The notes below the pieces were generated by a model, which was not told the DNA's origin, made no database searches, and saw only the letters and a program-made list of their open reading frames with translations. The position numbers were made by a program, and so were the translations under genes. 64,000 nucleotides of DNA from Candidatus Solibacter sp. Lineage in GTDB: Bacteria > Acidobacteriota > Terriglobia > Bryobacterales > Bryobacteraceae. Shown here piece by piece: positions 1 through 64,000 of the stretch. The first letter of the stretch is position 1, and every line of letters begins with the position of its first letter. The DNA lies in NCBI GenBank assembly GCA_013822245.1, contig PNKE01000055.1:597-64596 (forward strand). The letters are read 5' to 3'.

Positions 1-1256
1 TCTCGCTCACGCTGCTCCCCTTCGTCCTTCTGCCCACCGCGCGGCTCGGCAAGCGCATCCGCCGGACAACGAGAACCGCCCAGGACAACGCCGCCGACAT
101 GAGCCAGATCCTCCAGGAGACCTTTTCCGGCTATGCCGTCGTTAAGGCCTTTCTTTCCGAGAAGATGGAAGCCTCCAAGTTCCGCGCCGCCGCTCATCAA
201 CTGAAGAAATCCAACCTCCGCTACATCGCCTTCCAGGCCCTGCCATCGCCCATCATCGAGTTCCTCGGCGCCCTCACCATCGTCGGCCTGCTCACCTACG
301 CCCGCACCCAGATCAAGGCCGGCGAGATGACGTCGGGCCAGTTCACCGGCTTCGTCATCGCCCTGCTGCTGCTCTACGAACCCGTCAAACGCCTCACCGG
401 CATCCATAACATCTTCCAGCAGGCCATCGGCGCCTCCCAGCGCGTCTTTGAGTACATTGACCGCCGCCAGCGCATCATCGACAATCCGTCGCTGCCCGCT
501 CTCAAACCCTTCGAGCGCGAAATCCTGTTCCAGAACATCAGCTTCCGCTACCCCGGCGCCACCAACGGCTTCGGACTCGACGGCCTCACGCTGGAAGTCC
601 AGCGCGGCCAGATCGTCGCCCTGGTCGGCCCCAGTGGATCTGGCAAGTCTACTATTGTCAGTCTTTTACCGAGATTCTATGATGTGGACGATGGAGCCGT
701 TCTCATCGACGGAGTTGACATCCGCCACGTCCGCCTGGCCTCGCTCCGCCGCCAGATCGCCATCGTCAGCCAGGAGAACTTCCTGTTCAACGACACCGTG
801 GCCAACAACATCCTCTACGGCCGCCCCGACGCCTCCCCCGAGGAGATCCGCACCGCCGCCGACAACGCCCTCGCCGGCGAATTCATTGCCGAAATGCCCG
901 CCGGTTACGATACCGTGATCGGCGAACGCGGCGCCAAACTCAGCGGCGGACAGCGCCAGCGCATCGCCATCGCCCGCGCCCTGCTCAGCAACGCCCCCAT
1001 CCTCATCCTCGACGAAGCCACCTCGGCGCTGGATACGGAGAGTGAAGCACTGGTTCAAAAAGCACTCGCTAACCTGATGCAAAATAAGACAACTATCGTT
1101 ATCGCCCACCGCCTGTCCACCATCCGCCGCGCCGACCGCATCGTCGTCATCGACTCCGGCCGCATCGTCGAAACCGGCACCCACGACCAACTGCTCGCCC
1201 AAAACGGCATCTACCAGCGCCTGCACGAACTTCAATTCCTCGACCTGGAGCACTAA
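1..1256 (+). CDS. ABC transporter ATP-binding/permease protein, MsbA/lipid-exporter-like (5' end outside window)
   Basis: The frame is open from nt 3, upstream of the listed ATG at 99, and the translation continues a TM domain. Walker A GPSGSGKST, ABC signature LSGGQRQR, Walker B ILILDEATSALD, H-loop AHRLST. Confidence 0.9.
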   Translation, partial: SLTLLPFVLLPTARLGKRIRRTTRTAQDNAADMSQILQETFSGYAVVKAFLSEKMEASKFRAAAHQLKKSNLRYIAFQALPSPIIEFLGALTIVGLLTYARTQIKAGEMTSGQFTGFVIALLLLYEPVKRLTGIHNIFQQAIGASQRVFEYIDRRQRIIDNPSLPALKPFEREILFQNISFRYPGATNGFGLDGLTLEVQRGQIVALVGPSGSGKSTIVSLLPRFYDVDDGAVLIDGVDIRHVRLASLRRQIAIVSQENFLFNDTVANNILYGRPDASPEEIRTAADNALAGEFIAEMPAGYDTVIGERGAKLSGGQRQRIAIARALLSNAPILILDEATSALDTESEALVQKALANLMQNKTTIVIAHRLSTIRRADRIVVIDSGRIVETGTHDQLLAQNGIYQRLHELQFLDLEH

Positions 1257-1260
1257 TCCC

Positions 1261-2154
1261 ATGAGCATCCGCAGCATGACAGGCTTTGCCCGCATCCGCC
1301 GATCTTCCCCGGCGGGCGAGGCCGTCGCCACGATCAAGAGCGTCAACCACCGCGCCCTCGACCTCCACCTCCATCTCGCCGCCGAACTCGAAGCCATCGA
1401 ACCGCGGGTCCGCGACCTGGCGCGCAGGCATGTCCGCCGCGGCCACGTCGACATCCGCCTCTCTTTCGTCCCCGCCCACTCCAAGGGCCAGACGGCCTTC
1501 AACCGCGCCCTGTTCGAAACCTGGCTCGCCACGTTCGACATCGCCTCCAATGAATACAACGTCCACTCCACCCCAGACCTCAACCAGGCCCTCCTCATCC
1601 CCGGTATGCTCGCCGCCTCCCGCGATGCCGATCTGCCCGAGGACGTCGAAGCGCTGGCGCTCGGCGCGCTCGATGACGCCTTCGCCGCCCACGCCGGGTT
1701 CCGTGCCAGGGAAGGTGCGCAACTCGTTGATTTGATGAAGGAAGCCAACGCGAGAGTTCGTTCGGCAGCCGGCGAAATCGCCGCGCTGCGCGATCAGGTC
1801 CTGCCCTATATGCGCCAGCGTCTCGAAGACCGCCTCACCGAACTGCTCGCCAAGAACCTCCCCAATCCCGACCGCCTCGCCCAGGAAGCCGCCGTCCTCG
1901 CCGACCGCAGCGACATCGCCGAAGAGATCGGCCGCCTCTCCGTCCACGCCGCCGAACTCGACCAGATGCTCACCTCCGGCGTCGAAATCGGCAAGAAACT
2001 CGACTTCCTCCTCCAGGAGATGAACCGCGAAACCAACACCATCCTGTCGAAGTCCTCCGGCGCGGGTGAAATCGGCCTCCGCGTCACCGGCCTCGGCCTT
2101 GACGCCAAAACCAACATCGAACGCATCCGCGAACAGGGGTTGAACATCGAATGA
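1261..2154 (+). CDS. yicC: YicC family stress-induced protein
   Basis: Canonical N-terminus MSIRSMTGFAR and C-terminal EMNRETNTILSKS motif. The stop overlaps the gmk start (ATGA). Confidence 0.85.
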   Translation: MSIRSMTGFARIRRSSPAGEAVATIKSVNHRALDLHLHLAAELEAIEPRVRDLARRHVRRGHVDIRLSFVPAHSKGQTAFNRALFETWLATFDIASNEYNVHSTPDLNQALLIPGMLAASRDADLPEDVEALALGALDDAFAAHAGFRAREGAQLVDLMKEANARVRSAAGEIAALRDQVLPYMRQRLEDRLTELLAKNLPNPDRLAQEAAVLADRSDIAEEIGRLSVHAAELDQMLTSGVEIGKKLDFLLQEMNRETNTILSKSSGAGEIGLRVTGLGLDAKTNIERIREQGLNIE

Positions 2155-2771
2155 GCCTCGTTTTTGTCATCTCCGCCCCCTCCGGCTCGGGCAAGTCCAC
2201 CCTCGTCGAGCAGATGCTCAAGGAAGACCCTAAGCTCAAGTTCTCAACGTCTTACACCACCCGCAACCGCACCGCCCAGGACCGCGAGGGCTTCCACTAT
2301 AACTTCACCTCCAAGGACGCCTTTGAGCGGATGGTCTCCAACAACGAATTCCTCGAATGGGCCGAGGTCCACGGCAACTACTACGGCACCCACCGCTCGG
2401 TGCTCGATGAGGCAAACAAGCAGGGGAGGGATCTTCTCCTCGACATCGACGTTCAGGGTGCGCGACAATTGAAGGAGACGATTCCGGACGCGGTCCGCAT
2501 CTTCATTCTGGCCCCTTCGCGTGGAGAACTGGAGACAAGGCTGCGCCGCCGGCAACGGGATTCGGATGCCGTCATCAGGCTCCGCGTCGCCCGCGCCGCG
2601 CAGGAGATCGAAGGCTTCGGCGATTACCATTACGTGATCGTCAACGATGATGTCGTGACCGCCGGCAACCAGCTCCGGTCCATCATTCAGGCCGAGCGCC
2701 GGCGTTCGCGGTTGACTTCGGTTCGCCAGGAAGTGGCGGCCATCCTTGAGACCTTCAAGGAGCCCGCCTGA
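2151..2771 (+). CDS. gmk: Guanylate kinase
   Basis: P-loop SAPSGSGKST, YTTRNRTAQDREG, EWAEVHGNYYGT. Conserved yicC-gmk-rpoZ order. Confidence 0.9.
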   Translation: MSLVFVISAPSGSGKSTLVEQMLKEDPKLKFSTSYTTRNRTAQDREGFHYNFTSKDAFERMVSNNEFLEWAEVHGNYYGTHRSVLDEANKQGRDLLLDIDVQGARQLKETIPDAVRIFILAPSRGELETRLRRRQRDSDAVIRLRVARAAQEIEGFGDYHYVIVNDDVVTAGNQLRSIIQAERRRSRLTSVRQEVAAILETFKEPA

Positions 2772-2793
2772 GCAGTGAGATAGAGCAGGAACT

Positions 2794-3036
2794 ATGGAAA
2801 AAGCGATTCGCACTCCGATTTATGCCGTTCCGGACGATCCGGACCAGAGCACCTACCGTTTCATCATCATTTCGGCCAAACGCGCCCGGCAGCTCCAGTC
2901 CGGAGCACGCTCCTTCCTGCCCTCCACGGTGAAAAAACCCACCGTCGCCGCCATGGAAGAGGTGCGCCGCGGCCTGGTCTCCTGGTACGACGCATCCCTC
3001 CAGGCGCCCGAAACCGCGGGCGAAGAAACCCTCTAA
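2794..3036 (+). CDS. rpoZ: DNA-directed RNA polymerase subunit omega
   Basis: 80 aa. The YRFIIISAKRARQLQSG core matches the omega family, and the gene sits directly after gmk. Confidence 0.8.
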   Translation: MEKAIRTPIYAVPDDPDQSTYRFIIISAKRARQLQSGARSFLPSTVKKPTVAAMEEVRRGLVSWYDASLQAPETAGEETL

Positions 3037-3045
3037 ACTCGTGTC

Positions 3046-4284
3046 ATGACGGGCCCGGAACCCATCCCGGTCGTCCTTGGCGTCGGCGGCGGCATCGCGG
3101 CCTACAAAGCCGCCGAACTCGCCCGCGCCCTGGTCAAGGACAACTGCCGCGTCCAGACCGTCATGACCGCCGCCGCCCGCGAATTCATCACCCCGCTTAC
3201 CCTCGCCGCCCTAACGTCCAATAAGGTCATTACGGACCTGTTTTCCGACCGCGGCGCCGATGAAATTCTCGCCTCCGCCGTCGAGCACATCCAGGTCGCC
3301 CGCACCCATCGGATGCTCATCGTCGCTCCGGCCACCGCCGACCTGCTCGCCAAATTCGCCCACGGACTCGCCGGCGACTTCCTCTCCACGCTCTATCTGG
3401 CTTTCGAGGGTGAAGTGGTCCTCTGCCCCGCCATGAACTCCGCCATGTGGGCCCACCCCGCCACGATCGAGAATCTCGCCAAACTCGCCGCCCGCCCCCG
3501 CCACCACATCATCCCGCCCGATTCCGGCGACCTCGCCTGCGGCACCACCGGGCCAGGCCGCCTCCCCGAACCCGCCGCCATCGCCGCCAAAGTCCACCGC
3601 ATCCTCCACCAGCGCCACGACCTCGACGGCGAGACAATCCTCATCACCGCCGGCCCCACCCGCGAACCCCTCGATCCGGTCCGCTTCATCTCCAATCGCT
3701 CCAGCGGCAAGATGGGCTACGCCATCGCCGAGGCCGCCGCCGAACGCGGCGCCCGCGTCATCCTGGTCTCCGGCCCCGTCCATATTCCCGTTCCGGAGGG
3801 CGTGGAACTGGTTGAGACCGAAACCGCCGCCCGGATGCACGATGCCGTGATGGAGCGTGTCGGCCAGGCATCCATTATCATCAAGGCCGCCGCCGTCGCC
3901 GACTACTACGTCGCCGCCGTCCCCAATCAGAAGGTCAAGAAGACGGCCATGCGCCTCTCGCTTGAACTCGACCCCACCCCCGACATCCTCGCCGAAATCG
4001 GCCGCGTCAAAACCGACCAGATCCTCATCGGCTTCGCCGCCGAAACCCAGAACATGGTCGACGAAGCCCGCCGCAAGCTCAAGACCAAGAACTGCGACAT
4101 GGTTGTCGCCAACCTTGTCAACCAGGACGGCACCGGCTTCGAATCAGACGACAACGAAGTCGCCCTTGTCCCGGCTGAAGGCGACGTTGTCCGCCTCGAC
4201 CGGGCGCCCAAACGCCTGCTGGCCGATCAGATCCTGGACCGCGTCCTGGGCCTTCGCCTCCAGCGTCATGCCCGGGGCCGGTAA
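3046..4284 (+). CDS. coaBC: Bifunctional phosphopantothenoylcysteine decarboxylase / phosphopantothenate-cysteine ligase
   Basis: N-terminal flavoprotein domain (GVGGGIAAYKA, MNSAMW). C-terminal ligase domain (ITAGPTREPLDPVRFISNRSSGKMG, AAAVADY). Confidence 0.9.
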   Translation: MTGPEPIPVVLGVGGGIAAYKAAELARALVKDNCRVQTVMTAAAREFITPLTLAALTSNKVITDLFSDRGADEILASAVEHIQVARTHRMLIVAPATADLLAKFAHGLAGDFLSTLYLAFEGEVVLCPAMNSAMWAHPATIENLAKLAARPRHHIIPPDSGDLACGTTGPGRLPEPAAIAAKVHRILHQRHDLDGETILITAGPTREPLDPVRFISNRSSGKMGYAIAEAAAERGARVILVSGPVHIPVPEGVELVETETAARMHDAVMERVGQASIIIKAAAVADYYVAAVPNQKVKKTAMRLSLELDPTPDILAEIGRVKTDQILIGFAAETQNMVDEARRKLKTKNCDMVVANLVNQDGTGFESDDNEVALVPAEGDVVRLDRAPKRLLADQILDRVLGLRLQRHARGR

Positions 4285-4291
4285 CCTTACC

Positions 4292-5107
4292 ATGGCGCAG
4301 GAGATCGACAGGGTAGCTCTCAATCGGCGGTTGGAGTTCTATCGCGACCTCGGCATTAAAACCCTCTGGTCCGGCCCGTCCGCCGGCTCTGCCTCATCCC
4401 AGCCCGAAACCGCCGCCGAACCACCCCCAGTCGCCCTGCCTGCCACTGAGACTACTGCGAACGCCTTAGCCCCCCAGAACCAACGGATTGTCCCAATTCA
4501 GGTGAATTCTCCCCTGCCTCCCATGCTTCCCGAGGATGACAATCTGGAGAGAATCGTCCAAGATATGGGTGACTGCACTCGCTGCCGCCTGGGCCGGACT
4601 AGACAACGGATCGTATTCGGTTCCGGGAATCCGGAGGCGCGGCTGGTGTTTGTCGGTGAAGGTCCCGGGGCCGACGAGGACGAGCAAGGCCTGCCTTTCG
4701 TCGGCCGCGCCGGGCAGCTTCTCACCCAGATGATCGACAATACCGCGGCCAGGGAGGGCCTCGCCATCCGCCGGCCGGACGTCTATATCTGCAACGTCAT
4801 CAAGTGCCGCCCCCCCGAAAACCGCACCCCTGAAGCCGACGAGATGGAGGTCTGCGGCCAGTTCCTGTTCCGCCAGATCATGGTGATCCGCCCCAAGGCC
4901 ATCGTCGCCCTCGGCGGCACCGCCGCCAAGGCTCTGCTCGATCTGAAAACCGGCATCACCAAGGCCCGCGGCCAGTGGCACGCCTGGCGCGACATCCCCG
5001 TCATGCCCACCTACCACCCGTCTTACCTGCTGCGTCCCTACAACCAGAACGCCAAGCGCGAATGCTGGGAAGATCTCAAGAAGGTGCTCCACTTTGTCTA
5101 TGACTGA
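4292..5107 (+). CDS. Uracil-DNA glycosylase, family 4
   Basis: I use the in-frame ATG at 4292, just after the coaBC stop, because the track start at 3857 would overlap coaBC by >400 nt. Motifs GEGPGADEDEQGLPFVGRAGQLL and HPSYLLR, plus a CTRCRL Cys cluster. Confidence 0.85.
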   Translation: MAQEIDRVALNRRLEFYRDLGIKTLWSGPSAGSASSQPETAAEPPPVALPATETTANALAPQNQRIVPIQVNSPLPPMLPEDDNLERIVQDMGDCTRCRLGRTRQRIVFGSGNPEARLVFVGEGPGADEDEQGLPFVGRAGQLLTQMIDNTAAREGLAIRRPDVYICNVIKCRPPENRTPEADEMEVCGQFLFRQIMVIRPKAIVALGGTAAKALLDLKTGITKARGQWHAWRDIPVMPTYHPSYLLRPYNQNAKRECWEDLKKVLHFVYD

Positions 5108-5759
5108 GCGCCGCCGCGGCTATTTCATCACCTTCGAGGGCCTGGACGGGTCAGGCAAATCCACCCAGATGCGCCTGTTCGCCCAGCGCCTCCGCGCCGC
5201 CGGCCACACCGTCGTTGAAACCGCCGAACCCGGCGGCACCCGCATCGGCGGCGCCATCCGCTCGATCCTGCTCAACCCCAAAAACCAGGACCTCAGCCCC
5301 ACGGCCGAGATGCTGCTCTACTTCGCCGCCCGCGCCCAGAACGTGGATGAACTCCTGCTGCCCGCCCTCGGCCGCGGCGAAATCGTCCTGTCCGACCGCT
5401 GGACCGATTCCACTTACGCCTATCAGGGCCACGGGCGGCAACTGGGAACCGGAGTCGTCGTCGCGCTGGACCGCGTCGCCTGCCGCGGCCATAACCCCGA
5501 CTTGACCATCTGGGTCGATATCGATCTCGACGCCGGCCTGGAGCGCGCCCGCGCCCGTAACAACGAAACCGGCGCCACATCGGAAAGCCGCATGGACGAG
5601 CAGGAGTTCGAATTCTACGCCCGCGTCCGTGAAGGCTATCTCGAACTCGAACGGCTCCACCCCGGCCGCCTCCGCCGCGTCGACGGCTCAGGCACGCCCG
5701 ATCAGGTCGCCGAACGCGTCTGGTCCGCATGGAGGGGCTTCGCCGATTCCCATGTTTGA
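5094..5759 (+). CDS. tmk: Thymidylate kinase
   Basis: FITFEGLDGSGKSTQ P-loop and DRWTDSTYAYQG. 14-nt overlap with the upstream gene. Confidence 0.9.
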   Translation: MSMTERRRGYFITFEGLDGSGKSTQMRLFAQRLRAAGHTVVETAEPGGTRIGGAIRSILLNPKNQDLSPTAEMLLYFAARAQNVDELLLPALGRGEIVLSDRWTDSTYAYQGHGRQLGTGVVVALDRVACRGHNPDLTIWVDIDLDAGLERARARNNETGATSESRMDEQEFEFYARVREGYLELERLHPGRLRRVDGSGTPDQVAERVWSAWRGFADSHV

Positions 5760-6834
5760 AGGTTTTCATGGCAACCAGGCCGCCCAGGAAACTCTGGAGC
5801 GCATGATCGCCTCGCACCGCATCCCGCAAACCCTGCTCATCTCCGGGCCCGAAGGCGTCGGCAAAGCCACGCTCGCCCGCCGCTTCGCCCAGCGCCTCCT
5901 CGACCACCCCGAACGCATCGACGCCGACGACCTCTCGCTCGAAGCCAACCGGACGGTGATCTCCGAACGCGAAAAGTGGACCAGCGAAAAACGCTCCGAG
6001 GAACCCCTGCTGTTCTCCACCCACCCCGATTTCACGACATTTTGCCCCGAAGGCCCGCTGCGCCAGATCTCGATCCAGCAGATGCGTCTGCTCCGGGAGC
6101 GCGCCCAGCGCCTGCCGCTCAAAGGCAAGTGGAAGGTCTTCCTCATCGATCAGATCGACCGCACCAGCCAGCAGTCATCCGACTCCCTGCTCAAAACCCT
6201 CGAAGAGCCCCCGCCCCACCTCATCCTGTTCGCCACCGCCGAAAACGCCTACGACCTGCCCCCCACCATCCGCTCCCGCTCGGTCCAGATCTCCATGTCC
6301 CCGCTGCCGGACTCCGAGGTCCGCGCTTTTCTCAATTTCCGCCACGCCTCCGACATCGGCAAACGCGTCGCCTATGCCGCCGGCAGCCCCGGCCTTGCCC
6401 TCTCGCTCGATCTCGACGTCTATGAGAAACGCCGCGCCGCCATGCTCGCCCTGCTCGAAGCCGCCTCCGGCGCCGCCCACTTCGCCGCCTGGGTCAAAGC
6501 CTCGGAATCCCTGCTGGCCTCGAAATCCGAAAAACTCGACCTCTACTTCCGCCCCCTCTACGGCCTGCTCGAAGACCTGCTCGGCCTGCACTCCGGCTCG
6601 GAATCCCTCCGCAACCGCGATTTGCTCGACCGCCTGTCTGCCGTCGCCGCCCGCATCAGCTTCGACTGGCTGCGCCAGGCCGTCGAACTCACCGACGAAC
6701 TGGTCACCCTCCAGCGCCGCAACGTCCAGAAAGGCCCCTCGCTCGACAACCTCGTCCTCAAGCTGCGCGGCAGCCTGGCACGCGCGACAACCGAGCCGGC
6801 TCAAGCACCCCGCGCCACTTCTCGCCCAGTTTGA
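5752..6834 (+). CDS. holB: DNA polymerase III subunit delta'
   Basis: Internal ATG at 5752 (8-nt overlap with the tmk stop). LLISGPEGVGKATLARRFAQRLL P-loop, KVFLIDQIDR, LLKTLEEPP, TIRSRS. Typical tmk-holB adjacency. Confidence 0.8.
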   Translation: MFEGFHGNQAAQETLERMIASHRIPQTLLISGPEGVGKATLARRFAQRLLDHPERIDADDLSLEANRTVISEREKWTSEKRSEEPLLFSTHPDFTTFCPEGPLRQISIQQMRLLRERAQRLPLKGKWKVFLIDQIDRTSQQSSDSLLKTLEEPPPHLILFATAENAYDLPPTIRSRSVQISMSPLPDSEVRAFLNFRHASDIGKRVAYAAGSPGLALSLDLDVYEKRRAAMLALLEAASGAAHFAAWVKASESLLASKSEKLDLYFRPLYGLLEDLLGLHSGSESLRNRDLLDRLSAVAARISFDWLRQAVELTDELVTLQRRNVQKGPSLDNLVLKLRGSLARATTEPAQAPRATSRPV

Positions 6835-7267
6835 CCTGCGCCGCAATCCACTGCTGGCTGTCGTCCACCCGCCAGTCTTCCTTCCTGATCCGTTCTATCC
6901 GCGAGATCGAATCGGCAATGATGGCGAAACTGGGCAGGATGGCCGAATCCGGATGCGCCAGCAGCACCAGACAACTTCGCGCACCGACGGGACTTGTCCG
7001 CAAACCCAGCAACTGATGCACGGAAACCAGCGGCATCACCCGCCCCTCAACCCGCGCCAGCATCTGGCCGTCGGCGCCCATCGTCATCATCCCCGCCTCG
7101 GCCCCGCGCAACGCCACCATTGCGCGCACCGCCGCCGATGGAATCGCGAACTCGCGCCCGGCCAGCCGCACCACCAGATAGTTGCCCGCCCCGCTCCGGC
7201 TTACTGCATCGTCAGTATCGCCGTCTGCCGGCCCGTGCTGTTGTTCTCGCTGCCGGGAATCAGACAT
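6758..7267 (-). CDS. cheW: CheW-like chemotaxis coupling protein
   Basis: CheW-domain pattern YLVVRLAGREFAIPSAAVRAMV ... LVLL ... IIADSISRIERI. I chose the start at MSDSRQ (internal ATG). Last gene of the cheY-cheX-cheW string. Confidence 0.7.
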   Translation of the reverse strand: MSDSRQREQQHGPADGDTDDAVSRSGAGNYLVVRLAGREFAIPSAAVRAMVALRGAEAGMMTMGADGQMLARVEGRVMPLVSVHQLLGLRTSPVGARSCLVLLAHPDSAILPSFAIIADSISRIERIRKEDWRVDDSQQWIAAQVKLGEKWRGVLEPARLSRVPGCRAA

Positions 7268-7719
7268 AGGTGGACCTCCACTTTCGTGCCCAAACAGTTG
7301 AACGGCACCACCACCCACTCGTTGCGCCCCACGCTGCGCGTCGTGAAATTGCGGCCGTATATCACCGTCGGGATGCTCAACCCCATCGGCCCGTACTCCT
7401 CCTCGATCGTCGTCTTCACGTTGCCGATGATCATGTTGGTCACTTCGCCCACCGCATCCAGCACGTCGTCATCCACCGCCGCGTACTCCTGCATCAACAT
7501 CGTCCCCGCGATCTTACGCGCTCCGTCGGCCGACGCCGAAAACGTGCCCGTGCCCACCCAGCGGCCCGCCAGGCCAACGATCGCCACCACGCCGTCTATC
7601 GGCTCCGGCGCCGATTGCCCCACGCTGGCCTCGCCATCGGCCAGTTCGATGCCCAGCATCGTCCCGAATACCTCATGCGTCGCCGCGCGGATCATCTCCA
7701 CTAGTTTTTCCTGCTGCAT
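7201..7719 (-). CDS. cheX: CheX-type chemotaxis phosphatase
   Basis: The N-terminal HEVFGTMLG, the GVVAIVGLAGRWVGT segment and the GEVTNMIIGNVKT motif are characteristic of the CheX/CheC-like family. Confidence 0.7.
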   Translation of the reverse strand: MQQEKLVEMIRAATHEVFGTMLGIELADGEASVGQSAPEPIDGVVAIVGLAGRWVGTGTFSASADGARKIAGTMLMQEYAAVDDDVLDAVGEVTNMIIGNVKTTIEEEYGPMGLSIPTVIYGRNFTTRSVGRNEWVVVPFNCLGTKVEVHLCLIPGSENNSTGRQTAILTMQ

Positions 7720-7765
7720 ACTGTTCTCCCACTGCCTCCGGGCTTCTCTGCTGGCCGGACTGGGC

Positions 7766-8137
7766 CTATATGATCCCGATCAATTTCTCCTTGATCTGCT
7801 CCGCCGTGAACGGCTTCCTCACATACCCCACCGCCCCGAGATTCACCGCCTCCATCACCTTCGAACTGCCGCCCTCGGTGGTCACCATGATCACCGGCAC
7901 GTCCTTGATCCCGGCCGTCGCTTTGACGGCGCTCAAAAACTGCAGGCCGTCCATGTTCGGCATGTTGATGTCGGACAGTATCAGGCCGACCTTATTGGTC
8001 TTCAACGCCTCCAGCGCCTCCACCCCGTCGCCGGCTTCAACCACCCTGCCCAAAGGAACATCCGCCTGGACCAGAACCCGGTGCAGAATCTTCCGGATCG
8101 CCGCGGAGTCATCCACAATCAGCACATCGATCGCCAT
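7766..8137 (-). CDS. cheY: CheY-like single-domain response regulator
   Basis: 123 aa receiver: VLIVDDS, phospho-acceptor context LILSDINMPNMDG, VIMVTTEG, YVRKPF. GGAGG lies ~10 nt upstream of the ATG. Confidence 0.85.
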   Translation of the reverse strand: MAIDVLIVDDSAAIRKILHRVLVQADVPLGRVVEAGDGVEALEALKTNKVGLILSDINMPNMDGLQFLSAVKATAGIKDVPVIMVTTEGGSSKVMEAVNLGAVGYVRKPFTAEQIKEKLIGII

Positions 8138-8202
8138 TGGCGCGTAACCTCCAGTTGTTCACTGGATGGCTCATCGGCAGCAGATGGCGGCGGTTGAGTG
8201 AA

Positions 8203-8237
8203 TTACAAAAGGAAAGGCCGGCTCCGGCTATCCGGCC
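8203..8237 (-). terminator. Putative intrinsic terminator after the dehydrogenase gene (hairpin includes its stop codon)
   Basis: On the minus strand: GGCCGG-atagccggag-CCGGCC followed by tttccttttgt. Confidence 0.45.
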
Positions 8238-9286
8238 CGCCGCGACAGCTCCCCGGCAACCTCCGCCGTCGCCGCCTCCCCGCCCAGATCCCGCGTCAAC
8301 CCCTCGCCCGACGCCAGCGCCTCCCTCACCGCCCTCTCCATCGCCGCCGCGATCTCGGCCTCCCCCAGATGCTCCATCATCATCGCCGCCGCCAGCACCG
8401 TCCCCATCGGGTTGGCCACCCCCTTGCCCGCGATATCCGGAGCCGACCCATGCACCGGCTCAAACAGCGACGGCGCTTTCCGCCCCGGATCCAGGTTCGC
8501 CGACGGCGCCAGCCCGATCGATCCCGTCACCATCGCCGACAGATCGCTCAGTATGTCGCCAAACAGGTTCGACGCCACCACCACGTCAAACGCCCCCGGC
8601 CGTCTCACGAAATCCATCGCCGCCGCATCCACCAGCAGGCTCGCCGTCCCCACATCGGGATACTCCCCCGCCACCTCCCTGAACACCCTGTCCCACAGCA
8701 CCAGCCCAAACCCCTGCGCATTCGACTTCGTAATCGACGTCACATGCCCGCGCCGCCGCCGCGCCAGCTCAAACGCGTACCGGATAATCCGCTCCACCCC
8801 CGCGCGCGTGAAGATCGACGTCTGCACCGCCACCTCGCCCGGCATGTGATGGTACAGAAACCCGCCCGCCTGCGCATACTCGCCCTCGGTGTTCTCCCGC
8901 ACCACCACCATATCGATCGACCCCGGGCCGTACCCAACCAGCGGGCACTTCACCCCCTCATAGAGATACGCCGGCCTCACGTTGGCATACAGGTCAAACC
9001 CGCGCCGGATCGGCAGCAGCAGCCCGTTCAGCGTAATATGGTCCGGGATGTCGGGGTGGCCCACCGCGCCCATCAGGATCGCATCGTGCTGGCGCAGCCG
9101 CTCCAGCGCATCCACCGGCATCATCACTCCATGGCGGAAGTAATACTCCGACCCCCATTCGTAGCTGGTAAACTCCAGCCCCACCCCGCGCCCCCCGCAC
9201 GCGCTCTCCAGCACCTGCCGCGCCGCTGGAACCACTTCCATCCCGATCCCGTCACCCGGCAACAGCGCAATCGAATACCTCTTCAT
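8228..9286 (-). CDS. Tartrate/D-malate dehydrogenase-like enzyme (isocitrate/isopropylmalate dehydrogenase family)
   Basis: LLPGDGIG, VRENTEGEY, TKSNA and NLFGDILSD motifs. Overall pattern is closest to the tartrate dehydrogenase subgroup, judged from memory. Confidence 0.8.
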   Translation of the reverse strand: MKRYSIALLPGDGIGMEVVPAARQVLESACGGRGVGLEFTSYEWGSEYYFRHGVMMPVDALERLRQHDAILMGAVGHPDIPDHITLNGLLLPIRRGFDLYANVRPAYLYEGVKCPLVGYGPGSIDMVVVRENTEGEYAQAGGFLYHHMPGEVAVQTSIFTRAGVERIIRYAFELARRRRGHVTSITKSNAQGFGLVLWDRVFREVAGEYPDVGTASLLVDAAAMDFVRRPGAFDVVVASNLFGDILSDLSAMVTGSIGLAPSANLDPGRKAPSLFEPVHGSAPDIAGKGVANPMGTVLAAAMMMEHLGEAEIAAAMERAVREALASGEGLTRDLGGEAATAEVAGELSRRAG

Positions 9287-9309
9287 GGCTCCATGCTAGC
9301 CTGATCTCG

Positions 9310-10110
9310 ATGACTCCCGGCAACCCCTTCCCGCTCGACGGCAAAACCGCCCTGGTCGCCGGCGCCAGCCGCGGCATCGGGCTCGCCATCGCCGGCGCCC
9401 TCGCCCGCGCCGGAGCCCGCACCCTGCTCGCCGCCCGCTCGCTCGACGCGTTGCAGTCCGCCGCCGCCAATCTCCGCGCCCAGGGTTTCGCCGCCGAAGC
9501 CCACCCGCTCGACATCGCCTGCGCCCAGTCCCGCGCAGCTCTCGCCGCCACGGTTGCCTGCCCCGACATCCTGGTCAACGTCGCCGGCATCAACACCCGT
9601 AAACGCATGGAGGACTTCACCCCCGCCGAGTACCGCCGCGTCATGTCCACCAATCTCGACGGCGTCTTTGAACTCACCCAGCTCATCGCCCGCCGCATGA
9701 TCGCCCGCGTCCAGTCCGGCGAAGCCAGCGGCGGCAAGGTGATCCACATCGGCAGCCTCACGTCGTTCATCGGACTGCCTTACTCGTCGGTCTACACCAT
9801 GACCAAATCGGCCCTGGCCGGCCTCACCCGCTCAACCGCCTTCGAGTGGGCCAGGTACAACATCCAGGTGAACTGCATCGCCCCCGGCTTCATCCTCACT
9901 GACCTCAACCGCCAGATGTGGCAGGCGGAAGTGATGCTCGACTGGCTCAAAGGCGTCCAGGCCAACCCGCAAATGGGCACGCCCGAAGACGTCGCTCCGC
10001 TGGCCGTTTTCCTCGCCTCTGAAGGCGCCCGCTACATCACCGGCCAGGTCATCGCCGTCGACGGCGGCTTCATGGCGGGCGAGATGTGGCCCTTCGAACC
10101 GCCCGCCTGA
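9310..10110 (+). CDS. SDR family oxidoreductase
   Basis: TALVAGASRGIG cofactor motif, catalytic S...YxxxK (YTMTKSA), PGFILTD. Confidence 0.85.
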   Translation: MTPGNPFPLDGKTALVAGASRGIGLAIAGALARAGARTLLAARSLDALQSAAANLRAQGFAAEAHPLDIACAQSRAALAATVACPDILVNVAGINTRKRMEDFTPAEYRRVMSTNLDGVFELTQLIARRMIARVQSGEASGGKVIHIGSLTSFIGLPYSSVYTMTKSALAGLTRSTAFEWARYNIQVNCIAPGFILTDLNRQMWQAEVMLDWLKGVQANPQMGTPEDVAPLAVFLASEGARYITGQVIAVDGGFMAGEMWPFEPPA

Positions 10111-10146
10111 CCGCCTCTCGCCGAGAGGCCGTTCCGCACCCGGCGC

Positions 10147-10233
10147 CTACCGCCGGCCGCGCAGCGTCATCAACGCCAGCAACGCGATCAACGCCGCCGC
10201 CACCGCCGCCATCGTGATTGTCCAGGTGTCCAT
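10147..10233 (-). CDS. Candidate 28-aa hydrophobic small peptide (copy 1)
   Basis: My own translation of the minus strand gives MDTWTITMAAVAAALIALLALMTLRGRR*. GGAGGA lies 5 nt upstream of the ATG. It is a paralogue of the neighbouring 87-nt ORF. Confidence 0.4.
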   Translation of the reverse strand: MDTWTITMAAVAAALIALLALMTLRGRR

Positions 10234-10294
10234 TGGAATCCTCCGCGCCCCATCCAGGGCTCCATGCCGTCGCGGCCCATACGCTCTCGCCGCC

Positions 10295-10381
10295 CTATTG
10301 CCGCGCAAGCGTCAGGAACAAAGCGATCCCGGCGGCCACTATCGCCGCCACCAGCACCATCGCGCACCTTGTTCCATCCAC
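10295..10381 (-). CDS. Candidate 28-aa hydrophobic small peptide (copy 2, GTG start)
   Basis: The minus strand gives (M)DGTRCAMVLVAAIVAAGIALFLTLARQ*. GGAGGGAGG lies 5 nt upstream of the GTG. Same length and layout as copy 1. Confidence 0.4.
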   Translation of the reverse strand: MDGTRCAMVLVAAIVAAGIALFLTLARQ

Positions 10382-10489
10382 GCGAACCTCCCTCCGAAAC
10401 AGCTTGCTTCAACATCCGGCCGCCGGCGCGATCCAGTCCTGACCCGCCCAGCCCAACTCAGATACAATCTCCTGCGAGGTCCATTCCAG

Positions 10490-10764
10490 ATGCGCCTTCC
10501 GCCGCTCGCCTTGCTGTTGTCCGCAAACGCCTTCACCCAGCAATACGTTCGCGTCAGTCCCGGAGATCCCGGATATTTGGAACTCTCGTCCGGCAAGCCA
10601 TACAGCCCCATCGGACTGAACCTCATCGCCCCGCCGTCTCGGCCGATGCGTCCATGACGACCTACGAGCGCTGGCTCGACGCGCTCTCAGCCAGCCGCGG
10701 CAGCTACGTCCGCTTCTGGATGTCGAACCCTTTCCGGGATGGCGAACATGCTTGGCGTCCATGA
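10490..10764 (+). pseudogene. N-terminal remnant of an exported glycoside-hydrolase-like gene (frameshifted, truncated)
   Basis: Signal peptide MRLPPLALLLSANAFTQQ then YSPIGLNLI. The reading continues in another frame as TYERWLDALSASRGSYVRFWMSNPF and stops after ~90 codons. Confidence 0.4.
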
Positions 10765-11047
10765 CGAACAGCAGGCCCGCCGGCCCGTGCTGATCGTCTC
10801 GCCGGAGCCGTTCAACCGGATGGCGAAGGTCCCGGTTGTAGTGCCTATCCCCGGCGGCTGAAGCTTCGCCGGGACAGCCGGGTTCGCCGTGCCGTTGACC
10901 GGTGCCGGAACCGCAACCACGGGCGTGGTCCGCTGCGATCAACCGCGCGCACTCGGCCTCGCCGGGCGCGGCGGCAGGAGACCCGGCACCGTCCCCGCCG
11001 CCATCATGGATGAAGTGCTGGCGCGGCTGGCGGCGGTCTTCAAGTGA
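10748..11047 (+). pseudogene. MazF/PemK-family toxin pseudogene (N-terminally truncated, in-frame TGA at 10859-10861)
   Basis: The translation RPVLIVSPEPFNRMAKVPVVVPIPGG*SFAGTAGFAVPLTGAGTATTGVVRCDQPRALGL...DEVLARLAAVFK follows the MazF/PemK pattern. Confidence 0.65.
10931..11047 (+). repeat. Direct repeat copy 1 (mazF-like 3' end)
   Basis: Gapless alignment to 11918-12034. I count ~11 mismatches over 117 nt by hand. Confidence 0.85.
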
Positions 11048-11090
11048 GGACCAAGCGGGCGGGGCGGCGGGCCGAGCATCCCTTCAGAGC

Positions 11091-11133
11091 GCTGTACTCC
11101 TCGCTTGACAGGGCTGTACGCCTCGCGTAATAT
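11091..11133 (+). promoter_or_regulatory. Putative higBA promoter with a tandem 14-nt repeat (candidate operator)
   Basis: TTGACA (11105-11110), 17-nt spacer, TAATAT (11128-11133). GCTGTACTCCTCGC (11091-11104) and GCTGTACGCCTCGC (11113-11126) are 22 nt apart. The ATG at 11143 leaves almost no leader. Confidence 0.5.
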
Positions 11134-11142
11134 CACAAGTGG

Positions 11143-11418
11143 ATGATCCGTTCTTTCGGCGATAAGGAGACCCGGCGGCTCCATGATCGCGAGTTCAGCC
11201 GCCGGTTTCAGAGCGTGGAAAAGACGGCTCGAATCCGGCTGGCTTTGCTGGACGCGGCAACGGCGCTGAGCGACCTGAGTCTGCCTGGACTGCGCCTGGA
11301 GGCGCTCGCGGGCGACCGTTCAGGCCAGTACAGCATTCGGATCAATGACCGGTTCCGGATCTGTTTCCGCTGGTGCGGCGGAGATGCCCTCGATGTCGAA
11401 ATCGTGGACTACCACTAG
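11143..11418 (+). CDS. higB: HigB-like toxin (RelE/ParE superfamily, plasmid maintenance system killer family)
   Basis: 91 aa. MIRSFGDKETRRL ... GDRSGQYSIRINDRFRICFRW ... VEIVDYH is the classic HigB pattern, and the toxin lies upstream of the antitoxin. Confidence 0.85.
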   Translation: MIRSFGDKETRRLHDREFSRRFQSVEKTARIRLALLDAATALSDLSLPGLRLEALAGDRSGQYSIRINDRFRICFRWCGGDALDVEIVDYH

Positions 11419-11454
11419 TCCGGAGGCGCTTGGGCTGCGATTGATGAGTGGGAG

Positions 11455-11769
11455 ATGCTGATGGCCAAGAAGAAGACAATAAAACTGGCGCCGGTTCACC
11501 CCGGCGATGTTCTGGCGGACCTGCTCGACGAGTGCGGACTGACGGCGAATGCGCTGGCCATGGCCTTGCGCGTTCCGGCCAACCGCATCGGCGGCATCAT
11601 CAAAGGCCAGAGGGGCATCACCGGAGACACGGCCTTGCGCCTCGGACGCTACTTCGGAACATCGGCTGCGATGTGGATGAACCTGCAGGCCAAGCACGAT
11701 CTGGCGGTGGCCGAGGACGAACTCCGCGCACGCATCGACCGTGAAGTCCTGCCCCGAGCCGCCGCCTGA
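11455..11769 (+). CDS. higA: HigA-family antitoxin (XRE-type HTH)
   Basis: PVHPGDVLADLLDECGLTANALAMALRVPANRIGGIIKGQRGITGDTALRLGRYFGTSAAMWMNLQ is the canonical HigA HTH. Confidence 0.85.
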   Translation: MLMAKKKTIKLAPVHPGDVLADLLDECGLTANALAMALRVPANRIGGIIKGQRGITGDTALRLGRYFGTSAAMWMNLQAKHDLAVAEDELRARIDREVLPRAAA

Positions 11770-11917
11770 GACGCCACGGCCACTCCAGCGCGCCGCGAAC
11801 TCCGAACCGGGCCGACCGGCAATCAACCGTGATTCGGTCCTGGACCATAGAGGTTCCCGGCTTTCGTCCGCAAACCGTGCGTGCTCCGAACCCGGCTCAC
11901 ACGGCAGACGGCCTCCC

Positions 11918-12034
11918 CGCTGCGATCAACCGCGCGCACTTGACCTGGCCGGGCGCGGCGGCAAGAGACTCAGAACCGCCCCCGCCGCCATCTTGGATGA
12001 AGTGCAGGCGCGGCTGGCGGCGGTCTTCGAGTGA
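11918..12034 (+). pseudogene. Second copy of the mazF-like 3' end (C-terminal ~38 codons only); direct repeat copy 2
   Basis: Translates CDQPRALDLAGRGGKRLRTAPAAILDEVQARLAAVFE*. The upstream sequence has no MazF similarity. Confidence 0.7.
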
Positions 12035-12192
12035 GCAAAAAGCAACTCCAGATCCGCACCCGCGACCGCACTGCGCCGCTCGGTGGACCGACACACGGCA
12101 TGAGCCGGCAAAGTGACAAACCCATTGACTCACTCCTGGCATTGTGTTAGCTCTATTCGCGCTGAGGCAAATTAGTATAAAGGAGTGACGAT

Positions 12193-12639
12193 ATGGCGAC
12201 CGATTCGGGGATCTCCCCAATGGGAGTGCCGCAGTGCGAGTGGTGTGCTTCAACTAACTTGGTCCGCGAGGTGCGACAACGAGAGACGGCGCTCTGCGCA
12301 TCCTGTCGTAACATTGTGAGGCAGCAACAACACTCTGCCAAAGCCGGTGATCGATACAAATGTGCTGTCTATCGCGAATGTGAGCGTCTGGCAAAATCCG
12401 TCGGAAGCAAATATCGCCTAAGGATGGACGAGCCGAGCGGCCTTGAACTGGAGTACACTCTTTGCGAGATAGCGAGACTGGCCTGTGGAGATGAGTGTTA
12501 TCGGAACTCGGCTTCGTGTTTCAACCAAGAGTTCACGGGGCAACAGCGAAAAGCCATAATCGACCTACTCTTCCAGATTATCTGGAGAGCAGAGACACGC
12601 CGACGATTCCGCAAGGCAGCTTACTCTCCAAACCTCTGA
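12193..12639 (+). CDS. Hypothetical protein with N-terminal CxxC...CxxC zinc-ribbon (AT-richer island)
   Basis: 148 aa. AAGGAG lies ~7 nt upstream of the ATG. CEWC-x17-CASC. I recognise no family. Composition is clearly AT-richer than the flanks. Confidence 0.55.
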   Translation: MATDSGISPMGVPQCEWCASTNLVREVRQRETALCASCRNIVRQQQHSAKAGDRYKCAVYRECERLAKSVGSKYRLRMDEPSGLELEYTLCEIARLACGDECYRNSASCFNQEFTGQQRKAIIDLLFQIIWRAETRRRFRKAAYSPNL

Positions 12640-12702
12640 CAAATGCACTGGGTCGGAATCGTCAATCTTGTTCGTGCCCGCCATAGACGACAAACGATTC
12701 AG

Positions 12703-13194
12703 TCACTCGGACTGATTCCTTGATTGTTCCTTGCGTCTCTGGCTCCTCTTAGCCTCTAGGAACGAGAGCACTTCTTCGTTGGCAATTTCTGCCTCAATGC
12801 TGGATGAGATGAGACTGATCGGACTGATCTTAACGGCACTTATTCCCATAATAATCCAATTAATAATGGCAAACAAAATCCCCCACCAAAATTCAATAAA
12901 TCCACCCACCGCTGCAAGAGCAAGCCCTGCAATCTGGCTAGTAGCAGCTGCAGCGCTCAGGTCGCGAGAGGCAAGTGGCAACGCAAAATAATGACTATAC
13001 TTCTGGAGCATACAATTTGCAGCTGGCGAGAGTACAAGAATCTCATTGAAGCGGTATCTTTTTTTCGCATAGACGAATTGCAGGATGAGAAAACAATTAA
13101 GTGCACCACATATTATCCACCCTGTCCACGGATCGGAAACAAATGTCAGGATGGCAGCACCAAGCAGTACAATAATTGAAAGCATCTGAAACAT
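12703..13194 (-). CDS. Hypothetical 4-TM membrane protein (AT-richer island)
   Basis: 163 aa with four hydrophobic segments and a charged C-terminal tail KRSQRRKEQSRNQSE. It is the most AT-rich stretch in the window. I recognise no family. Confidence 0.6.
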   Translation of the reverse strand: MFQMLSIIVLLGAAILTFVSDPWTGWIICGALNCFLILQFVYAKKRYRFNEILVLSPAANCMLQKYSHYFALPLASRDLSAAAATSQIAGLALAAVGGFIEFWWGILFAIINWIIMGISAVKISPISLISSSIEAEIANEEVLSFLEAKRSQRRKEQSRNQSE

Positions 13195-13288
13195 GAGTCC
13201 GCCCCAATCGACCAGTGTTGTAGCCAGCTAAGGGCAAAAGGGCAAAATTCACCATTCCCTATGCCTCTGTAGCTGCCTGCAATGCAAT

Positions 13289-13316
13289 AGTATACACGCA
13301 AAAGGAATCTAGTCAA
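13289..13316 (-). promoter_or_regulatory. Putative sigma70-type promoter for the 4-TM gene
   Basis: Minus strand: TTGACT (13316-13311), 16-nt spacer, TATACT (13294-13289). Confidence 0.4.
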
Positions 13317-13742
13317 CATGATTTTCAGAGATATCCTGAGTCATAGACCGACAACACGCCTTGGCGCGACCGACTGTACTGAATTGCCTGTCGATCCACT
13401 TGAGCACATAGTTGGCCGTCCGGACCGCCAGAAGCCAGTTGGCGACGACATTCTTTCGCCAGCCCACCGTCACACAGCGAAGTCCCCGATCACCCCCAGC
13501 GCCACTTTACCCACCTGGTCGTCCACAGCGCAGAAGAGTTCGACGGACGGGATCTCCTTGGCGGCCGGTTTGCCCCAGGCGCGAGCGCAGGGGAGCGGCC
13601 GTCGGGGTAAAGCATGGAGGTTCCCGCCAACCCGTCACTCAAGTTAGCTGCGCTCGCATATCGTTTTGGGCTGGACGACATGCCTTGACGGCTACGGAGT
13701 TGGGTTGGCCAACGGCCGGGAGGGCCGGCGGGTCGAGTCCGG

Positions 13743-15065
13743 TTACACCGTCTTCGGATCCGGGTGGGCCCAGGGTTTGCGGTAGGGGCGGGCGAGGAGT
13801 TTGTTGGCGGCGGGGTCGCCTTTGACCAGGCCGGCGGCGGCGTCCCAGGTGAGCGACCGGCCGAGTTCCATCGACAGGTTCGACAGGATGCAGCTCGCCG
13901 CCGAGATGTGGCCTTCCTCGATGTCGGCCACGGGGCGGCCTCCGCTGGCGATGCAGTTCAGGAAATCCTGCATCTGGCGGCGGATGGCCGGGGCGCAGTG
14001 TTTCTCCAGGCGCGGCTCGGTTTTGTCCTCGGGGTACTGTTCGAGCTCGTATTCCACGTCCTTGTGGACGGGCGCGGCGCCCTTTTCGCGGGGGATGAAA
14101 TCGTAGCCCCAGACGCTGGCCTTGAGCGTTCCCTTTTCGCCGTAGAAGATGGCCGCCCAGGGGTATTTCTCGTCCGGCGACGCCCCGTAGTGGCGGTGCT
14201 GCCAGGTCATTTTCACGTCGCCGAAGTCGAGCGTCGAGATCTGGGTGTCGGCGATATTCTGTTTGGCGTTTTTATGGACCAGGACGCCGCCCGAGGCCGA
14301 AATGGACTTGGGCCAGCCGAGGTCCATCATCCAGCGGGCCATGTCGATCATGTGGACGCCCATGTCGCCGATGGTGCCGTTGCCGTATTCGTTGAAGGCG
14401 CGCCAGGAGCCGGGATGGGTCATGCGGTTGAAGGGGCGCATGGGGGCGGGGCCGGTCCACATTTCGTAGTCGAGGTAGTCGGGCGGGGCGGTGTCGGGCG
14501 GGTTGGGGGGATTGTTGCGTGGGTAGAAGCAGCAGGTTTCGACGACGCCGACCTTGCCGAGTTTGCCGTCGCGGATGAGGTTGCGGGCTTCGATCAAGTG
14601 GGGCGTGGAGCGGCGCTGCATGCCCACCTGGACCACCTTCTTATACTTGCGGGCGGCGGCGAGCATGGCCTGGCCCTCGACGACATCCACCGAGATGGGC
14701 TTCTGGACCCAGACGTGGGCGCCCGCCTTGATGGCCTCGATGGTGGGCAGCGCGTGCCAGTGGTCGGGGGTGCCGACGATGGCGATGTCGATGTCGCGTT
14801 CGGCGAGCAGTTTGCGATAGTCGCCGTAGGTGCGCGGGCGTTTCTTTGATTTCTGGCGCTCGGCGATGCGGTCGGCGGCGTCGGCGAGCATGTTCCTGTC
14901 GACGTCGCAGACCGAGACGACCTCGACGGGGGAGACCTGGATGAGACGGAACAGGTCGCATTTGCCGTACCAGCCGGCGCCGATGAGGGCGACGCGTTTG
15001 GGTGTGTCGTCAAGGTAGGCAAGCGAGGCGGCGGATGAGGCGAGGAACTCCCGGCGGTTGATCAT
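13743..15065 (-). CDS. Gfo/Idh/MocA family oxidoreductase with twin-arginine signal
   Basis: MINRREFLASSAASLA Tat-type N-terminus. Rossmann VALIGAGWYGK. EKP-like motif VWVQKPIS. Confidence 0.85.
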   Translation of the reverse strand: MINRREFLASSAASLAYLDDTPKRVALIGAGWYGKCDLFRLIQVSPVEVVSVCDVDRNMLADAADRIAERQKSKKRPRTYGDYRKLLAERDIDIAIVGTPDHWHALPTIEAIKAGAHVWVQKPISVDVVEGQAMLAAARKYKKVVQVGMQRRSTPHLIEARNLIRDGKLGKVGVVETCCFYPRNNPPNPPDTAPPDYLDYEMWTGPAPMRPFNRMTHPGSWRAFNEYGNGTIGDMGVHMIDMARWMMDLGWPKSISASGGVLVHKNAKQNIADTQISTLDFGDVKMTWQHRHYGASPDEKYPWAAIFYGEKGTLKASVWGYDFIPREKGAAPVHKDVEYELEQYPEDKTEPRLEKHCAPAIRRQMQDFLNCIASGGRPVADIEEGHISAASCILSNLSMELGRSLTWDAAAGLVKGDPAANKLLARPYRKPWAHPDPKTV

Positions 15066-15192
15066 GGCGTCTCCTGTATGAGGGTTGTGGCGTCGCCTCG
15101 ATTATACAGGCATGGAGAGGGTGATTTGGAGGCTCTTCGGTGTATACTGATGCCGGTTCATATCTTTTTGTCCGAATTAGGAGGCAGCCAAG

Positions 15193-16494
15193 ATGTTCGG
15201 AGAAAGCAATCCTCAGGTATTGGTGGCGGGCGCGGGGCCGGTGGGGCTGTTTGCGGCGCTGAATCTGGCGCGGCGGGGGGTGAGGACGGCCGTCGTGGAT
15301 ACGGGGGTTTGGCCGTGCAAGCACAGCTATGCGCTGGCGCTGCATCCGGAGTCGGTCAGTTTGCTGGAGCAGGCGGGGATTGCGAAGCAGGTGCTGGATG
15401 GAGCGAGGCTGGTGAGGAGCGTGGCGGTGTGCGACCCATCGGGCACGGTGGCCGAGGCGCGGCTGGACGATCTGCCGGGTTCGATTACGCCACTGGCGGT
15501 GACGCGGCAGGACCATTTGGAGTCGGCGTTGGAGGCGGCGTTGAAGGCGCAAGGGGTGGAGGTGAAGTGGCGGCACGAGGTGTCGGCGCTGACGCAGGGC
15601 GACGAGGCGGTGAAGGTGGTGTTGGGGCGGCTGGAGAAGGAGTCGAGGGGGTATATCGTCGCGCATACGGAATGGGTGATCGGCAAGACGATGGAGGTGG
15701 AAGCGCCGTTCGTGGTGGGGGCGGACGGCTACAATTCGCGGGTGCGGCGGGCGATGCAGATCGACTTTCCGGAGGTGGGAGGGGCGGAGTATTACGCCGT
15801 GTTCGAGTGCCAGTGCGCCGGCGATGGGGGGGACCAGTTGCAGGTGGTGGCCGGCGAAGAGACGGCGGACGTGATGTGGCCGCTGCCGGGCAACGCGGTG
15901 CGGTGGAGTTTTCAGTTGACCGACTATGCCGATGAAGAGGCGGAGATCCTGAAGGACAAACTGCTGGCGGCCGGGTTCGGGCACTTCCCGACGGAGCGGG
16001 CGAAGGACCGGGTGGCGGGCGGAGGGGATCAGGGGGTGGAAATGTTGTCGGACGAGCATTTCCGGAAGCTGCTGGCCGAGCGCGCGCCATGGTTCAAGGG
16101 CGAGATCGAGGGGATCAGGTGGCGGACCGTGGTGCGCTTCGAGAGGCGGCTGGCGCAGACGTTTGGCAAGGGGAGGATGTGGCTTGCAGGCGATAGCGCG
16201 CATTTGACGGGTCCGGCGGGGATCCAGAGCATGAATGCGGGGCTGGCCGAGGCGGCGGATCTGAGCGCTGAACTGGCCGCGGTGCTGCACGGTGCGCCGG
16301 CGGCTGGACTGGAAGCCTATTCGCAGCGGTGGCAGACGGTCTGGCGGAAGCTGCATCAGCTTGACCGGGCGGCGCAGGCGAAGGAGGGCGCACCGGAGGT
16401 GATCAGGAAGAACGCCGGGCGGCTGGTCGCGTGCCTGCCGGCGAACGTGAAGCATGCCGGGGTGCTGGCGGCGAGGTTGGGGATTACGATCTGA
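15193..16494 (+). CDS. FAD-dependent monooxygenase (UbiH/PHBH-like)
   Basis: VLVAGAGPVGLFAALNLARRG dinucleotide fold, GADGYNSRVRR, LAGDSAHL. AGGAGG lies 7 nt before the ATG. Confidence 0.85.
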   Translation: MFGESNPQVLVAGAGPVGLFAALNLARRGVRTAVVDTGVWPCKHSYALALHPESVSLLEQAGIAKQVLDGARLVRSVAVCDPSGTVAEARLDDLPGSITPLAVTRQDHLESALEAALKAQGVEVKWRHEVSALTQGDEAVKVVLGRLEKESRGYIVAHTEWVIGKTMEVEAPFVVGADGYNSRVRRAMQIDFPEVGGAEYYAVFECQCAGDGGDQLQVVAGEETADVMWPLPGNAVRWSFQLTDYADEEAEILKDKLLAAGFGHFPTERAKDRVAGGGDQGVEMLSDEHFRKLLAERAPWFKGEIEGIRWRTVVRFERRLAQTFGKGRMWLAGDSAHLTGPAGIQSMNAGLAEAADLSAELAAVLHGAPAAGLEAYSQRWQTVWRKLHQLDRAAQAKEGAPEVIRKNAGRLVACLPANVKHAGVLAARLGITI

Positions 16495-16585
16495 GATCGC
16501 GGAGTCGCTGGGTCAGCAGGAGACCGGAAGCCTGGCTGTGTGCAACCCGGGCGTCTGATTCCTGGGGCGTGCGCGCGGTCGCGGT

Positions 16586-17272
16586 TCAGGCGGCGGAAGA
16601 GAAGCCGGCGTCGGGTTTGCGGACGGCGACGAGTGCGGGGACGATACGGAGTTCGGCGATTTCGGGCAGGCGTTTGGGGCCGATGCCAAGCCCTGGGAAG
16701 GTGATGTCGCCGGCGCCGCATTCGTCGATGAGTTCCTTGACGAATCCGACCATGCCGTGAAGGTGGTTAGCGCCCGTGTAGTATTGGCCGTCGGGCCAGG
16801 ATTTCCAGTATCCGGTGCCCCAATCCTCGATGAAATACCAGCCGCCGGGTTTGAGGTGGTTGCGGAAGAGGCGCCAGAAGGACTTGCGGGTGAAGCCGGC
16901 TTCATGGGAGGCGTCGTCGATGATGACGTCGAAACCGCCGGGGGCGACTTCGGCGCGGATGCGGTCGAGGAGGCGGGTATCCTGTTGTTCGCCCCGGTAA
17001 AGGCGGAGGCGGCCTGAGGGGTCGTCGAGCGAGACGGGGAGGAAGTCGAGGCCGGCGATCTGGCCGTGCTCGAAGTAGTCGCGCCACATGAACATGGATC
17101 CGCCGCGGTGGATGCCGAGTTCGAGCAGGCGGATGTTCTGGCCGGCGAGCGGGGCGAGGAGTTCCTCATAGACGCGGACCATGTACTTGGACTTGTCGGT
17201 ATCGTAGTTCTTTGAATTGAGGGATCGCATTTCGCCCGTCCGGGTCCGGCCGCGTTCATCGTGGGGCAGCAA
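16586..17272 (-). CDS. Class I SAM-dependent methyltransferase (CmcI/TylF-like)
   Basis: LLELGIHRGGS SAM-binding loop, IAGLDF, VIIDDASHE. The true start may be the internal MRSLNS. Confidence 0.7.
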   Translation of the reverse strand: MLPHDERGRTRTGEMRSLNSKNYDTDKSKYMVRVYEELLAPLAGQNIRLLELGIHRGGSMFMWRDYFEHGQIAGLDFLPVSLDDPSGRLRLYRGEQQDTRLLDRIRAEVAPGGFDVIIDDASHEAGFTRKSFWRLFRNHLKPGGWYFIEDWGTGYWKSWPDGQYYTGANHLHGMVGFVKELIDECGAGDITFPGLGIGPKRLPEIAELRIVPALVAVRKPDAGFSSAA

Positions 17273-17419
17273 GCGCCAGAGCGCCGATTGAGACCAGACA
17301 GGACCAAGTGTATCTCAGGAGCGGATACGGGCCGAATGGGGATCGAGCGCTTGGCCGCCGCATGTGGATCTGAGTCCGCGGGTGTCCGGAACCGCATGGA
17401 GCGCGCCGGGGCGGCGGCC

Positions 17420-17512
17420 TCATTTCAATTTGGGCAAACGGAGGCGGCCCTGCATTTCGTAGAGCCAGATGAGGGCGGTATTCATGATGGTCTCGCCGGC
17501 GCCGGCCTCGGC
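17420..17512 (-). pseudogene. Orphan 3'-end fragment duplicating the C-terminus of the gene at 19020-20324
   Basis: Encodes ...AEAGAGETIMNTALIWLYEMQGRLR + short tail + stop. The upstream sequence has no similarity to the full gene. Confidence 0.65.
17439..17512. repeat. 74-bp perfect direct repeat, copy 1
   Basis: Checked base by base and identical to 19048-19121. Confidence 0.9.
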
Positions 17513-17989
17513 CAGTTTCGCCGCGCTCCCACACAAGTTCTGCTTTTCGCGCCCGTGCGCGGGTTGCGCCGCTTGCGCTCCCTCCAAGAGGCAGCTTGCC
17601 CTGAATGACCAGCGCCCCCAGTCCAGAAACGCTGTGTACTGACCCCGCATGCTCGACGCTCTTGAGTTGCGCCACTCGGGGGGCTGCCGCGCAGTTTCCA
17701 GTTCTTAGCGGATACATCCGGAACTGCAGGAATTGGCGTTGACTTACGATTGATTTTTATTAATACTGTATCTAGGTGTTTCGAGTGCAGGACTGAATGC
17801 ACAGGGCCGGGAGATGGCACTCCAAGGAGTTCCGGGAGTACAACGATTCCGCGTTTTGTTAGGACCAACACCCGGTCAGACACGCCTGGTTGCGGGCTGA
17901 GCTTTGGTTTTCACCGAGAGGTGGAGTGGTCAGCCCGGCGTTGATGGAGGATTGACATTGACTTCACGAAGGTCACAGGAGGAGAAAGA

Positions 17990-18658
17990 ATGAAGCATAG
18001 ATTGGTTTTGGCGTGTGTGATGATGGCCGCCTTCGCGGCCACTGCGGGTATCGCGACGGCTGCTGTGATCGTGGCGCCCGTCGCTGGAGTGATCAACAGT
18101 GGTGGGCCCGGGTTCGGCAGCCTGGCCGACACCTTCAATCAGAATGGCCTGTCGAGCGGCTATGTGAGCGGGGTGACGGACTTCGATGTTTACCTTGGCA
18201 CAAATCCGACGCACACCACAACGTTTGGTGGCTTTGAGTGGTTCAGCAACAGTGGCACGAGTTCGGCTAGCGTCACCTACGACCTGGGGTCGGTCATGCA
18301 GATTGACCGGCTGGCGCTTTGGAACGAAGAAAGCTCCGGCATCGGGTCATTGGACCTGTACGGTTCGACTGACAATGTGACGTTCAACCTGATCGTATCG
18401 GGCCTGCTGCCCACCGATCATGCGCTGGTCAACTACGGGGCTGATGTTTTCAACCTGGGGGCGACGAACGCGCGGTATGTGCGGTTCGACATGTCCGGGT
18501 GCCCACAACCGAACAACGGCACTTTCAATGCTTGCGCGATCGGCGAAGTTGCGTTCTCGTCGGGCGGCGCAGGTGCAATTCCTGAGCCGGGTACAGCAGT
18601 TCTGTTGGGCCTTGGTATCGCAGGATTGGGACTGATCCGCCGCAAGCGGGCCAATTAG
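17990..18658 (+). CDS. PEP-CTERM sorting-domain protein with discoidin/F5-8 type C-like domain
   Basis: Signal peptide, then VTYDLGSVMQIDRLALWNEE ... ARYVRFDM. C-terminal IPEPGTAVLLGLGIAGLGLIRRKRAN matches the PEP motif + TM + basic tail. Confidence 0.85.
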   Translation: MKHRLVLACVMMAAFAATAGIATAAVIVAPVAGVINSGGPGFGSLADTFNQNGLSSGYVSGVTDFDVYLGTNPTHTTTFGGFEWFSNSGTSSASVTYDLGSVMQIDRLALWNEESSGIGSLDLYGSTDNVTFNLIVSGLLPTDHALVNYGADVFNLGATNARYVRFDMSGCPQPNNGTFNACAIGEVAFSSGGAGAIPEPGTAVLLGLGIAGLGLIRRKRAN

Positions 18659-18843
18659 GGCTGAGGAGAAGGCGGGTGGCCGACGCGGAGCGAGGCGTCC
18701 AGCCGCCATCGCCGGTCGAATGGGGAGGCCAAGTTCGCCTCGATTCGGTAGCAGACTTTGAACCTCGCAGCCGAATCTGTCGCAGAGAGATTCGAGCAGA
18801 CCCGGCAGGGTATGCCCGGTTCTCTTGAAGAGAAAAGTGTACG

Positions 18844-18884
18844 CCGCCCGCCCTGGCACAAGAGCTGGAGCGGGCGGTTTTTTT
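18844..18884 (+). terminator. Intrinsic terminator
   Basis: CCGCCCGC ... GCGGGCGG stem followed by TTTTTTT. Confidence 0.6.
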
Positions 18885-19019
18885 GTTTCTGGCACCGCAC
18901 AGACAGCGTACCCGTACGCCGCACTCTTCTACGCGGTGAGTGACCTATGGGCGCCGGCGGGGATCAGCGCATCGTTGTGGTCAGAGCGATCTGGAGTCCA
19001 CCCGGCCGGGAATCCTCAT

Positions 19020-20324
19020 TTACCTTGGAGTTCTCGTCCGAGGCGCCCGGAGGCGGCCCTGCATTTCGTAGAGCCAGATGAGGGCGGTATTCATGATGGT
19101 CTCGCCGGCGCCGGCCTCGGCGATGGCGACCTGTTCGTCGGCGCCGTAGCCGCCTTCGGCCGCGCCTTCGATGGTTGGGAAGTACTGGTGGTAACCGTTG
19201 CAGTAGCCGAAGAAGAAGAGTGTTTGGACGCGGGCGCGCTCGCGCAGGCGGATGGCGTGGTTTGAGAAGAACTCGCCGGACGCACCAACCAGGGCGATGT
19301 CGGAATTGAGCAGGGCGACGGTGAGCCAGGGCCGGACGCCAGCGGCGTATTCGTCTTCGTAGTGCCGGACGAGTTCGGGAAAGAAGGCCTTTTCGAAGAG
19401 CAGGCGGACGAAGGCGTTTTTAAGATCGACGCGCGGGGTGAAGCGCAGGCGGTCTTCCCTCACCTGGAGGCTGGGCTTGACGACGGCTTTGGGTGTGAGC
19501 GAGCGGGCCAGTTTCACAGCCTCGGCGCCGAGGGCTTGGCCGTAGGCCTGGTAGTCCTTGCCGCCGCGCTCGGTGCGCTGGTCGCCGGCGGCGCCCTGGA
19601 TGAAGACGGGCGCGGCGTTCATGGCCTGGCTGATGGTGTGTTTGAGGGCGCCGGCGTAATCGGCGGAGAACTTGAGTGTCTGCGACGGGATTGTGGTGGG
19701 GTGGGCGGCCCAGTTCACCAGGACGGCGATGGGCGAGCCGGAGGCGGAGTCGAGCCGAAGGATGGTGAGGGATTTGTCGCCGGGCTTGGGTTCGAGCTTG
19801 GAATGGCGGTTGGCGTTGAACCCTTCGAGTTGGATGGAGCCGGCGGCGACGTGGGCGGGCTGAAGTTTCGAGTTGGCTTCGATGACGGCCTCGGCGATGG
19901 CGTTTTCCATTTGCGTGTAGTAGCGCAGGGCTGCGTCGAAGCGGCCCTTGCCCTTGCCTTCGGCGCCGGTGAACTCGAGGACCGGGCCGTGGTGGGTATG
20001 CGAGCCGGCGATGAAAGAGTGGGCGATGCCGGTCTCTTTGAGGATGCGGGCGCGGATGCGCTGGAGCGAGGGTTCGGCGGGAGCGCGGCCGAGATCGAGG
20101 CCGACGATGGCCAGTTTCGAGCCGCCGGCGTCGATGACCAGGGCGTCGGCGTAGAGCGGATCGATGACGCCTTCGGAGAGCTTGTCGTGTCGGTCGCCGT
20201 AGCCCCACATGGGGACGGGTTCGCGGGGCGTGATGTCGCGGCGGGCGGCGCCGGCCTGGAAGGTCTGCGCGGAGAGCGCCGAGGCGCAAAGCAGCAGGAG
20301 GGCGAGGTGGCTGAAGGTGCTCAT
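19020..20324 (-). CDS. Exported neutral/alkaline ceramidase-like hydrolase
   Basis: Signal peptide MSTFSHLALLLLCASALSAQ. The N-terminal pattern ARRDITPREPVPMWGYGDR ... DPLYADALVIDAGGSKLAIVGLDL resembles the non-lysosomal ceramidase N-terminal domain, recognised from memory. Confidence 0.6.
   Translation of the reverse strand: MSTFSHLALLLLCASALSAQTFQAGAARRDITPREPVPMWGYGDRHDKLSEGVIDPLYADALVIDAGGSKLAIVGLDLGRAPAEPSLQRIRARILKETGIAHSFIAGSHTHHGPVLEFTGAEGKGKGRFDAALRYYTQMENAIAEAVIEANSKLQPAHVAAGSIQLEGFNANRHSKLEPKPGDKSLTILRLDSASGSPIAVLVNWAAHPTTIPSQTLKFSADYAGALKHTISQAMNAAPVFIQGAAGDQRTERGGKDYQAYGQALGAEAVKLARSLTPKAVVKPSLQVREDRLRFTPRVDLKNAFVRLLFEKAFFPELVRHYEDEYAAGVRPWLTVALLNSDIALVGASGEFFSNHAIRLRERARVQTLFFFGYCNGYHQYFPTIEGAAEGGYGADEQVAIAEAGAGETIMNTALIWLYEMQGRLRAPRTRTPR
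19048..19121. repeat. 74-bp perfect direct repeat, copy 2 (inside the 3' end of the intact gene)
   Basis: Identical to 17439-17512. Confidence 0.9.
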
Positions 20325-20484
20325 GGGAGGAGAGATTTCAATTTAGCTCAGAGTGCGGGACCGACGGCGGGGATGTGCGCGAATCCAATTGTAGACATAC
20401 GGATCTGATAGGCGTAAATTAGATCTGACGCATCGCATCCCGGTATGGATTTGCGGTTGAGGACGGATTGCGGGAGGTAAACGC

Positions 20485-21978
20485 ATGAGCGGATTCGACA
20501 AGCTGAATCGCAGGATGTTTCTCGGCACGAGCGCGGCGGGGATGACGCTGGCGGCGCGGACCGAGGCGCAGGCGGCGCTGGCGGCCGAGCGGGATGAATG
20601 GCCGAAGCTGAAGCCGGCGACGATCCACAAGATCTACGTCGGCCGCGCGGGGTCGACTGTGAACGCGGCGGGGCGGACGGTGCAGTATCTCACCTGGGGC
20701 CAGGATGAGATCAACAAGATGAACGCGCACCTGGACGGGCTGGAGAAGCGGCTTGGGGACGTGAAGTTTGTCGGCGGCGAGACGATTCCGCCGGCCAACG
20801 CGGCCGAAGTCGCGGCGCGGGCCGAAGGGGCGGATGGGATTCTGCTGGTATGGCTGTCGGGGCATGGGGGCGATTACGCAACGCTTGAGAAGTTGAGCTT
20901 CGGGTTGAAGAAGCCGGCGGTGTCGTTCTTCCAGCCGTTCAGCGGGCATGGCTGGATGTGGCACCAGCAGTGGAAGGGCCGCAAGGTGCTGCTGCTGTCG
21001 ACAACCGACCGCAAGGAACTGGACGAGGCGGTGGCGCTGCTGCGGGTGCCGGCGCTGATGAAGCAGACGCGGATCCTGGCGATCGACGGGCCGCGGGGGA
21101 CCAAGGCGTCATGTGATGCCGCGCTGGTGAAAGCGAAGCTGGGCGCGGATCTGATTTCGATCAACAACGCGCAGGTGCTGGAGATGGCCAAGGCGATCGA
21201 CATGAAGCTGGCCGTGGCCGAAGCGGAGAATTACTGGATCAAACCGGCGATCGGCATTCTGGAGCCGACGCGGGACGAGATCATCGATTCGGCGCGGTAC
21301 TACCTGGCGGTGAAAAAGCTGATGATCGAGGAGCGCGTGCAGGGCATCTGCAGCACGGCGTGCATGGGGACGCCGCGCGCCTGTCTGACGTTCAGCAAGC
21401 TGTGCGACCTGGGGCTGGTGGGCGCGTGCGAGGGCGACATCGATTCGACGCTGACGATGCTGCTTTTCGCACATGCGTTCCGCGAGCCGGGGTTCATCAC
21501 AGACCCGGTGGTGGATGAATCGAAGAACGCGCTGGTGCAGTTCCATTGCACGTCGTTCACGCAGCGGGCCGATGGCAGCCGGATGCCGTTTTTGATCCGC
21601 AACCAGACCGACAGCGGCGGCGGCGTGGCCCTGCAGGTGCAGTGGCAGGTGGGCGAGCCGGTGACGATGGCGAAGCTGGTGAACCTGGACACGATGCTGG
21701 CGGTGCCGGGCAGGATCACCGAGACGGGGACGAGCCCGCTGGCCTGCCGCACCCAATTCACCCAGACCGTGCGCGACGCGCGGCACCTGTTCCTGAACTG
21801 GGGCGGCGGAGCGATCGTGAATCCGGGGAGCCCCGGGGATCTGTCGCAGTACGCCGGGGCGATGCCGATGCTGCACCGGGCGGTTTTCTACGGCGACCAC
21901 ATGCGCGGCATCAAGCGGCTGGGCGACCTGATGGGCTTCCGTGTGCTGGAAGAGGATCTGCCGCCGCGGACGACATAG
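20485..21978 (+). CDS. L-fucose/L-arabinose isomerase-like protein with twin-arginine signal
   Basis: NRRMFLGTSAAGMTLAARTEAQA Tat-type leader. GACEGDIDSTLTMLLF resembles the conserved isomerase-family motif. This is a family-level guess only. Confidence 0.5.
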   Translation: MSGFDKLNRRMFLGTSAAGMTLAARTEAQAALAAERDEWPKLKPATIHKIYVGRAGSTVNAAGRTVQYLTWGQDEINKMNAHLDGLEKRLGDVKFVGGETIPPANAAEVAARAEGADGILLVWLSGHGGDYATLEKLSFGLKKPAVSFFQPFSGHGWMWHQQWKGRKVLLLSTTDRKELDEAVALLRVPALMKQTRILAIDGPRGTKASCDAALVKAKLGADLISINNAQVLEMAKAIDMKLAVAEAENYWIKPAIGILEPTRDEIIDSARYYLAVKKLMIEERVQGICSTACMGTPRACLTFSKLCDLGLVGACEGDIDSTLTMLLFAHAFREPGFITDPVVDESKNALVQFHCTSFTQRADGSRMPFLIRNQTDSGGGVALQVQWQVGEPVTMAKLVNLDTMLAVPGRITETGTSPLACRTQFTQTVRDARHLFLNWGGGAIVNPGSPGDLSQYAGAMPMLHRAVFYGDHMRGIKRLGDLMGFRVLEEDLPPRTT

Positions 21979-22104
21979 AGCCTGCTGATAGACAAGTGGC
22001 GGAGCGCGGTGGGAATTCAGTCTTGACGCTTGGTGTATACTCATTTGTACACTTTGGACTCCGGCCATCGGGGTCTATCCACTGGCCAACTGGGATAACC
22101 GTCA

Positions 22105-24303
22105 ATGCAGTCAGACGACAGGACTCTCACCAGTTTTGGTGCGGATCAGCCAGCGCAGCCACAACGCGCGGGCAAGTACCGGATTGTGGGCAGGATCGGC
22201 CAGGGCGGGATGGGTGTAGTCTACCTGGCGGTGGATGACGACCTGGCCCGGATGGTGGCGCTGAAGTTCATTCCCCCGCACCTGGCCGCCGATCCCACGA
22301 TGGAGCAGAGGTTTCTGCGCGAGGCACGGGCCGCATCGGCTCTGGACCACGTCAACATAGGCACCATTTTCGGAGTCGAGGAGACCGAGGGCCGCCGCTT
22401 CATCGTGATGGCCTATTACGAAGGCCAGAACCTGAGCCAGCGGGCCGCCGACGCGGCGCGGCCCATCGATCAGCAGGAGGCCGTGGCCATCGCCGCCCAG
22501 ATCGCGCGCGGCCTGGCTGAAGCCCATGCGCGGGGCGTGGTCCACCGTGATATCAAGCCGTCCAATATCCTGATCACCGGTCAGGGCGTTGTCAAAATCG
22601 TGGACTTCGGCCTGGCCAATATCGCCGGTGGCGATCAACTGACGGTCGCCGGCGCGCGGATGGGTACGCCGGCCTATATGTCGCCGGAACAGGCTCTGGG
22701 CGAGACCGCCGGCCCGCAATCGGACATCTGGTCATTGGGTGTGGTTCTGTGCGAGATGCTGACGGGCATTCAGGCGTTTGACTCTAACTCGGTCCCGGCG
22801 ATCCTGTTCAAAGTGGTCCACGGCGTCCTCCCGGCTCTGGACCACGTCGACCCCGCGCTGCAGGCGATCGTAAACAAGGCGATGGAGCGCGACCCGGCGC
22901 GGCGTTATCAGCGGATGGAGGAGATGCTGCGGGCGCTCGAGTCGCTGCCAGCAGGTCTGGCGCCGCGCACCGAGCCAACGAGGTTGGCGCACCCGGCACG
23001 CACTCCGGCCCCCGGTCCGCGGCTATTCGCCGGTCTGCGGCGGCGGACCGTCATCGGGGCGCTGGCCGCGGCCGCGGTGGTTACGGCCGGCGCCTACTTT
23101 GTGAACTGGCAGTCCAATAGGCAGCGGCCGCCGGGTGCGGTAACTGCCGCCTCGGGCGCATACGAGAAGTACATGGACGGTTTGGAACTGGTCAAAAGAT
23201 GGGACAAGGGCGACAACCTCGATCAGGCGATCGCCCTGTTCACCGGGTCCACGCGCATCGATCCGCGCTTCGCGCTGGCCTTCGCCCGGCTGGCCGATGC
23301 GCAACGCATCCGTTATGCGCTGTCGCGCGACAAAGCCCACCTCGATCAGGCTGCGTCGAACGCCGAACATGCCGCCTCGCTGAACCCCGGACTCGCCCCG
23401 GTGCAGGTGGCGCTCGGCCGCATCCACGCCATGCGCGGGAACAACGATCTCGCCTATAGCTGTTTCGAAACCGCCATGCGTATCGATCCCAACGATCCCG
23501 AGGCCAACCAGGCCATCGCCCGCCAGTACGAGCGCCTCGGACGGCTGAAAGACGCCGAGAATGCCTACAAACGCGCCCTCTCCCTCGACCCCGACAGCAT
23601 CTCCATCCACGATTCCTTCGCCAACTTCCTCTTCCGCCAGAGCCGGCACAACGAGGCCATCCGCGAGTGGCAGGCCGTCATCCGCCTGGCTCCCGACAAT
23701 GCGCCGGCCTACGTCAACCTGGGTTCGTCGCTCAGCGAGACGGGCAACATCGCCGAGGCCGTTTCCATGTACCAGCGGGCCGTGGAACTCAAGCCCAGCT
23801 ACATGGCCTTCAGCAACCTCGGCACCGCCTACTCGCGGGCCAGACGCTATCCCGAGGCTGTCGCCGCCTATGAAAAAGCGATCGGTTTGAACGCCAACGA
23901 CCACATGGTGTGGGGCAATCTCGCCTATGTTTACTCCTGGATGGGCCCCCCCATGCAGTCCAAGGCGGCGGTGGCGTTTGCGCGCGCCATCCAGATGGCG
24001 GAAGCCAAGAGAAAGGACTCTCCCCGTGATGCCTTCGTCTACAGCGATCTCGCTCTCTACTACGCCAAAACCGGCAAACATCAACTCTCCGTCCAGCGCC
24101 TCGGCACCGCCCTCGCCCTCTCGCCCGGAAGCCCCGAAATTCAGGCCGCCGCCGCCGAAGCCTCGCTGCTGCTGGGACAGCGCGGTCAGGCCGTCACATA
24201 CGCGGTCAGCGCGATCAAGTCCGGCTATTCCAATCAGCGCCTGCGCCGCAACCCCGAACTCGCGGGACTGCTGATTGATCCCAGTTTCAGTGCTTTGCAG
24301 TAG
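22105..24303 (+). CDS. Serine/threonine protein kinase with TM segment and C-terminal TPR repeats
   Basis: GQGGMGVVY, HRDIKPSNIL, DFGLA, GTPAYMSPEQ. TM VIGALAAAAVVTAGAYFV. Multiple TPR-like A..Y..AL.L.P repeats. Confidence 0.9.
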   Translation: MQSDDRTLTSFGADQPAQPQRAGKYRIVGRIGQGGMGVVYLAVDDDLARMVALKFIPPHLAADPTMEQRFLREARAASALDHVNIGTIFGVEETEGRRFIVMAYYEGQNLSQRAADAARPIDQQEAVAIAAQIARGLAEAHARGVVHRDIKPSNILITGQGVVKIVDFGLANIAGGDQLTVAGARMGTPAYMSPEQALGETAGPQSDIWSLGVVLCEMLTGIQAFDSNSVPAILFKVVHGVLPALDHVDPALQAIVNKAMERDPARRYQRMEEMLRALESLPAGLAPRTEPTRLAHPARTPAPGPRLFAGLRRRTVIGALAAAAVVTAGAYFVNWQSNRQRPPGAVTAASGAYEKYMDGLELVKRWDKGDNLDQAIALFTGSTRIDPRFALAFARLADAQRIRYALSRDKAHLDQAASNAEHAASLNPGLAPVQVALGRIHAMRGNNDLAYSCFETAMRIDPNDPEANQAIARQYERLGRLKDAENAYKRALSLDPDSISIHDSFANFLFRQSRHNEAIREWQAVIRLAPDNAPAYVNLGSSLSETGNIAEAVSMYQRAVELKPSYMAFSNLGTAYSRARRYPEAVAAYEKAIGLNANDHMVWGNLAYVYSWMGPPMQSKAAVAFARAIQMAEAKRKDSPRDAFVYSDLALYYAKTGKHQLSVQRLGTALALSPGSPEIQAAAAEASLLLGQRGQAVTYAVSAIKSGYSNQRLRRNPELAGLLIDPSFSALQ

Positions 24304-24379
24304 CAGTGCGGCTCGGCCGGTCCAATGGGCCAGGATGTTCCGCAAACGATACAGACCACATCGATCTCAGGAGACAACC

Positions 24380-24667
24380 ATGGCAGACTTCAATATCGTG
24401 ATCGGCGCCAACGGCGACCCCAGCCCCACCAACCTCGACTGCAAGGCCGGTGACAAAATCACCTGGACCAACAACAACACGCAGTCGATCAACTCATTTA
24501 CCCTCCCTTCCTGCGTCTCGCCCAACACCAGTCCCGCACCTCTCGCCCCGGCGGCGACATCCCGCCAGTACACCGTCACCGGCGCCCCAAACGACTACGC
24601 CTACAGCTATGTCTTGCCCTCCATTGAGAGCGATACCCGCGGCGGAACGATCGACGTCGGTTCCTGA
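24380..24667 (+). CDS. Small hypothetical protein, cupredoxin-like strand pattern but no His
   Basis: Internal ATG preceded by caGGAGAca. KAGDKITWTNNN resembles a cupredoxin strand. Followed by a strong terminator. Confidence 0.5.
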   Translation: MADFNIVIGANGDPSPTNLDCKAGDKITWTNNNTQSINSFTLPSCVSPNTSPAPLAPAATSRQYTVTGAPNDYAYSYVLPSIESDTRGGTIDVGS

Positions 24668-24685
24668 GACTCAATCCCAAGTCCG

Positions 24686-24717
24686 GCCCCCGCACCAGCG
24701 CGGGGGCACTTTTTTTT
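24686..24717 (+). terminator. Intrinsic terminator
   Basis: GCCCCCGC-accagc-GCGGGGGC followed by a T8 run. Confidence 0.75.
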
Positions 24718-24825
24718 CGTCCTCATTCCCCGCCAACGTCTCCACGCGATTCTGGGCCAGGCCCTGCGCTGCAGGCGTGAAAATAGTCTCCTGTCCGGCA
24801 CTCGGAGCCCGTCGCTCTCCCTCCA

Positions 24826-26940
24826 CTACCCCTTCAGCGGCATCGACCGGAAACGGCGGCCGGAGCCGTGGAACTGGGCGTTGGCCATGGCCGGGGCGAC
24901 GGCGATGATGGGGGTTTCGCCGGCCCCGGCGGGTTCGGTGTCCTTGCGGTCGAGGAAGATCAGGTCCATCTTCGGCGTGTCGGCGAAGCGGGGCACGCGG
25001 TAACGGGAGAACATGTTGGAGGTGACGCGTCCGTTTTCGAAGACCATCTCCTCGCGCGTGGCCGCGCCGAGTCCCATGAGGATGCAGCCTTCCACCTGGG
25101 ATCGCAGACCGGCGGGGTTCATGATGGGTCCGCATTCGAACGCCTGGACGATTTCGACGAGGCGAGGCGGCTGCCCTGCCCCACCGGGTTCGACCTCGAC
25201 GCAGGCGGCGACGACCGAGCCCTTGTCCGTGCCGCAGGCCAGGCCGACGCCGCGGCCGGCTTGCTTCCGCCGCCAGCGGGCTTTGAAGTTGAAGCGCTCG
25301 GCGGCGGCGATCAGCACGGCGCGGAGGCGGGGATTGGTGAGGTTGGCGAGGCGGAATTCGAGCGGGTCGAGTCCGGCCTTGGCGGCGAGTTCGTCGATGA
25401 ACGACTCGCGGGCGAAATTGTTCGCGGCGGCGGCGAGGCAGCGGTAAGAGCCCTGGCGCAGCGGCGAATCGGCTTCGATGAAACGCGTGTCGCGGTTGGC
25501 GACCTCGTAAGGGATATCCAGCGCGGCCGTGCCGGAGTTGATGTTGGCCATCTTCCAGGCGGTGAGTTTGCTGCCGTCGAGGGCGGCTTCGCAAGTGATG
25601 ACGGCCGCCGGGCGCGAGTAGGCCCAGGTGAACTCTTCCTGGCGCGACCAGCGCAGCCAGACCGGCCGGTTCACCTGTTTCGCCATGCGGGCTGCCTCGA
25701 TGGCGGCCTCGCCGGTGTGCTTGCCGCCGAAGCCGCCGCCGAAGTCGGGGACGATGACGCGCACGGCGGCGGGCTGGATGCCGAAGGCCTGGGCCAGCGC
25801 GGAGCGAACCGCGAAGGGGTTCGACGTGCCTGTCCAGACGGTCAGTTTGCCGGCCGTCCATTCGGCGACGGCGGACCGGGGCTCCATGGGTGCGTGTTGC
25901 ACATAGGCGGCGTTGTATTCGGCCTGCAACTTGACCGATGCCGAGGCAAGGATCTTATCCGGCTCGCCGGAAGTGTTGCCGCGCCCGGCGCCTTTGGCGG
26001 TCCGCTTGAGATGGTCATAGAGGACGGTGGACGACGGGTGGGGCTTTTCCTGCCACTTGGCCGAGTCGGACATGGCGCGGACGGCGCGGCGGGCGGCATG
26101 GGCGTTAGGCCCAACCGCGGCGACGAACTCGCCGTCGCGGATGGCCGTCGCGCCGGCGATGGTCTTGGCCGCTTCAAGGTCGATCGATTGAAGCGCGGCG
26201 CCGTAGGCGGGCGGGCGCAGGACGCAGCCGTAGACCATGCCGGGGCGCGTGATGTCGGAGGGGAACTGGTATTTGCCGGTGACGATGTCGCCTCCGTTCA
26301 GGCGGGTCTGCGACTTACCGAGGACGGTCCATTCGGCGGGCGCGGTGAGCGTTGCGCTGCCGGGGGCGCGTTTCATCGATTCGGTGAAACCGTCGCTCGC
26401 GGCGAGCTGGGCGTAGGTGAAGCGGCGGCCGGAAGCATGAGCGGCGCCATCTTTGACGGTGATGGCGGACTGATCAACCTGGAACTTCGCGGCGGCCGCG
26501 GCGACGAGGATTTCACGGGCGGCGGCGGCGGCCTGGCGGACAGCGGGGACCGTCGATGGCGTGGTCCGGCTGCCGGCCGTGAGTCCGTCGTCGGGGGTGC
26601 GATCAGTGTCGGCCATGACGACGCCGATCCGCGAAACGGGGACTCTCAACTCCTCGGCGGCGGCCATGCCGAGTTGGGTGAGCGCGCCCTGGCCTTCCTC
26701 GACCTTGCCGTTGAGGACGGTGATGCGGCCGTCTTTTCCGATGATGAGGCGGGCGTCGAGCGAGGTGACGGCGCGGCCCCACTGGGCGTCGCTCTCGGTG
26801 GCGAAAACGGCGATCAGCAGGCCCGAAGCGGTGAGTTGGATGAACCCGCGGCGGTCGACGCCCGCGAACCGCACGGGCGTTTCGCGCAGTTCGTAGCGTT
26901 CGGGATCGGCCAGTGCGGCGGCCCTATTCTGCTCCAACAT
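24826..26940 (-). CDS. Molybdopterin-binding subunit of a xanthine dehydrogenase/aldehyde oxidase family enzyme (IorB-like)
   Basis: 704 aa. The typical pattern with GGGFGGK is present, and it overlaps the upstream 2Fe-2S subunit gene by 17 nt. Confidence 0.85.
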   Translation of the reverse strand: MLEQNRAAALADPERYELRETPVRFAGVDRRGFIQLTASGLLIAVFATESDAQWGRAVTSLDARLIIGKDGRITVLNGKVEEGQGALTQLGMAAAEELRVPVSRIGVVMADTDRTPDDGLTAGSRTTPSTVPAVRQAAAAAREILVAAAAAKFQVDQSAITVKDGAAHASGRRFTYAQLAASDGFTESMKRAPGSATLTAPAEWTVLGKSQTRLNGGDIVTGKYQFPSDITRPGMVYGCVLRPPAYGAALQSIDLEAAKTIAGATAIRDGEFVAAVGPNAHAARRAVRAMSDSAKWQEKPHPSSTVLYDHLKRTAKGAGRGNTSGEPDKILASASVKLQAEYNAAYVQHAPMEPRSAVAEWTAGKLTVWTGTSNPFAVRSALAQAFGIQPAAVRVIVPDFGGGFGGKHTGEAAIEAARMAKQVNRPVWLRWSRQEEFTWAYSRPAAVITCEAALDGSKLTAWKMANINSGTAALDIPYEVANRDTRFIEADSPLRQGSYRCLAAAANNFARESFIDELAAKAGLDPLEFRLANLTNPRLRAVLIAAAERFNFKARWRRKQAGRGVGLACGTDKGSVVAACVEVEPGGAGQPPRLVEIVQAFECGPIMNPAGLRSQVEGCILMGLGAATREEMVFENGRVTSNMFSRYRVPRFADTPKMDLIFLDRKDTEPAGAGETPIIAVAPAMANAQFHGSGRRFRSMPLKG

Positions 26941-27427
26941 GGTTCACCTCCCTGGCCTGGGCCATGGCTTTCAGGCGCGCCGCGGTCTTCACGGCTTCAA
27001 CGATGCGCGGGTAGCCGGTGCAGCGGCAGATGTGCATGTTCATCGCGGATTTGATGGCGTCTTCGGTGGGTCTCGGATCGCGGTCGAGCAGCGCGGTGGC
27101 GGCGATCACCATGCCGGGCGTGCAGTAGCCGCACTGGATGGCGGCCTCATCGAGAAAGGCCTGCTGGACGGGGGTGAGTCTGCCGTCCTTCGAAACGCCT
27201 TCGATGGTGACCACCGTGCGGCCCGAGACCATGCGGATGGTGTTGACGCAGGAAAACGACGGGCGGCCGTCGAGCATCACCGTGCAGGCCCGGCACTGCC
27301 CTTCCCCGCAGCCGAACTTGGTCCCGGTAAGCCCGAACTCCTCGCGCAGAACATCGATCAGCGGGCGGTCGCCTTCGGTGTCGACGCTCACCGGCGCGCC
27401 GTTCAATGTGAATTTGAAGACAGGCAT
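26924..27427 (-). CDS. (2Fe-2S)-binding small subunit (IorA/CoxS-like)
   Basis: GCGEGQCRACTV and CGYCTPGM cluster motifs. GAGGAGG lies upstream of the ATG. Confidence 0.9.
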   Translation of the reverse strand: MPVFKFTLNGAPVSVDTEGDRPLIDVLREEFGLTGTKFGCGEGQCRACTVMLDGRPSFSCVNTIRMVSGRTVVTIEGVSKDGRLTPVQQAFLDEAAIQCGYCTPGMVIAATALLDRDPRPTEDAIKSAMNMHICRCTGYPRIVEAVKTAARLKAMAQAREVNHVGAE

Positions 27428-27529
27428 CTCATGGGCCTCCTCAGTGCTTCTGTAGACATGATATTCGCTCTCCGTCCTTTAATGTGCGCCGCGGGCGTTC
27501 ATGGATGCCGGGGGGTTCCCATGCGCACC

Positions 27530-28102
27530 GCCACTCCGTTCGCACCGCTTTCCGCCGCGCCGGCGGGCTGGAGTGGTTTCGAGAGCAGGGATTCGGACTG
27601 TCCATCCACCGGAGCCACGATTCACAACCCGGCTCAGTGATCTCGCATCCGATGGCGGGGGCCGATGTGAACTGCCCGCGGCGGTTCGTCCACGACCTGC
27701 CGAAGACCTTCAATCCGATGAAGTTCAATCCGGCTGACTGGGCGGCGCTGGCCAAACTCGCCGCGGTCAGATACGTCGTGTTCACGGCCAATCGCCATTC
27801 GGGCTTCCGCATGTACGGCACGCGAACGGCGAAGATTCAGATCATGCCGGTACAAGCGCAACGTCACGCGCGCGGCGCTCGATGCGTTCCGGGCGCGGGG
27901 CATCGCACCGGGACTGTACCTTTCGCCGGACGATTATCCGCGCCTCCATGAGAACAGGATCCCGCCGCGGCGGAACGCCCCGCAGATGCGGCCGCCGGCG
28001 GATCCGGGCCTGCTCAAGTACGGCCCGCGGCGGGTGAAGGAGTTGATGACGGGCTACGGGCCGGTGGAGGTGCTGTACCTGTTCCGCCGCCGGCGGGCTT
28101 GA
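27530..28102 (+). pseudogene. Alpha-L-fucosidase (GH29) pseudogene remnant
   Basis: LEWFREQGFGLSIHRSHDSQPG corresponds to the WF..kFG.FIHWG.yS.pg motif with HWG degraded. FNPMKFNPADWAALAKLAAVRYVVFTANRHSGFRMY follows. After a frameshift near 27845 the reading resumes as YKRNVTRAALDAFRARGIAPGLYLSPDDY ... ELMTGYGPVEVLY and then stops prematurely. Confidence 0.6.
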
Positions 28103-28205
28103 ATCTGGCGCGTCCCAGACGAACGAACAAGGAGAGAGCGGCCCGAGAGCCGCCCTTTCCCATTCATCGAACCTCAACGGATGATGCCGGCCGCGTGCGG
28201 ATCAA

Positions 28206-29777
28206 CTAATCGACGACTGATTTCAGCGCGCCGGCGGCTGCGCTGACGGCCTCGGTCTGGGCGCTCAACTGGCGGCCTTCGTGGGCGATCCAGTCGGCAT
28301 TGGCGGCGATCTGCTGGGTGGCCTGGTTCATCTGGCTGACGGCGGTGTTCACCTGGCGCAACTGGTTGCTCTGTTCGCTGGCGGCGTCGGCGATCTGGAC
28401 GGCCTGCTGGTGGGTTTCCAGGCAACTGGTGACGATGGTCTGGAGTTGCTCAAAAACCTCCTCGGTGAGCACTTCGCCGGCCTTCATTCGATCGAGCGAC
28501 TGGGCGATCATGGTTTCGGTTTCCCGTGCGGCGCCCGAGGCGCGGCCGGCAAGGCTTCGGACCTCGTCGGCAACGACGGCGAAACCGGCGCCGGCCTCAC
28601 CGGCGCGGGCGGCCTCGACCGCGGCGTTGAGCGCCAGCAGGTTGGTCTGGAAGGCGATCTCATCGATCGCTTTCAGTACGCGGCTGACCGCACGCTGCGA
28701 TTCGCCCATGGCCTTCATGGCCTCGCCGAGGCGGCTGATGACTTCCGCGCCTTTTTCGGCCGCTTCGCGGGTGTTGCCCGAACTCACCTGGGTGTTGCGG
28801 GCGTTGTCGCTGTTGCGGGCCGCCATTTCTACGATGGTCTCCAGCGTGGCGCTGACTTCTTCGAGCGCGGCGGCCTGTTCGGTGGCCACCTGGCTCAAGC
28901 TCTCGCTGGTTTCCAGCGAACGGTGAGAGGACGCGCTGGCGGCTTCGCCGGCTTCCGTCAACGGCTCGGCCATGGCTTTCAGCGGGGCGACAACAAATCG
29001 CCGGCTCACCCAGATCGCTCCGGGGATGAACAGCGCCAGCAGCAGTAAAACGACGAAGCCGGTTCGGCGTAAGGCGCTGGCCTGCGCGGCGGCGATCTTT
29101 CCGGTGCCGGAGGTGAGGACGAATGCGCCGCGGACCTCGCCCGCGCGCCAGCCTTCCATCTGGAAGCCCAGCAGGTCCTTGCCGTCACCTGTAACGCTGA
29201 GAGAGCGGTCGCCGTGACAGGCCAGGCAGTCCGAGGTCAGCTTCACTGGCCGGGCGTAAATGATGCGGTTGTTGGCTTCATCGAACTCGAAGTACTCATC
29301 CTTGCCCGCTTCCAGGGCGCTGAGGACGGCCTTTTCGTAATCGCTCGGCGCGTTGTCGGGGTTGCGGGGATTGGCCCGGACCACGCGGAAGCCGAAGCCG
29401 TTCTCCTTGGCCGCGGCACGCACGGCGTTCCACGATGCCACGACGGGCACCGTCTGATAGAGCGTCGAAGCGCGGTGGTTCGAGCCGGGCGCGATGCGCT
29501 GTTTCAGGTTCTCGGTATCGAAGGCCTTCTCCTGGTTCAGTGTGGAGATGGAGGCGCGGACGTTTTCGGCCTCGATCAGGGTGGCCCGCATCGACTCCCG
29601 CAGGGAGTCAACGCCCATTTCGCTCATCACATAGCGTTGGACAACGAGGATGGCGGCGGCGCAGAGAAGGATGGCGACGACGGCGCCGGCGGTGGCGATG
29701 CGGATACTTTTGCCGAGAGACATGCTGAGAGTCTCTTCGGTGGAAATGAAGCGGATTTGAGGATCAGGTGAAGCCAT
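28206..29777 (-). CDS. Methyl-accepting chemotaxis protein with periplasmic DUF3365/Tll0287-like domain carrying a CxxCH haem-c motif
   Basis: N-terminal TM, sensor domain with SDCLACHGD, and a second TM. Cytoplasmic signalling domain with [40 protein letters not shown]. Confidence 0.85.
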
Positions 29778-29794
29778 TCACCTGAATATGGTTT

Positions 29795-30994
29795 CTACTG
29801 GTGCGCGGCCCGGCCGCGGACCCGCCGCCAGGGGCCGGGCGAGGCCGAACGGAAGTTGAACTTCGCCTGTTCGATGGAGTTGCCGATCACCTCAATGCGG
29901 CGGAGGTCACGCGTACCCAGGCCGCGCTGTTCGGCGAGCAGCAGTGTGGAGTCGCACTGTTCGAAGGGGATTTCGCGGTGGCCGGCCATGGGGTCGAAGC
30001 CCATCAGGGCGGCAGAGACGGCGTCGGTCGAGACGGGGTTCAGGCCGGCGACGAGCAGGCGCGGGCGGACGTGTTTCGACGTGCTGACCCAGGAGCCTTC
30101 GCCGCCGGCGAGGCCGTCGATGCCGTCGATGATCGAAAGATGGATGGGGACGGCGCCACAGAGATCGACGACGATGCGCGGCACTCGCCATTTGTCGTCG
30201 CGGTTGGACGCGGGATCGATCTCCTGTGGGGCGCTGAGCGATGGTCCACGCCTTCCGCTGTGCATGACGGCGCCGCGGCCGCCCATGGCTTCCGGCGCGG
30301 GCTCGTCCTTCCCCGCCTGGTCGCCATAGATGGTGACGGGCGTGATTCCAAACATGTTCTTCATGGCCAGGGTGATGCCGCATGTGGCATGTTCCTTCAT
30401 CTTGGCGATGGAGACGATGACATCGGATTCGTCGTAGGAATGGTTCAGGTCGAAGCCGGGGAAGATGATGCCGCCTCCTGCGACCGAGCGGCGGTGGTAG
30501 CGGCGGCCGGAGCCGAGGACGTTGGTGTTTTCGAGTTCGACGCGGCGGCCGGCGTTGACCAGCGCCATGGGGTCCCATCCGGCGTCGTACATGAACTCGC
30601 CCAGTGGGTCGCCGCAGCTGTAGCAGCCTTCGAGGATGCGGATGCGCGTGGCGCCCGCCTCGGAGAACAGGCGGACGGCGGCGCCCACGACGTCAGGGTG
30701 GGTGTAGGCGCTGCGTTCGATCGGAACGTTGCCGATGCGGTTGCGGGGGCCGCCGGTGAGGTTTACCTTGATGCCGACGGTTTTGCCCTTCACCAGGCTG
30801 CCGATCCCGCCGAGTTGGTCGAACATCGTATTCAGAGCGGGGTAAATGGCCGGCCCGTAATCGTCGCAGCGGGCGACGCTGACCTTCGACGCCGGTGCGG
30901 CCGGGTTAGACCAGGCGCGGCCTGCAAAGCCAAGGCCTGCGGCGGCGGCCAGCCACTTTCGGCGGTCGATTCGATGATTGTCGGCTCGGTTCAT
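29795..30994 (-). CDS. DUF362 domain protein with twin-arginine signal
   Basis: RRKWLAAAAGLGFAGRAWS leader. The GIKVNLTGG and MKEHATCGITLAMKNMFG pattern resembles DUF362, recognised from memory. Confidence 0.65.
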   Translation of the reverse strand: MNRADNHRIDRRKWLAAAAGLGFAGRAWSNPAAPASKVSVARCDDYGPAIYPALNTMFDQLGGIGSLVKGKTVGIKVNLTGGPRNRIGNVPIERSAYTHPDVVGAAVRLFSEAGATRIRILEGCYSCGDPLGEFMYDAGWDPMALVNAGRRVELENTNVLGSGRRYHRRSVAGGGIIFPGFDLNHSYDESDVIVSIAKMKEHATCGITLAMKNMFGITPVTIYGDQAGKDEPAPEAMGGRGAVMHSGRRGPSLSAPQEIDPASNRDDKWRVPRIVVDLCGAVPIHLSIIDGIDGLAGGEGSWVSTSKHVRPRLLVAGLNPVSTDAVSAALMGFDPMAGHREIPFEQCDSTLLLAEQRGLGTRDLRRIEVIGNSIEQAKFNFRSASPGPWRRVRGRAAHQ

Positions 30995-31005
30995 GGCGGC
31001 CTCGC

Positions 31006-32271
31006 TCAGGAATGCGTCAGCTCAAGGGCGCAATACACAGCATACGGCGGAATGTCGATCTCGTTGCGGCCGTCGCGGCGGTGGATGGCGGGCGAAGAAT
31101 GCGCCGGCGCGGCGGGGGAGTGCAGACGGGCGTCGCTGACGCCGGGCGGGATCTGCAGTGAAACAAGGTTGGCCGAGGCGCGGCAGGTGTAATTGAACAG
31201 ATGGACGACTCTCGATCGGCCGCCTGGGGCGGCGGTGTGGAGAGCGAGCATCGAGCCGGCGTTGAACAGCCGGATGGAGTCCCAGCGGCGGCTCATGAGC
31301 AGGTGGGCGTCGCGGGCGAGGATCCAGGGATCCTCGAAATCCTGCTTCGACACGGCGACTCTTCCCTTCCCCAATGAATAGGTCTCGAAACGCGGATGAG
31401 CATCATCGAGCTTCGCAGGTGTCCCGATAGCTGAAGCCGAGGACTTCAGAGCGATGAGCAGGCCCCCGGAGGCGACAAACGTCTTCAGGACGGCGGCGAG
31501 CGCGGCTGCGGGCGGCTGGGGATCGACGTAGAGTGCCGCTTTCATCCCCGCGAACGAAGCCGGGACGGCGCGCCGGGTGTGAACGGGGGTGACGGCGATG
31601 TGCTGTCTGGCCGAGAGATTGAGGACTTCGCCGGCCATGTACTCGTTGGCGCCGGCGAAGTCGGAGAGGACCATCAGGCTGGAGACTGGGCGATACTGGC
31701 GCCAGGCGGCGCGGGCTTCGAGCCAGACGAGCAGGTTTCTGATGGACTTCCAGGCCGCCGCGCCTTGGCCCTCGCCGGCGAGGGCATCGGCGGCGTGGTG
31801 TGGGGCGAGCCAGACCGGCCGGCGTGCGCCGTAGGCCCAGGCTTCGGCGAGGCCGAGCAGATATTGATTGGGCTCTATGGCGCGGAGTTCGTCGGGCGGC
31901 TTGGAGTTGATCCAGATCTGGGATGAGGGCGGGGCGAGGGCGCCGGCGAGTTGGGCGATCCAGCCGTTGGCATCGACCCACGGCGCGCCTGTGGGTCCGC
32001 CTTCCTGGCGGTTCTGCGACGCCGCCGCGCCGGGCCAGACGCCGTCGCCGATGGCGAACGGAGCGGGCCTGGACCAGTCGGTCTCTGACCAGGCGGTCCA
32101 GCGCACGGGGAGGAATTCGATGGCCTTGGCAGAGGCCGCGGCGCGGGCCGCGGTTTCGGCACCGGGCTCGGCGAGCAGGCAGTTGACTGGAGAGCCGTCG
32201 AGCAGCCCGGCGGCGGCCGACGGGTTCCACGCGGCCGGCCAAAACATGGGCACTCGCGCAGGCTGCTGCAT
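31006..32271 (-). CDS. Hypothetical protein (421 aa)
   Basis: Long ORF with host-like composition, packed tightly between co-directional genes (11 nt and 22 nt gaps). I recognise no motif. Confidence 0.6.
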   Translation of the reverse strand: MQQPARVPMFWPAAWNPSAAAGLLDGSPVNCLLAEPGAETAARAAASAKAIEFLPVRWTAWSETDWSRPAPFAIGDGVWPGAAASQNRQEGGPTGAPWVDANGWIAQLAGALAPPSSQIWINSKPPDELRAIEPNQYLLGLAEAWAYGARRPVWLAPHHAADALAGEGQGAAAWKSIRNLLVWLEARAAWRQYRPVSSLMVLSDFAGANEYMAGEVLNLSARQHIAVTPVHTRRAVPASFAGMKAALYVDPQPPAAALAAVLKTFVASGGLLIALKSSASAIGTPAKLDDAHPRFETYSLGKGRVAVSKQDFEDPWILARDAHLLMSRRWDSIRLFNAGSMLALHTAAPGGRSRVVHLFNYTCRASANLVSLQIPPGVSDARLHSPAAPAHSSPAIHRRDGRNEIDIPPYAVYCALELTHS

Positions 32272-32293
32272 TTGACCCTCCCGGGTGCTGGAG

Positions 32294-33364
32294 CTAGTTC
32301 TTTTCGAAGCCGGGAGCGATGGTCTTGGCGAGCTGGTTGACGACCTGCGACTCGTTGCGGCAGGCGTCGACGTAGGCGTTGCGCAGCAACTGCTCCTTGC
32401 GGTTGCGCAGCGTTTCGCGGATGTTCTGCTGCACGCGCGGGTCGTTCAGCTCACGCTGGCCGGCGGGCTCTCGCGAGACCATCTTCAGCAGGCGGTAGCC
32501 GACCGGAGTGCGGATGGGCGCCGAGACCTGGCCGGGCAGCAGCGTGAGGATGGCCTTGCGGGTTTCGGGGTCAGCCTTTTCGAGCGCCGATTCGGGGACG
32601 TAGCCCATGTCGCCGCCGTTGGGAGCCGAAGACGGGTCCTCGGAGAAGTTCTGGGCGACGGCGCCGAAGTCCTCGCCCTGGCGGATGCGGGCCTCGAGCA
32701 TGGAGATCTTCTTGCGCGCCTGCTCGTCATTCTGCGCCTTGTCGCGCTTCAGGTTGCGGACGTTGGGGTCGGGCTGGGGGGTGACAACGATCTGGGCGAC
32801 GTGGTAGTTGTTTTCGGGGTAGTTGAAGGCGGCCTTGTTGCCGTTATAGAAGTCGCTGACGTCCTTGTCGCTGATGTTGATCTGGGAGATGATCTCCTTG
32901 TTCATCAGCTTTTCGACGCTCAGGTCGCGCCGCAGTTGGGCCTTGAGTTCCTCGACGGCCATCTGGCGGGCGTCAAGCTGGCGCTGAAACTCTTCCTGGG
33001 TATAGGGGGCGCGGATTTCGTTGAACTTCGAATCCACTTCAGCCTCGGTGGCGATCAGCGAGAGCTTTTCAGCGCGTTGCAGCAGAATCTCCTCGTCGAT
33101 CATGGCGCGCAGCAGCTCGAGCTTCTGGAACTGGACCTGATCCTGGCTGACGCCATCGGGCTGATTGGGGAACTGCCTCTTGAACTGCTTGTCGACATCG
33201 GCGTTGGTGAGCGCGCGGCCGTTCACGGTGGCTGCGACGTTGGGCGGCACCGACTTCTTACAGGCCGGGACGGCAAGGAATATGGCCAGCGCGAGCGCAA
33301 GGGCGGTGAAAGAACGAAACCGCGGGTCCAACATGGCAGTCCTCATTGTACTTGAGTGGGGCAC
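32294..33364 (-). CDS. SurA-like peptidyl-prolyl isomerase (parvulin/PpiC-type), probable lipoprotein
   Basis: Signal/lipobox-like LAVPAC. SurA-N-like helical region. Parvulin domain with GGDMGYV ... LLPGQVSAPIRTPVGYRLLKMV. Confidence 0.75.
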   Translation of the reverse strand: MPHSSTMRTAMLDPRFRSFTALALALAIFLAVPACKKSVPPNVAATVNGRALTNADVDKQFKRQFPNQPDGVSQDQVQFQKLELLRAMIDEEILLQRAEKLSLIATEAEVDSKFNEIRAPYTQEEFQRQLDARQMAVEELKAQLRRDLSVEKLMNKEIISQINISDKDVSDFYNGNKAAFNYPENNYHVAQIVVTPQPDPNVRNLKRDKAQNDEQARKKISMLEARIRQGEDFGAVAQNFSEDPSSAPNGGDMGYVPESALEKADPETRKAILTLLPGQVSAPIRTPVGYRLLKMVSREPAGQRELNDPRVQQNIRETLRNRKEQLLRNAYVDACRNESQVVNQLAKTIAPGFEKN

Positions 33365-33406
33365 GCGAATTGAGGCCAGCCCCAGGCTTTTTGATGGATT
33401 CCGGTT

Positions 33407-34339
33407 TTAGCCCAGAAGCTCCCTGACCTTCTCGAGATCGGCCGGGTCGCCGAACTTAGCCGAGCGGGCGGCGGCATCGATCTGCTTGAGCAATCCGCAC
33501 AGCACGGCGCCCTGGCCGACCTCGACGAAACGCTCCACCCCGGCCTGGCGCAGCGCTCGCATCGACTCGGTCCAGCGCACCGGGTTCGGCACCTGCTGAT
33601 ACAGGCCCTCGCGCGCCTCGGCGCCGGCGCCGATCTCTCGCGCCTGCCAGTTGTTCACCAGCGGAACCTCCAGATCGTTGAACCGGGCCGCGTCCAGGTC
33701 GGCTTTCAGCATCTCCTGCGCCGGTTTCATCAGCGAGCAATGGAACGGCGCGCTCACCGGCAACGCGATGGCGCGCTTGGCGCCGGCCGCCTTCACGAGT
33801 TCATTGGCGCGTTCGACCGCGCCGGCATTTCCAGCGATGACAATCTGGTCGGGTGAGTTGAAGTTCGCCGCCTCGACCACTTCGCCCTGGGCGGCTTCAG
33901 CCAGGATGCGGTCCACCTGGCCGGCTGGCGGCTTCAGCCACGCCGCCATGGCGCCGGCGCCGGCGGGCACGGCCTGCTGCATGTACTTGCCGCGGTTGCG
34001 CACGATGCGCACGGCATCAGTGAAGCTGAGCGCGCCGGCGGCGACCAGCGCCGAATATTCGCCCAGGCTGTGGCCGGCGACGCAATCGGGCCTGTAGCCC
34101 ATCTCCTTCAGCACGGCGAGCGCAGCGATCGAGACGGTCAGCAGCGCCGGCTGGGTATTCTCGGTCAGCTTCAGCGCCTCGTCCGGGCCTTCGAAACACA
34201 TCTGTGAGATGGGAAACCCCAGCGCGGCGTCCGCTTCATCGAAGACGGCCTTCGCCGACGGATAGGCTTCGGCAAGGGCCTTGCCCATGCCCGCCGCCTG
34301 GGAACCCTGCCCTGGGAAGAGGAATGCGATTTTCGACAT
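33407..34339 (-). CDS. fabD: Malonyl CoA-acyl carrier protein transacylase
   Basis: Internal ATG giving MSKIAFLFPGQGSQ. Active site GHSLGEYSAL. PVSAPFHCSLM. Confidence 0.9.
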   Translation of the reverse strand: MSKIAFLFPGQGSQAAGMGKALAEAYPSAKAVFDEADAALGFPISQMCFEGPDEALKLTENTQPALLTVSIAALAVLKEMGYRPDCVAGHSLGEYSALVAAGALSFTDAVRIVRNRGKYMQQAVPAGAGAMAAWLKPPAGQVDRILAEAAQGEVVEAANFNSPDQIVIAGNAGAVERANELVKAAGAKRAIALPVSAPFHCSLMKPAQEMLKADLDAARFNDLEVPLVNNWQAREIGAGAEAREGLYQQVPNPVRWTESMRALRQAGVERFVEVGQGAVLCGLLKQIDAAARSAKFGDPADLEKVRELLG

Positions 34340-34377
34340 AGAACCTTTCCATTGTACGACTCGGACACGCCCGGACA

Positions 34378-36324
34378 TCATTCGAGGACGATCAGTTCGT
34401 AGTCGTTCAGCTTCGGCAGCACGAACTTCGTCCGGCCGCCCACACGTTCCGGCTTCAGAACGCCGCCCCCGCGGATGGCTCTGGCCGATTGAAACGAACC
34501 CTCGACGTCGAAACTGATGGCCTCGAACGCGGGCGGCGCGAAGTAGCCTGTCTGGGAGTGGCCGGCGAGGTTGATGACGTGCAGGAGGCGGCGCGGACCC
34601 TGTTGCATGAGACTGATTTCGACCAACGGGTGGGCGTTGGTCCTCACCTGGCGCTTGCCGGCGAGCAGGCGGCCGGCGAGGTCGCCGAACAGGCCGGCGT
34701 AGGGCGGCAGCGAATGGAGGAAGTAGAGCGAGCCAAGATCCCAGGGCAGCCAGACGGCCTTGCCGTCGGCGAATTCGACCATCGCCGGCGAGTCAGTGTC
34801 GCGCATGTCGGCGTGAATGTATTCCGGCGGGCCGAACATGGACGGGGGGACGAAGGTCAGGGCCGGGCCCGGCGCGGCTTCGAGTTCGAGGAACGGCCCG
34901 TCGAGCATAAGAATCGAGGTGAGATCCAGCGACGGGAAACGCGCCTTATCGCGCACCCGGACATAGCCCTGGGCGCGGTCCCAGCGCTTCACTGGACGGG
35001 CGGCAACACCGGGCGGCATGGACGATGAAGCCACCAGCAGCGGGATGCCGGCCTGGGTCACCCTTTGAAGTTCGGGCGTGGCCCGGCCGGCGACGACCAG
35101 ATCCACTTCGCGCTTGCCGATCCAGTCGAGGTTGGTCGAAACGGCGAACGGGATGTGAAGTTCCGTGAGCAGGCGGAACAGTCCGCGGTAGTTCCGCATG
35201 TCGCCCTGTGAGAGCAGGATGACGCGCGCGGCGCTCTGCTGGCGGGCATAAAAGGCTTCGTTACGGGCGGCGAAGGCGAAGATGGGGCGGGCGGTTTCGA
35301 CGGCCTGGCGGTCCTGCTGGTCGAAGGTTGAATTGATGGCGAAGGCCAGGGCGCCGCCGTGGGCGATGTTCTGCCACAGCCGGAGCGCAATCTCGTTTGC
35401 CGGGACGGTGGCGAAGCGCCACGCGTAGTCGACAAACTGCATGCAGAGGTTCACCGAGGCCTTACCGGGCTGCGAATTGACGGCGCGGTTCACGTTGTCG
35501 CTGGATGCGTAGGGCCACAGCGGCAGCGGCCGGGAGACGGCCGTGTTGGACTCGGACATGATGCCGTCGGTGAACTCCTCCATGTAATTGAAATAGCCGG
35601 CCCGCGGACGCCTGGCGGCGATGAGTTCACCGATCTTGCGGCCCACCTCGCGCGCCGCGTCCGAGATCCAGGCGCGGTATTCCGGCGTCGGCTCGGCGGG
35701 GAAGGGCTTACCTTTGCCGGCGGCCCAGCGGCGTTTGCACGCATCGCAGTGGCAGTGGCCCGCATAGACGCCGGAGTAGTCGCGCTCCTGGTTGCCGAAC
35801 ATGTTGAAAAACAGTCCGTCGACGTCGTAGCGGGTGAGCGCCTCGTCGAGGATTTTGAAGACGTGTTCGCGGTACCAGCCGCCGTTGATGCAGGTGGAGT
35901 GCAGCCCGTTGTAGACCACCGGCGAGCCGTCCTTCTTCACGAAAAACCACTCGGGGTGGGCGTCGTAGACCTCCTTGCGGGTCTTCGAAAAGTCGAAGCG
36001 GCCGACGACGCGAATCTTGCGGGCGTGAGCTTCGCGCAGGATGTCGCCGAAAAGGTCGCGGCCGGGGGCGAGCTGGCGGCTGGCGAAATGGAACGGAACC
36101 TGGGGATGATAGTTGGCCGAAATGCCGCCCATGTTGTAGTGCAGGACATTGGCGTTCATGCGGGCGGCCTCGGCGGCGAAGGCCTTCGCATCGATGGCGG
36201 CGTCGATCTCACGGACGTTGGTCTGCAGCCAGCGCACCGGCTCCGTCACCCACCAGCCCTGGCGCGGGCTTTGCGCCTGGGCGGCCAGGCAGATGGCGAA
36301 CAGACAGCAAAAAGCACTGCGCAT
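34378..36324 (-). CDS. Exported glycoside-hydrolase-like protein (GHL6 / beta-galactosidase-trimerisation-like architecture)
   Basis: Signal peptide CLFAICLAAQAQS. TIM-barrel-like N-terminal half (NANVLHYNMGG ... RVVGRFDFSK ... DVDGLFFNMFGN). The family assignment is tentative. Confidence 0.5.
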   Translation of the reverse strand: MRSAFCCLFAICLAAQAQSPRQGWWVTEPVRWLQTNVREIDAAIDAKAFAAEAARMNANVLHYNMGGISANYHPQVPFHFASRQLAPGRDLFGDILREAHARKIRVVGRFDFSKTRKEVYDAHPEWFFVKKDGSPVVYNGLHSTCINGGWYREHVFKILDEALTRYDVDGLFFNMFGNQERDYSGVYAGHCHCDACKRRWAAGKGKPFPAEPTPEYRAWISDAAREVGRKIGELIAARRPRAGYFNYMEEFTDGIMSESNTAVSRPLPLWPYASSDNVNRAVNSQPGKASVNLCMQFVDYAWRFATVPANEIALRLWQNIAHGGALAFAINSTFDQQDRQAVETARPIFAFAARNEAFYARQQSAARVILLSQGDMRNYRGLFRLLTELHIPFAVSTNLDWIGKREVDLVVAGRATPELQRVTQAGIPLLVASSSMPPGVAARPVKRWDRAQGYVRVRDKARFPSLDLTSILMLDGPFLELEAAPGPALTFVPPSMFGPPEYIHADMRDTDSPAMVEFADGKAVWLPWDLGSLYFLHSLPPYAGLFGDLAGRLLAGKRQVRTNAHPLVEISLMQQGPRRLLHVINLAGHSQTGYFAPPAFEAISFDVEGSFQSARAIRGGGVLKPERVGGRTKFVLPKLNDYELIVLE

Positions 36325-36453
36325 TGCGGCGTCTCCCGCGCTGATTCTATCGCGGACCTGGGCGCCGGGTAACTTTGGGATAGGATTGAGGCATCTTTAC
36401 AGGTTGAGCGCCGGACGGGCCAGAAGTCTGTCCGGGCAGGAAGGGTATCCCCG

Positions 36454-39400
36454 TTGCACCTCTTTGAAATCTGCGTCAAGCGTCCGGTCTTCGCCTTCAT
36501 GCTGATCATGTTCCTGGTGGTGATGGGCGTGTTCAGCTTCCTCGATCTGGGCGTCGATCTGTTTCCGCGCACCGACCCGGCGACGGTCTATGTGAACTAC
36601 CGGCTGCCGGGCGCAAGCCCCGAGGAGGTGGTCTCGCAGATGACCATGCCGCTCGAGGAGGCTGTGTCGTCGGTCAGCGGCATCGATGAATTGCGGGCGG
36701 TGGTGAGCGAGGGCGGCGGCTTCATGATCGTCACCTTCACGCTCGAAAAGGACATCTCCGAGGCGGCCGAGGAGGTGCGCGAGAAGGTGGCCGGCGCGCA
36801 GAGGCAGTTGCCGCCGTCTGCGCTGCCGCCGACGGTGCGCAAGTCCGACCCCGATTCCGATCCCGTGATCACGCTGGCGCTGAGCGGCAACCGGCCCGTG
36901 CGCGAGTTGACCGAAGTGGCCGACAAGGTGATCCGGCGCGCCATCGAAACCGTTGACGGCGTGGCCGCCGTGTCGATCTCCGGCGGACGCCGCCGCCAGA
37001 TCAACCTCATGATGGACATCAACAAACTGAACGGCTACACGCTGACGGCGCAAGAGGTCGAGCGGGCGATCCGCGCCGAGAACGTCGAGTCGCCGGGCGG
37101 TCGCATCGTGACCGGCCCGTCCGAGATCGGCGTCCGCACGATGGGCCGCGTCGAGACGGTGGATCAGTTCAACAACATTATCATTAAAAATGTCGCGGGC
37201 TCGCCCATCCGTTTCCGCGATATCGGCTACGCCGAGGACGGCATGGCCGAGCGGCGGTCTTTCGCCTATTACAACGGCGTCCCGGCGGTGATCATTCAAG
37301 TGCAGCGCCAGACGGGCACGAACACGGTGCAGGTGGTTGACCAGGTCCAGGCGAAGCTGGAAGAGATCAACCGCTCGCTGCCGGCCGGGCTCAAACTCGA
37401 TCTGGTGTCTGAAACGGCCACCTACATCAAAAAATCCGTCGAGAGCCTGGAAGAGCACCTGGTGCTGGGCTCGCTTCTGGCATCCATCATCATCTGGTTC
37501 TTCATCCGCGACTGGCGCACGGTTCTGATCAGCGCCGTGGCCATTCCGGCGTCCATCATCACCACGTTCGCCTTCATGCGGCTGCTCGACTATTCGCTCA
37601 ACTCGATGACGCTCCTGGCCTTAACCCTCGCCGTGGGCATTGTCATCGACGACGCCATCATCGTGCTCGAAAACATCTACCGCTACCTCGAGGAGAAGCC
37701 CGGCATCAACCCGCTGCAGGCTGCCATCGACGCCACGAAAGAGATCTCGATGGCCGTGGTCGCAACCACCATTTCACTCGTCATCATCTTCGTCCCGATC
37801 GCCTTTACCACGGGCTATGCGAAGCGTTATCTGAACCAGTTCGGCTGGACGATGGCTGTGGCCATCCTGGTGTCGATGCTTGTCGCCTTCACGCTCACGC
37901 CCACCTTGAGCGCGCGCGTGCTGAAGCTGAAGTCGAGGAAGAAGGATGACCTTGGACACGGGCGCCGCTCGACGGGAGTCGAACGGGGATATCTGCGGAT
38001 GTTGGACTGGTCGCTGTCGCACCGCTGGGTGATCGTGTGCATCTGTGTGGTGACGCTGGCCTCGACGGTTCCGCTTTATCAGATGATCGGGCGCGACTGG
38101 ATGCCGCAGGAAGACCAGTCTGAACTCGGCCTGTCGATGGAGATGCCCGAAGGCTCATCGCTGGCGCTCACCGAGCGCGTCTCCACCGAACTCGCCGGCA
38201 AAATCATGAAGGTGCCCGGCGTCAGGGGCCTGGTGATCTCATCGTCGTCGTTCCTCGAACGCGTGGCCATGTCGCAGATGACGATCCTGCTCCATCCGCC
38301 CGGCGAACGCGGTTCGCTGGACGTGATCGCGGCGCGGATCCGCGCGCTGTTCCCCGATTACTCCTATGCACGGCCCGGCCTGCGGTTCCCCAACGTGCTC
38401 GGCGGGCGCGACACGTTCGCGCCCATCCGCGCCACCCTGCTCGGCCCGGATCTCGAACGCCTGTTCCCCATCGCCCGCGAGGCGGTGGGCGAATTGATGA
38501 AGCGGCCCGAGGTGGCCGACGTGAGGGCGAACCTGAATTTCGCCAACCCGGAACTGCAGGTCAAGATCGACCGGCAACTGGCGAGCGACCTCGGCGTACG
38601 GGTGAGCGATGTCGCCGGCGCCGTGCGATTGATGATGTCCGGCGACGACGAGATCTCCACGTTTAAGGATGAAGGCGAACAGTACCCGGTGACGATGCGG
38701 CTCATGGAAGGCCAGCGCGACAGCCAGGACGTGTTGAGCCGCCTGCTGGTTCCCTCGGCCCGGCTGGGGCTGATCCGGCTGGACTCGATCGCCAGGGTGG
38801 AGCGCGGCTCCGGCCCGTCGCGCATCGACCGCTACGCCCGCCAGTACGGCATCGGCCTGATGGGCAACATCGCCCAGGGCTATTCGCTCGACGACGCCGC
38901 CGCCGCCACCCAGCAGGTGGTGGACAACCTCGGCCTCCCGCCCGGCTACAGGCTGCTGTTCTCCGGACAGGTGAAGATCCTCGAGGAGACGACGATGAAT
39001 ATGCTGATGGCCATCGGCCTGGCGTCGATCTTCATGTATATGGTGCTGGCTGCGCAGTTTGAAAGCCTCACCCACCCGTTCATCATCCTGCTCACCCTGC
39101 CCCTGTCGATTCCCTTCGCGCTGCTGTCGCTGCAACTCACCGGCCGCTCGCTGAACCTGTTCAGCGCCCTCGGCATCCTGCTCCTGCTGGGCATCGTCAA
39201 GAAGAACGGCATCCTGCAGATCGACTGCATGAACCGCCTCGTCGACGAGGGCATGCCGCTCCGGGCCGCGATTCTGGAGGCCAACCGCATCCGTCTGCGC
39301 CCGATTCTGATGACGACATTCTCGATCATCGCCGGACTGATTCCCACGGCCGTCGCCATCGGCACCGGCGCCGCGACGCGCTCGGCGATCGCGGTCACCA

Positions 39401-39534
39401 TCATCGGCGGTCAGACCCTTTGCCTGCTGCTGACCCTGCTCGTCGTGCCCGTGGGCTATTCCTATCTCGAGGATGCGCGGGCATGGATCGGCCGCAGGCG
39501 GCGCCATGAGGCGGCAACGGCCACCGGCGACTGA
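36454..39534 (+). CDS. RND family efflux transporter permease (AcrB/HAE-type)
   Basis: 1026 aa, 12-TM RND layout. N-terminus KRPVFAFMLIMFLVVMGVFSF. The conserved AVGIVIDDAIIVLENI motif is present. Confidence 0.9.
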   Translation: MHLFEICVKRPVFAFMLIMFLVVMGVFSFLDLGVDLFPRTDPATVYVNYRLPGASPEEVVSQMTMPLEEAVSSVSGIDELRAVVSEGGGFMIVTFTLEKDISEAAEEVREKVAGAQRQLPPSALPPTVRKSDPDSDPVITLALSGNRPVRELTEVADKVIRRAIETVDGVAAVSISGGRRRQINLMMDINKLNGYTLTAQEVERAIRAENVESPGGRIVTGPSEIGVRTMGRVETVDQFNNIIIKNVAGSPIRFRDIGYAEDGMAERRSFAYYNGVPAVIIQVQRQTGTNTVQVVDQVQAKLEEINRSLPAGLKLDLVSETATYIKKSVESLEEHLVLGSLLASIIIWFFIRDWRTVLISAVAIPASIITTFAFMRLLDYSLNSMTLLALTLAVGIVIDDAIIVLENIYRYLEEKPGINPLQAAIDATKEISMAVVATTISLVIIFVPIAFTTGYAKRYLNQFGWTMAVAILVSMLVAFTLTPTLSARVLKLKSRKKDDLGHGRRSTGVERGYLRMLDWSLSHRWVIVCICVVTLASTVPLYQMIGRDWMPQEDQSELGLSMEMPEGSSLALTERVSTELAGKIMKVPGVRGLVISSSSFLERVAMSQMTILLHPPGERGSLDVIAARIRALFPDYSYARPGLRFPNVLGGRDTFAPIRATLLGPDLERLFPIAREAVGELMKRPEVADVRANLNFANPELQVKIDRQLASDLGVRVSDVAGAVRLMMSGDDEISTFKDEGEQYPVTMRLMEGQRDSQDVLSRLLVPSARLGLIRLDSIARVERGSGPSRIDRYARQYGIGLMGNIAQGYSLDDAAAATQQVVDNLGLPPGYRLLFSGQVKILEETTMNMLMAIGLASIFMYMVLAAQFESLTHPFIILLTLPLSIPFALLSLQLTGRSLNLFSALGILLLLGIVKKNGILQIDCMNRLVDEGMPLRAAILEANRIRLRPILMTTFSIIAGLIPTAVAIGTGAATRSAIAVTIIGGQTLCLLLTLLVVPVGYSYLEDARAWIGRRRRHEAATATGD

Positions 39535-39605
39535 TCCCGCGGCGGCCGATTCCGATTTCTTCATTGCGGCTGTGAACCGGGGTGTGTTGAACTGGAATCA
39601 GAGCG

Positions 39606-39815
39606 ATGCCACGCATACCCGCCAGCCCACGGAACAAGCCCGCCGCCACCCGTAAGAAGCCGGCGGCCCGCAAAGTGGCCGCGCCCGACGCCAAGTGCGT
39701 GGTTTGCGGCGATCCGGTGGCGCCGTTTTCGGCCGAAGCGTTGTGCTGGGTCTGCCGGCGGTTGAAGATCAGCGCCTGGCGCGAATCCGACAACCAGGCG
39801 TCGATGCCGGATTAA
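39606..39815 (+). CDS. Possible small K/R-rich zinc-ribbon protein
   Basis: 69 aa. Basic N-terminus, CVVC-x13-CWVC. Weak ribosome-binding site. Its stop overlaps the stop of the convergent gene. Confidence 0.3.
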   Translation: MPRIPASPRNKPAATRKKPAARKVAAPDAKCVVCGDPVAPFSAEALCWVCRRLKISAWRESDNQASMPD

Positions 39816-40750
39816 ATCCTGCTGCCCGCGCCTTCCTTGACAGCCCTTTCATAGACCAGCGCTGCCACCGCGATGTCCTGCACCGCCAGGCCCAGTGATT
39901 CGAAGAGGGTCACCCCTTCGGGCCGGGTGAAGCCGCCCGCCAGCAGGTCCTTCATCTCGCTTATGGGCAGCGAAGCCCACTCCGTTTCAGGGACCGCCAG
40001 CAGCAGGTCGCCCGCCTCGATGCGCGCCTGTTCGAGCGAGTCGACGGCAATCAGCGAGGCGCGCCTGACCAGTTCCGCCGGGATCTCGCGGCGGCCGGCC
40101 TGATTCGACCCGGCGGCGTTCACATGGGCGCCCGGCGCCACCCAGGCATCGTCGATGACCGGGTCCTTGGCATAGGTGGCCGTGATCACGACACCGGCGG
40201 CGCGGATAGCGTCTTCGGCCGATGCGGCGGCGACGGCTTCGATGCCGAACGCCGCCGCGGCCTCGGCGGCGAAACGGCTGCGCTGATCTTCAGAACGGCT
40301 CCAGACGCGGGCCTGGGTGACCGGCCTCACAATGGCCACGGCTTCCAGTTGGGTCCAGGCCTGGAAGCCCGTGCCGATCATGCCCACCTGGGCCGGACCG
40401 GCCGCGGCCATCAGGCCGCTGGCGACGCCCGTCGCCGCGCCCGTGCGGATCTGGCCCAGCGCGTTGGCCTCGATCATCGCCAGCGGTTCGGCGGTGGCGG
40501 CGTCATAAAGCAGCACGTGGAAGGCCAGCGCGCCGCGTTTGACGTTGGTCGAATAGACCTTCGTCCCGTGGTAACCCCGCCACCAGCCCGCCATCTGATG
40601 CAGCACGCTGCCGGTGGGCAGAAACATGCGCCGGCGCGGTTGATTCGACCCTTCGCCTGAAGCCAGCGCCTTGAACGATCCGGCCACGGCCTCGATGGCG
40701 TCCGCCATCGGCAGCAGCCGTTTGACGTCATCTTCCCTCAGAATGAGCAT
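39812..40750 (-). CDS. Ornithine cyclodeaminase / mu-crystallin family protein
   Basis: 312 aa. GMIGTGFQAW Rossmann motif and the overall family pattern. Confidence 0.85.
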   Translation of the reverse strand: MLILREDDVKRLLPMADAIEAVAGSFKALASGEGSNQPRRRMFLPTGSVLHQMAGWWRGYHGTKVYSTNVKRGALAFHVLLYDAATAEPLAMIEANALGQIRTGAATGVASGLMAAAGPAQVGMIGTGFQAWTQLEAVAIVRPVTQARVWSRSEDQRSRFAAEAAAAFGIEAVAAASAEDAIRAAGVVITATYAKDPVIDDAWVAPGAHVNAAGSNQAGRREIPAELVRRASLIAVDSLEQARIEAGDLLLAVPETEWASLPISEMKDLLAGGFTRPEGVTLFESLGLAVQDIAVAALVYERAVKEGAGSRI

Positions 40751-40814
40751 CGATCTCCTTTGCCTCCGCGATCGGCTCCGTTCATGCCGGGAATCGCCCT
40801 TCGGGACGGCCCCG

Positions 40815-41294
40815 TTAGCGCCGCATCGTCGGTTTGATGATGCCCTCGCCGCACAGCCCGGCGCCGTGCGTCGACAGCGCGTTCAGGAAGTTGAACAACA
40901 CTGTGTACAGCACGCGCTCGCTCACCGCCTGCCGTCCGGGCAGCCGGAAGTCGGGCGACAGTTCGCGCCGGATCTGGAGCCGCACCTCGCGGGTCAGCAC
41001 CCGGCCGCGGGCATCGAATTTGTTGGCCAACAGGAAGGGCGTCTGCAGGACGGCGCCCGTGCGGGCATCGACATAATACTGGCAACGCGAAAACCACCCG
41101 GTGTTGGCCGCATCAGCGGCGTCAAACAGCAGCAGCGGAGTTTCGCGGTCATTGGCCGACAAATCGAGCGTCGTCTGACGGTCGCTCTCCGAGATCTGGC
41201 AGTCGAAGCCGCACTCGGCGGCGCCCTGCCGAACCAGGTCCGGTTCGAGTTCGAGAAGGATCAACTGCCGCGAACCGGCATAGAGCGTTTGCAT
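40815..41294 (-). CDS. Hypothetical protein (159 aa)
   Basis: ORF with host-like codon composition. No motif recognised. Confidence 0.5.
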   Translation of the reverse strand: MQTLYAGSRQLILLELEPDLVRQGAAECGFDCQISESDRQTTLDLSANDRETPLLLFDAADAANTGWFSRCQYYVDARTGAVLQTPFLLANKFDARGRVLTREVRLQIRRELSPDFRLPGRQAVSERVLYTVLFNFLNALSTHGAGLCGEGIIKPTMRR

Positions 41295-41359
41295 CCCTTC
41301 CAGTGTAGCGTTACATTCGGCCGTTCACCGGGGCTGGGTTTGGTTCTAGACTGGACGAG

Positions 41360-42052
41360 GTGGCCCACTCTTCCGATACCCCGCTCGTTCTCTTCGACAT
41401 CGACGGCACGCTGCTTCGCCGCGCTGGTCCGGCCCACCGCGAAAGCCTGGAACATGCCGTCTGGCGGGTGGCGCGCGTTCGAACGGCCATCGGCGGCATT
41501 CCCGTGGCCGGGATGCTGGACCGCGAAATCCTGCGCCAGATGATGGCCGCCGCCGGCATGAAGCCCGGCCAAATCCGGGCCGCGATGCCCGAAGTGATTG
41601 AAACCGCCATGCGCATCTACCCCCGCCGCTGCCCGGACCTCAGCCGCAAACTCTGCCCCGGCGTACGGGCCTTTCTGCGCGCGTTGGCCCGCCGCGGCGC
41701 CGTCTGCGGGCTGGTCACCGGCAACCTCAGCCGCATCGGCTGGACCAAAATGCGCCGCGCCGGCATCGACGCCCATTTCCGCTTCGGCGCCTTCGCCGAA
41801 CAGGGCCGCACCCGCGCCGATCTCGCCCGCCTGGCCATCCGCGAAGCCAGAACTAACGGCTGGATCGGCCGCCGGTCGCGCATCGCCCTCGTGGGCGACC
41901 ATCCCAACGACGTCGCCGCCGCGCGGGCCAATCGCATCCTCAGCGTCGCCGTCGGCACCGGCGTCGTATCATGGGAGGAGTTGACCGGATCCGGTCCCGA
42001 CCTGGCCGTCACCGACCTCAGATTCCTTTCTCCGGAGATCCTGGCCCCTTGA
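41360..42052 (+). CDS. HAD family hydrolase (phosphoglycolate phosphatase-like)
   Basis: LVLFDIDGTLL motif I, VTGN motif II, VGDHPNDV motif IV. GTG start. Confidence 0.8.
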   Translation: MAHSSDTPLVLFDIDGTLLRRAGPAHRESLEHAVWRVARVRTAIGGIPVAGMLDREILRQMMAAAGMKPGQIRAAMPEVIETAMRIYPRRCPDLSRKLCPGVRAFLRALARRGAVCGLVTGNLSRIGWTKMRRAGIDAHFRFGAFAEQGRTRADLARLAIREARTNGWIGRRSRIALVGDHPNDVAAARANRILSVAVGTGVVSWEELTGSGPDLAVTDLRFLSPEILAP

Positions 42053-42450
42053 AGCACCTGTGCCTTTGTGTCCTCGCCCTGCTCGGCATCGCCGCCGCCG
42101 GCTGTGCCCGCGGCGATCTGGCCCCGCAAGCCATCACCGGGGTGACGCTGATCGACGGCACGCCGAACCCGCCGCTGAGCCCGGCTAACATCGTCGTCGA
42201 GCGCGGCAGGGTGGTCGCCGCCGGCCCCAGGGAGTCGGTCCCGATCCCCAAAGACGCCGAAAAAATCGACGGCCGCGGGCTGTTCGTCTTCCCGCTCGAT
42301 CCCAACCAGCCCATCCGCGTCGGCGCCGACGCCAATTTGCTCCTGCTGAATGTGAATCCTGCTCTCGAACAGAACTATCTTAAGTATGTGTCCGGCCGCA
42401 TGGAGATCGGCCGCTGGACCCAATACCCTGCCCATGCACAAAGCCAATAA
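42049..42450 (+). CDS. Lipoprotein consisting only of the amidohydrolase composite beta-sandwich (catalytic barrel absent)
   Basis: TTG start overlapping the HAD stop. Lipobox-like LLGIAAAGC. ITGVTLIDGT...NIVVERGRVVAAG...IDGRGLFVFP runs directly into IRVGADANLLLLNVNP...VSGRMEIG. Confidence 0.5.
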   Translation: MKHLCLCVLALLGIAAAGCARGDLAPQAITGVTLIDGTPNPPLSPANIVVERGRVVAAGPRESVPIPKDAEKIDGRGLFVFPLDPNQPIRVGADANLLLLNVNPALEQNYLKYVSGRMEIGRWTQYPAHAQSQ

Positions 42451-43894
42451 AGCCGCACACGAGGCTCAGAGCTTCTCCGTCAAACGCGCCGAGGTCGAAT
42501 TCCACAGCTTTGCTTCGTTCGGCGAGCCGGAAAAGGCCATGGGCAAGTACAACGCCGAGAACAAGCGGCGGCTTGGCGTGATGCGTCATCACGCGGCGTT
42601 CTATGGGCGCATGACGCCGTTCCTGGAAATCGGCGCCAACGTCGGCCATACCTCTTACATGCTGGTGAACGAGTTCGGCGAGCAGGGCTTCGCCCTCGAC
42701 CTCTCCGCCGACGCGCTGCGCAACGGCCGTCTGGTGATGGAGCGCCTCGGCCTGCAACGCGAACCCGTGCGCATGGCCGGCGACGCCCTGCACCTGCCGT
42801 TCAAGGACAATTCGCTGCGCATGGTGCTGGCGTTTCAGATGTTGAGCCAGTTCCAGGACATCGACGCCGTCCTGGCCGAAGCCAAACGCGTCCTGCAGCC
42901 CGGCGGCGTCTTCGTCTTCGCCGAGGAGCCGATCCGGCGCCTGCTCTCCCTCCGTCTCTACCGCGCCCCCTATTGGGACCAGATGAACGCCTGGGAGCGG
43001 AAACTGCACCAGTGGGGGCTGCTCGGATTCCTCACCAAGGACGTCATCGGCGCCGAGCAGGAAGAGAGCTTCGGCATCCGCCAGAACCACCGCACCACGC
43101 TTTGGGACTGGGTGAACATGATCGACCGCCATTTCGCCAGCCGTGAACTGTCGGTCTTCGTCCCGCAACGCGGCTGGGGCGAGCGATGGACCTACGGCAT
43201 GTTGAAGCGGTTCGACCGGCATCACTCCCAGTGGCTGCCCGCCCGCTTCCTGGGCGGCACCCTGGCCGCGTTCTGCCGCAAGGCGGGAGAAGCGCCGCCT
43301 GCCGATGCCCGGTTCGACAACATCGCCGCATGCTTCGCCGGACTCCTGAAATGCCCCGACTGCGCCGGCGGCGTTTCGATGCGCGCCGACCTCACGCTGG
43401 CCTGCACCGAGTGTGATTACACCGCCGCCAACCAGGATGGCGTCTACAACCTGCTGCGCAGCCACGACCGCCAGGAGCTTTATCCCGGCCTGCGCTCCGA
43501 TGTCATCGACTTTTCCACGGACGATTGCGCTGAGCGCCTGATCGAGGGCTTCCATCCGATCGAAGGCATCGCCGGCAACAAGTACCGCTGGATCAACGAT
43601 CGCGCCGCTTTCCGCCTGACGCCCGTCCGGCCTGGCCAGCGAAGACTCCGGCTGCGCGGCTTTTGCGGCCAGTCCTACCTCTCTCAACCCGCGCCGCCGG
43701 CGATCGAAATTCTGGCCAACGGAGCGCCGGTTTCGACGCACTCGGTCTCACGCCCCGGCCTCTTCGTCATCGAGTCGGACCTGCCCGAGGCCGCCGATTA
43801 CGAAATCACCGTCCTCGCCAGGCCCTCCCACCTCAACCCGCCGGACGAACGCTGGCTGACCTTCAACCTGTCGCTCATGCGCCTGATCGACTGA
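42434..43894 (+). CDS. Class I SAM-dependent methyltransferase with internal zinc-ribbon and C-terminal extension
   Basis: Internal ATG (MHKANK). FLEIGANVGHTS ... LHLPFKDNSLRMVLAF ... VLQPGGVFVF. CPDC-x14-CTEC ribbon. Confidence 0.75.
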   Translation: MHKANKAAHEAQSFSVKRAEVEFHSFASFGEPEKAMGKYNAENKRRLGVMRHHAAFYGRMTPFLEIGANVGHTSYMLVNEFGEQGFALDLSADALRNGRLVMERLGLQREPVRMAGDALHLPFKDNSLRMVLAFQMLSQFQDIDAVLAEAKRVLQPGGVFVFAEEPIRRLLSLRLYRAPYWDQMNAWERKLHQWGLLGFLTKDVIGAEQEESFGIRQNHRTTLWDWVNMIDRHFASRELSVFVPQRGWGERWTYGMLKRFDRHHSQWLPARFLGGTLAAFCRKAGEAPPADARFDNIAACFAGLLKCPDCAGGVSMRADLTLACTECDYTAANQDGVYNLLRSHDRQELYPGLRSDVIDFSTDDCAERLIEGFHPIEGIAGNKYRWINDRAAFRLTPVRPGQRRLRLRGFCGQSYLSQPAPPAIEILANGAPVSTHSVSRPGLFVIESDLPEAADYEITVLARPSHLNPPDERWLTFNLSLMRLID

Positions 43895-43914
43895 CCGGCG
43901 TCCGGACCAAAATA

Positions 43915-43943
43915 AGCCGGCTGGCCTTGTGGGCCAACCGGCT
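43915..43943. terminator. Possible bidirectional terminator hairpin between convergent genes
   Basis: AGCCGGCTGGCC-ttgt-GGGCCAACCGGCT imperfect stem. A weak T-rich tract follows on the plus strand. Confidence 0.35.
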
Positions 43944-43988
43944 CTGCTTTCTTCGGAGGAGTATACCGGCCTGATCGTTCAGGCTCTG

Positions 43989-44657
43989 CTATTTCTTGTT
44001 GAACTTGCGGGCCAGTGCGGCCAGGCCGAGTCCCAGGCCCATCATGGCGTAGGTGCCCGGTTCGGGTATCTCGCCCGGCGGCGGCGGCGGCGGGGGGTTT
44101 GTGCCGAACGTTGCCGGGACCTTGTCGCTCTGCCCCTGCAGCATGCCCCGGAACCGCACCACAAGGGCTTCGGGTTGGCGTGAGCCAGTGCTGTGTTCCA
44201 TGATGAACGAATCGGTGGTGATGCCGGCCAGGCCGCCGGCGAGGGTGAAGGTGAACGTCGCGGTCTCGCCCACCGCGATGCCGCCAACCGGACTGCCCGC
44301 GCCGAGCCATCCGTCTCCAAGCGAGGAACCAATGTCGAAATCACCGTAGGGAGCACCGTTGATGCCACCTTCGAAGTTGGGATCGCCAATGAGTTGGAAG
44401 TCCGGATCGTCGCTGGTGAAACTGGTGACGTCGGTGATGCTGCCGCCGGGATTATTGAAAACGACTCCCGTGATGTAGCCGCCAAAGACCGGCGTCGTGT
44501 TGGTGAAGCTCATGACCAGGCTCCCCGTGGTATTCGACGAACCGATGTATTCGATCGTCCCCGTGAAACTGCCATACTCGCCCGTGCCACTCATTGTGAC
44601 CGGCGCGGCAAACGCCGAAACGGCAGCCAGAAATAGCCCAGCCAGACTCGTTTTCAT
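43989..44657 (-). CDS. PEP-CTERM sorting-domain protein
   Basis: Signal peptide. Poly-Pro then IPEPGTYAMMGLGLGLAALARKFNKK C-terminus. GGAGGG lies upstream of the ATG. Confidence 0.85.
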   Translation of the reverse strand: MKTSLAGLFLAAVSAFAAPVTMSGTGEYGSFTGTIEYIGSSNTTGSLVMSFTNTTPVFGGYITGVVFNNPGGSITDVTSFTSDDPDFQLIGDPNFEGGINGAPYGDFDIGSSLGDGWLGAGSPVGGIAVGETATFTFTLAGGLAGITTDSFIMEHSTGSRQPEALVVRFRGMLQGQSDKVPATFGTNPPPPPPPGEIPEPGTYAMMGLGLGLAALARKFNKK

Positions 44658-44825
44658 TATCGTCCCTCCAATTCCCAGTCGTTACGGGCCTGCTCATTGC
44701 CGCCCGGTATACTTAGGTTGGAGTTCAGAGTTGTTTGCGGAGGAGGGACTTCAGGCTAAACTAAACGGCCCGCGGTACTGTTCTGGACACCCTGTCGCAC
44801 CGCGCCTGGTTCCAGGACCATCCGG

Positions 44826-46034
44826 TCAGCGGAACGTCATCGCCCCGAACGTCACCACGCTTTCCGGGTCGATCGCCCAGTGCTGGTATTCAAGCAGCGT
44901 CCCGCGCACGCCCGGCGCCGACTTCAGAAACGTGTAGAACGGAGCCGTGCCGCACCACCTCAGCTCGTCCTGCTTTTCACAGACCTGCGCCCAGAATCCT
45001 TGCGCGTCGCCCGCCATCAGGCGATCGATCCTGCCTCGGTCGCCTGCACCGGCCTCCGCCATCGCTCCGCGGTTGGGTTCGGCCGCGAAATCGTCGCCAT
45101 AGCGGCGTCCCATGTGGGCCATGTCGACGCCCAGGACGAAGACCAGCTTCGACCCCTCGCGGGCGCGGATGTCGCCCAAAACGTCAATAAAGGCGGCCAC
45201 GGCGGGGTCGCTTTCCGGGGCGCGGCCGGCTTCCATCGCCTCCGCGAACGATCCGGCCAGAATCGGCGCCACCCTTACACCCGCGCCGAAAAGACTCTGC
45301 AGGAAGACGATCTGGAATTCGATCGAGTGTTCGATCTTGTGGCAGTAGTCCTCCATCCGTATGCTGGCGGGCGCGCGCCGCGAGAGTTCGTCCACCAGGG
45401 CAAGTTCGGTCTGGGCGGCGCCCCAGGGCGTGACAAACCGCTTGCGCGTCAGCCCGTACAGCCCCGGCTCGCCGTAATGCGACGTGCCCAGGATGACAAA
45501 CGTCTTGTCCCGCGCCCACCCGCCCAGCGCTCCGTATGCCGCGCGGTAGCTTGCCCAGCCGCCCTCGGGGCTGGCATGCGGGGCGGCGATGGCGGCCACC
45601 GCTTCGGCCTCGCCGGCCGGCTGGCCCATGTTCTCCGCCATCCACGCTTCGAGCTCCTCGCCCGTGTCCGGATAGGCCGAGCCGGCGTGGCACGGCTCCC
45701 TCACCGCGGCCGACTCAAACTCGCGGACGCTCGCCAATCGCATCTCGTCGAACCGCTCGTTCTCCAGGAATCCCGCGCCGTCGAGCGCCTCCAGCAGCCG
45801 TTCCCCCAATTCCCCCGAACGCAGCTCTCCCGTGGCTTCGTGGATCGCCTCGCGCAGTCCCGCCTCGTCGTGCCCGCCGTCAAAGCACGCCAGCGCCCGC
45901 ACCAGCGGCGGCGGGACGATCAGCACCGCGTCGCTGAACTCGAACGGATCCCGGATCATCAGCCCCGGCCGGTCCTCGGCCGGCGAGGGCATGAAGTCAA
46001 GCTCCATTCGTATGCGCGGCAGCGGCTTGGCCAT
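44826..46034 (-). CDS. MEMO1 / AmmeMemoRadiSam system protein B family protein
   Basis: I chose the internal ATG (MAKPLP). AAPHASPEGGWASYRAAY, ILGTSHYG, EHSIEFQ and DMAHMG motifs. Confidence 0.75.
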   Translation of the reverse strand: MAKPLPRIRMELDFMPSPAEDRPGLMIRDPFEFSDAVLIVPPPLVRALACFDGGHDEAGLREAIHEATGELRSGELGERLLEALDGAGFLENERFDEMRLASVREFESAAVREPCHAGSAYPDTGEELEAWMAENMGQPAGEAEAVAAIAAPHASPEGGWASYRAAYGALGGWARDKTFVILGTSHYGEPGLYGLTRKRFVTPWGAAQTELALVDELSRRAPASIRMEDYCHKIEHSIEFQIVFLQSLFGAGVRVAPILAGSFAEAMEAGRAPESDPAVAAFIDVLGDIRAREGSKLVFVLGVDMAHMGRRYGDDFAAEPNRGAMAEAGAGDRGRIDRLMAGDAQGFWAQVCEKQDELRWCGTAPFYTFLKSAPGVRGTLLEYQHWAIDPESVVTFGAMTFR

Positions 46035-46113
46035 CCCTCCATAGTAGCCGGGCCACCTCGTCGGGGCGGCCGTCGTAGAATGGACGCTGGAGCCGGCCAA
46101 CAGGCACAACCAT

Positions 46114-46401
46114 ATGGACCGCATGACGGATCTCGAAATCGGGCGCGCCCTCACCGGCATCGCCGGCTGGACCTACTCCGGCAAGCTCCACAAGCTATAC
46201 GTCTTCCCCGACTTCATTCATGCCTTCGGCTTCATGGCCACCTCCGCGCTGGTCATCGAGAAGATGAACCACCACCCCGAGTGGTCCAACACCTGGAACC
46301 GCGTCACCGTCGATCTTTCCACCCACGACGCCGGCGGCGTCAGCGCCCGCGACTTCGAACTGGCGCGCGAACTCGACCGCATCGCTACAAAATTCCTATG
46401 A
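46114..46401 (+). CDS. 4a-hydroxytetrahydrobiopterin (pterin-4a-carbinolamine) dehydratase
   Basis: 95 aa. FGFMATSALVIEKMNHHPEWSNTWNRVTVDLSTHD is the PCD signature. Confidence 0.85.
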   Translation: MDRMTDLEIGRALTGIAGWTYSGKLHKLYVFPDFIHAFGFMATSALVIEKMNHHPEWSNTWNRVTVDLSTHDAGGVSARDFELARELDRIATKFL

Positions 46402-48722
46402 GACTCATCACCATCCTCCTGCTGGCCGCCTCCCTGCTCAGCGCCCAGTACCGCTTCAAGGGCTCGCGCGACCTCGACGCCCTCATCGAAAAGGCCATCG
46501 CCGAGAACCAGATCCCCGGCGCCGTGCTCCTCGCCGGCCAGGGCGCCCGCATCCTCCACTACAAGGCCTACGGCTACCGCTCGCTCGAACCAAAGAAGGA
46601 AAGGATGACGCTGGACACCATCTTCGACGCCGCCTCGGTCACCAAGATCGTCGCCACCACGTCCTCCGTCATGAAACTGGTCGAACAGGGCAAGGTCCGC
46701 CTGGCCGACAGGGTGACGGTTTATCTACCTGGATTCCAGGCCGGCCAGAGCGACGTCACCGTGCGCCATCTGCTCACCCACTATTCGGGCCTGCGCCCGG
46801 ATGTCGATCTCAAGCCCGAGTGGTCCGGCTACGAAACCGGCGTCGAAAAGGCGCTGGTTGACGTGCCCGTGGCCGAACCCGGCGCCCGGATGATCTATAG
46901 CGATATCGGCTTCATCCTGCTGGGCGAGATCGTTCGCGTGGCCTCGGGCAAGCCGCTCAACGAATTCGCCGCCGAAAACATCTTCAAACCGCTCCGCATG
47001 ACGCACAGCCGGTTCCTGCCGCCCGCCGCATGGAAGCCGCTCATCGCGCCCACCGAACGGACTGACGGCAATATCCTGCGCGGCGTCGTCCACGACCCGA
47101 CAACCCGCTACATGGGCGGCGTCGCCGGCCACGCCGGACTGTTCACCACCGCCCGCGACCTCTCGCGCTGGGCGCGGATGATGCTCAACGGCGGCGTCCT
47201 CGGCGGCGTGCGCGTGTTGAGTTCAGCCACCGTGAAGAAATTCACCGAGCCCAATTCCCCGCCCCACCAGACCGCCCTGCGAGGCCTCGGCTTCGACATG
47301 GACTCGCCGTTCTCCTCCAACCGCGGCGAGTTGTATCCCATCGGCAGCTTCGGCCACACCGGCTTCACCGGCACATCCGTCTGGATGGACCCGGTTTCGA
47401 AAAGCTATGTGATCCTGCTCGCCAACTCCGTCCATCCGAATCCGCGGCCGGCCATCAGCCCGCTCCGTTCGAAGGTGGCCACCATTGTCGCCGCCGCCGT
47501 CGGGCTTACGCGCCAGGACGTCTCGCTCACCGGCTACGGCGAAGTCAGCGCCTATACCCCCGTTCGCCGCCACACGGCCCGCTCCGCCGAGGTCCAGACT
47601 GGCATCGACGTGCTCGTCTCCGAGGGCTTCGCCCGCTGGAAGGGCAAAAAGGCGGCGCTCATCACCAACCATACCGGCCGCACCCGCGACGGCAAGCGCA
47701 ATATCGACGCCATGCTCGCCGGCGGCGTCGGGCTCAAGGCGCTCTTTTCTCCCGAACACGGCTTCGCCGGAACCGAGGATCACGAAAACGTCGGCCACGC
47801 CAGGGACCAGGCCACCGGCCTGCCCATCTGGAGCCTCTACCACGGCAAGGACCGCAAGCCCAAGCCCGAACACCTCGAAGGCCTCGATCTGCTCGTGTTC
47901 GACATCCAGGACATCGGAGCACGGTTCTATACCTACATTTCGACCATGAAGAACGCCATGGAAGCCGCCGCCTCGGCCGGCATCGAGTTTGTCGTGCTGG
48001 ACAGACCCAATCCCATCACCGGCATCTATGTCGAAGGCCCCATGCTCGACGCCGGCAAAATCTCCTTCGTCGGCATCCATCCCATGCCCCTGCGCCACGG
48101 CATGACCACCGGCGAGCTCGCCCGCATGATCAACGCCGAGGCCGGCATCAAGGCCAATCTCACCGTCGTCGAAATGAAAAACTGGCGCCGCGCCGACTGG
48201 TGGGACTCAACCGGACTCACCTGGGTCGATCCCTCGCCCAACATGCGCAGCCTCAACGCCGCGCTGCTCTATACCGGCGTCGCCATGGCCGAGTACGCCA
48301 AAAACTACTCGGTCGGGCGCGGCACCGAGACCCCGTTCGAGCTCTTCGGCGCCGACTGGATGGACGGCCGCGCCGTCGCCCTGCTCCTGAACAAGCGGAT
48401 GGTCCCAGGCGTCCGGTTCTATCCGGTCGAATTCAAGCCCGCCACTTCGAATCTGGCGGGCAAATCCGTCTCCGGCGTCAGAATCGTCCTCACCGACAGG
48501 GAAGGATTCTCGGCTCTCCGCCTCGGTTTGGAGATCGCCGCGGCGATCGAGAAGCTCCATCCGGGTACCATTGACTGGAATGCCAACGCCAGGCTCATCG
48601 GCAATCAGGAGGCCATCGACGGCATTCAGAAGGGGATCGACCCAAGAATTCTCGAACCGCGCCTTCAGGAGGCAGCCGCCGCGTTCGCCCGCCGTAGGAA
48701 CCAATACCTACTATATAAATAG
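46398..48722 (+). CDS. Fusion protein: serine hydrolase (beta-lactamase class C-like) + DUF1343 (NamZ-type exo-muramidase-like) domain
   Basis: ATG inside an ATGA overlap with the upstream stop. The track ORF from 44880 is an artefactual extension. Signal peptide, SVTK (SxxK), then TGIDVL...ALITNHTGR...LFSPEHGF, typical of DUF1343. Confidence 0.8.
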   Translation: MRLITILLLAASLLSAQYRFKGSRDLDALIEKAIAENQIPGAVLLAGQGARILHYKAYGYRSLEPKKERMTLDTIFDAASVTKIVATTSSVMKLVEQGKVRLADRVTVYLPGFQAGQSDVTVRHLLTHYSGLRPDVDLKPEWSGYETGVEKALVDVPVAEPGARMIYSDIGFILLGEIVRVASGKPLNEFAAENIFKPLRMTHSRFLPPAAWKPLIAPTERTDGNILRGVVHDPTTRYMGGVAGHAGLFTTARDLSRWARMMLNGGVLGGVRVLSSATVKKFTEPNSPPHQTALRGLGFDMDSPFSSNRGELYPIGSFGHTGFTGTSVWMDPVSKSYVILLANSVHPNPRPAISPLRSKVATIVAAAVGLTRQDVSLTGYGEVSAYTPVRRHTARSAEVQTGIDVLVSEGFARWKGKKAALITNHTGRTRDGKRNIDAMLAGGVGLKALFSPEHGFAGTEDHENVGHARDQATGLPIWSLYHGKDRKPKPEHLEGLDLLVFDIQDIGARFYTYISTMKNAMEAAASAGIEFVVLDRPNPITGIYVEGPMLDAGKISFVGIHPMPLRHGMTTGELARMINAEAGIKANLTVVEMKNWRRADWWDSTGLTWVDPSPNMRSLNAALLYTGVAMAEYAKNYSVGRGTETPFELFGADWMDGRAVALLLNKRMVPGVRFYPVEFKPATSNLAGKSVSGVRIVLTDREGFSALRLGLEIAAAIEKLHPGTIDWNANARLIGNQEAIDGIQKGIDPRILEPRLQEAAAAFARRRNQYLLYK

Positions 48723-48728
48723 GGAATA

Positions 48729-48772
48729 GAAAAAGGGCTGGGAACGGCTGCCTCAGCTGCCTCTCCCAGCCC
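48729..48772 (-). terminator. Intrinsic terminator for the 81-aa gene
   Basis: Minus strand: GGGCTGGGA...TCCCAGCCC stem followed by TTTTT. Confidence 0.5.
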
Positions 48773-48814
48773 GAACCGCCATCGTTGCCGCCGCTCGGGC
48801 GGCAGACGTACAGC

Positions 48815-49060
48815 TTACTCCTCCGACCCTTTTCCTGCTCTCTTCCCACCCCTGCCGCGCTTGACCGGCGCCGCCGCTTCCGCCGCTTCCGCCTCGCCGC
48901 CCGCTTCCAGCTTCTCCCGGTCGCGCAAGGCGGCCATCCATGCCGGCGGACGGCCACGCCGTTTGCCCTGGCCGCGGGCCAGCCGCTCCAAGGTGATAAT
49001 GGCCTCTTCGATAATCTCGCGTTCCTGGCGCAGATCGTTCAGAATTTTCATCACGTCCAT
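48815..49060 (-). CDS. Small hypothetical protein (coiled N-terminus, basic/Ala-rich tail)
   Basis: 81 aa, MDVMKILNDLRQEREIIEEAIITLERLARGQGKRRGRPP... Flanked by a terminator and upstream palindromes. Confidence 0.5.
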   Translation of the reverse strand: MDVMKILNDLRQEREIIEEAIITLERLARGQGKRRGRPPAWMAALRDREKLEAGGEAEAAEAAAPVKRGRGGKRAGKGSEE

Positions 49061-49109
49061 CGGTTCGCTCCCTGGGACGCCGTCTGGGATTTAGCCGCCT
49101 CCGGGCAGC

Positions 49110-49129
49110 CTGTTCCGTTTTCGGAACAG
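49110..49129. promoter_or_regulatory. Perfect 20-nt palindrome upstream of the 81-aa gene
   Basis: CTGTTCCG-TTTT-CGGAACAG. A second GTTCTG-N9-CAGAAC element lies at 49190-49210. Confidence 0.35.
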
Positions 49130-49244
49130 AATTTATAGACATCGACGCCCTACGCTCTCTTCTACCGCAATCCAGAGCGCATTTCAAGCGTTCTGTTACA
49201 AATTCAGAACAAGGAACATTTACTACAAGGGTAAGAATGGGCCC

Positions 49245-50657
49245 TCAGCGTGGTTCCGCGAGGCGTTTCCAGTACCGATAGAAGGGATAGCCGGCCGCAA
49301 TGATGATGAGCCCAAGGCCGGATTCTCGCGGCGAATTCACCAGCGTCACGGCCAGAAGCAGCAAGGCTGCCAGCACGAACAATACCGGCACAACCGGATA
49401 GCCCAGCGTGCGGTAGGGCCTCTCGGCGTGCGGCTTTTTCCGCCTCAGGACGATCACCGCCGCCGCGGCCATGCCGTACAGGATCCACGAAGGGAAGATC
49501 ACCATCGTTAAAAGCTGTTCATAGCGGCCCGAAAGCACCAGCACGCACGACCACGCCGACAGCGCCAGAATCGAAAAGCCCGGCGTGTGGTGGGCTTGGT
49601 TCACCCGGCCGAATGCCTTGAAGAAGAGCTTGTCGTTCGCCAGGGCGTACGGCACGCGGGAGCCCGACAGGATCGACCCATTCAGGGCGGCGAATATGGA
49701 GACCATGGCGGCCACCGAGACCGCCGCCGCCCCGGGACCGCCCAGAATGCGCCGCATCATTTCGGCGGCGACGCGGTCATTGGCCCCGACTTCGGCCGCC
49801 GTGAGCACCGAGAAATAGGCCAGGTTGGTCAGCAGGTAGATGATCATCACCAGCAGCGTGCCGTAGATCAGCGCCCGCGGCAGGTTGCGCTGGGGGTTCT
49901 TCACCTCGCCGGCGACCATGTTCAGGTTGTTCCAGCCGTCATAGGCCCACAGCGCGGCCACCAATGCGGCGATGAATCCGGCCAATCCGCCGCGCGCCGG
50001 GATCGATGTCGCGAAGTTCGAGGCGTCGGCGGAGCCGCTGAACAGCCCGATCACGATCACCATGGCGATGAAGGCGACCTTGGCGATAGTGGTGGCCACC
50101 TGGACCTGGCCGCCGGCGCGGACGCCGAAGTAGTTGATCACCGCCAATCCAAGCACCACGGCGATGGCCAGAATCTGGCCCGTCTGGATCTCCAGCGGGC
50201 CGCCATCGGGCCCGATCGGCAGCGGGATCCGGAACAGCACGCCCTCCAGTGCCGGGTTGAAATAGGCCAGATAGAGGAAGAAGCCGGTGGCCAGCGTGGC
50301 GATCGACGAACTCTTGGCCACCCAAATCTGCGTCCAGCCATAGAGAAAGCCCCAGAACGGCCCATACGCTTCCCGCAGGTAGACGTATTCGCCGCCGGCC
50401 TCCGGCATCATGGCGGCCATTTCGGCGTACGTAAGCGCGCCGGCCAGGGTGAGCAGTCCGCCGAACACCCAGACGGCGAACACCAGCCCGGGCGTGCCGG
50501 TCTCGAGGATCATGGTCTTCGGCACCAGAAAGATGCCCGAACCGATCACCGTGCCGACCACCATGCAGGACGCCGCCCACGGCCCGAGGTCGCGCCGCAG
50601 TTCAGGCAACCCGCTTCTCCCGGTCCAGAACCGCCGAGGCCGCCAGCGAAACGGCAA
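49245..50657 (-). CDS. APC family amino acid permease
   Basis: 12-TM pattern with VVGTVIGSGIFLVP signature. The start overlaps the upstream symporter end by 56 nt, so the exact start is uncertain. Confidence 0.85.
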   Translation of the reverse strand: MPFRWRPRRFWTGRSGLPELRRDLGPWAASCMVVGTVIGSGIFLVPKTMILETGTPGLVFAVWVFGGLLTLAGALTYAEMAAMMPEAGGEYVYLREAYGPFWGFLYGWTQIWVAKSSSIATLATGFFLYLAYFNPALEGVLFRIPLPIGPDGGPLEIQTGQILAIAVVLGLAVINYFGVRAGGQVQVATTIAKVAFIAMVIVIGLFSGSADASNFATSIPARGGLAGFIAALVAALWAYDGWNNLNMVAGEVKNPQRNLPRALIYGTLLVMIIYLLTNLAYFSVLTAAEVGANDRVAAEMMRRILGGPGAAAVSVAAMVSIFAALNGSILSGSRVPYALANDKLFFKAFGRVNQAHHTPGFSILALSAWSCVLVLSGRYEQLLTMVIFPSWILYGMAAAAVIVLRRKKPHAERPYRTLGYPVVPVLFVLAALLLLAVTLVNSPRESGLGLIIIAAGYPFYRYWKRLAEPR

Positions 50658-52068
50658 CAGTCAGCGTGGTGCCGATCAGGACATACCACGTCCATGCGAT
50701 AGGCGGAAACCACAGCGCGAATCTGTTGATGGCGATCACCAGGTTGACGGTTATGCCCGCCGTCATGCCGATCATCGCCGATCTCTCCGACGCCCGCTTG
50801 TTCAGCAGGCCGAGCAGGAACACGCCCAGCAGCGCGCCGTAGAGAATCGACGCGATGCCCAGCCCGGCCTCAAGCACCGAGTCCACATGTCGCGCCAGGA
50901 TGCCGATGCCCAGCAGCACCCCGCCCCACGCCAGCGTCGCCAGCTTGGCCAGCTTCAGGTAGTGGCCTTCGGCCATCGACGGCCGCCGCAGCTTGTAGAA
51001 ATCCATGATCGTGGTCGAGGCCAGCGAGTTCAGCGCCGCCGACAGGTTCGACATCGCCGCCGCCAGGATGGCCGCGATCACCAGCCCCGCGACGCCCACC
51101 GGCAGGTTGCTCCAGATGTACTGCGGGTAGATCCGGTCCGGCGGCGACGGCGGGGTCAGCCCCGAATCCCGGTAGTAGACCCACAACACGGTGCCGATCA
51201 GCAGAAACAGCGAAAACTGGAAAAAGATCACCCCCCAGGAGGCGAACAATGCCAGCCGCGCCTCGCCCTGCGACCGCGCGGCCAGCAGCCGCTGCACCAT
51301 CAACTGCTCGGTGCCGTGGCTCGCCGTGGTCAGGAAGCAGCCGCCGATCACCCCCGCCCAGAAAGTGTAGGTCTTGCCGAAGAATGCCCAGGACAGGTCG
51401 AAGCCAAAATCGAACACCTGCAGCTTGCCCGCCTGCGAGGCGGCTTCCAGAACGTACGGCAGTCCCCCCGGGATGTGGTCCAGGATCACCAGCAGGCTCA
51501 CGATCGCCCCGGCCACGTACAGCACCATCTGCACCACGTCGGTCCAGATCACCGCCGTCATGCCCCCTTCGAACGTGTAGAAAAGCGTCAGGCCGACGAT
51601 CACGATGATCGACGGCACCTCGCCCATCCCCAGCACGATCGACACGACAATGGATATCGCGAAAACCCGCACGCCCTCGGCCAGCGCCCGCAGCACCAGA
51701 AACAGCCCCGCGGTCAGCCGCCTCAGCCTCAGCCCGAATCGCCGCTGCATCAGTTCGTAGGCCGTGTACAGTTCGCCCTTGAAATAATGGGGCAGGAATA
51801 GCGACGAGATCACGATGCGCGCCAGCAGGTAGCCCATCACCACCTGGAGGAAGCCGTAGTTGCCGTAAAACGCCAGCGCCGGCGTGCCGATGACGGTGAG
51901 CGTCGAGGTTTCGGCCGAGACGATCGAAAACGCGATCGCCCACCATGGCGTGGACCGCCCGCCGAGGAAATAGTCCTTCAGGCTCTTCTGGGACTTTCTG
52001 AAGTGGGCGCCAAACCACGTAATGCCAATCAGGTAGACGCAAATGACCCCAAGGTCGACGTAACGCAT
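50602..52068 (-). CDS. Sodium:solute symporter family transporter
   Basis: 488 aa polytopic protein. YFLGGRSTPWWAIAFSIVSAETSTLT is typical of the SSS family. Confidence 0.85.
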   Translation of the reverse strand: MRYVDLGVICVYLIGITWFGAHFRKSQKSLKDYFLGGRSTPWWAIAFSIVSAETSTLTVIGTPALAFYGNYGFLQVVMGYLLARIVISSLFLPHYFKGELYTAYELMQRRFGLRLRRLTAGLFLVLRALAEGVRVFAISIVVSIVLGMGEVPSIIVIVGLTLFYTFEGGMTAVIWTDVVQMVLYVAGAIVSLLVILDHIPGGLPYVLEAASQAGKLQVFDFGFDLSWAFFGKTYTFWAGVIGGCFLTTASHGTEQLMVQRLLAARSQGEARLALFASWGVIFFQFSLFLLIGTVLWVYYRDSGLTPPSPPDRIYPQYIWSNLPVGVAGLVIAAILAAAMSNLSAALNSLASTTIMDFYKLRRPSMAEGHYLKLAKLATLAWGGVLLGIGILARHVDSVLEAGLGIASILYGALLGVFLLGLLNKRASERSAMIGMTAGITVNLVIAINRFALWFPPIAWTWYVLIGTTLTVAVSLAASAVLDREKRVA

Positions 52069-52383
52069 GAATCAGAAAAGTTTAACATGCCATGCGCGCG
52101 CCGCGCTTGGCCTTCGCGGCTCCGTTTTGGGGAACAAGAGACGCCCAGCCGGCATCTAATCAACTGCGGCCGGCTGCCGTTGATCGTGATTGGGATAGCG
52201 GGTTGGAATGGCCCGCGGGCCGCCGGCCCATGGCGGTTTTTGGGAGTCGCTGGTGGCGGTTGCTTGAGGAACTTGACTTCCGGTATACTCCCCAAGTGCG
52301 AATAGTGTTTGACGCATGGCCGCGGCGGCCTATCCGGGCCTGAGGACGTCGATGCTCGAATCAACCGAATGTAGGAGGCGAGT

Positions 52384-53718
52384 GTGCTGTTTTCAATGAA
52401 GCGTTTGACCGCTGTATTGGTGCTGGGCGCCGTTGGAAGCCTCGGTCTTTGGGGTCAGGCCAAGCAGCCCCAGTGGAAGGACCGGGCCGAGTACGATCTT
52501 TATGACTCGATCCTGAAGACCCAGGACAACAACACCAAGCTCGGGCTCCTGCAGAGCTGGGAGCAAAAATACCCCCAAACCGACTACGCCGAAGCCCGGC
52601 ATCAGTTGATCGTCCAGACCTACCAGGGGCTGGGCAAGGCCAAGGAAATGATGGATGCGGCCAAGAAGATGGCCGCCGCCCACCCCAAGGCGTTCTTCTC
52701 GCTCTACTGGATCAATCTGCTCACCGTCAGCCTCAACGACACTTCCCCAGCCGCGCTGGCCGACGGCGAAAAATACGCCAGGGCGTTCCTCGGCATCATG
52801 GACGAAACCTTCGATCCCTCCAAGAAAAAGCCCGAAGTCAGCGACGAAGACTGGAAAACGAATCGTCTCTCGATGGAGTCCATCGGCTACCGCACCCTCG
52901 GCTGGGTGGCCATGACCGCCAACAAGCATGAGGAAGCCGAACAGCACCTCGAAGAAGCGCTCAAGCGCAACCCCGCCGACGCCCAGGCGGCCCTCTGGGC
53001 TGGCACCGTCATCGCCCGCCAGCGCAAGATCGAGAAGCAGTCCCAGGCGCTGTTCTATTTCGCCCGCGCCGCTTCCTACGACGGCCAGGGCGCTCTGCCC
53101 CAGGCCGCCCGCGACCAGGTGATGCGTTCGTTCGAGAAAAACTACGTCAACTTCCACGGCGGCAAGGACAAAATGGACGAAGTTGTCGCCCTCGCCAAGG
53201 CCAATGCGGTTGTCCCCCCCGGCTTCAAGATCCTGTCCCAGGACGAAATCCTCCAGGCCCAGGAAAAGGAACTGGAAAGCACCAACCCGCAGCTCGCCGT
53301 TTGGGTGAAGATGAAACGCGGCCTCTCCGGCCCCGACGGCCAGTCCTACTTCGATTCCTCGGTCAAGGAAGCCCAGATCCCGGGCGGCATCGAAGTCGCC
53401 GGCCAGAAGATCGAAAAACTCAAGGGCACCGTCGTTTCCGTGGTCACCGTGAACCCGAAATCGACCGCCGTCAGGGAAGTCGTCGTCGGCATCTCCCAGG
53501 CCGAAATGAGCGAAGCCACCCTGAAGTTCGAAACGCCGCAGCCGAAGATCGATCCCGGCGCCGTGATCGAGTTCTCCGGCGTTCCGGTGGGATTCACCCC
53601 CGATCCGTTCATGGTCACCTTCGAGGTCGACGCCAAGGACATCATCGGCTGGCCCAAGCCCACGCCGCCCGCCAAGCGCGCCGCTCCGGCCAAGAAGGGC
53701 GCGGCCAAGAAGAAGTAA
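52384..53718 (+). CDS. Exported hypothetical protein (helical/TPR-like N-terminal half, Lys-rich tail)
   Basis: AGGAGG lies 5 nt before the GTG at 52384. Signal peptide LTAVLVLGAVGSLGLWGQA. Possible promoter: TTGCTT, 18-nt spacer, TATACT at 52259-52288. Confidence 0.65.
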   Translation: MLFSMKRLTAVLVLGAVGSLGLWGQAKQPQWKDRAEYDLYDSILKTQDNNTKLGLLQSWEQKYPQTDYAEARHQLIVQTYQGLGKAKEMMDAAKKMAAAHPKAFFSLYWINLLTVSLNDTSPAALADGEKYARAFLGIMDETFDPSKKKPEVSDEDWKTNRLSMESIGYRTLGWVAMTANKHEEAEQHLEEALKRNPADAQAALWAGTVIARQRKIEKQSQALFYFARAASYDGQGALPQAARDQVMRSFEKNYVNFHGGKDKMDEVVALAKANAVVPPGFKILSQDEILQAQEKELESTNPQLAVWVKMKRGLSGPDGQSYFDSSVKEAQIPGGIEVAGQKIEKLKGTVVSVVTVNPKSTAVREVVVGISQAEMSEATLKFETPQPKIDPGAVIEFSGVPVGFTPDPFMVTFEVDAKDIIGWPKPTPPAKRAAPAKKGAAKKK

Positions 53719-53744
53719 GCTCACCCGCAAGCCTTGAATGGAAA

Positions 53745-53784
53745 GGCCGGACTCGCCACCCCAAGGCGGATCCGGTCTTTTTTC
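53745..53784 (+). terminator. Intrinsic terminator
   Basis: GGCCGGACTCGCC...GGCGGATCCGGTC imperfect stem followed by TTTTTT. Confidence 0.55.
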
Positions 53785-53795
53785 TTGCCCGCCCG

Positions 53796-54104
53796 CTATT
53801 CGATCGCCGGCCTGAGATCGGCCAGCAGCCGCCGCGCCGCATCGGCCTCCGCCGCCGTCGCCGCTTCCTCGCCGCCCTTGAACACGAACGCTTCCCTGCC
53901 CCCGCCCGATATCAGCGGCTCGAAGCCGCGCTCCGTGATCCTCCCCGGCGACCCGATGCCCCCGAAGCCCTCGCCCCGGCGCTCCACCAGCACCGCCATG
54001 CCGTCGCGCGTGAAGATGAAATGGTTCGCGAGCTCAGCCACGGGCAGCATCCCGATGCCGGCTTCGGCAATCCGTTGCAGTTTTGACAGAACTTCCGGGT
54101 CCAT
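53796..54104 (-). CDS. Hypothetical protein (102 aa)
   Basis: ORF immediately downstream of, and co-directional with, the BFN-domain gene. No motif recognised. Confidence 0.45.
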   Translation of the reverse strand: MDPEVLSKLQRIAEAGIGMLPVAELANHFIFTRDGMAVLVERRGEGFGGIGSPGRITERGFEPLISGGGREAFVFKGGEEAATAAEADAARRLLADLRPAIE

Positions 54105-54110
54105 CGCGGC

Positions 54111-54596
54111 CTACATCTTGTAACGGCCCAGATCCTCGTCGTTCAGCCCTTCCAGCCACCGCTTCAGCTCTTCGTTGACGTTCTTGTCGCTCACCGTCTG
54201 CGTCGACTTCGACGTCTTCAGCACCTGCTCCTCGACGTAGATCGGGCAGTCCATGCGCAGCGCCAGCGCCAGCGCGTCGCTCGGACGCGAATCGATGCTG
54301 ACCATCTCGCCGCCCTTCTCCACCCAGATCACGGCATAGAACGTATCGTCCTTCAACTCGCTCACCACCACCTTGCGCAGCGTCGCGTCCAGCCCGAACA
54401 GCACGTTCTTCACCAGATCGTGCGTCATCGGCCGCGGCGTGGTGACTTTCTCGATCTCCAGCGCAATGGCGTTGGCCTCGAAAATGCCCACCCAGATGGG
54501 GAGAACGGTGTCGCCGCTGGTGTCGCGCAGGATCACGATCGGCATGTTCGTGACCGGGTCCATCATCAGGCCCCTGATCTTCATTTCCACTTCCAT
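54111..54596 (-). CDS. Bifunctional nuclease (BFN/DUF151) domain protein
   Basis: Internal ATG preceded by GGGAGG. MDPVTNMPIVILRD...LPIWVGIFEANAIA...TPRPMTHDL...IDSRPSDALALALR matches the BFN family. Confidence 0.8.
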   Translation of the reverse strand: MEVEMKIRGLMMDPVTNMPIVILRDTSGDTVLPIWVGIFEANAIALEIEKVTTPRPMTHDLVKNVLFGLDATLRKVVVSELKDDTFYAVIWVEKGGEMVSIDSRPSDALALALRMDCPIYVEEQVLKTSKSTQTVSDKNVNEELKRWLEGLNDEDLGRYKM

Positions 54597-54654
54597 TGCA
54601 GCGTCCTCCCTTACTCCCATCTTAGGCGGCACACAAGTCCGTTTGGTTGCGTCT

Positions 54655-55995
54655 TCATTGGACCGGCGAGAACTCACCGGCCAGCGAATTCGGCCCCGCT
54701 CGCGTCACCCGCACCGGGAAGTACCGTCCGATCATCTCCCGCCGTCCCGGCTGCGCGCCGTCCGGGCCATCGGGGTATGTGAAATTCAGCACCCGGTTCT
54801 GTGACGTCCGGCCGATCCACTGGCCCGACTTCGTGTTGAACCCCTCCACCAGCGCCTCCTCCACCGTCCCGATCAGCGCCGCGTTACGGCTCAGTTGAAT
54901 GCCCCGCTGCTTCTCCTGCAGGATCGCCAGCCGCCGGCCCTTCTCTTCCTCCGGAATGTGATCGCCCAACTCCAGCGCCGGCGTGTTCGGCCGCATCGAG
55001 TACTTGAAGCTGAAAATCGAGTCGTATTGCACTTCGTCGAGCAGCCGCAGCGTGTCTTCAAAATCCTTTTCCGTCTCGCCGGGGAAGCCGGCGATGATGT
55101 CGGTCGAAAGCGCGATCTCGCGTTTCGACGACTTCAGCCACTCGATCCGCCGCATATACTCATCGCGCGTGTACTGCCGCGCCATCGCCGCCAGCACCGC
55201 CGTCGATCCGCTCTGCACCGGCAGGTGCACCTGGTTGCACAGCGATTCGGTCCGGTCGATGGCGTCCACGATGTCGCGCGTGAAATCCCGCGGATGCGAC
55301 GTCGTGAACCTCACCCGCCGGATCCCCTCCACCCGCCCCACGGCCTCAAGCAATTCAGCGAATTTCCAGCCCGCCGCCGACGGGTCGCGGTAGCTGTTCA
55401 CGTTCTGGCCCAGTAACTGGATCTCCGTGTAGCCCGACTGGGCGAGCGAGAGCGCCTCGGCAAGTACGCTGCCGGACGCCCGGCTGCGTTCCCCGCCCCG
55501 CGTGAACGGCACCACGCAATAGGCGCACGACTTGTCGCAGCCCTCGATAATCGTGATGTAAGCCCGGTGCGGATTGTCCCGCCGCGTATGCTCGGTCTCG
55601 AACGTGTCCCCGGTGTCCAGGCTCAGCCCCGCCACCCGCCTCTCGCCCCGTTCAATCTGCACCAGCAGTTCCGGCAGCTTCGTGTAGCTGGCCGAGCCAA
55701 CCACCAGGCTCACATGCGGCGCCCGCTCGAAAATCCGCTCGCCCTCCTGCTGCGCCACGCAGCCCAGCACGCCGAACACCTTGCCCGCCCCCGCTTCCCG
55801 TTTGAACTGGTCGAGCCGGTGAAAGACCTTCTGCTCGGCTTTGTCCCTGATACTGCACGTGTTGTACAGCACCAGATCCGCCGCCTCCGGCGTCTCCACC
55901 ATCTCGTAGCCGCGGCGCTCCAGCGTGCCCACCACCTTCTCCGAGTCGTGGACATTCATCTGGCAGCCGAACGTTTCGATATAGAATCGCTTCAT
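54655..55995 (-). CDS. miaB: tRNA-i6A37 methylthiotransferase
   Basis: MKRFYIETFGCQMNVHDSE (UPF0004 domain), radical-SAM CDKSCAYC, C-terminal TRAM domain. Confidence 0.9.
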   Translation of the reverse strand: MKRFYIETFGCQMNVHDSEKVVGTLERRGYEMVETPEAADLVLYNTCSIRDKAEQKVFHRLDQFKREAGAGKVFGVLGCVAQQEGERIFERAPHVSLVVGSASYTKLPELLVQIERGERRVAGLSLDTGDTFETEHTRRDNPHRAYITIIEGCDKSCAYCVVPFTRGGERSRASGSVLAEALSLAQSGYTEIQLLGQNVNSYRDPSAAGWKFAELLEAVGRVEGIRRVRFTTSHPRDFTRDIVDAIDRTESLCNQVHLPVQSGSTAVLAAMARQYTRDEYMRRIEWLKSSKREIALSTDIIAGFPGETEKDFEDTLRLLDEVQYDSIFSFKYSMRPNTPALELGDHIPEEEKGRRLAILQEKQRGIQLSRNAALIGTVEEALVEGFNTKSGQWIGRTSQNRVLNFTYPDGPDGAQPGRREMIGRYFPVRVTRAGPNSLAGEFSPVQ

Positions 55996-56232
55996 AAGAA
56001 CCCAGGGCGGGGTACTTCCAGTTTACGGGAGAAACGCTCGCCGGCACACTCGGCCCCCAGGACAGGACCATCCGCCCGGCCCCCGGGCGTCACCCATCGG
56101 TGCGCCAGCCGGCGCGCGCCGCCGCGGCGGGCTATGAACGCCTCATCTTGACTGGGCCCGATTCATCGCCTTCGGGACACCCATCAGGCCTAACAGACAG
56201 TAGACTCCACCGCCGGTGAAGTTGCTTCGCGC

Positions 56233-56526
56233 TCAACTGGGGCCGTTGCAGGGGATGTCCCCCGTGGCGGTGCCGGCCACCAGTGCTATCCCGAACGCCA
56301 GCAGCCCGAACACCGCGCTCCTCCAGCCCGCGGTCTTCCAACGCTCGCCGAGCATCATCACCACCGCTGCGGCAGCCAGCGCCACCCCGCCCGCCAGAAT
56401 GGCCAGCAGGTAACCTTGAAAGCCCGGCGCGAGATCCCCCCAACGGGCGAGGCTTTTGACCGCGCCTCTGATGGGGATGAACGACATCGCCGCGAAGAAC
56501 AAGCCGAGCAGTAGACGCACCAGCAA
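56233..56526 (-). CDS. Small hypothetical membrane protein (~97 aa, 3 TM)
   Basis: TTG start 6-7 nt after GGGGGGAGGAGG. Hydrophobic segments LLVRLLLGLFFAAMSF, YLLAILAGGVALAAAAVVMML, AVFGLLAFGIALVAG. Confidence 0.4.
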   Translation of the reverse strand: MLVRLLLGLFFAAMSFIPIRGAVKSLARWGDLAPGFQGYLLAILAGGVALAAAAVVMMLGERWKTAGWRSAVFGLLAFGIALVAGTATGDIPCNGPS

Positions 56527-56671
56527 CGCAAACCTCCTCCCCCCGAATCCACCCTCTTGGCTTCGGGCTGCGGCCAGTATACAATGACTGGCTATTCCAT
56601 GGCTCCTCCGTGGTCTCTCCCCTCCTGACAGCCCTAAAGCGATAGCCCTCGGGCGTCGATGGATAGATGTG

Positions 56672-57604
56672 ATGAAATCCGCCATTGCCGTCCTGTTTGC
56701 CTTGCCGATCGCCCTCTGGGGCCAGTCCGAAAGCCGGACCTATGTCTTTGATTTGGAAGGCCGGCGCGTGCCCTGGTCCGCCTCAAGTTCGGCGGCCGGG
56801 GCGGCCAGCGCCAGCGTCGAGAACCTCAACGGCCGCAAGGCGCCGCTGGAAAGCGTCGAGGAACGCCTCATCAGCCAGCAGGGCGGGGTGAAGACGGTGG
56901 AGCGGCTCATCCAGCGCTTCTCGGGCGACGGATCGAAGCTGCCGCTGGAGCGTGAAGTCATTGAAACCACGGATCTTGGCAGTGGCCGCCAGACGCTATC
57001 GAAGACGGTCTACCGCGGCGACTTCAACGGCCGCATGGCGCTCGCCGAGCGCGTCGTCGAACAGACCGAACCAGCCGGTTCCTCCGCCGTCGCCGTTACC
57101 ACCCTCATCGACCGGCCTACCATCAGCGGCACGTTTCAAACCATCGAGAGGCGGGAGGCGAGGATCACCACGGGCCAGGACCGCTCCGAACGCGACGAGA
57201 CCAGTTACCTGCCTGACGCCAACGGCCGGTTTGCCGAGGCGTCCAGGGTGGTCGAGCGCGTGTCGAAAACCGGCGGTCAAACGGTGAAGCAGGTCGACGA
57301 GTTCGAATCGGCCACCACCGGGCGGCTGTCGCTCTCGAAACAGGTGGTTTCCACCACCACCGTAACCGCCGCCGGCGAGGTGACCGTCTCCGATGTCTAC
57401 GGCACGGCGGCCCCGGGCCGTCCGGCCACCGGGCAGTTGCAGATCCGCGAGCGCCAGGTGGTGGAAAAGACCATCGGCGCGGCTGGCATCACGGAAACCC
57501 TCTCCATCCAGCGCCCCGCCGCCGACGGCAGCGGCCGTCTGGGCGAGTTGCGTAAGGTCGCCGAAACCGTCTGCACCGGCAGGTGCGCACCGGCGAAACC
57601 TTAA
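56672..57604 (+). CDS. Exported hypothetical protein
   Basis: Signal peptide MKSAIAVLFALPIALWGQS. Internally repetitive Thr/Val/Glu-rich sequence. No family recognised. Confidence 0.55.
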   Translation: MKSAIAVLFALPIALWGQSESRTYVFDLEGRRVPWSASSSAAGAASASVENLNGRKAPLESVEERLISQQGGVKTVERLIQRFSGDGSKLPLEREVIETTDLGSGRQTLSKTVYRGDFNGRMALAERVVEQTEPAGSSAVAVTTLIDRPTISGTFQTIERREARITTGQDRSERDETSYLPDANGRFAEASRVVERVSKTGGQTVKQVDEFESATTGRLSLSKQVVSTTTVTAAGEVTVSDVYGTAAPGRPATGQLQIRERQVVEKTIGAAGITETLSIQRPAADGSGRLGELRKVAETVCTGRCAPAKP

Positions 57605-57700
57605 GCGCGCACAGGCCCGGCGGCGGCCGCCAATGCATAGAGGAACACGCCACCGAAGGCTCCCGCCGCCGCTTCTCCGCCGCCTCACCGTCCGCTTTCT

Positions 57701-57724
57701 GGAGAATCCTACGTGGAATTCTCC
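57701..57724. promoter_or_regulatory. 24-nt near-palindrome GGAGAATCCTACGTGGAATTCTCC (site 1)
   Basis: Centred on ACGT and contains GAATTC. A related site lies 90 nt downstream. Confidence 0.4.
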
Positions 57725-57790
57725 GCGCCCCGCCCGTCCCCCATCCGCCCGCCTCCATGACGCCGGATCAATCCGCACCGATTCGTATCC

Positions 57791-57814
57791 GTGGAATTCC
57801 ACGTAGAATTCTAC
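57791..57814. promoter_or_regulatory. 24-nt near-palindrome GTGGAATTCCACGTAGAATTCTAC (site 2)
   Basis: Same GAATyCyACGTrGAATTC core as site 1. Lies upstream of the yihY-like gene. Confidence 0.4.
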
Positions 57815-58077
57815 ACATCACCCCACCCCCGCCAGAGCCTCCGCATCCTCCGGCGCCCCGCCTCCTTTGATCTACACAATTCCTATCGACTTTTTCTTGT
57901 CTTCTCAAGTTGTAGATAACAAACCATTTAGCTTAAACTTTCGAGCTTGGGAGTTCGTTTGGTCGCCCTCCGGCGGCCCCGGCCGTCCCGCCCCTCCCGC
58001 CTCTTGACGGCGCCGCGTCTCGCCTCCCCGCATCCCGGCCTCGCTTGTCGAAGACGCCTCGAGTGCGCCAAGATCGT

Positions 58078-58956
58078 ATGGACGTGCGGCACTGGAAGAG
58101 ATGGCTGGTCTGTTTTCGCAGGGCCTCGTGGGGGACCTATAAGCACGGCGGCCTGGGCTACGCCAAAGGCGCGGCCTACTCCGCCCTGCTCGCCTTTTTC
58201 CCCATCCTGACCACCGTCACCACGCTGCTGATCCAGGCCAACGCGGCGGCCGTCTCCCGCCGTATCGTCGCCTTCGTCTTCCAGGCCGCGCCGCCGGGCA
58301 TCGAGGACCTGATCCGCTACCAGATGGCCGAGCGCGGCGCCAAACCGCTGACGCTGCCGCTGATCGCCGGCCTGCTGTCGATCTGGGCGGCGTCGGGCGT
58401 CACCAGCAGCCTGTTGGACGCCTTCCAGGCCGCCTACGGCAGGCCCCACGGCCGCGGCACGGTCCGCCAGCGCCTCGTCGCCATCTGGCTTGTCGTCGCC
58501 GCCATCCTGCCCGTGGTCGGCGTCAGCGCCATGATGCTGCTCGGCGTCAAGGCCGAAACCTGGCTGTTCCAGCAGCTCGGCTTCCTCGACACTGGAGAGA
58601 CCCTGCGCGGCGGCATCCGCGTGCTGAGCTATTCGGTCAACGTGCTGCTCGGCTTCGTCGCCATGGTGGCCGCGGCCGGCATGCTTTACTTCTTCGGACC
58701 CGCCGGGCCGAAGGGACGCAAAATCTGGCCCGGCGCCTGGCTGGCGGCCTCATTGTGGCTGCTGTTGACCATCCTGTTCACCTGGTATGTCCGCAACATC
58801 GCCGATTACAACGTGCTTTATGGTTCCATCGGCGCCGTCATCGCTCTCATGGTCTGGCTGTGGCTGCTCAGCCTGGCCGCCATGGTGGGCTGCGAATTCA
58901 ACGCCCATCTCGACGGCCACAGGTTCCACGCCTCCAGGCCCCGCGCCGCCCGGTGA
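58078..58956 (+). CDS. YihY/BrkB family membrane protein
   Basis: I chose the ATG at 58078 (the track start at 58045 is TTG). GYAKGAAYSALLAFFPIL and the multi-TM layout are typical of the family. Confidence 0.8.
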   Translation: MDVRHWKRWLVCFRRASWGTYKHGGLGYAKGAAYSALLAFFPILTTVTTLLIQANAAAVSRRIVAFVFQAAPPGIEDLIRYQMAERGAKPLTLPLIAGLLSIWAASGVTSSLLDAFQAAYGRPHGRGTVRQRLVAIWLVVAAILPVVGVSAMMLLGVKAETWLFQQLGFLDTGETLRGGIRVLSYSVNVLLGFVAMVAAAGMLYFFGPAGPKGRKIWPGAWLAASLWLLLTILFTWYVRNIADYNVLYGSIGAVIALMVWLWLLSLAAMVGCEFNAHLDGHRFHASRPRAAR

Positions 58957-59074
58957 TGGATTGCGGCCCGTTTTCACGCTAACCATGACGCAACGCCTGC
59001 CTTGCCGGGAGTGTCAATTTGTTGCGTGACCCGGCGCGGGCTTTGGTGCAAAATGGGGGACAGCACGATTTAAG

Positions 59075-60241
59075 ATGCCGCCAGCAGCCAGACTCACCGA
59101 TCCAGTCGCTCACCCGCTGCCGCCCGTGCTTACCGGCGGTCCCGGCAGCCCCAACACCATCATCGCCATGTTGCCCGCCTGGCGCGGCATCCCGGCCGCC
59201 GTGGCCTCCGCCCTGAACGCCATGAAGAAGGTGGCCGACACCACGATCAAGACGGCCGAGGCGGCTACCCTGGCTGCCGCCGGCACGCCCGGCGCGCCCG
59301 CCGCCAAGGCGGCCGAGGAAACCGTGAAAGCGACTGTCGCCGCCTCCATGGGCTCGGCCATCTCCGCCATGGCCGGCGGCATGGCCGACATCCATATGTG
59401 CACCACGCCGCTGCCCATCCCGCCCCACGGCCCCGGCCTGGTCATCGACGGCAGCCCGACGGTTCTGATCAACAACATGCCCGCCTGCCGCCAGGGCGAC
59501 ACCATCATCGAGGCCGTCGGCCCCCCCAACAAGATCACCATGGGCTGCCCCACCGTACTCGTCGGCAACAGCGGTTCGGGCGGAGGAGGCGGCGCCGGCG
59601 GCGCCGGTGCCGCGGGCGCCGCGGCTGGAGCCGGAGCTGGCGCCGCGGCTGCTGCCCCCCCAGCGGCGAATATCGCCGGCATGGATGTCATGGTCCAGCC
59701 CAACGGCGACATCCTGGTCGGCAAGTCGATCACCATCACCGGCGACATGGAATTCAAGATGAAAACCCTGTTCTCGCTCGGCCAGATCGCCTCCACCCCC
59801 ACCGGCGAAAAACTGCTCAAGGAACTCGGCAACGGCGACAAGCCCGTCAAAATCCAGAAAACCACGGGCGGCAACTCCTGCGCCTACCCGGCCGCCGGGG
59901 AGAAAAAAGCCGACGGCACGCCTGGGCCTGGCTCCGGCTCCACCGTCAACTACAACCCCGACAAGAAAAGCCTCGGGCCCGCGGATTGGCAAACCCGTCC
60001 TCCGGCCATCGCTCTTGCCCACGAACTGATCCATTCCACGCAGGCCGCCAAGGGTACCTTGAGCAACGACAAGGCTGACAACGACAACAAGCCCGACCCC
60101 ACCGATCCGGCAAAAAAGGCCCAGACCTACATCGACGAACTCGAAACCGTCGGCATTCCGCCCCGTGACGGCGGACCATACACCGAGAACAAGATCCGCA
60201 AGGAGTGGCCGCCGCCTCAGCCCGAGCGCCCGTGGTACTGA
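59075..60241 (+). CDS. PAAR-domain polymorphic toxin with Gly/Ala linker and C-terminal HExxH zinc-metallopeptidase-like domain (NleD/M91-like)
   Basis: MPPAARLTDPVAH (literal PAAR, fits AARxxDxxxH), LPAWRG, MPACRQGD, GSPTVLINN, GCPTVLVG. Linker residues ~165-200. HELIH at nt 60020-60034, followed by ELETVGI...TENKIRKE. Confidence 0.75.
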   Translation: MPPAARLTDPVAHPLPPVLTGGPGSPNTIIAMLPAWRGIPAAVASALNAMKKVADTTIKTAEAATLAAAGTPGAPAAKAAEETVKATVAASMGSAISAMAGGMADIHMCTTPLPIPPHGPGLVIDGSPTVLINNMPACRQGDTIIEAVGPPNKITMGCPTVLVGNSGSGGGGGAGGAGAAGAAAGAGAGAAAAAPPAANIAGMDVMVQPNGDILVGKSITITGDMEFKMKTLFSLGQIASTPTGEKLLKELGNGDKPVKIQKTTGGNSCAYPAAGEKKADGTPGPGSGSTVNYNPDKKSLGPADWQTRPPAIALAHELIHSTQAAKGTLSNDKADNDNKPDPTDPAKKAQTYIDELETVGIPPRDGGPYTENKIRKEWPPPQPERPWY

Positions 60242-60250
60242 TGCAATACC

Positions 60251-60904
60251 ATGCTGAACAATGGAGTCTCCGCCTTGGTCCTGCTGGCGTTCGCGGCGCC
60301 GTGTTGCCAGACTAGCGAAAGGAAACTGCCTGAGATGTCGACGATGCAGAATGCCCAGCCGCCCGGAACCCTGTCGGCCACGGCCCAGGACTGCGACCTC
60401 CGCGTCGCCATCCAGGCCTCGCCCACGTCGCTGCTTCTGGGCTACGAGTTTCGCAACCGCTCGAACAGGACCGCCTTCCTGTTCAATGTCGTCCACAAGA
60501 CGGGCCCGTCAGGCGGACCCGAACCGGACCCGAACCTGGTCTATGTCGAGCCCTCCGGCGGCTCCATCATCCTCGGCAAGAAGATCATTCCGGCGCCTCG
60601 CGGCATGAGGGTGGAAAAGCCCGACGTCCCCTACGTCACCAGGGTCGAACCCGGACAGGCCGTCGTCGAGAAGCTCGACCTCATGCTGCCGTTGAGGATC
60701 TTCACCCCCTACGACCAGCCCGCGCCATCCGCGCTTGCCGAAGCCGCCGTCTACTTTGAACTCGGCTTCTTCCTCGCCCCCGATCCCTCGGTTGCTGAAG
60801 CCGCCGGCGGCTACCTGATCGTCGATCCCTTCCCGGCCGAAAAGCAGATCATCCTCCGTGCCGGGCCCCTCGGCCGCTTCCCCGTCCAGCCGGCGCAGAA
60901 GTAA
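60251..60904 (+). CDS. Exported hypothetical protein, candidate cognate immunity protein
   Basis: Starts 9 nt after the toxin stop. Hydrophobic leader VSALVLLAFAAPCC. No family recognised. The assignment rests on gene position only. Confidence 0.45.
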   Translation: MLNNGVSALVLLAFAAPCCQTSERKLPEMSTMQNAQPPGTLSATAQDCDLRVAIQASPTSLLLGYEFRNRSNRTAFLFNVVHKTGPSGGPEPDPNLVYVEPSGGSIILGKKIIPAPRGMRVEKPDVPYVTRVEPGQAVVEKLDLMLPLRIFTPYDQPAPSALAEAAVYFELGFFLAPDPSVAEAAGGYLIVDPFPAEKQIILRAGPLGRFPVQPAQK

Positions 60905-60956
60905 CCGCGGCTCCGATATACTGGCTGGCCTGAGATCAGTCGCGACAGGAGTCTCC

Positions 60957-61850
60957 ATGTCTATCCCATTCACCCGCCGCGGATTCGTCGCCGCATCGCT
61001 CACCGCCCCCGCCGCCGCAATCGCCGCGCCGCGCATTCCCGCCGCCCGCGTTCCAGGCACGGGCATCCGCCTGGCCCTCAACGCCTACTCGTTCAACCAG
61101 CCGCTGCGCGACAAGTCGATCGACTGGAACGGCGTCGTCGACTACTGCGCCCGCCACGGCATCCAGGGCCTCGACGCCACCGGCTATTACTTCGACGGCT
61201 ACCCCAAAGCTCCCTCGCCCGCCGTCATCCATGCCCTCAAGCGCCGCGCGTTCCTCAACGGCGTCACCATCTGCGGCGCCGGCGTCCGCAACGACTTTGC
61301 CGTCACGGACCCCGCCGCCCGCGCCCGCGACATCGCCATGGTGAAACAGTGGATCGAGGCCGCATCGCTCATGGGCGCCGGCGTCATCCGCGTCTTCACC
61401 GGCCAGAAAGTCGCCGCGGGCACAACGTTCGACAAGACCCTCGATTGGATGATCCCCGCCTTCCAGGAGTGCGCCGAACACGGCGCCCGCCACGGCGTCA
61501 TCGTCGGCCTCCAGAACCACCACGACTTCGCCAAAACCGCCGCCGAAACCATCCGCATCGTCGAAGCGGTGAACTCAGACTGGTTCGGCGTCATCCTCGA
61601 CGTCGGCAGCCTCCGCATGGCCGACGCCTATGAGGAGATCGAAAAACTCCTCCCATACGCCGTCTCCTGGCAGCTCAAGGAATCGGTCTGGTACGGGGCC
61701 AAGGAAGTCCCGACAGACCTCAAGCGCGTCAAGGCGATCATCGACAAGGGCGGCTACCGCGGCGTGCTGCCCATCGAAACCCTCGGCGCCGGCGACCCGC
61801 GGGAAAAAGTGGCCCGGTTCCTCGAAAGGGTCCGCGCCGTCTTCGGCTGA
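60957..61850 (+). CDS. Sugar phosphate isomerase/epimerase (xylose isomerase-like TIM barrel) with twin-arginine signal
   Basis: Internal ATG after AGGAG. FTRRGFVAASLTAPAAAIA leader. The pattern GAGVIRVF ... GLQNHHDF ... DVGS ... LPIE is typical of the family. Confidence 0.8.
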   Translation: MSIPFTRRGFVAASLTAPAAAIAAPRIPAARVPGTGIRLALNAYSFNQPLRDKSIDWNGVVDYCARHGIQGLDATGYYFDGYPKAPSPAVIHALKRRAFLNGVTICGAGVRNDFAVTDPAARARDIAMVKQWIEAASLMGAGVIRVFTGQKVAAGTTFDKTLDWMIPAFQECAEHGARHGVIVGLQNHHDFAKTAAETIRIVEAVNSDWFGVILDVGSLRMADAYEEIEKLLPYAVSWQLKESVWYGAKEVPTDLKRVKAIIDKGGYRGVLPIETLGAGDPREKVARFLERVRAVFG

Positions 61851-63482
61851 TTACTGGCCCCGCTCGCACTCCACGGGCGCGCTGGCGTTGCCCGATGAAT
61901 CCACGGCCACCACCCGCCACCTGATGCCCGGCTTGCGGTGCGAGTCTTCATCGACAAACTCCGCCGTCGCCGTCGACCCGGCGCGCTCGTCGCCATGGAA
62001 CACGCGGTAGTAGATCACATCCTTCGACGCACTCGGCTTCCACGTCACCCGCTGCGCCCAGGCGAACGCGCCCGGGATCTTCGTGCTGTGGAAACGCTCG
62101 GCCTTGAGTTCCGTCACCGGCGCCGGCGCTTCGTCTTCATAGGCCGTCGTGTAGATGGTCAGCGACAGCGGCTTCACCTTGTCCTTCAGCGCCTTCACCG
62201 TGCCCGACGGGCCGGGCAGGTCGCCGTCCTCGGTCTTCGGCGGCGCCGCCACCAGGTATTCGTACTTCCGCCACGGCTTATCGGCCTTGCCGGGCAGCGC
62301 CACCGAAACCGCCGTCTCCTTCTCGTTGCGGTTGATGATGGCGACAGACCACGTCCCCGCCTCATGCCGCACGGCCGCCGCCCGCACCTTCGGGTCGGTC
62401 GTCGCCACCTCCATCACCTTCGCCGGCCCCCGGAAATACTTCGTCAACAGCCCGTACGGGTAGTACATCGTCCTCAGCTCGCCGCCGTTCTTGAGCGACT
62501 TGAACAGCCCCCATTGATTGATCCTCGTCGACTGCTCGTTGTCCGGATAGTCCATGAACGTCCAGTAGCCCATCGCCCTCACGCCGCCGTTCATCGCCGC
62601 CAGCACCGCCTCTGCCAGTTGCAGCCCGGCCAGCGGTTCGCGCGCCGTGCCGTAGTAGCGGCAGGTGTCCCAGCGCACGCCGTACTTGTTCTGGATGAAC
62701 TGCGCCGGACCGAATTCGCCCAGGATGAACTCCTTGCCCTTGGCCTTGGCGATGCCCACGCCCCAGGCGTTCTTCTCGCGGAACCAGTCGTAGAACGTCA
62801 GGTCCTCGGGCGGATGCTGGTTGGCGTAGTGGTGGCCGCCGTAGACGCCGGTGACGTCATCCATATTGGCCGCCGCCCATTCGATCGTGTTCCAGTTGCT
62901 GATGGGCGATGCATCGGTTGCCAGCAGATCGACCTTCAGGCCGCGGCGCTTCAGTTCGGCGTGGATCAGCCGGTGGTAGTCCTTGAACTTGTCCAGGTCC
63001 TTGAGCATCGCCGCCCACGCGCCCATCGTCAGCTCGTTCGACATGCAGTAGGTGGTCATGTTCGTCGCGCCGCCCTTGATGATGTACTCAAGCTCATCGG
63101 CCACGGCCCGCGCATAGGCCTCGCGCCCGGCGCCCGGCTTGATGTCCTTCGGCGCGCCGGTGGTGAAATAGACCTCCGTGCCGGTGGCCTCTTTCAGAAA
63201 CAGGAACTGCTTCAAATAGCCGTCCAGCGCCGCCTGGTCGCGCGCGGCGGCAGGACCCGGCGCCCAGCGGTGGAACACCCGCGCGAAGCCCGGATTCAAC
63301 TCCTTCCAGCGTTTGGCGACAACCTGGTCGAAGAACTCCGGCGTGATCGTCGTCATGAAGAACTCGGCGTGAAAGCCGACCCCCGTGAACCGCGGCGTGA
63401 CCACCTTGTCCGAGACCTTCACCTGAACCTGGCCCGCCGCCTGCACGGCGACGAAAACCATGAGCATGATTATGCGCTTCAT
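61851..63482 (-). CDS. Exported clan GH-A-like glycoside hydrolase with C-terminal Fn3/Ig-like domain
   Basis: Internal ATG (MKRIIMLMVFVAVQAAG signal). Candidate acid/base MSNELT and nucleophile LGEFG motifs. The C-terminal beta-rich segment WKPSASKDVIYYRVF...VVAVDSSGNAS follows. Confidence 0.55.
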   Translation of the reverse strand: MKRIIMLMVFVAVQAAGQVQVKVSDKVVTPRFTGVGFHAEFFMTTITPEFFDQVVAKRWKELNPGFARVFHRWAPGPAAARDQAALDGYLKQFLFLKEATGTEVYFTTGAPKDIKPGAGREAYARAVADELEYIIKGGATNMTTYCMSNELTMGAWAAMLKDLDKFKDYHRLIHAELKRRGLKVDLLATDASPISNWNTIEWAAANMDDVTGVYGGHHYANQHPPEDLTFYDWFREKNAWGVGIAKAKGKEFILGEFGPAQFIQNKYGVRWDTCRYYGTAREPLAGLQLAEAVLAAMNGGVRAMGYWTFMDYPDNEQSTRINQWGLFKSLKNGGELRTMYYPYGLLTKYFRGPAKVMEVATTDPKVRAAAVRHEAGTWSVAIINRNEKETAVSVALPGKADKPWRKYEYLVAAPPKTEDGDLPGPSGTVKALKDKVKPLSLTIYTTAYEDEAPAPVTELKAERFHSTKIPGAFAWAQRVTWKPSASKDVIYYRVFHGDERAGSTATAEFVDEDSHRKPGIRWRVVAVDSSGNASAPVECERGQ

Positions 63483-63717
63483 ATTGGAACCCGCAGTTAT
63501 CATATGCCCGCGCCGCGCCGAATGCTTGGGCAACCCGATTTCAGGCGTGGACCGGGACCATCCATCCCCGGAGCAGGTTCGCGCCGGGGCTACGCCTCGT
63601 GGACCGCCGCGGCGAGTGAACAAGAGCCCGATAGCCGGCGGCGGCCCCCGGATGCAGGTCCGGCGGCGCAAGGCCATCCTTCCAAGGCGGCATCTCGGGC
63701 CGCGGCCGGAGGGCGCG

Positions 63718-64000
63718 TCAGATGATGCGCAGCGCCCCGCCGATCGAGATCTGGCGTTCGCGGGTGAACGTGAGCGGCGTGGTGACGCCCTCGCCCGTCG
63801 GGGTGGCGATGCTGAAGCTCAGATAGCCGGCGCCGCCGAGTCCGAGAGCGGCCGGGCAGGCGGCGTTGTGGACGAACAGCGTTGTGTTCATTGCCCTCGC
63901 CATCTTGGTGACGGTGTCGACATTGCGCGAGTGGATCAGCGCCGTGTGGCGGTATCCGTGCTCCGCCTTGATCGATGCCGCAATCCCGGCGTCGGCGTCG
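63718..64000 (-). CDS. Aldehyde dehydrogenase family protein, acetylating EutE/PduP-like (C-terminal part; 5' end outside window)
   Basis: The frame stays open to the window edge. ...[65 protein letters not shown] matches the C-terminus of CoA-acylating aldehyde dehydrogenases. Confidence 0.7.

Follow-up and report, generated by a model that had tools for sequence, protein, structure and literature searches.

A low-GC segment between two decayed toxin genes of an acidobacterial toxin–antitoxin island: likely accessory cargo with a zinc-ribbon gene and a predicted four-transmembrane protein

Introduction

Toxin–antitoxin (TA) and defence hotspots usually exchange their cargo by recombination in the flanks. 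The locus described here, which lies in a stretch of 64 000 nucleotides (in the following 'the window') from the genome of an uncultured acidobacterium of the Bryobacteraceae/Solibacteraceae, Candidatus Solibacter sp., resembles the cargo of such hotspots in several respects. The flanks, higBA–mazF′ on one side and hipA on the other, are conserved in three genomes while the content between them differs. Further, the cargo is low in GC, TA genes and an Mrr-type nuclease are found in or beside the slot, and there is no dedicated recombinase. It differs from them in that the slot is very small (0.7–3.2 kb among the haplotypes) and bordered by pseudogenised toxin genes, and in that the cargo of the window genome matches no known defence family.

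Sedentary chromosomal integrons are a second point of comparison. Their cargo is typically small, AT-richer and without assigned function, with interspersed TA modules, and integron cassettes are typically promoterless. One relative of the zinc-ribbon protein encoded at this locus is a 609-bp cassette between canonical attC sites of such an integron. Unlike these systems, the window has neither attC, IntI nor a co-oriented array, and the two genes of the segment are convergent with promoters of their own.

At the protein level, the ribbons of the ribosomal uS14/eL43 type share with the zinc-ribbon family four Cys residues, a spacing of 16–17 residues and a basic stretch thereafter. The match is non-significant and restricted to about 30 residues, and the helical C-terminal domain of the family has no known relative. 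Antitoxins or regulators encoded upstream of, and coupled to, toxic effectors offer another parallel, as the zinc-ribbon gene overlaps or abuts a downstream gene in four relatives (L143, L026, L027 and G518), whereas the copy in the window has no co-directional partner. One of these downstream genes encodes DUF2971, which has an ART-like fold and is known from the antiphage system 'Aristaios' on lactococcal plasmids; unlike the coupled DUF2971 gene, Aristaios has been described as consisting of one gene only (PMC11381338).

Results

Composition and borders of the segment

The GC content, calculated in 300-nt windows, is 0.44–0.53 across positions 12100–13400 and 0.62–0.72 on either side. A trough of 0.44–0.47 is located at 12600–13300, above an open reading frame on the minus strand. 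The 1-kb window 12200–13199 has a GC content of 0.495, compared with a genome mean of 0.644 (SD 0.026) for windows of this size, and only 0.057 % of the genome's 1-kb windows are as low. The segment is one among seven islands with a GC content below 0.52 in this genome, the assembly of which comprises 4.47 Mb in 86 contigs (GC 0.644, 98.5 % complete). At third codon positions, GC is 0.57 in the plus-strand gene of the segment and 0.45 in the minus-strand reading frame, as compared with 0.75–0.89 in the adjoining genes. The features of the segment and its flanks are as follows.

10930–11056, plus strand: 3′ fragment of mazF, copy 1; left copy of a 127-nt direct repeat (89 % identity); PemK_toxin, E 3e-5
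11143–11769, plus strand: intact TA module of higB (11143–11418; Pfam HigB-like_toxin, 1e-12) and higA (11455–11769; HTH_3, 1.6e-6)
11917–12043, plus strand: 3′ remnant of mazF, copy 2, with its stop codon at 12032–12034; left border of the slot, from the repeat and the alignment
12038–13495, no strand: variable low-GC slot of about 1.45 kb, from the alignment break-points against G006 and L056 and the GC profile
12114–12192, plus strand: upstream region of Zn148, 76 % conserved with L056, with TTGACT at 12125–12130 and the Shine–Dalgarno sequence AAGGAG at 12180–12185
12193–12639, plus strand: Zn148, 148 residues, with an N-terminal CxxC-x16-CxxC ribbon and a helical C-terminal domain, from the ORF and HMMER homologues
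12703–13194, minus strand: TM163, 163 residues, predicted to have four transmembrane segments and a charged C-terminal helix, from the ORF, hydropathy and AF2 helices
13289–13316, minus strand: promoter-like site of the sigma-70 type, TTGACT-16-TATACT, which agrees with the consensus at 10 of 12 positions and lies about 95 nt ahead of the start of TM163
13470–13742, minus strand: hipA remnant; right border of the slot, aligned with the HipA_C gene of L056 and with G006

Both borders are formed by remnants of toxin genes. Alignment to the intact mazEF of a genome from the same genus (G006) revealed that copy 1 of mazF′ is the end of a 5′-truncated pseudogene with an in-frame stop, and that copy 2 corresponds to the last 127 nt of mazF. 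In the hipA remnant, the C-terminal end and part of the kinase core have been brought together by an internal deletion, which is also present in G006. The remnant accounts for the 250 bp separating the insert from the gene for a Gfo/Idh/MocA oxidoreductase, which are not intergenic. As the flanks are convergent decayed toxin genes, the low-GC DNA lies exactly between their stops at 12034 and 13470.

An earlier note on this DNA had, by eye, described a drop in GC at 12100–13330 that was lowest over 12703–13194. The drop stands in the windowed calculation against the whole genome, and the trough covers that reading frame. The two convergent ORFs of 148 (plus strand) and 163 residues (minus strand), the AAGGAG Shine–Dalgarno sequence at 12180–12185, the TTGACT-16-TATACT site (13316 to 13289 on the minus strand) and the location beside TA modules, now seen to be higBA, mazF′ and hipA′, were all found as described, and hydropathy and AF2 helices agree on the four-transmembrane protein with a charged tail. 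Of the proposed CxxC-x17-CxxC ribbon, the two CxxC knuckles are present and the spacing has to be corrected to 16 residues. The horizontal acquisition suggested in the same note is borne out by the deviant composition, by the TA neighbours and by the absence of the segment from G006, in which both flanks are kept.

Three haplotypes of the slot

Comparison with relatives revealed three haplotypes, the first being that of the window genome with Zn148 and TM163 within the mazF′/hipA′ slot. In G006, a gene for a 201-residue secreted protein is located at this site. The gene order is Gfo, hipA′ (with the same deletion), the 201-residue gene, mazF′, higA, higB and the intact mazEF, and the Gfo protein is 96–97 % identical to that of the window. 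Homology between the two genomes stops at about 12037, just past the stop codon of mazF′, and resumes at about 13492. The third haplotype is from a metagenomic relative (JGI contig L056) and consists of higBA, mazF′, an allele of the zinc-ribbon gene (Zn150), a 183-residue gene, an Mrr_cat nuclease, a 148-residue gene and hipA. The nuclease is membrane-anchored and matches the PADLOC profiles for PDC-S02 and the ZorD nuclease. The C-terminal half of hipA (HipA_C) is intact in this haplotype, and the contig end falls inside the gene.

The higBA genes of the window and L056 share about 95 % of their nucleotides, counted on a three-way alignment with G006 which has a mean column identity of 98 %. 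Identity to L056 is 89 % in mazF′ and falls to about 61 % at the left slot border. Inside the slot, homology to L056 (about 75 % identity) covers spacer, promoter region and zinc-ribbon gene (positions 12114–12666) and ends 27 nt past the Zn148 stop codon. TM163, with the 300 bp upstream of it, is confined to the population of the window; the insert recurs without change in a second assembly, L055, which comes from a different sample. None of 40 relatives showed a DNA match to the segment, and in farther members of the genus synteny does not reach beyond the Gfo gene.

A search around the insert for terminal direct or inverted repeats or att-like repeats gave only short matches at chance level. 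The ORF list of the slot contains no integrase or IS, and the slot has no match to RNA families or tRNAs. Integron membership of the window was rejected on the lack of attC, in a box scan of 10000–14000 as well as with a covariance model of the G419 type, and of IntI above cut-off.

Zn148 belongs to a small, sparsely distributed family

The AAGGAG sequence is located 7 nt ahead of the Zn148 start codon, and the four Cys residues of the protein are C15, C18, C35 and C38. Zn148 and its allele Zn150 at the same locus of L056 are 68 % identical, with a dN/dS of 0.30, which indicates purifying selection on Zn148 and hence a real gene. Between the same two sequences, dS is 0.73 for the zinc-ribbon gene as compared with 0.10–0.17 for the adjoining higB and higA. 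Either the Zn alleles are thus much older than the flanks or their synonymous sites have ameliorated fast; the high value may in part be due to AT-rich DNA being ameliorated, and not to a separate origin.

An exhaustive HMMER search of 1.84 billion representative sequences identified 14 homologues of Zn148 (E 1e-30 to 9e-4), and a profile search extended the family by a few members, while a word-indexed search of 5.8 billion proteins returned only Zn148 itself. The earlier note had called both genes orphans, which holds for TM163 and has to be abandoned for Zn148. In the family alignments the four Cys residues are invariant (CxWC ... LCxxC), with 16–17 residues between the two halves of the ribbon and a basic stretch following. 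The C-terminal domain contains the conserved block GLxLE..l..vA......lY..As.F...F...QRR.LI.LL..I.R. Zn148 is a predicted zinc-ribbon protein, judged from its two conserved CxxC knuckles.

The family did not give a significant match in Pfam, NCBIfam, PHROG or PADLOC, nor in a profile search of the PDB; the ribosomal uS14/eL43 ribbons were reached at E 0.006–0.1, which is below threshold, over about 30 residues. No PADLOC family was matched by Zn148, Zn150, TM163 or the homologue Zn167 (see below). tblastn searches of phage and plasmid collections detected nothing for Zn148 or TM163, and a search of genome contigs and IMG/VR with the family alignment did not detect a relative. Neither gene has a paralogue within its own genome. 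AF2 models of both proteins were computed from single sequences (pLDDT 50 and 65), and a Foldseek comparison of these low-confidence models with the PDB gave nothing usable. The family is sparse, with members in two of 401 genomes sampled across the phylum and, at the level of the order, in four of 401. Truncation or a neighbouring IS was observed for some copies.

Genomic contexts of the family

The homologues, most of them on short contigs, are found in a variety of settings. In another genome of the phylum (G419), the homologue Zn167 (positions 8141–8644 of L034) forms a 609-bp single-gene integron cassette between attC sites at 8029–8131 and 8638–8740. The array comprises 26 canonical attC sites of about 97 nt with GCCTAAC...GTTAGGC boxes and is AT-rich compared with its flanks; the IntI of this genome (461 bits at a cut-off of 265) is encoded on another contig. 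A small transmembrane cassette gene beside Zn167 was considered as a relative of TM163 and proved unrelated on comparison.

Other homologues adjoin tyrosine recombinases (L025, L026), a TacAT module (L028, L029), an HsdM fragment (L024) or a HicB antitoxin next to a ribosomal operon (L141). Mrr_cat nucleases are neighbours of the zinc-ribbon gene in L056, L057 and L143, together with IS21 in L057. In G518, the homologue is located in a 1.6-kb low-GC islet past an acetoin dehydrogenase operon, and a convergent downstream gene is present in this islet as well.

In four of about 14 contexts the zinc-ribbon gene is coupled to a co-directional gene downstream, either overlapping it (L026, L143, G518) or with a gap of 3–12 nt (L027). 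The partner is a proteasome-like hydrolase in L026, DUF2971 in L143, a protein of at least 491 residues in L027 and a 122-residue protein in G518. The four are mutually unrelated, and two of them have recognisable enzyme domains (DUF2971 and proteasome-like). About half of the copies, including that in the window, are solo, so that the idea of effector partners rests on the four coupled cases. The upstream coupling to varied genes, in mobile contexts, would fit a small regulator that binds nucleic acid or protein, or an antitoxin-like partner, in inter-genome conflict systems, which we propose with low confidence as the role of Zn148. Among the inspected contexts of 14 other family members, no neighbour resembling TM163 was found.

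TM163

No homologue of TM163 was found in 5.8 billion proteins, in phage and plasmid collections, in 401 genomes of the phylum or in its own genome. Comparison with Pfam gave TauE (E 0.014) and DUF4231 (E 0.22), both far under the gathering scores. A membrane effector of the SLATT/DUF4231 type was considered for TM163 and dismissed, the profile match being non-significant (E 0.22). The low-confidence AF2 model of TM163 consists entirely of helices. Sigma-70-type promoter-like sites such as that upstream of TM163 occur four times, as compared with 1.0 expected from shuffled sequence. The reading frame is unbroken in the second assembly, L055; gene callers in two assemblies had reported only shorter versions of 102 and 57 residues. 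The stop codons of Zn148 and TM163 are 63 nt apart, with no clear terminator between them.

Discussion

The low-GC segment is likely to be accessory DNA in a TA-island recombination hotspot, and a mosaic of two independent modules. Homologous recombination within the conserved flanks would most likely account for the exchange of its cargo, which we infer from the lack of an integrase, an IS, a tRNA, an att-like repeat or attC. Module 1 (12114–12666) would be a self-promoted single zinc-ribbon gene from a rare, patchy and mobile family, and module 2 (12667–13495) an ORFan four-transmembrane gene in convergent orientation, separately acquired with its own consensus promoter. The E. coli-like sigma-70 signals, which the earlier note had counted among the evidence for a foreign origin, do not contribute to this conclusion: the promoter of the native higBA module, TTGACA-17-TAATAT, is equally close to the consensus, and such signals are therefore not diagnostic of foreignness.

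A different origin would be that of a decayed integron-cassette relic (CALIN-like), captured by recombination between attC and a secondary site and with attC eroded later. The segment does look like a cassette, being small, low in GC, with ORFan or rare genes and adjoining TA modules, and Zn167 is a single-gene cassette in the large attC array of G419. However, no RYYYAAC...GTTRRRY pair with a spacing of 40–160 nt is present in 10000–14000, and an attC covariance model, which is of the G419 type and thus of limited sensitivity, did not match this region or L056. The best IntI candidate of the genome reaches 77.5 bits with TIGR02249 at a cut-off of 265, and the convergent genes with their own promoters contrast with the promoterless state typical of cassettes. 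We regard such a relic as quite unlikely. Still less is to be said for one functional unit of Zn148 and TM163, an Abi/defence or TA-like pair with TM163 as the effector and Zn148 as its sensor or neutraliser, which we consider very improbable. The slot is a TA/defence hotspot, the L056 haplotype of which encodes an Mrr-type nuclease, some zinc-ribbon genes are coupled to genes downstream that are unrelated, two of which encode recognisable enzyme domains, G518 likewise combines the gene with a convergent one in a low-GC islet, and transcripts could overlap across the 63 nt between the stop codons. Yet TM163, itself without any homologue, is missing from every other context of the family, L056 included, where homology ends 27 nt past the zinc-ribbon gene and the allele has other neighbours, and convergent orientation is atypical of TA and defence operons. 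The pair does not co-occur in any of the other family contexts inspected and neither protein matches a PADLOC profile, so that the defence or Abi pair envisaged in the earlier note is not supported. Zn148 and TM163 are therefore independent cargo modules and not a conserved system.

Whether the right half of the segment contains a gene at all also has to be weighed. It might be non-coding foreign DNA with an ORF that survived by chance, which would agree with the absence of any TM163 homologue from 5.8 billion proteins and 401 genomes of the phylum, with the truncated calls, with a weak Shine–Dalgarno sequence (GGGGCGG) and with the fact that an ORF of at least 148 residues appears in 2.9 % of segment shuffles. 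But two non-overlapping ORFs of this length which fill the segment arise in only 0.05 % of the shuffles, and TM163 combines four hydrophobic segments of transmembrane length with an amphipathic charged tail, a well-placed sigma-70 promoter (10 of 12 positions) and a reading frame intact in two assemblies. On ORF length, transmembrane architecture, promoter and integrity, TM163 is very probably a gene, and the chance-ORF explanation is rather unlikely. Somewhat less probable than the latter is that the Zn148 family is a modular component of conflict systems which pairs with interchangeable effectors (DUF2971, the proteasome-like hydrolase, perhaps TM163), the window then containing a two-gene abortive-infection or addiction module. 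If this doubtful reading were true, the module would be previously undescribed and the family a new conflict component. By our main reading, the locus is an accessory islet of an ordinary kind, within a TA hotspot. As part of the conflict-component reading, the family would also be able to travel as an integron cassette.

Taken as accessory cargo of a TA island, the locus provides a single-locus view of cargo turnover in a poorly studied soil phylum: three haplotypes with common flanks differ in the genes that separate two decaying toxin genes. Zn148, an apparent ORFan, can now be placed in a zinc-ribbon family that is small, mobile and without a match in Pfam, NCBIfam, PHROG or PADLOC. This family is a cheap and concrete candidate for toxicity, neutralisation and phage-defence assays. 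There is also a lesson for annotation, as gene callers tuned to high-GC DNA mis-called or truncated both genes of the segment.

Rearrangement on either side of the low-GC slot

On its left, the low-GC slot is flanked by an intact higBA toxin-antitoxin module, itself bracketed by two copies of a mazF/PemK 3' end.
Window 10930-11056 and 11917-12043: 127-nt direct repeat, mazF/PemK 3' end, 89% identity between copies
The same mazF'-higBA-mazF' arrangement is found in G006, a genome of the same genus, and in L056, a related metagenomic contig, both of which carry other cargo in the slot. Judged from this shared architecture, the repeat bracketing higBA is older than the exchange of cargo.

By comparison with G006, the window has lost mazE together with the 5' portion of mazF; at 10150-10765 the SDR gene is abutted by unrelated sequence, including fragments resembling a disrupted secreted-protein or glycosidase gene. 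On the sequence comparison, this region is a second rearrangement break-point within the same island.

To its right, the slot is bordered by a remnant of hipA, which lies between it and a Gfo/Idh/MocA oxidoreductase gene.
Window 13470-13742: hipA pseudogene, making up what looks like intergenic DNA downstream of the oxidoreductase gene
The remnant retains the residues ...LYPDGR.PALAP... / ...AWGK.AAKE..VE.FCAVDDQV... and has an internal deletion common to the window and G006. In three MAGs of the genus, contigs break inside the orthologous oxidoreductase gene, at approximately residues 181-247 (G003:C37, G005:C77, G006:C220/C243), which suggests a repeated or paralogous stretch confounding assembly.

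Gene calling in low-GC islets

Callers trained on high-GC DNA mishandle these low-GC islets. Automatic calls cut short both the L056 zinc-ribbon gene (Zn150, L056 2418-2870; called as 73 aa) and that of the predicted four-TM protein (TM163, window 12703-13194; 102 or 57 aa), while the full ORFs are intact, with a Shine-Dalgarno sequence or promoter.

Two further strongly low-GC islands (0.46-0.48) of the window's genome, C30:1751-4750 and C55:23751-25750, each contain hypothetical ORFs, none similar to TM163 or the window's zinc-ribbon protein Zn148.

Zn148 homologues at other loci

At three loci, the gene for a Zn148 homologue overlaps the start of an unrelated downstream gene.
L143 7030-8285: overlap with a gene for a DUF2971/ART-like protein
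L026 127-1448: overlap with a gene for a proteasome-like Ntn hydrolase
L148 (G518) 7983-8887: overlap with a gene for an unknown protein of 122 aa
These overlaps suggest that the family is translationally coupled to variable partners. At L030, an ORF of 166-185 aa convergent to the family gene contains five tandem 42-nt (14-codon) repeats of the ILE..VKILE type (2194-2487).

In the Acidobacteriota genome G419, the family gene is a cassette.
L034 (G419:C4:1468000-1485000): large sedentary attC array
Nearly identical attC sites of 97 nt, at least 26 of them, recur through the array at intervals of 363-900 bp. Its GC content is 42-55% versus 68% for the surrounding genome; the IntI gene is on another contig. 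The product of the next cassette, a two-TM protein of 127 aa, has a zinc ribbon of its own at the C-terminus.

What the first reader, a model, noticed from the sequence alone, without database searches (positions are those of the whole stretch)
59075..60904. Orphan PAAR-spike polymorphic toxin (HExxH metallopeptidase-like C-terminus) with a tightly coupled exported partner and no secretion-apparatus genes nearby
Seen in sequence:
- The 388-aa ORF opens MPPAARLTDPVAH and carries two more PAAR-type turns (LPAWRG, MPACRQGD) plus the usual GSPxVxIN strands, so its N-terminal ~160 aa is a PAAR cone.
- A ~36-residue Gly/Ala linker follows.
- The C-terminal ~190 aa contain ITITGDMEFKMKTLFSLGQIASTPTGEKLLKEL...VKIQK, then HELIH, then ELETVGI...TENKIRKE.

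From memory, this C-terminal layout is that of NleD/HopH1-type (Peptidase_M91) zinc-protease effectors. A 217-aa ORF with a hydrophobic export leader starts only 9 nt downstream, which is the normal position of an immunity gene.

Established knowledge: PAAR proteins cap VgrG spikes of T6SS or related contractile injection systems and carry C-terminal toxins.

The pair sits between a yihY-like gene and a sugar-phosphate isomerase. No hcp, vgrG, tss or Eag-chaperone gene occurs anywhere in the 64 kb. A PAAR-M91-like fusion with this partner protein is not a pair I recognise as characterised.
Basis: partly seen in the sequence, partly recalled or inferred. Interest (0 to 1): 0.8.

Follow-up and report, generated by a model that had tools for sequence, protein, structure and literature searches.

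The report
Spike-tip protease toxin with immunity gene
A soil acidobacterium carries a two-gene weapon cassette, a spike-tip protein fused to a botulinum-like zinc protease plus an exported protein that most likely protects the producer's kin; it is an ordinary kind of bacterial toxin/antidote pair, but the antidote belongs to a large protein family that no database has yet described.

Summary
ORF 59075-60241 encodes PAAR + Gly/Ala linker + Peptidase_M91 (Pfam 86 bits, intact HExxH/E/RxxY). ORF 60251-60904 starts 9 nt downstream and has a hydrophobic leader. No contractile-system gene lies in the 64 kb.

M91 ("Tox-HopH1") toxin domains on T6SS carriers were catalogued in 2012. A 2026 paper shows that a PAAR-Rhs-M91 effector kills bacteria from the periplasm and is blocked by its downstream gene.

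What I add:
- The partner follows the M91 domain in 21 of 21 evaluable loci, whatever the carrier (split PAAR, compact PAAR, VgrG fusion, stand-alone). It is absent from 64 loci where the same PAAR carries another toxin (p=2e-18).
- The partner family has at least 1,159 50%-identity clusters. It has no Pfam, NCBIfam or PDB relative and is predicted to be a beta-sandwich lipoprotein.
- The PAAR is a split PAAR with a prePAAR motif, but a soluble helical hairpin replaces the usual transmembrane helices and no Eag chaperone is nearby.
- "Orphan" status is normal in Bryobacterales. Sister copies sit in T6SS clusters.

The source is a Candidatus Solibacter sp. MAG. A T6SS in this same genome was not shown.

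The parts
59075..60241 (+). Effector gene (388 aa): split PAAR, then Gly/Ala linker, then M91 metallopeptidase toxin
   Evidence: ORF. Pfam PAAR_motif and Peptidase_M91 both score above their gathering cut-offs. AlphaFold model has pLDDT 84.3 and pTM 0.81. dN/dS is 0.09 against the syntenic relative.
59084..59113 (+). prePAAR motif AARLTDPVAH (residues 4-13), fitting AARxxDxxxH; H13 is the likely fourth zinc ligand of the split PAAR
   Evidence: Sequence. The motif is defined in PMC7773334. It is conserved in 58 of 65 related PAAR ORFs.
59195..59374 (+). Ala-rich amphipathic helical hairpin (residues 41-100) inserted into the PAAR domain; it is not a transmembrane segment
   Evidence: Helices 41-68 and 74-100 in the model. 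The maximum 19-residue Kyte-Doolittle average is about 1.2 across the family, with 7-10 charged residues. A61, G70, P72, P75 and K85 are invariant.
59375..59569 (+). PAAR core (residues 101-165) with invariant H107, C109 and H118
   Evidence: Pfam PAAR_motif matches residues 116-165. PDB profile hits are SalCis10 at 1.5e-10 and the PAAR 4jiw at 3.4e-7. Invariant columns are listed.
59570..59677 (+). Disordered Gly/Ala/Pro linker (residues 166-201)
   Evidence: pLDDT is below 50 for residues 167-193. Length and sequence vary among homologues.
59678..60238 (+). Peptidase_M91 / Tox-HopH1 zinc metallopeptidase domain (residues 202-388). Catalytic set: HELIH at 60020-60034, E355 at 60137-60139, E371-N372 at 60185-60190, R385xxY388 at 60227-60238
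   Evidence: Pfam 86.2 bits. Catalytic residues are invariant or nearly so in 36 homologues. Foldseek and profile hits are to BoNT-like light chains. pLDDT is above 90. dN/dS is 0.064.
60251..60904 (+). Partner gene (217 aa): predicted cognate immunity protein, an exported beta-sandwich protein with a lipoprotein-type leader
   Evidence: Starts 9 nt after the toxin's stop codon. Homologues lie immediately downstream of M91 in 21 of 21 evaluable loci and are absent from 64 non-M91 PAAR loci. No Pfam, NCBIfam or PDB relative. dN/dS is 0.12.
60251..60307 (+). Hydrophobic leader MLNNGVSALVLLAFAAPCC. The family consensus is a lipobox (A-x-G-C); this copy is atypical (A-P-C-C, no basic n-region)
   Evidence: Alignment. 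Census: 55 of 71 members have a hydrophobic leader and at least 30 have a lipobox.
60371..60889 (+). All-beta sandwich domain of the partner (residues 41-213, about 14 strands)
   Evidence: AlphaFold model pLDDT 83, core above 90, pTM 0.77. Best Foldseek PDB hit has E=0.015, which is not significant.

Best explanation
This is a chromosomal toxin-immunity cassette of the polymorphic-toxin type in an acidobacterium (Candidatus Solibacter sp. MAG, Bryobacterales).

Gene 1 makes a spike-tip effector. A split PAAR domain (prePAAR motif, soluble helical hairpin, PAAR core) would cap the VgrG trimer of a contractile injection machine. A flexible Gly/Ala linker tethers a small botulinum-like (M91/Tox-HopH1) zinc endopeptidase to it. 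In this lineage the machine is most probably a canonical T6SS encoded elsewhere in the genome.

On firing, the tip carries the protease into the periplasm of a neighbouring Gram-negative cell. There it cleaves an as yet unknown envelope protein and stops growth.

Gene 2 is translationally coupled, starting 9 nt downstream. It makes an exported, probably lipid-anchored beta-sandwich protein that faces the periplasm. It protects sister cells, most likely by binding and blocking the incoming protease.

Shown here:
- the domain make-up;
- the intact and conserved catalytic set;
- purifying selection on both genes;
- strict genetic linkage of the partner to the M91 domain on four different carriers;
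- residence of the same PAAR type next to VgrG in T6SS clusters (Acidobacteriota and others) and in CIS clusters (cyanobacteria).

Inferred:
- the presence of a T6SS in this genome;
- the periplasmic site of action (from the partner's export signal and from the Salmonella M91 experiment);
- neutralisation by direct binding;
- the nature of the target.
For: Domains: Pfam Peptidase_M91 at 86 bits and PAAR_motif at 31.8 bits. HExxH, E355, E371-N372, R375 and R385xxY388 are invariant or nearly so in 36 homologues. The fold matches BoNT-like light chains (Foldseek E=1.5e-5; profile 8e-7).

Polymorphic-toxin behaviour: the same N-terminal PAAR module (70-78% identity) carries Aspzincin_M35, RES, PF15644, PF14220, PF10720, PF18451 and other C-termini.

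Immunity behaviour of the partner:
- It is homologous in Acidobacteriota, Planctomycetota and Cyanobacteria.
- By tblastn, M91 and partner co-occur in 18 loci, M91 occurs alone in 1 (a contig end), the partner never occurs alone, and 64 loci have neither. Fisher p=1.7e-18.
- Three more distant members (27-37% identity) also lie directly downstream of M91.
- The carriers include a split PAAR, a compact PAAR, VgrG-M91 fusions and stand-alone M91.

Export: 55 of 71 members have a hydrophobic leader and at least 30 have a lipobox.

Delivery: VgrG lies directly upstream of this PAAR type in 47 of 49 loci. TssA/E/F/G/H accompany it in Acidobacteriota, including Bryobacterales L033 and L042. Solibacter usitatus has a T6SS (PMC2660368, PMC4239648).

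Precedent: the M91 domain of PAAR-Rhs SED_RS06335 is toxic only in the periplasm and is neutralised by the downstream gene (PMC13556075). VgrG2b C-ter with PA0261 is a periplasmic metallopeptidase-immunity pair (PMC6899460).

Functionality: dN/dS is 0.09 for the toxin and 0.12 for the partner. The locus is syntenic over 5.4 kb with a relative at 85.6% nt identity.
Against: - No T6SS or CIS gene lies in the 64 kb. I could not show one elsewhere in the same MAG: the search was saturated, and the window's proteins are not in the contig index.
- This copy's leader is atypical. It has no basic residue, and its lipobox reads A-P-C-C where the family has A-x-G-C, so lipidation is uncertain.
- No toxin-partner complex could be modelled.
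- The target, the toxicity and the neutralisation are untested.
- The characterised M91 proteins NleD, HopH1 and XopG act on eukaryotic proteins. Tpe2 was predicted to be anti-eukaryotic with no immunity gene (PMC9846239).
Confidence: 0.75

Rival explanations
1. The protease is an anti-eukaryotic effector, like NleD/HopH1/XopG, injected into amoebae, fungi or other soil eukaryotes. The downstream protein is then not an immunity protein but an exported accessory factor such as a co-effector, receptor-binding or stabilising protein.
For: Pfam M91 was built around T3SS effectors that cleave host proteins, and the NCBIfam XopG/HopH subfamily gives a weak hit of 37 bits. Tpe2, the M91 effector of P. 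aeruginosa, was predicted to be anti-eukaryotic. The nearest folds are neurotoxin light chains.
Against: A partner that strictly follows the toxin domain on every carrier and is exported is the signature of immunity to a periplasm-acting antibacterial toxin. The only M91 T6SS domain tested is antibacterial and acts in the periplasm. The XopG subfamily cut-off of 150 bits is far from met. An exported accessory protein could not meet the cytoplasmic toxin before secretion.
Confidence: 0.1
2. In this genome the PAAR-M91 protein tips a phage-like contractile injection system (extracellular or cytoplasmic CIS) and not a canonical T6SS.
For: The closest solved relative of the PAAR part is the eCIS tip SalCis10 (E=1.5e-10, against 3.4e-7 for a T6SS PAAR). 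The same PAAR type sits in CIS operons (CIS_tube, gp19, gp25, Baseplate_J, Tail_P2_I, eCIS_core) in about 30 cyanobacterial loci. In Coleofasciculus a PAAR-M91+partner pair lies between VgrG and gp25.
Against: Every apparatus-linked copy from Acidobacteriota (L022, L026, L033, L042, L086) lies with TssE/F/G/H, and none lies with CIS genes. Solibacter usitatus has a T6SS.
Confidence: 0.1
3. The pair is a stranded, non-functional remnant of a toxin island that is no longer used by any secretion system.
For: It lies between housekeeping genes with no apparatus, adaptor or mobile-element gene nearby. This copy's partner has a degenerate-looking leader.
Against: Both reading frames are intact. All catalytic and zinc-binding residues are kept. 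dN/dS is 0.06-0.14, the same as the flanking BrkB gene. The locus is conserved in synteny in a second genome.
Confidence: 0.05

Closest known systems
SED_RS06335 / SED_RS06340 of Salmonella Dublin SPI-19 (PAAR-Rhs-M91 T6SS effector and its immunity protein; PMC8867033, PMC13556075)
   Same: Both have an N-terminal PAAR and a C-terminal Pfam M91 domain with HExxH and a BoNT-like fold. Both have an immunity gene immediately downstream whose product is exposed to the periplasm. Antibacterial action in the periplasm is shown for the Salmonella protein and inferred here.
   Different: The Salmonella effector is 1,406 aa, has an Rhs cage and sits inside a T6SS cluster. This one is 388 aa with only a Gly/Ala linker, has a split PAAR with a helical hairpin, and lies far from any apparatus gene. 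The Salmonella immunity protein is 110 aa with one TM helix. The partner here is a 217-aa beta-sandwich protein with a lipoprotein-type leader. I did not compare the two immunity proteins by sequence, because the Salmonella protein is not in the collections I could reach.
Tox-HopH1 toxin domain of polymorphic toxin systems (Zhang et al. 2012, PMC3482391)
   Same: The defining signature HExxH plus [DE]N is present (H316-E-x-x-H320; E371-N372). T6SS/PAAR-type carriers are listed among its delivery routes, and planctomycetes are among its taxa.
   Different: That catalogue lists no immunity family for Tox-HopH1 ('-') and does not list Acidobacteria or Cyanobacteria. Here a specific, large partner family is linked to the domain.
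VgrG2b C-ter-PA0261 / Tpe1-Tpi1 metallopeptidase effector-immunity family (Wood et al. 2019, PMC6899460)
   Same: This is the functional model. It is a spike-borne zinc metallopeptidase that acts in the periplasm. Its immunity gene is invariably downstream, with a product that reaches the periplasm by a signal peptide, lipobox or TM anchor. The toxin domain moves between carriers. VgrG-M91 fusions followed by the partner also occur in Bryobacterales (L025, L066).
   Different: No sequence or fold relationship was detected. VgrG2b C-ter is absent from the profile search at E<=10 and from the 50 best Foldseek PDB matches shown. It is an analogue, not a homologue.
prePAAR effectors (Tse6, RhsA, Tas1, DddA; Ahmad et al. 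2020, PMC7773334)
   Same: Both have an exact AARxxDxxxH motif at the N-terminus. Both have a split PAAR with three His/Cys in the core plus one from prePAAR. Both carry a C-terminal toxin with a downstream immunity gene.
   Different: The segment that splits the PAAR is a charged, amphipathic Ala-rich hairpin and not one or two transmembrane regions. No Eag/DcrB chaperone gene lies in the window or among the recurring neighbours in 80 related loci.
NleD / HopH1 / XopG type III effectors (Pfam PF14891 founders)
   Same: They belong to the same Pfam family and share the catalytic motif.
   Different: They are delivered by T3SS into eukaryotic cells, have no PAAR and no immunity gene. The NCBIfam XopG/HopH subfamily cut-off is not met (37 against 150 bits).

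Membership tests
Pfam PF14891 Peptidase_M91 | Whole-protein score above the gathering cut-off (25 bits) | tested here: met
   86.2 bits, E=4.5e-24, residues 217-377 matching profile positions 3-154 of 176
Pfam PF14891 Peptidase_M91 / Tox-HopH1 | HExxH zinc motif plus a downstream Glu ligand, [DE]N and RxxY | tested here: met
   H316, E317, H320 and E355 are invariant. E371, N372, R375, R385 and Y388 are at least 90% conserved in 36 homologues. The signature is from PMC3482391 and PMC9846239.
Pfam PF14891 Peptidase_M91 | Zinc-dependent endopeptidase activity | not testable with these tools
   Needs biochemistry
NCBIfam NF041347 XopG/HopH/AvrPtoH T3SS effector subfamily | Score above the curated cut-off (150 bits) | tested here: not met
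   37.2 bits
Pfam PF05488 PAAR_motif | Score above the gathering cut-off (27 bits) | tested here: met
   31.8 bits, residues 116-165. Profile hits to the solved PAAR/Cis10 proteins 9rce (1.5e-10) and 4jiw (3.4e-7).
NCBIfam NF033420 T6SS_PAAR_dom (equivalog domain) | Score above the curated cut-off (124 bits) | tested here: not met
   21.7 bits. The domain is split and divergent.
prePAAR effectors (PMC7773334) | AARxxDxxxH motif in the first ~15 residues | tested here: met
   AARLTDPVAH at residues 4-13. Conserved in 58 of 65 related ORFs.
prePAAR effectors (PMC7773334) | One or two transmembrane regions between prePAAR and PAAR, or flanking PAAR | tested here: not met
   The maximum 19-residue hydropathy in residues 26-115 is 1.48 here and averages 1.2 in the family. 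The insert has 9 charged residues. I used only a simple hydropathy scale, not TMHMM.
prePAAR effectors (PMC7773334) | Co-occurrence with an Eag (DUF1795/DcrB) chaperone | tested here: inconclusive
   None in the 64-kb window and none among the recurring neighbour clusters of 80 loci. The rest of the genome could not be searched.
Polymorphic toxin system | A conserved N-terminal trafficking module with variable C-terminal toxin domains | tested here: met
   The same PAAR module (70-78% identity) carries at least 8 different C-terminal Pfam domains
Polymorphic toxin system | An immunity gene immediately downstream that is specific to the toxin domain | tested here: met
   The genetic criterion is met in 21 of 21 evaluable loci, with 0 of 64 in non-M91 loci. 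Protective function was not tested.
T6SS effector | Encoded with, or secreted by, a T6SS of the same organism | not testable with these tools
   There is no T6SS gene in the window. Paralogous PAARs lie in Bryobacterales T6SS clusters, and Solibacter usitatus has a T6SS. The same MAG could not be queried.
Tpe1-Tpi1 / VgrG2b C-ter-PA0261 family | Sequence or fold homology of the metallopeptidase domain | tested here: not met
   VgrG2b C-ter is absent from the profile search of PDB at E<=10 and from the 50 best Foldseek matches shown
Known immunity, inhibitor or DUF families (Pfam, NCBIfam, PDB) | Any significant profile or fold match for the partner | tested here: not met
   0 Pfam and 0 NCBIfam hits at E<=1. 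0 of 43 diverse members hit a Pfam family. The PDB profile search gives a best E of 1.2, and Foldseek PDB gives a best E of 0.015.

The most novel reading that the evidence does not exclude
The partner would found a large, uncatalogued immunity family of at least 1,159 50%-identity clusters across seven or more phyla. Its members would be beta-sandwich lipoproteins that act as dedicated protein inhibitors of botulinum-like (M91/Tox-HopH1) zinc proteases. That would be a natural proteinaceous inhibitor scaffold for the BoNT-like zincin fold.

In addition, its carrier would define a transmembrane-less, Eag-independent class of prePAAR 'split PAAR'. The conserved soluble hairpin of this class would let one tip module serve both T6SS and phage-like CIS spikes.
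Probability: 0.5. Interest if true: 0.55.

Novelty: new variant of a known kind. Interest (0 to 1): 0.35.

Why it matters
The toxin itself adds little, because M91 domains on T6SS carriers are catalogued and one has now been shown to be a periplasmic antibacterial toxin. Three things give the locus some value.

1. It exposes a large, taxonomically broad family of predicted immunity proteins for M91/Tox-HopH1 toxins. Neither Pfam nor NCBIfam covers this family, and the 2012 catalogue left the slot blank. A profile for it would let M91 antibacterial toxins be told apart from anti-eukaryotic ones in genome annotation. A protein inhibitor of a BoNT-like protease fold would also be of structural interest.

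2. It shows a widespread split PAAR that keeps the prePAAR motif but swaps the transmembrane helices for a soluble hairpin. It also shows no adjacent Eag chaperone. This bears on current models of what prePAAR and its TMDs are for.

3. The same tip module, at 60-77% identity, occurs on T6SS spikes in Acidobacteriota, Verrucomicrobiota and Planctomycetota and on CIS spikes in cyanobacteria. That is a tidy example of tip modules being exchanged between contractile machines.

The periplasmic target of M91 toxins remains unknown.

Tried and rejected
1. Locating the window's own proteins in the contig index to get the assembly and look for a T6SS. Neither the effector nor the partner (P0122) is on record.

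2. Searching with a Bryobacteraceae TssH to find a T6SS ATPase from the same MAG. The search was saturated (8,000 hits at E<=1e-50). No 'Candidatus Solibacter sp.' entry was among the 120 listed, so the result is inconclusive.

3. A literature search for Acidobacteria/Solibacter T6SS biology returned only community surveys. A narrower search gave the two genomic papers I used.

4. Promoter and terminator consensus scans around the pair gave nothing above the shuffled expectation.

5. Rfam and tRNA scans of the window gave nothing, so there is no tRNA-linked island.

6. The idea that the helical insert is a transmembrane domain needing an Eag chaperone was rejected on hydropathy and charge.

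7. The idea that the VgrG2b C-terminal domain is homologous, as one paper implies by calling it M91, was not supported by profile or fold search.

8. My first co-occurrence count, based on crude ORF calls, was unreliable because overlapping ORFs were dropped. I replaced it with tblastn on the DNA.

9. A toxin-partner complex could not be predicted.

I rebuilt the alignment.
Full report
**1. Observation.** The first runs 59075..60241 (+, 388 aa). The second runs 60251..60904 (+, 217 aa) and starts 9 nt after the first one's stop codon. Pfam assigns Peptidase_M91 to residues 217-377 (E=4.5e-24; 86.2 bits against a cut-off of 25). It assigns PAAR_motif to residues 116-165 (31.8 bits against a cut-off of 27). 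NCBIfam gives only sub-threshold hits to the XopG/HopH T3SS subfamily (37 of 150 bits) and to the T6SS PAAR equivalog (22 of 124 bits). The three PAAR-type turns, the 36-residue Gly/Ala linker and HELIH are all present. The flanking genes are BrkB/YihY and an AP_endonuc_2 TIM-barrel protein.

I called about 60 ORFs across the 64 kb and scanned them all against Pfam. They are housekeeping, transport and metabolic genes plus a HigB/HigA pair. None encodes Hcp, VgrG, a Tss component, a sheath, tube or baseplate protein, or an Eag/DUF4123/DUF2169 adaptor.

**2. Source.** The partner is 100% identical to 'hypothetical protein C0504_13470 [Candidatus Solibacter sp.]', which comes from a 68-kb MAG contig. 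The window has 65% G+C. A Bryobacteraceae MAG (GCA_014860455.1) has the same gene order: BrkB, PAAR-M91, partner, AP_endonuc_2, glycosidase. It is collinear over 5.4 kb at 85.6% nucleotide identity. Against that relative, dN/dS is 0.09 for the effector (0.064 in the M91 part), 0.12 for the partner and 0.08 for the flanking BrkB gene. Both genes are therefore functional, vertically inherited residents of this site. They are neither a recent insertion nor a decaying remnant.

**3. The effector.** The AlphaFold model is confident (pLDDT 84, pTM 0.81). It shows beta strands at residues 1-40, a helical hairpin at 41-100, the PAAR beta core at 101-165, a disordered linker at 167-193 and a compact alpha/beta protease domain from about residue 200 with pLDDT above 90.

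The protease half matches botulinum-like light chains by fold (9gy5 at E=1.5e-5; BoNT/E, X, F, A) and by profile (PG1 light chain at 8e-7). This is the known relationship of M91 to the BoNT zincins. In an alignment of 36 full-length homologues, H316, E317, H320 and E355 are invariant. E371, N372, R375, R385 and Y388 are at least 90% conserved. That is the complete 'HExxH, [DE]N' Tox-HopH1 signature (PMC3482391) plus the BoNT-type Glu and RxxY (PMC9846239). The enzyme should be active.

**4. The PAAR half is a split PAAR.** Residues 4-13 (AARLTDPVAH) fit the prePAAR motif AARxxDxxxH exactly. That motif is defined in PMC7773334. H13 together with the invariant H107, C109 and H118 gives the 'three plus one' zinc-ligand pattern that paper describes.

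In the proteobacterial prePAAR effectors the PAAR is split by transmembrane helices, and the proteins depend on Eag chaperones. Here the splitting element is an Ala-rich amphipathic hairpin with 7-10 charged residues. Its maximum 19-residue hydropathy is about 1.2, below the usual TM threshold. No Eag/DcrB gene lies in the window or among the recurring neighbours of related loci. The closest solved relative of the PAAR part is the tip protein Cis10 of the Salmonella salamae eCIS (9rce, 1.5e-10). It scores ahead of a T6SS PAAR (4jiw, 3.4e-7).

**5. Family and context.** The homologue search found about 45 clusters with the same PAAR-linker-M91 architecture in Bryobacteraceae, Planctomycetaceae and cyanobacteria. 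It also found many proteins in which the same N-terminal module (70-78% identical) carries other C-termini, including Aspzincin_M35, RES, PF15644, PF14220, PF10720 and PF18451. That is the hallmark of a polymorphic toxin family.

A scan of species-representative genomes returned 80 loci. In these the PAAR module is 60-77% identical across Acidobacteriota, Cyanobacteria, Verrucomicrobiota, Planctomycetota, Alpha-, Beta- and Gammaproteobacteria and Sumerlaeota. I clustered the neighbours and named them with Pfam. Three results stand out.
- A VgrG lies directly upstream on the same strand in 47 of 49 VgrG-containing loci.
- In cyanobacteria the surrounding genes are phage-like CIS genes: CIS_tube, gp19, gp25, Baseplate_J, Tail_P2_I and eCIS_core.
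- In Acidobacteriota (L022, L026, L033, L042, L086), Verrucomicrobiota, a planctomycete and a betaproteobacterium they are T6SS genes: TssA, TssE, TssF, TssG and TssH.

Eight Bryobacterales loci (L001, L031, L045, L047, L052, L056, L070, L085) have no apparatus gene within 10 kb. 'Orphan' PAAR-toxin genes are therefore the norm in this order. The reference genome Solibacter usitatus Ellin6076 has a T6SS (PMC2660368, PMC4239648). I could not show a T6SS in the very MAG the window comes from. Delivery by a T6SS in trans is a well-supported inference, not a demonstration.

**6. The partner.** The ORFs downstream of PAAR-M91 genes in an acidobacterium, a planctomycete and a cyanobacterium are homologous to the window's partner (BLASTP 2e-28 and 1e-20). 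I ran tblastn with 36 M91 domains and 29 partners against the 83 non-redundant loci. The result was M91 with partner in 18 loci, M91 alone in 1, partner alone in 0, and neither in 64. The single M91-alone case is L062, where the contig ends 167 nt after the M91 match. Fisher's test gives p=1.7e-18.

The partner always lies immediately downstream, whatever carries the M91 domain. The carriers are:
- the split PAAR seen in the window;
- compact canonical PAARs of 270-320 aa (Terriglobia, Roseibium, Cytophagales, Polyangiaceae);
- VgrG-M91 fusions of 827-906 aa (Bryobacterales, Acidobacteriota, a betaproteobacterium);
- stand-alone M91 ORFs.

An exhaustive profile search found 1,159 50%-identity cluster representatives at E<=1e-3 and 565 at E<=1e-10, nearly all of 175-240 aa. 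Three distant members (27-37% identity) that I looked up also lie directly downstream of a PAAR-M91 or M91 gene. That gives 21 of 21 evaluable cases.

None of 43 diverse members matches any Pfam family. The window's copy has no Pfam or NCBIfam hit at E<=1. The family has no PDB relative by profile. The model is a confident all-beta sandwich (core pLDDT above 90) with no significant Foldseek neighbour. The best hit has E=0.015 and is a generic Ig-like domain.

Of 71 members, 55 have a hydrophobic N-terminal leader and at least 30 have a canonical lipobox. The planctomycete copy gains a leader if an upstream ATG is used. The window's own leader is atypical: it has no basic residue, and it reads A-P-C-C where the family has A-x-G-C.

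**7. Mechanism.** The genetics match those of a periplasm-acting T6SS toxin with a periplasm-facing immunity protein. Two experimental precedents make this concrete.
- The M91 domain of the PAAR-Rhs effector SED_RS06335 of Salmonella Dublin is required for interbacterial killing. It arrests E. coli growth only when exported to the periplasm, and the downstream gene neutralises it (PMC13556075).
- The unrelated metallopeptidase VgrG2b C-ter/Tpe1 acts in the periplasm. Its invariably downstream immunity proteins reach the periplasm by a signal peptide, a lipobox or a TM anchor (PMC6899460).

I therefore propose the following sequence. The split PAAR caps VgrG. Firing delivers the tethered protease into a neighbour's periplasm. 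The protease cleaves an unknown envelope protein. The exported beta-sandwich partner protects kin cells by binding the protease. The site of action, the binding and the target are all inferred.

**8. Rivals.**
- An anti-eukaryotic role, like NleD, is disfavoured by the strictly linked, exported partner.
- CIS delivery in place of T6SS delivery is possible, but all apparatus-linked acidobacterial copies lie with T6SS genes.
- A dead remnant is excluded by the purifying selection and the intact motifs.

**9. Novelty and score.** The kind is known. Tox-HopH1 on T6SS carriers was described in 2012, PAAR-Rhs-M91 with immunity was predicted in 2022 and tested in 2026, and PAAR-M91 proteins are already annotated in public databases. 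Two things are not described in anything I could search. One is the M91-linked partner family; the 2012 catalogue lists no immunity family for Tox-HopH1. The other is the TMD-less, apparently Eag-independent prePAAR split PAAR that T6SS and CIS spikes share. I rate the finding a new variant of a known kind, with modest interest (0.35).

Noticed in passing
window 59084-59374; loci L009-L087: The PAAR module keeps an exact prePAAR motif (AARxxDxxxH), but a soluble, charged Ala-rich helical hairpin splits it where prePAAR effectors normally have transmembrane helices. The module is 60-77% identical across at least 7 phyla. It sits next to VgrG in both canonical T6SS clusters and phage-like CIS operons, with no Eag chaperone nearby.
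   Followed up: partly
L025:7838-11704, L066:7856-11711, L086:2861-6139 (Bryobacterales / Acidobacteriota): VgrG proteins of about 900 aa carry a C-terminal M91 domain. Each is followed by the partner family. In L025 and L066 a PAAR gene of the window's type comes next. The arrangement parallels P. aeruginosa VgrG2b-PA0261 but uses an unrelated protease family.
   Followed up: partly
L006:514-6992 (Coleofasciculus sp.): A PAAR-M91 gene and its lipoprotein partner lie inside a CIS-type baseplate operon, in the order VgrG, PAAR-M91, partner, gp25, Baseplate_J-like. If the partner is an immunity gene, it is embedded among structural genes of a contractile injection system.
   Followed up: no
window 12100-13500: A low-GC island (0.45-0.53, against 0.65 for the window) lies immediately after a HigB/HigA toxin-antitoxin pair (11143-11769). 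It holds two ORFs with no Pfam match: 12193-12639 (+, Cys-rich, 148 aa) and 12703-13194 (-, 163 aa, membrane-like). It is probably foreign DNA.
   Followed up: partly
window 27484-27951: A 155-aa ORF matches only positions 28-140 of the 345-position alpha-L-fucosidase profile (E=2e-13). It has poor codon periodicity and is probably a gene fragment or pseudogene.
   Followed up: no
window 44826-48722: The mechanical 1,280-aa ORF at 44880-48722 is real only from about residue 530 onward, where it is a beta-lactamase-family domain fused to the exo-beta-N-acetylmuramidase NamZ. Its upstream part overlaps a Memo-like gene on the minus strand (44826-46160).
   Followed up: partly
window 17990-18658 and 43989-44657: Two secreted proteins have C-terminal PEP-CTERM sorting signals, one of them with an F5/8 type C domain. 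This suggests an exosortase system in the organism.
   Followed up: no
window 20485-21978, 31006-32271, 56669-57604, 61851-63677: Four sizeable ORFs (311-608 aa) show good coding periodicity but have no Pfam match at E<=1e-4. The 608-aa one is conserved next to the cassette in the syntenic relative (91% identity) and looks like a secreted glycosidase-like protein.
   Followed up: no
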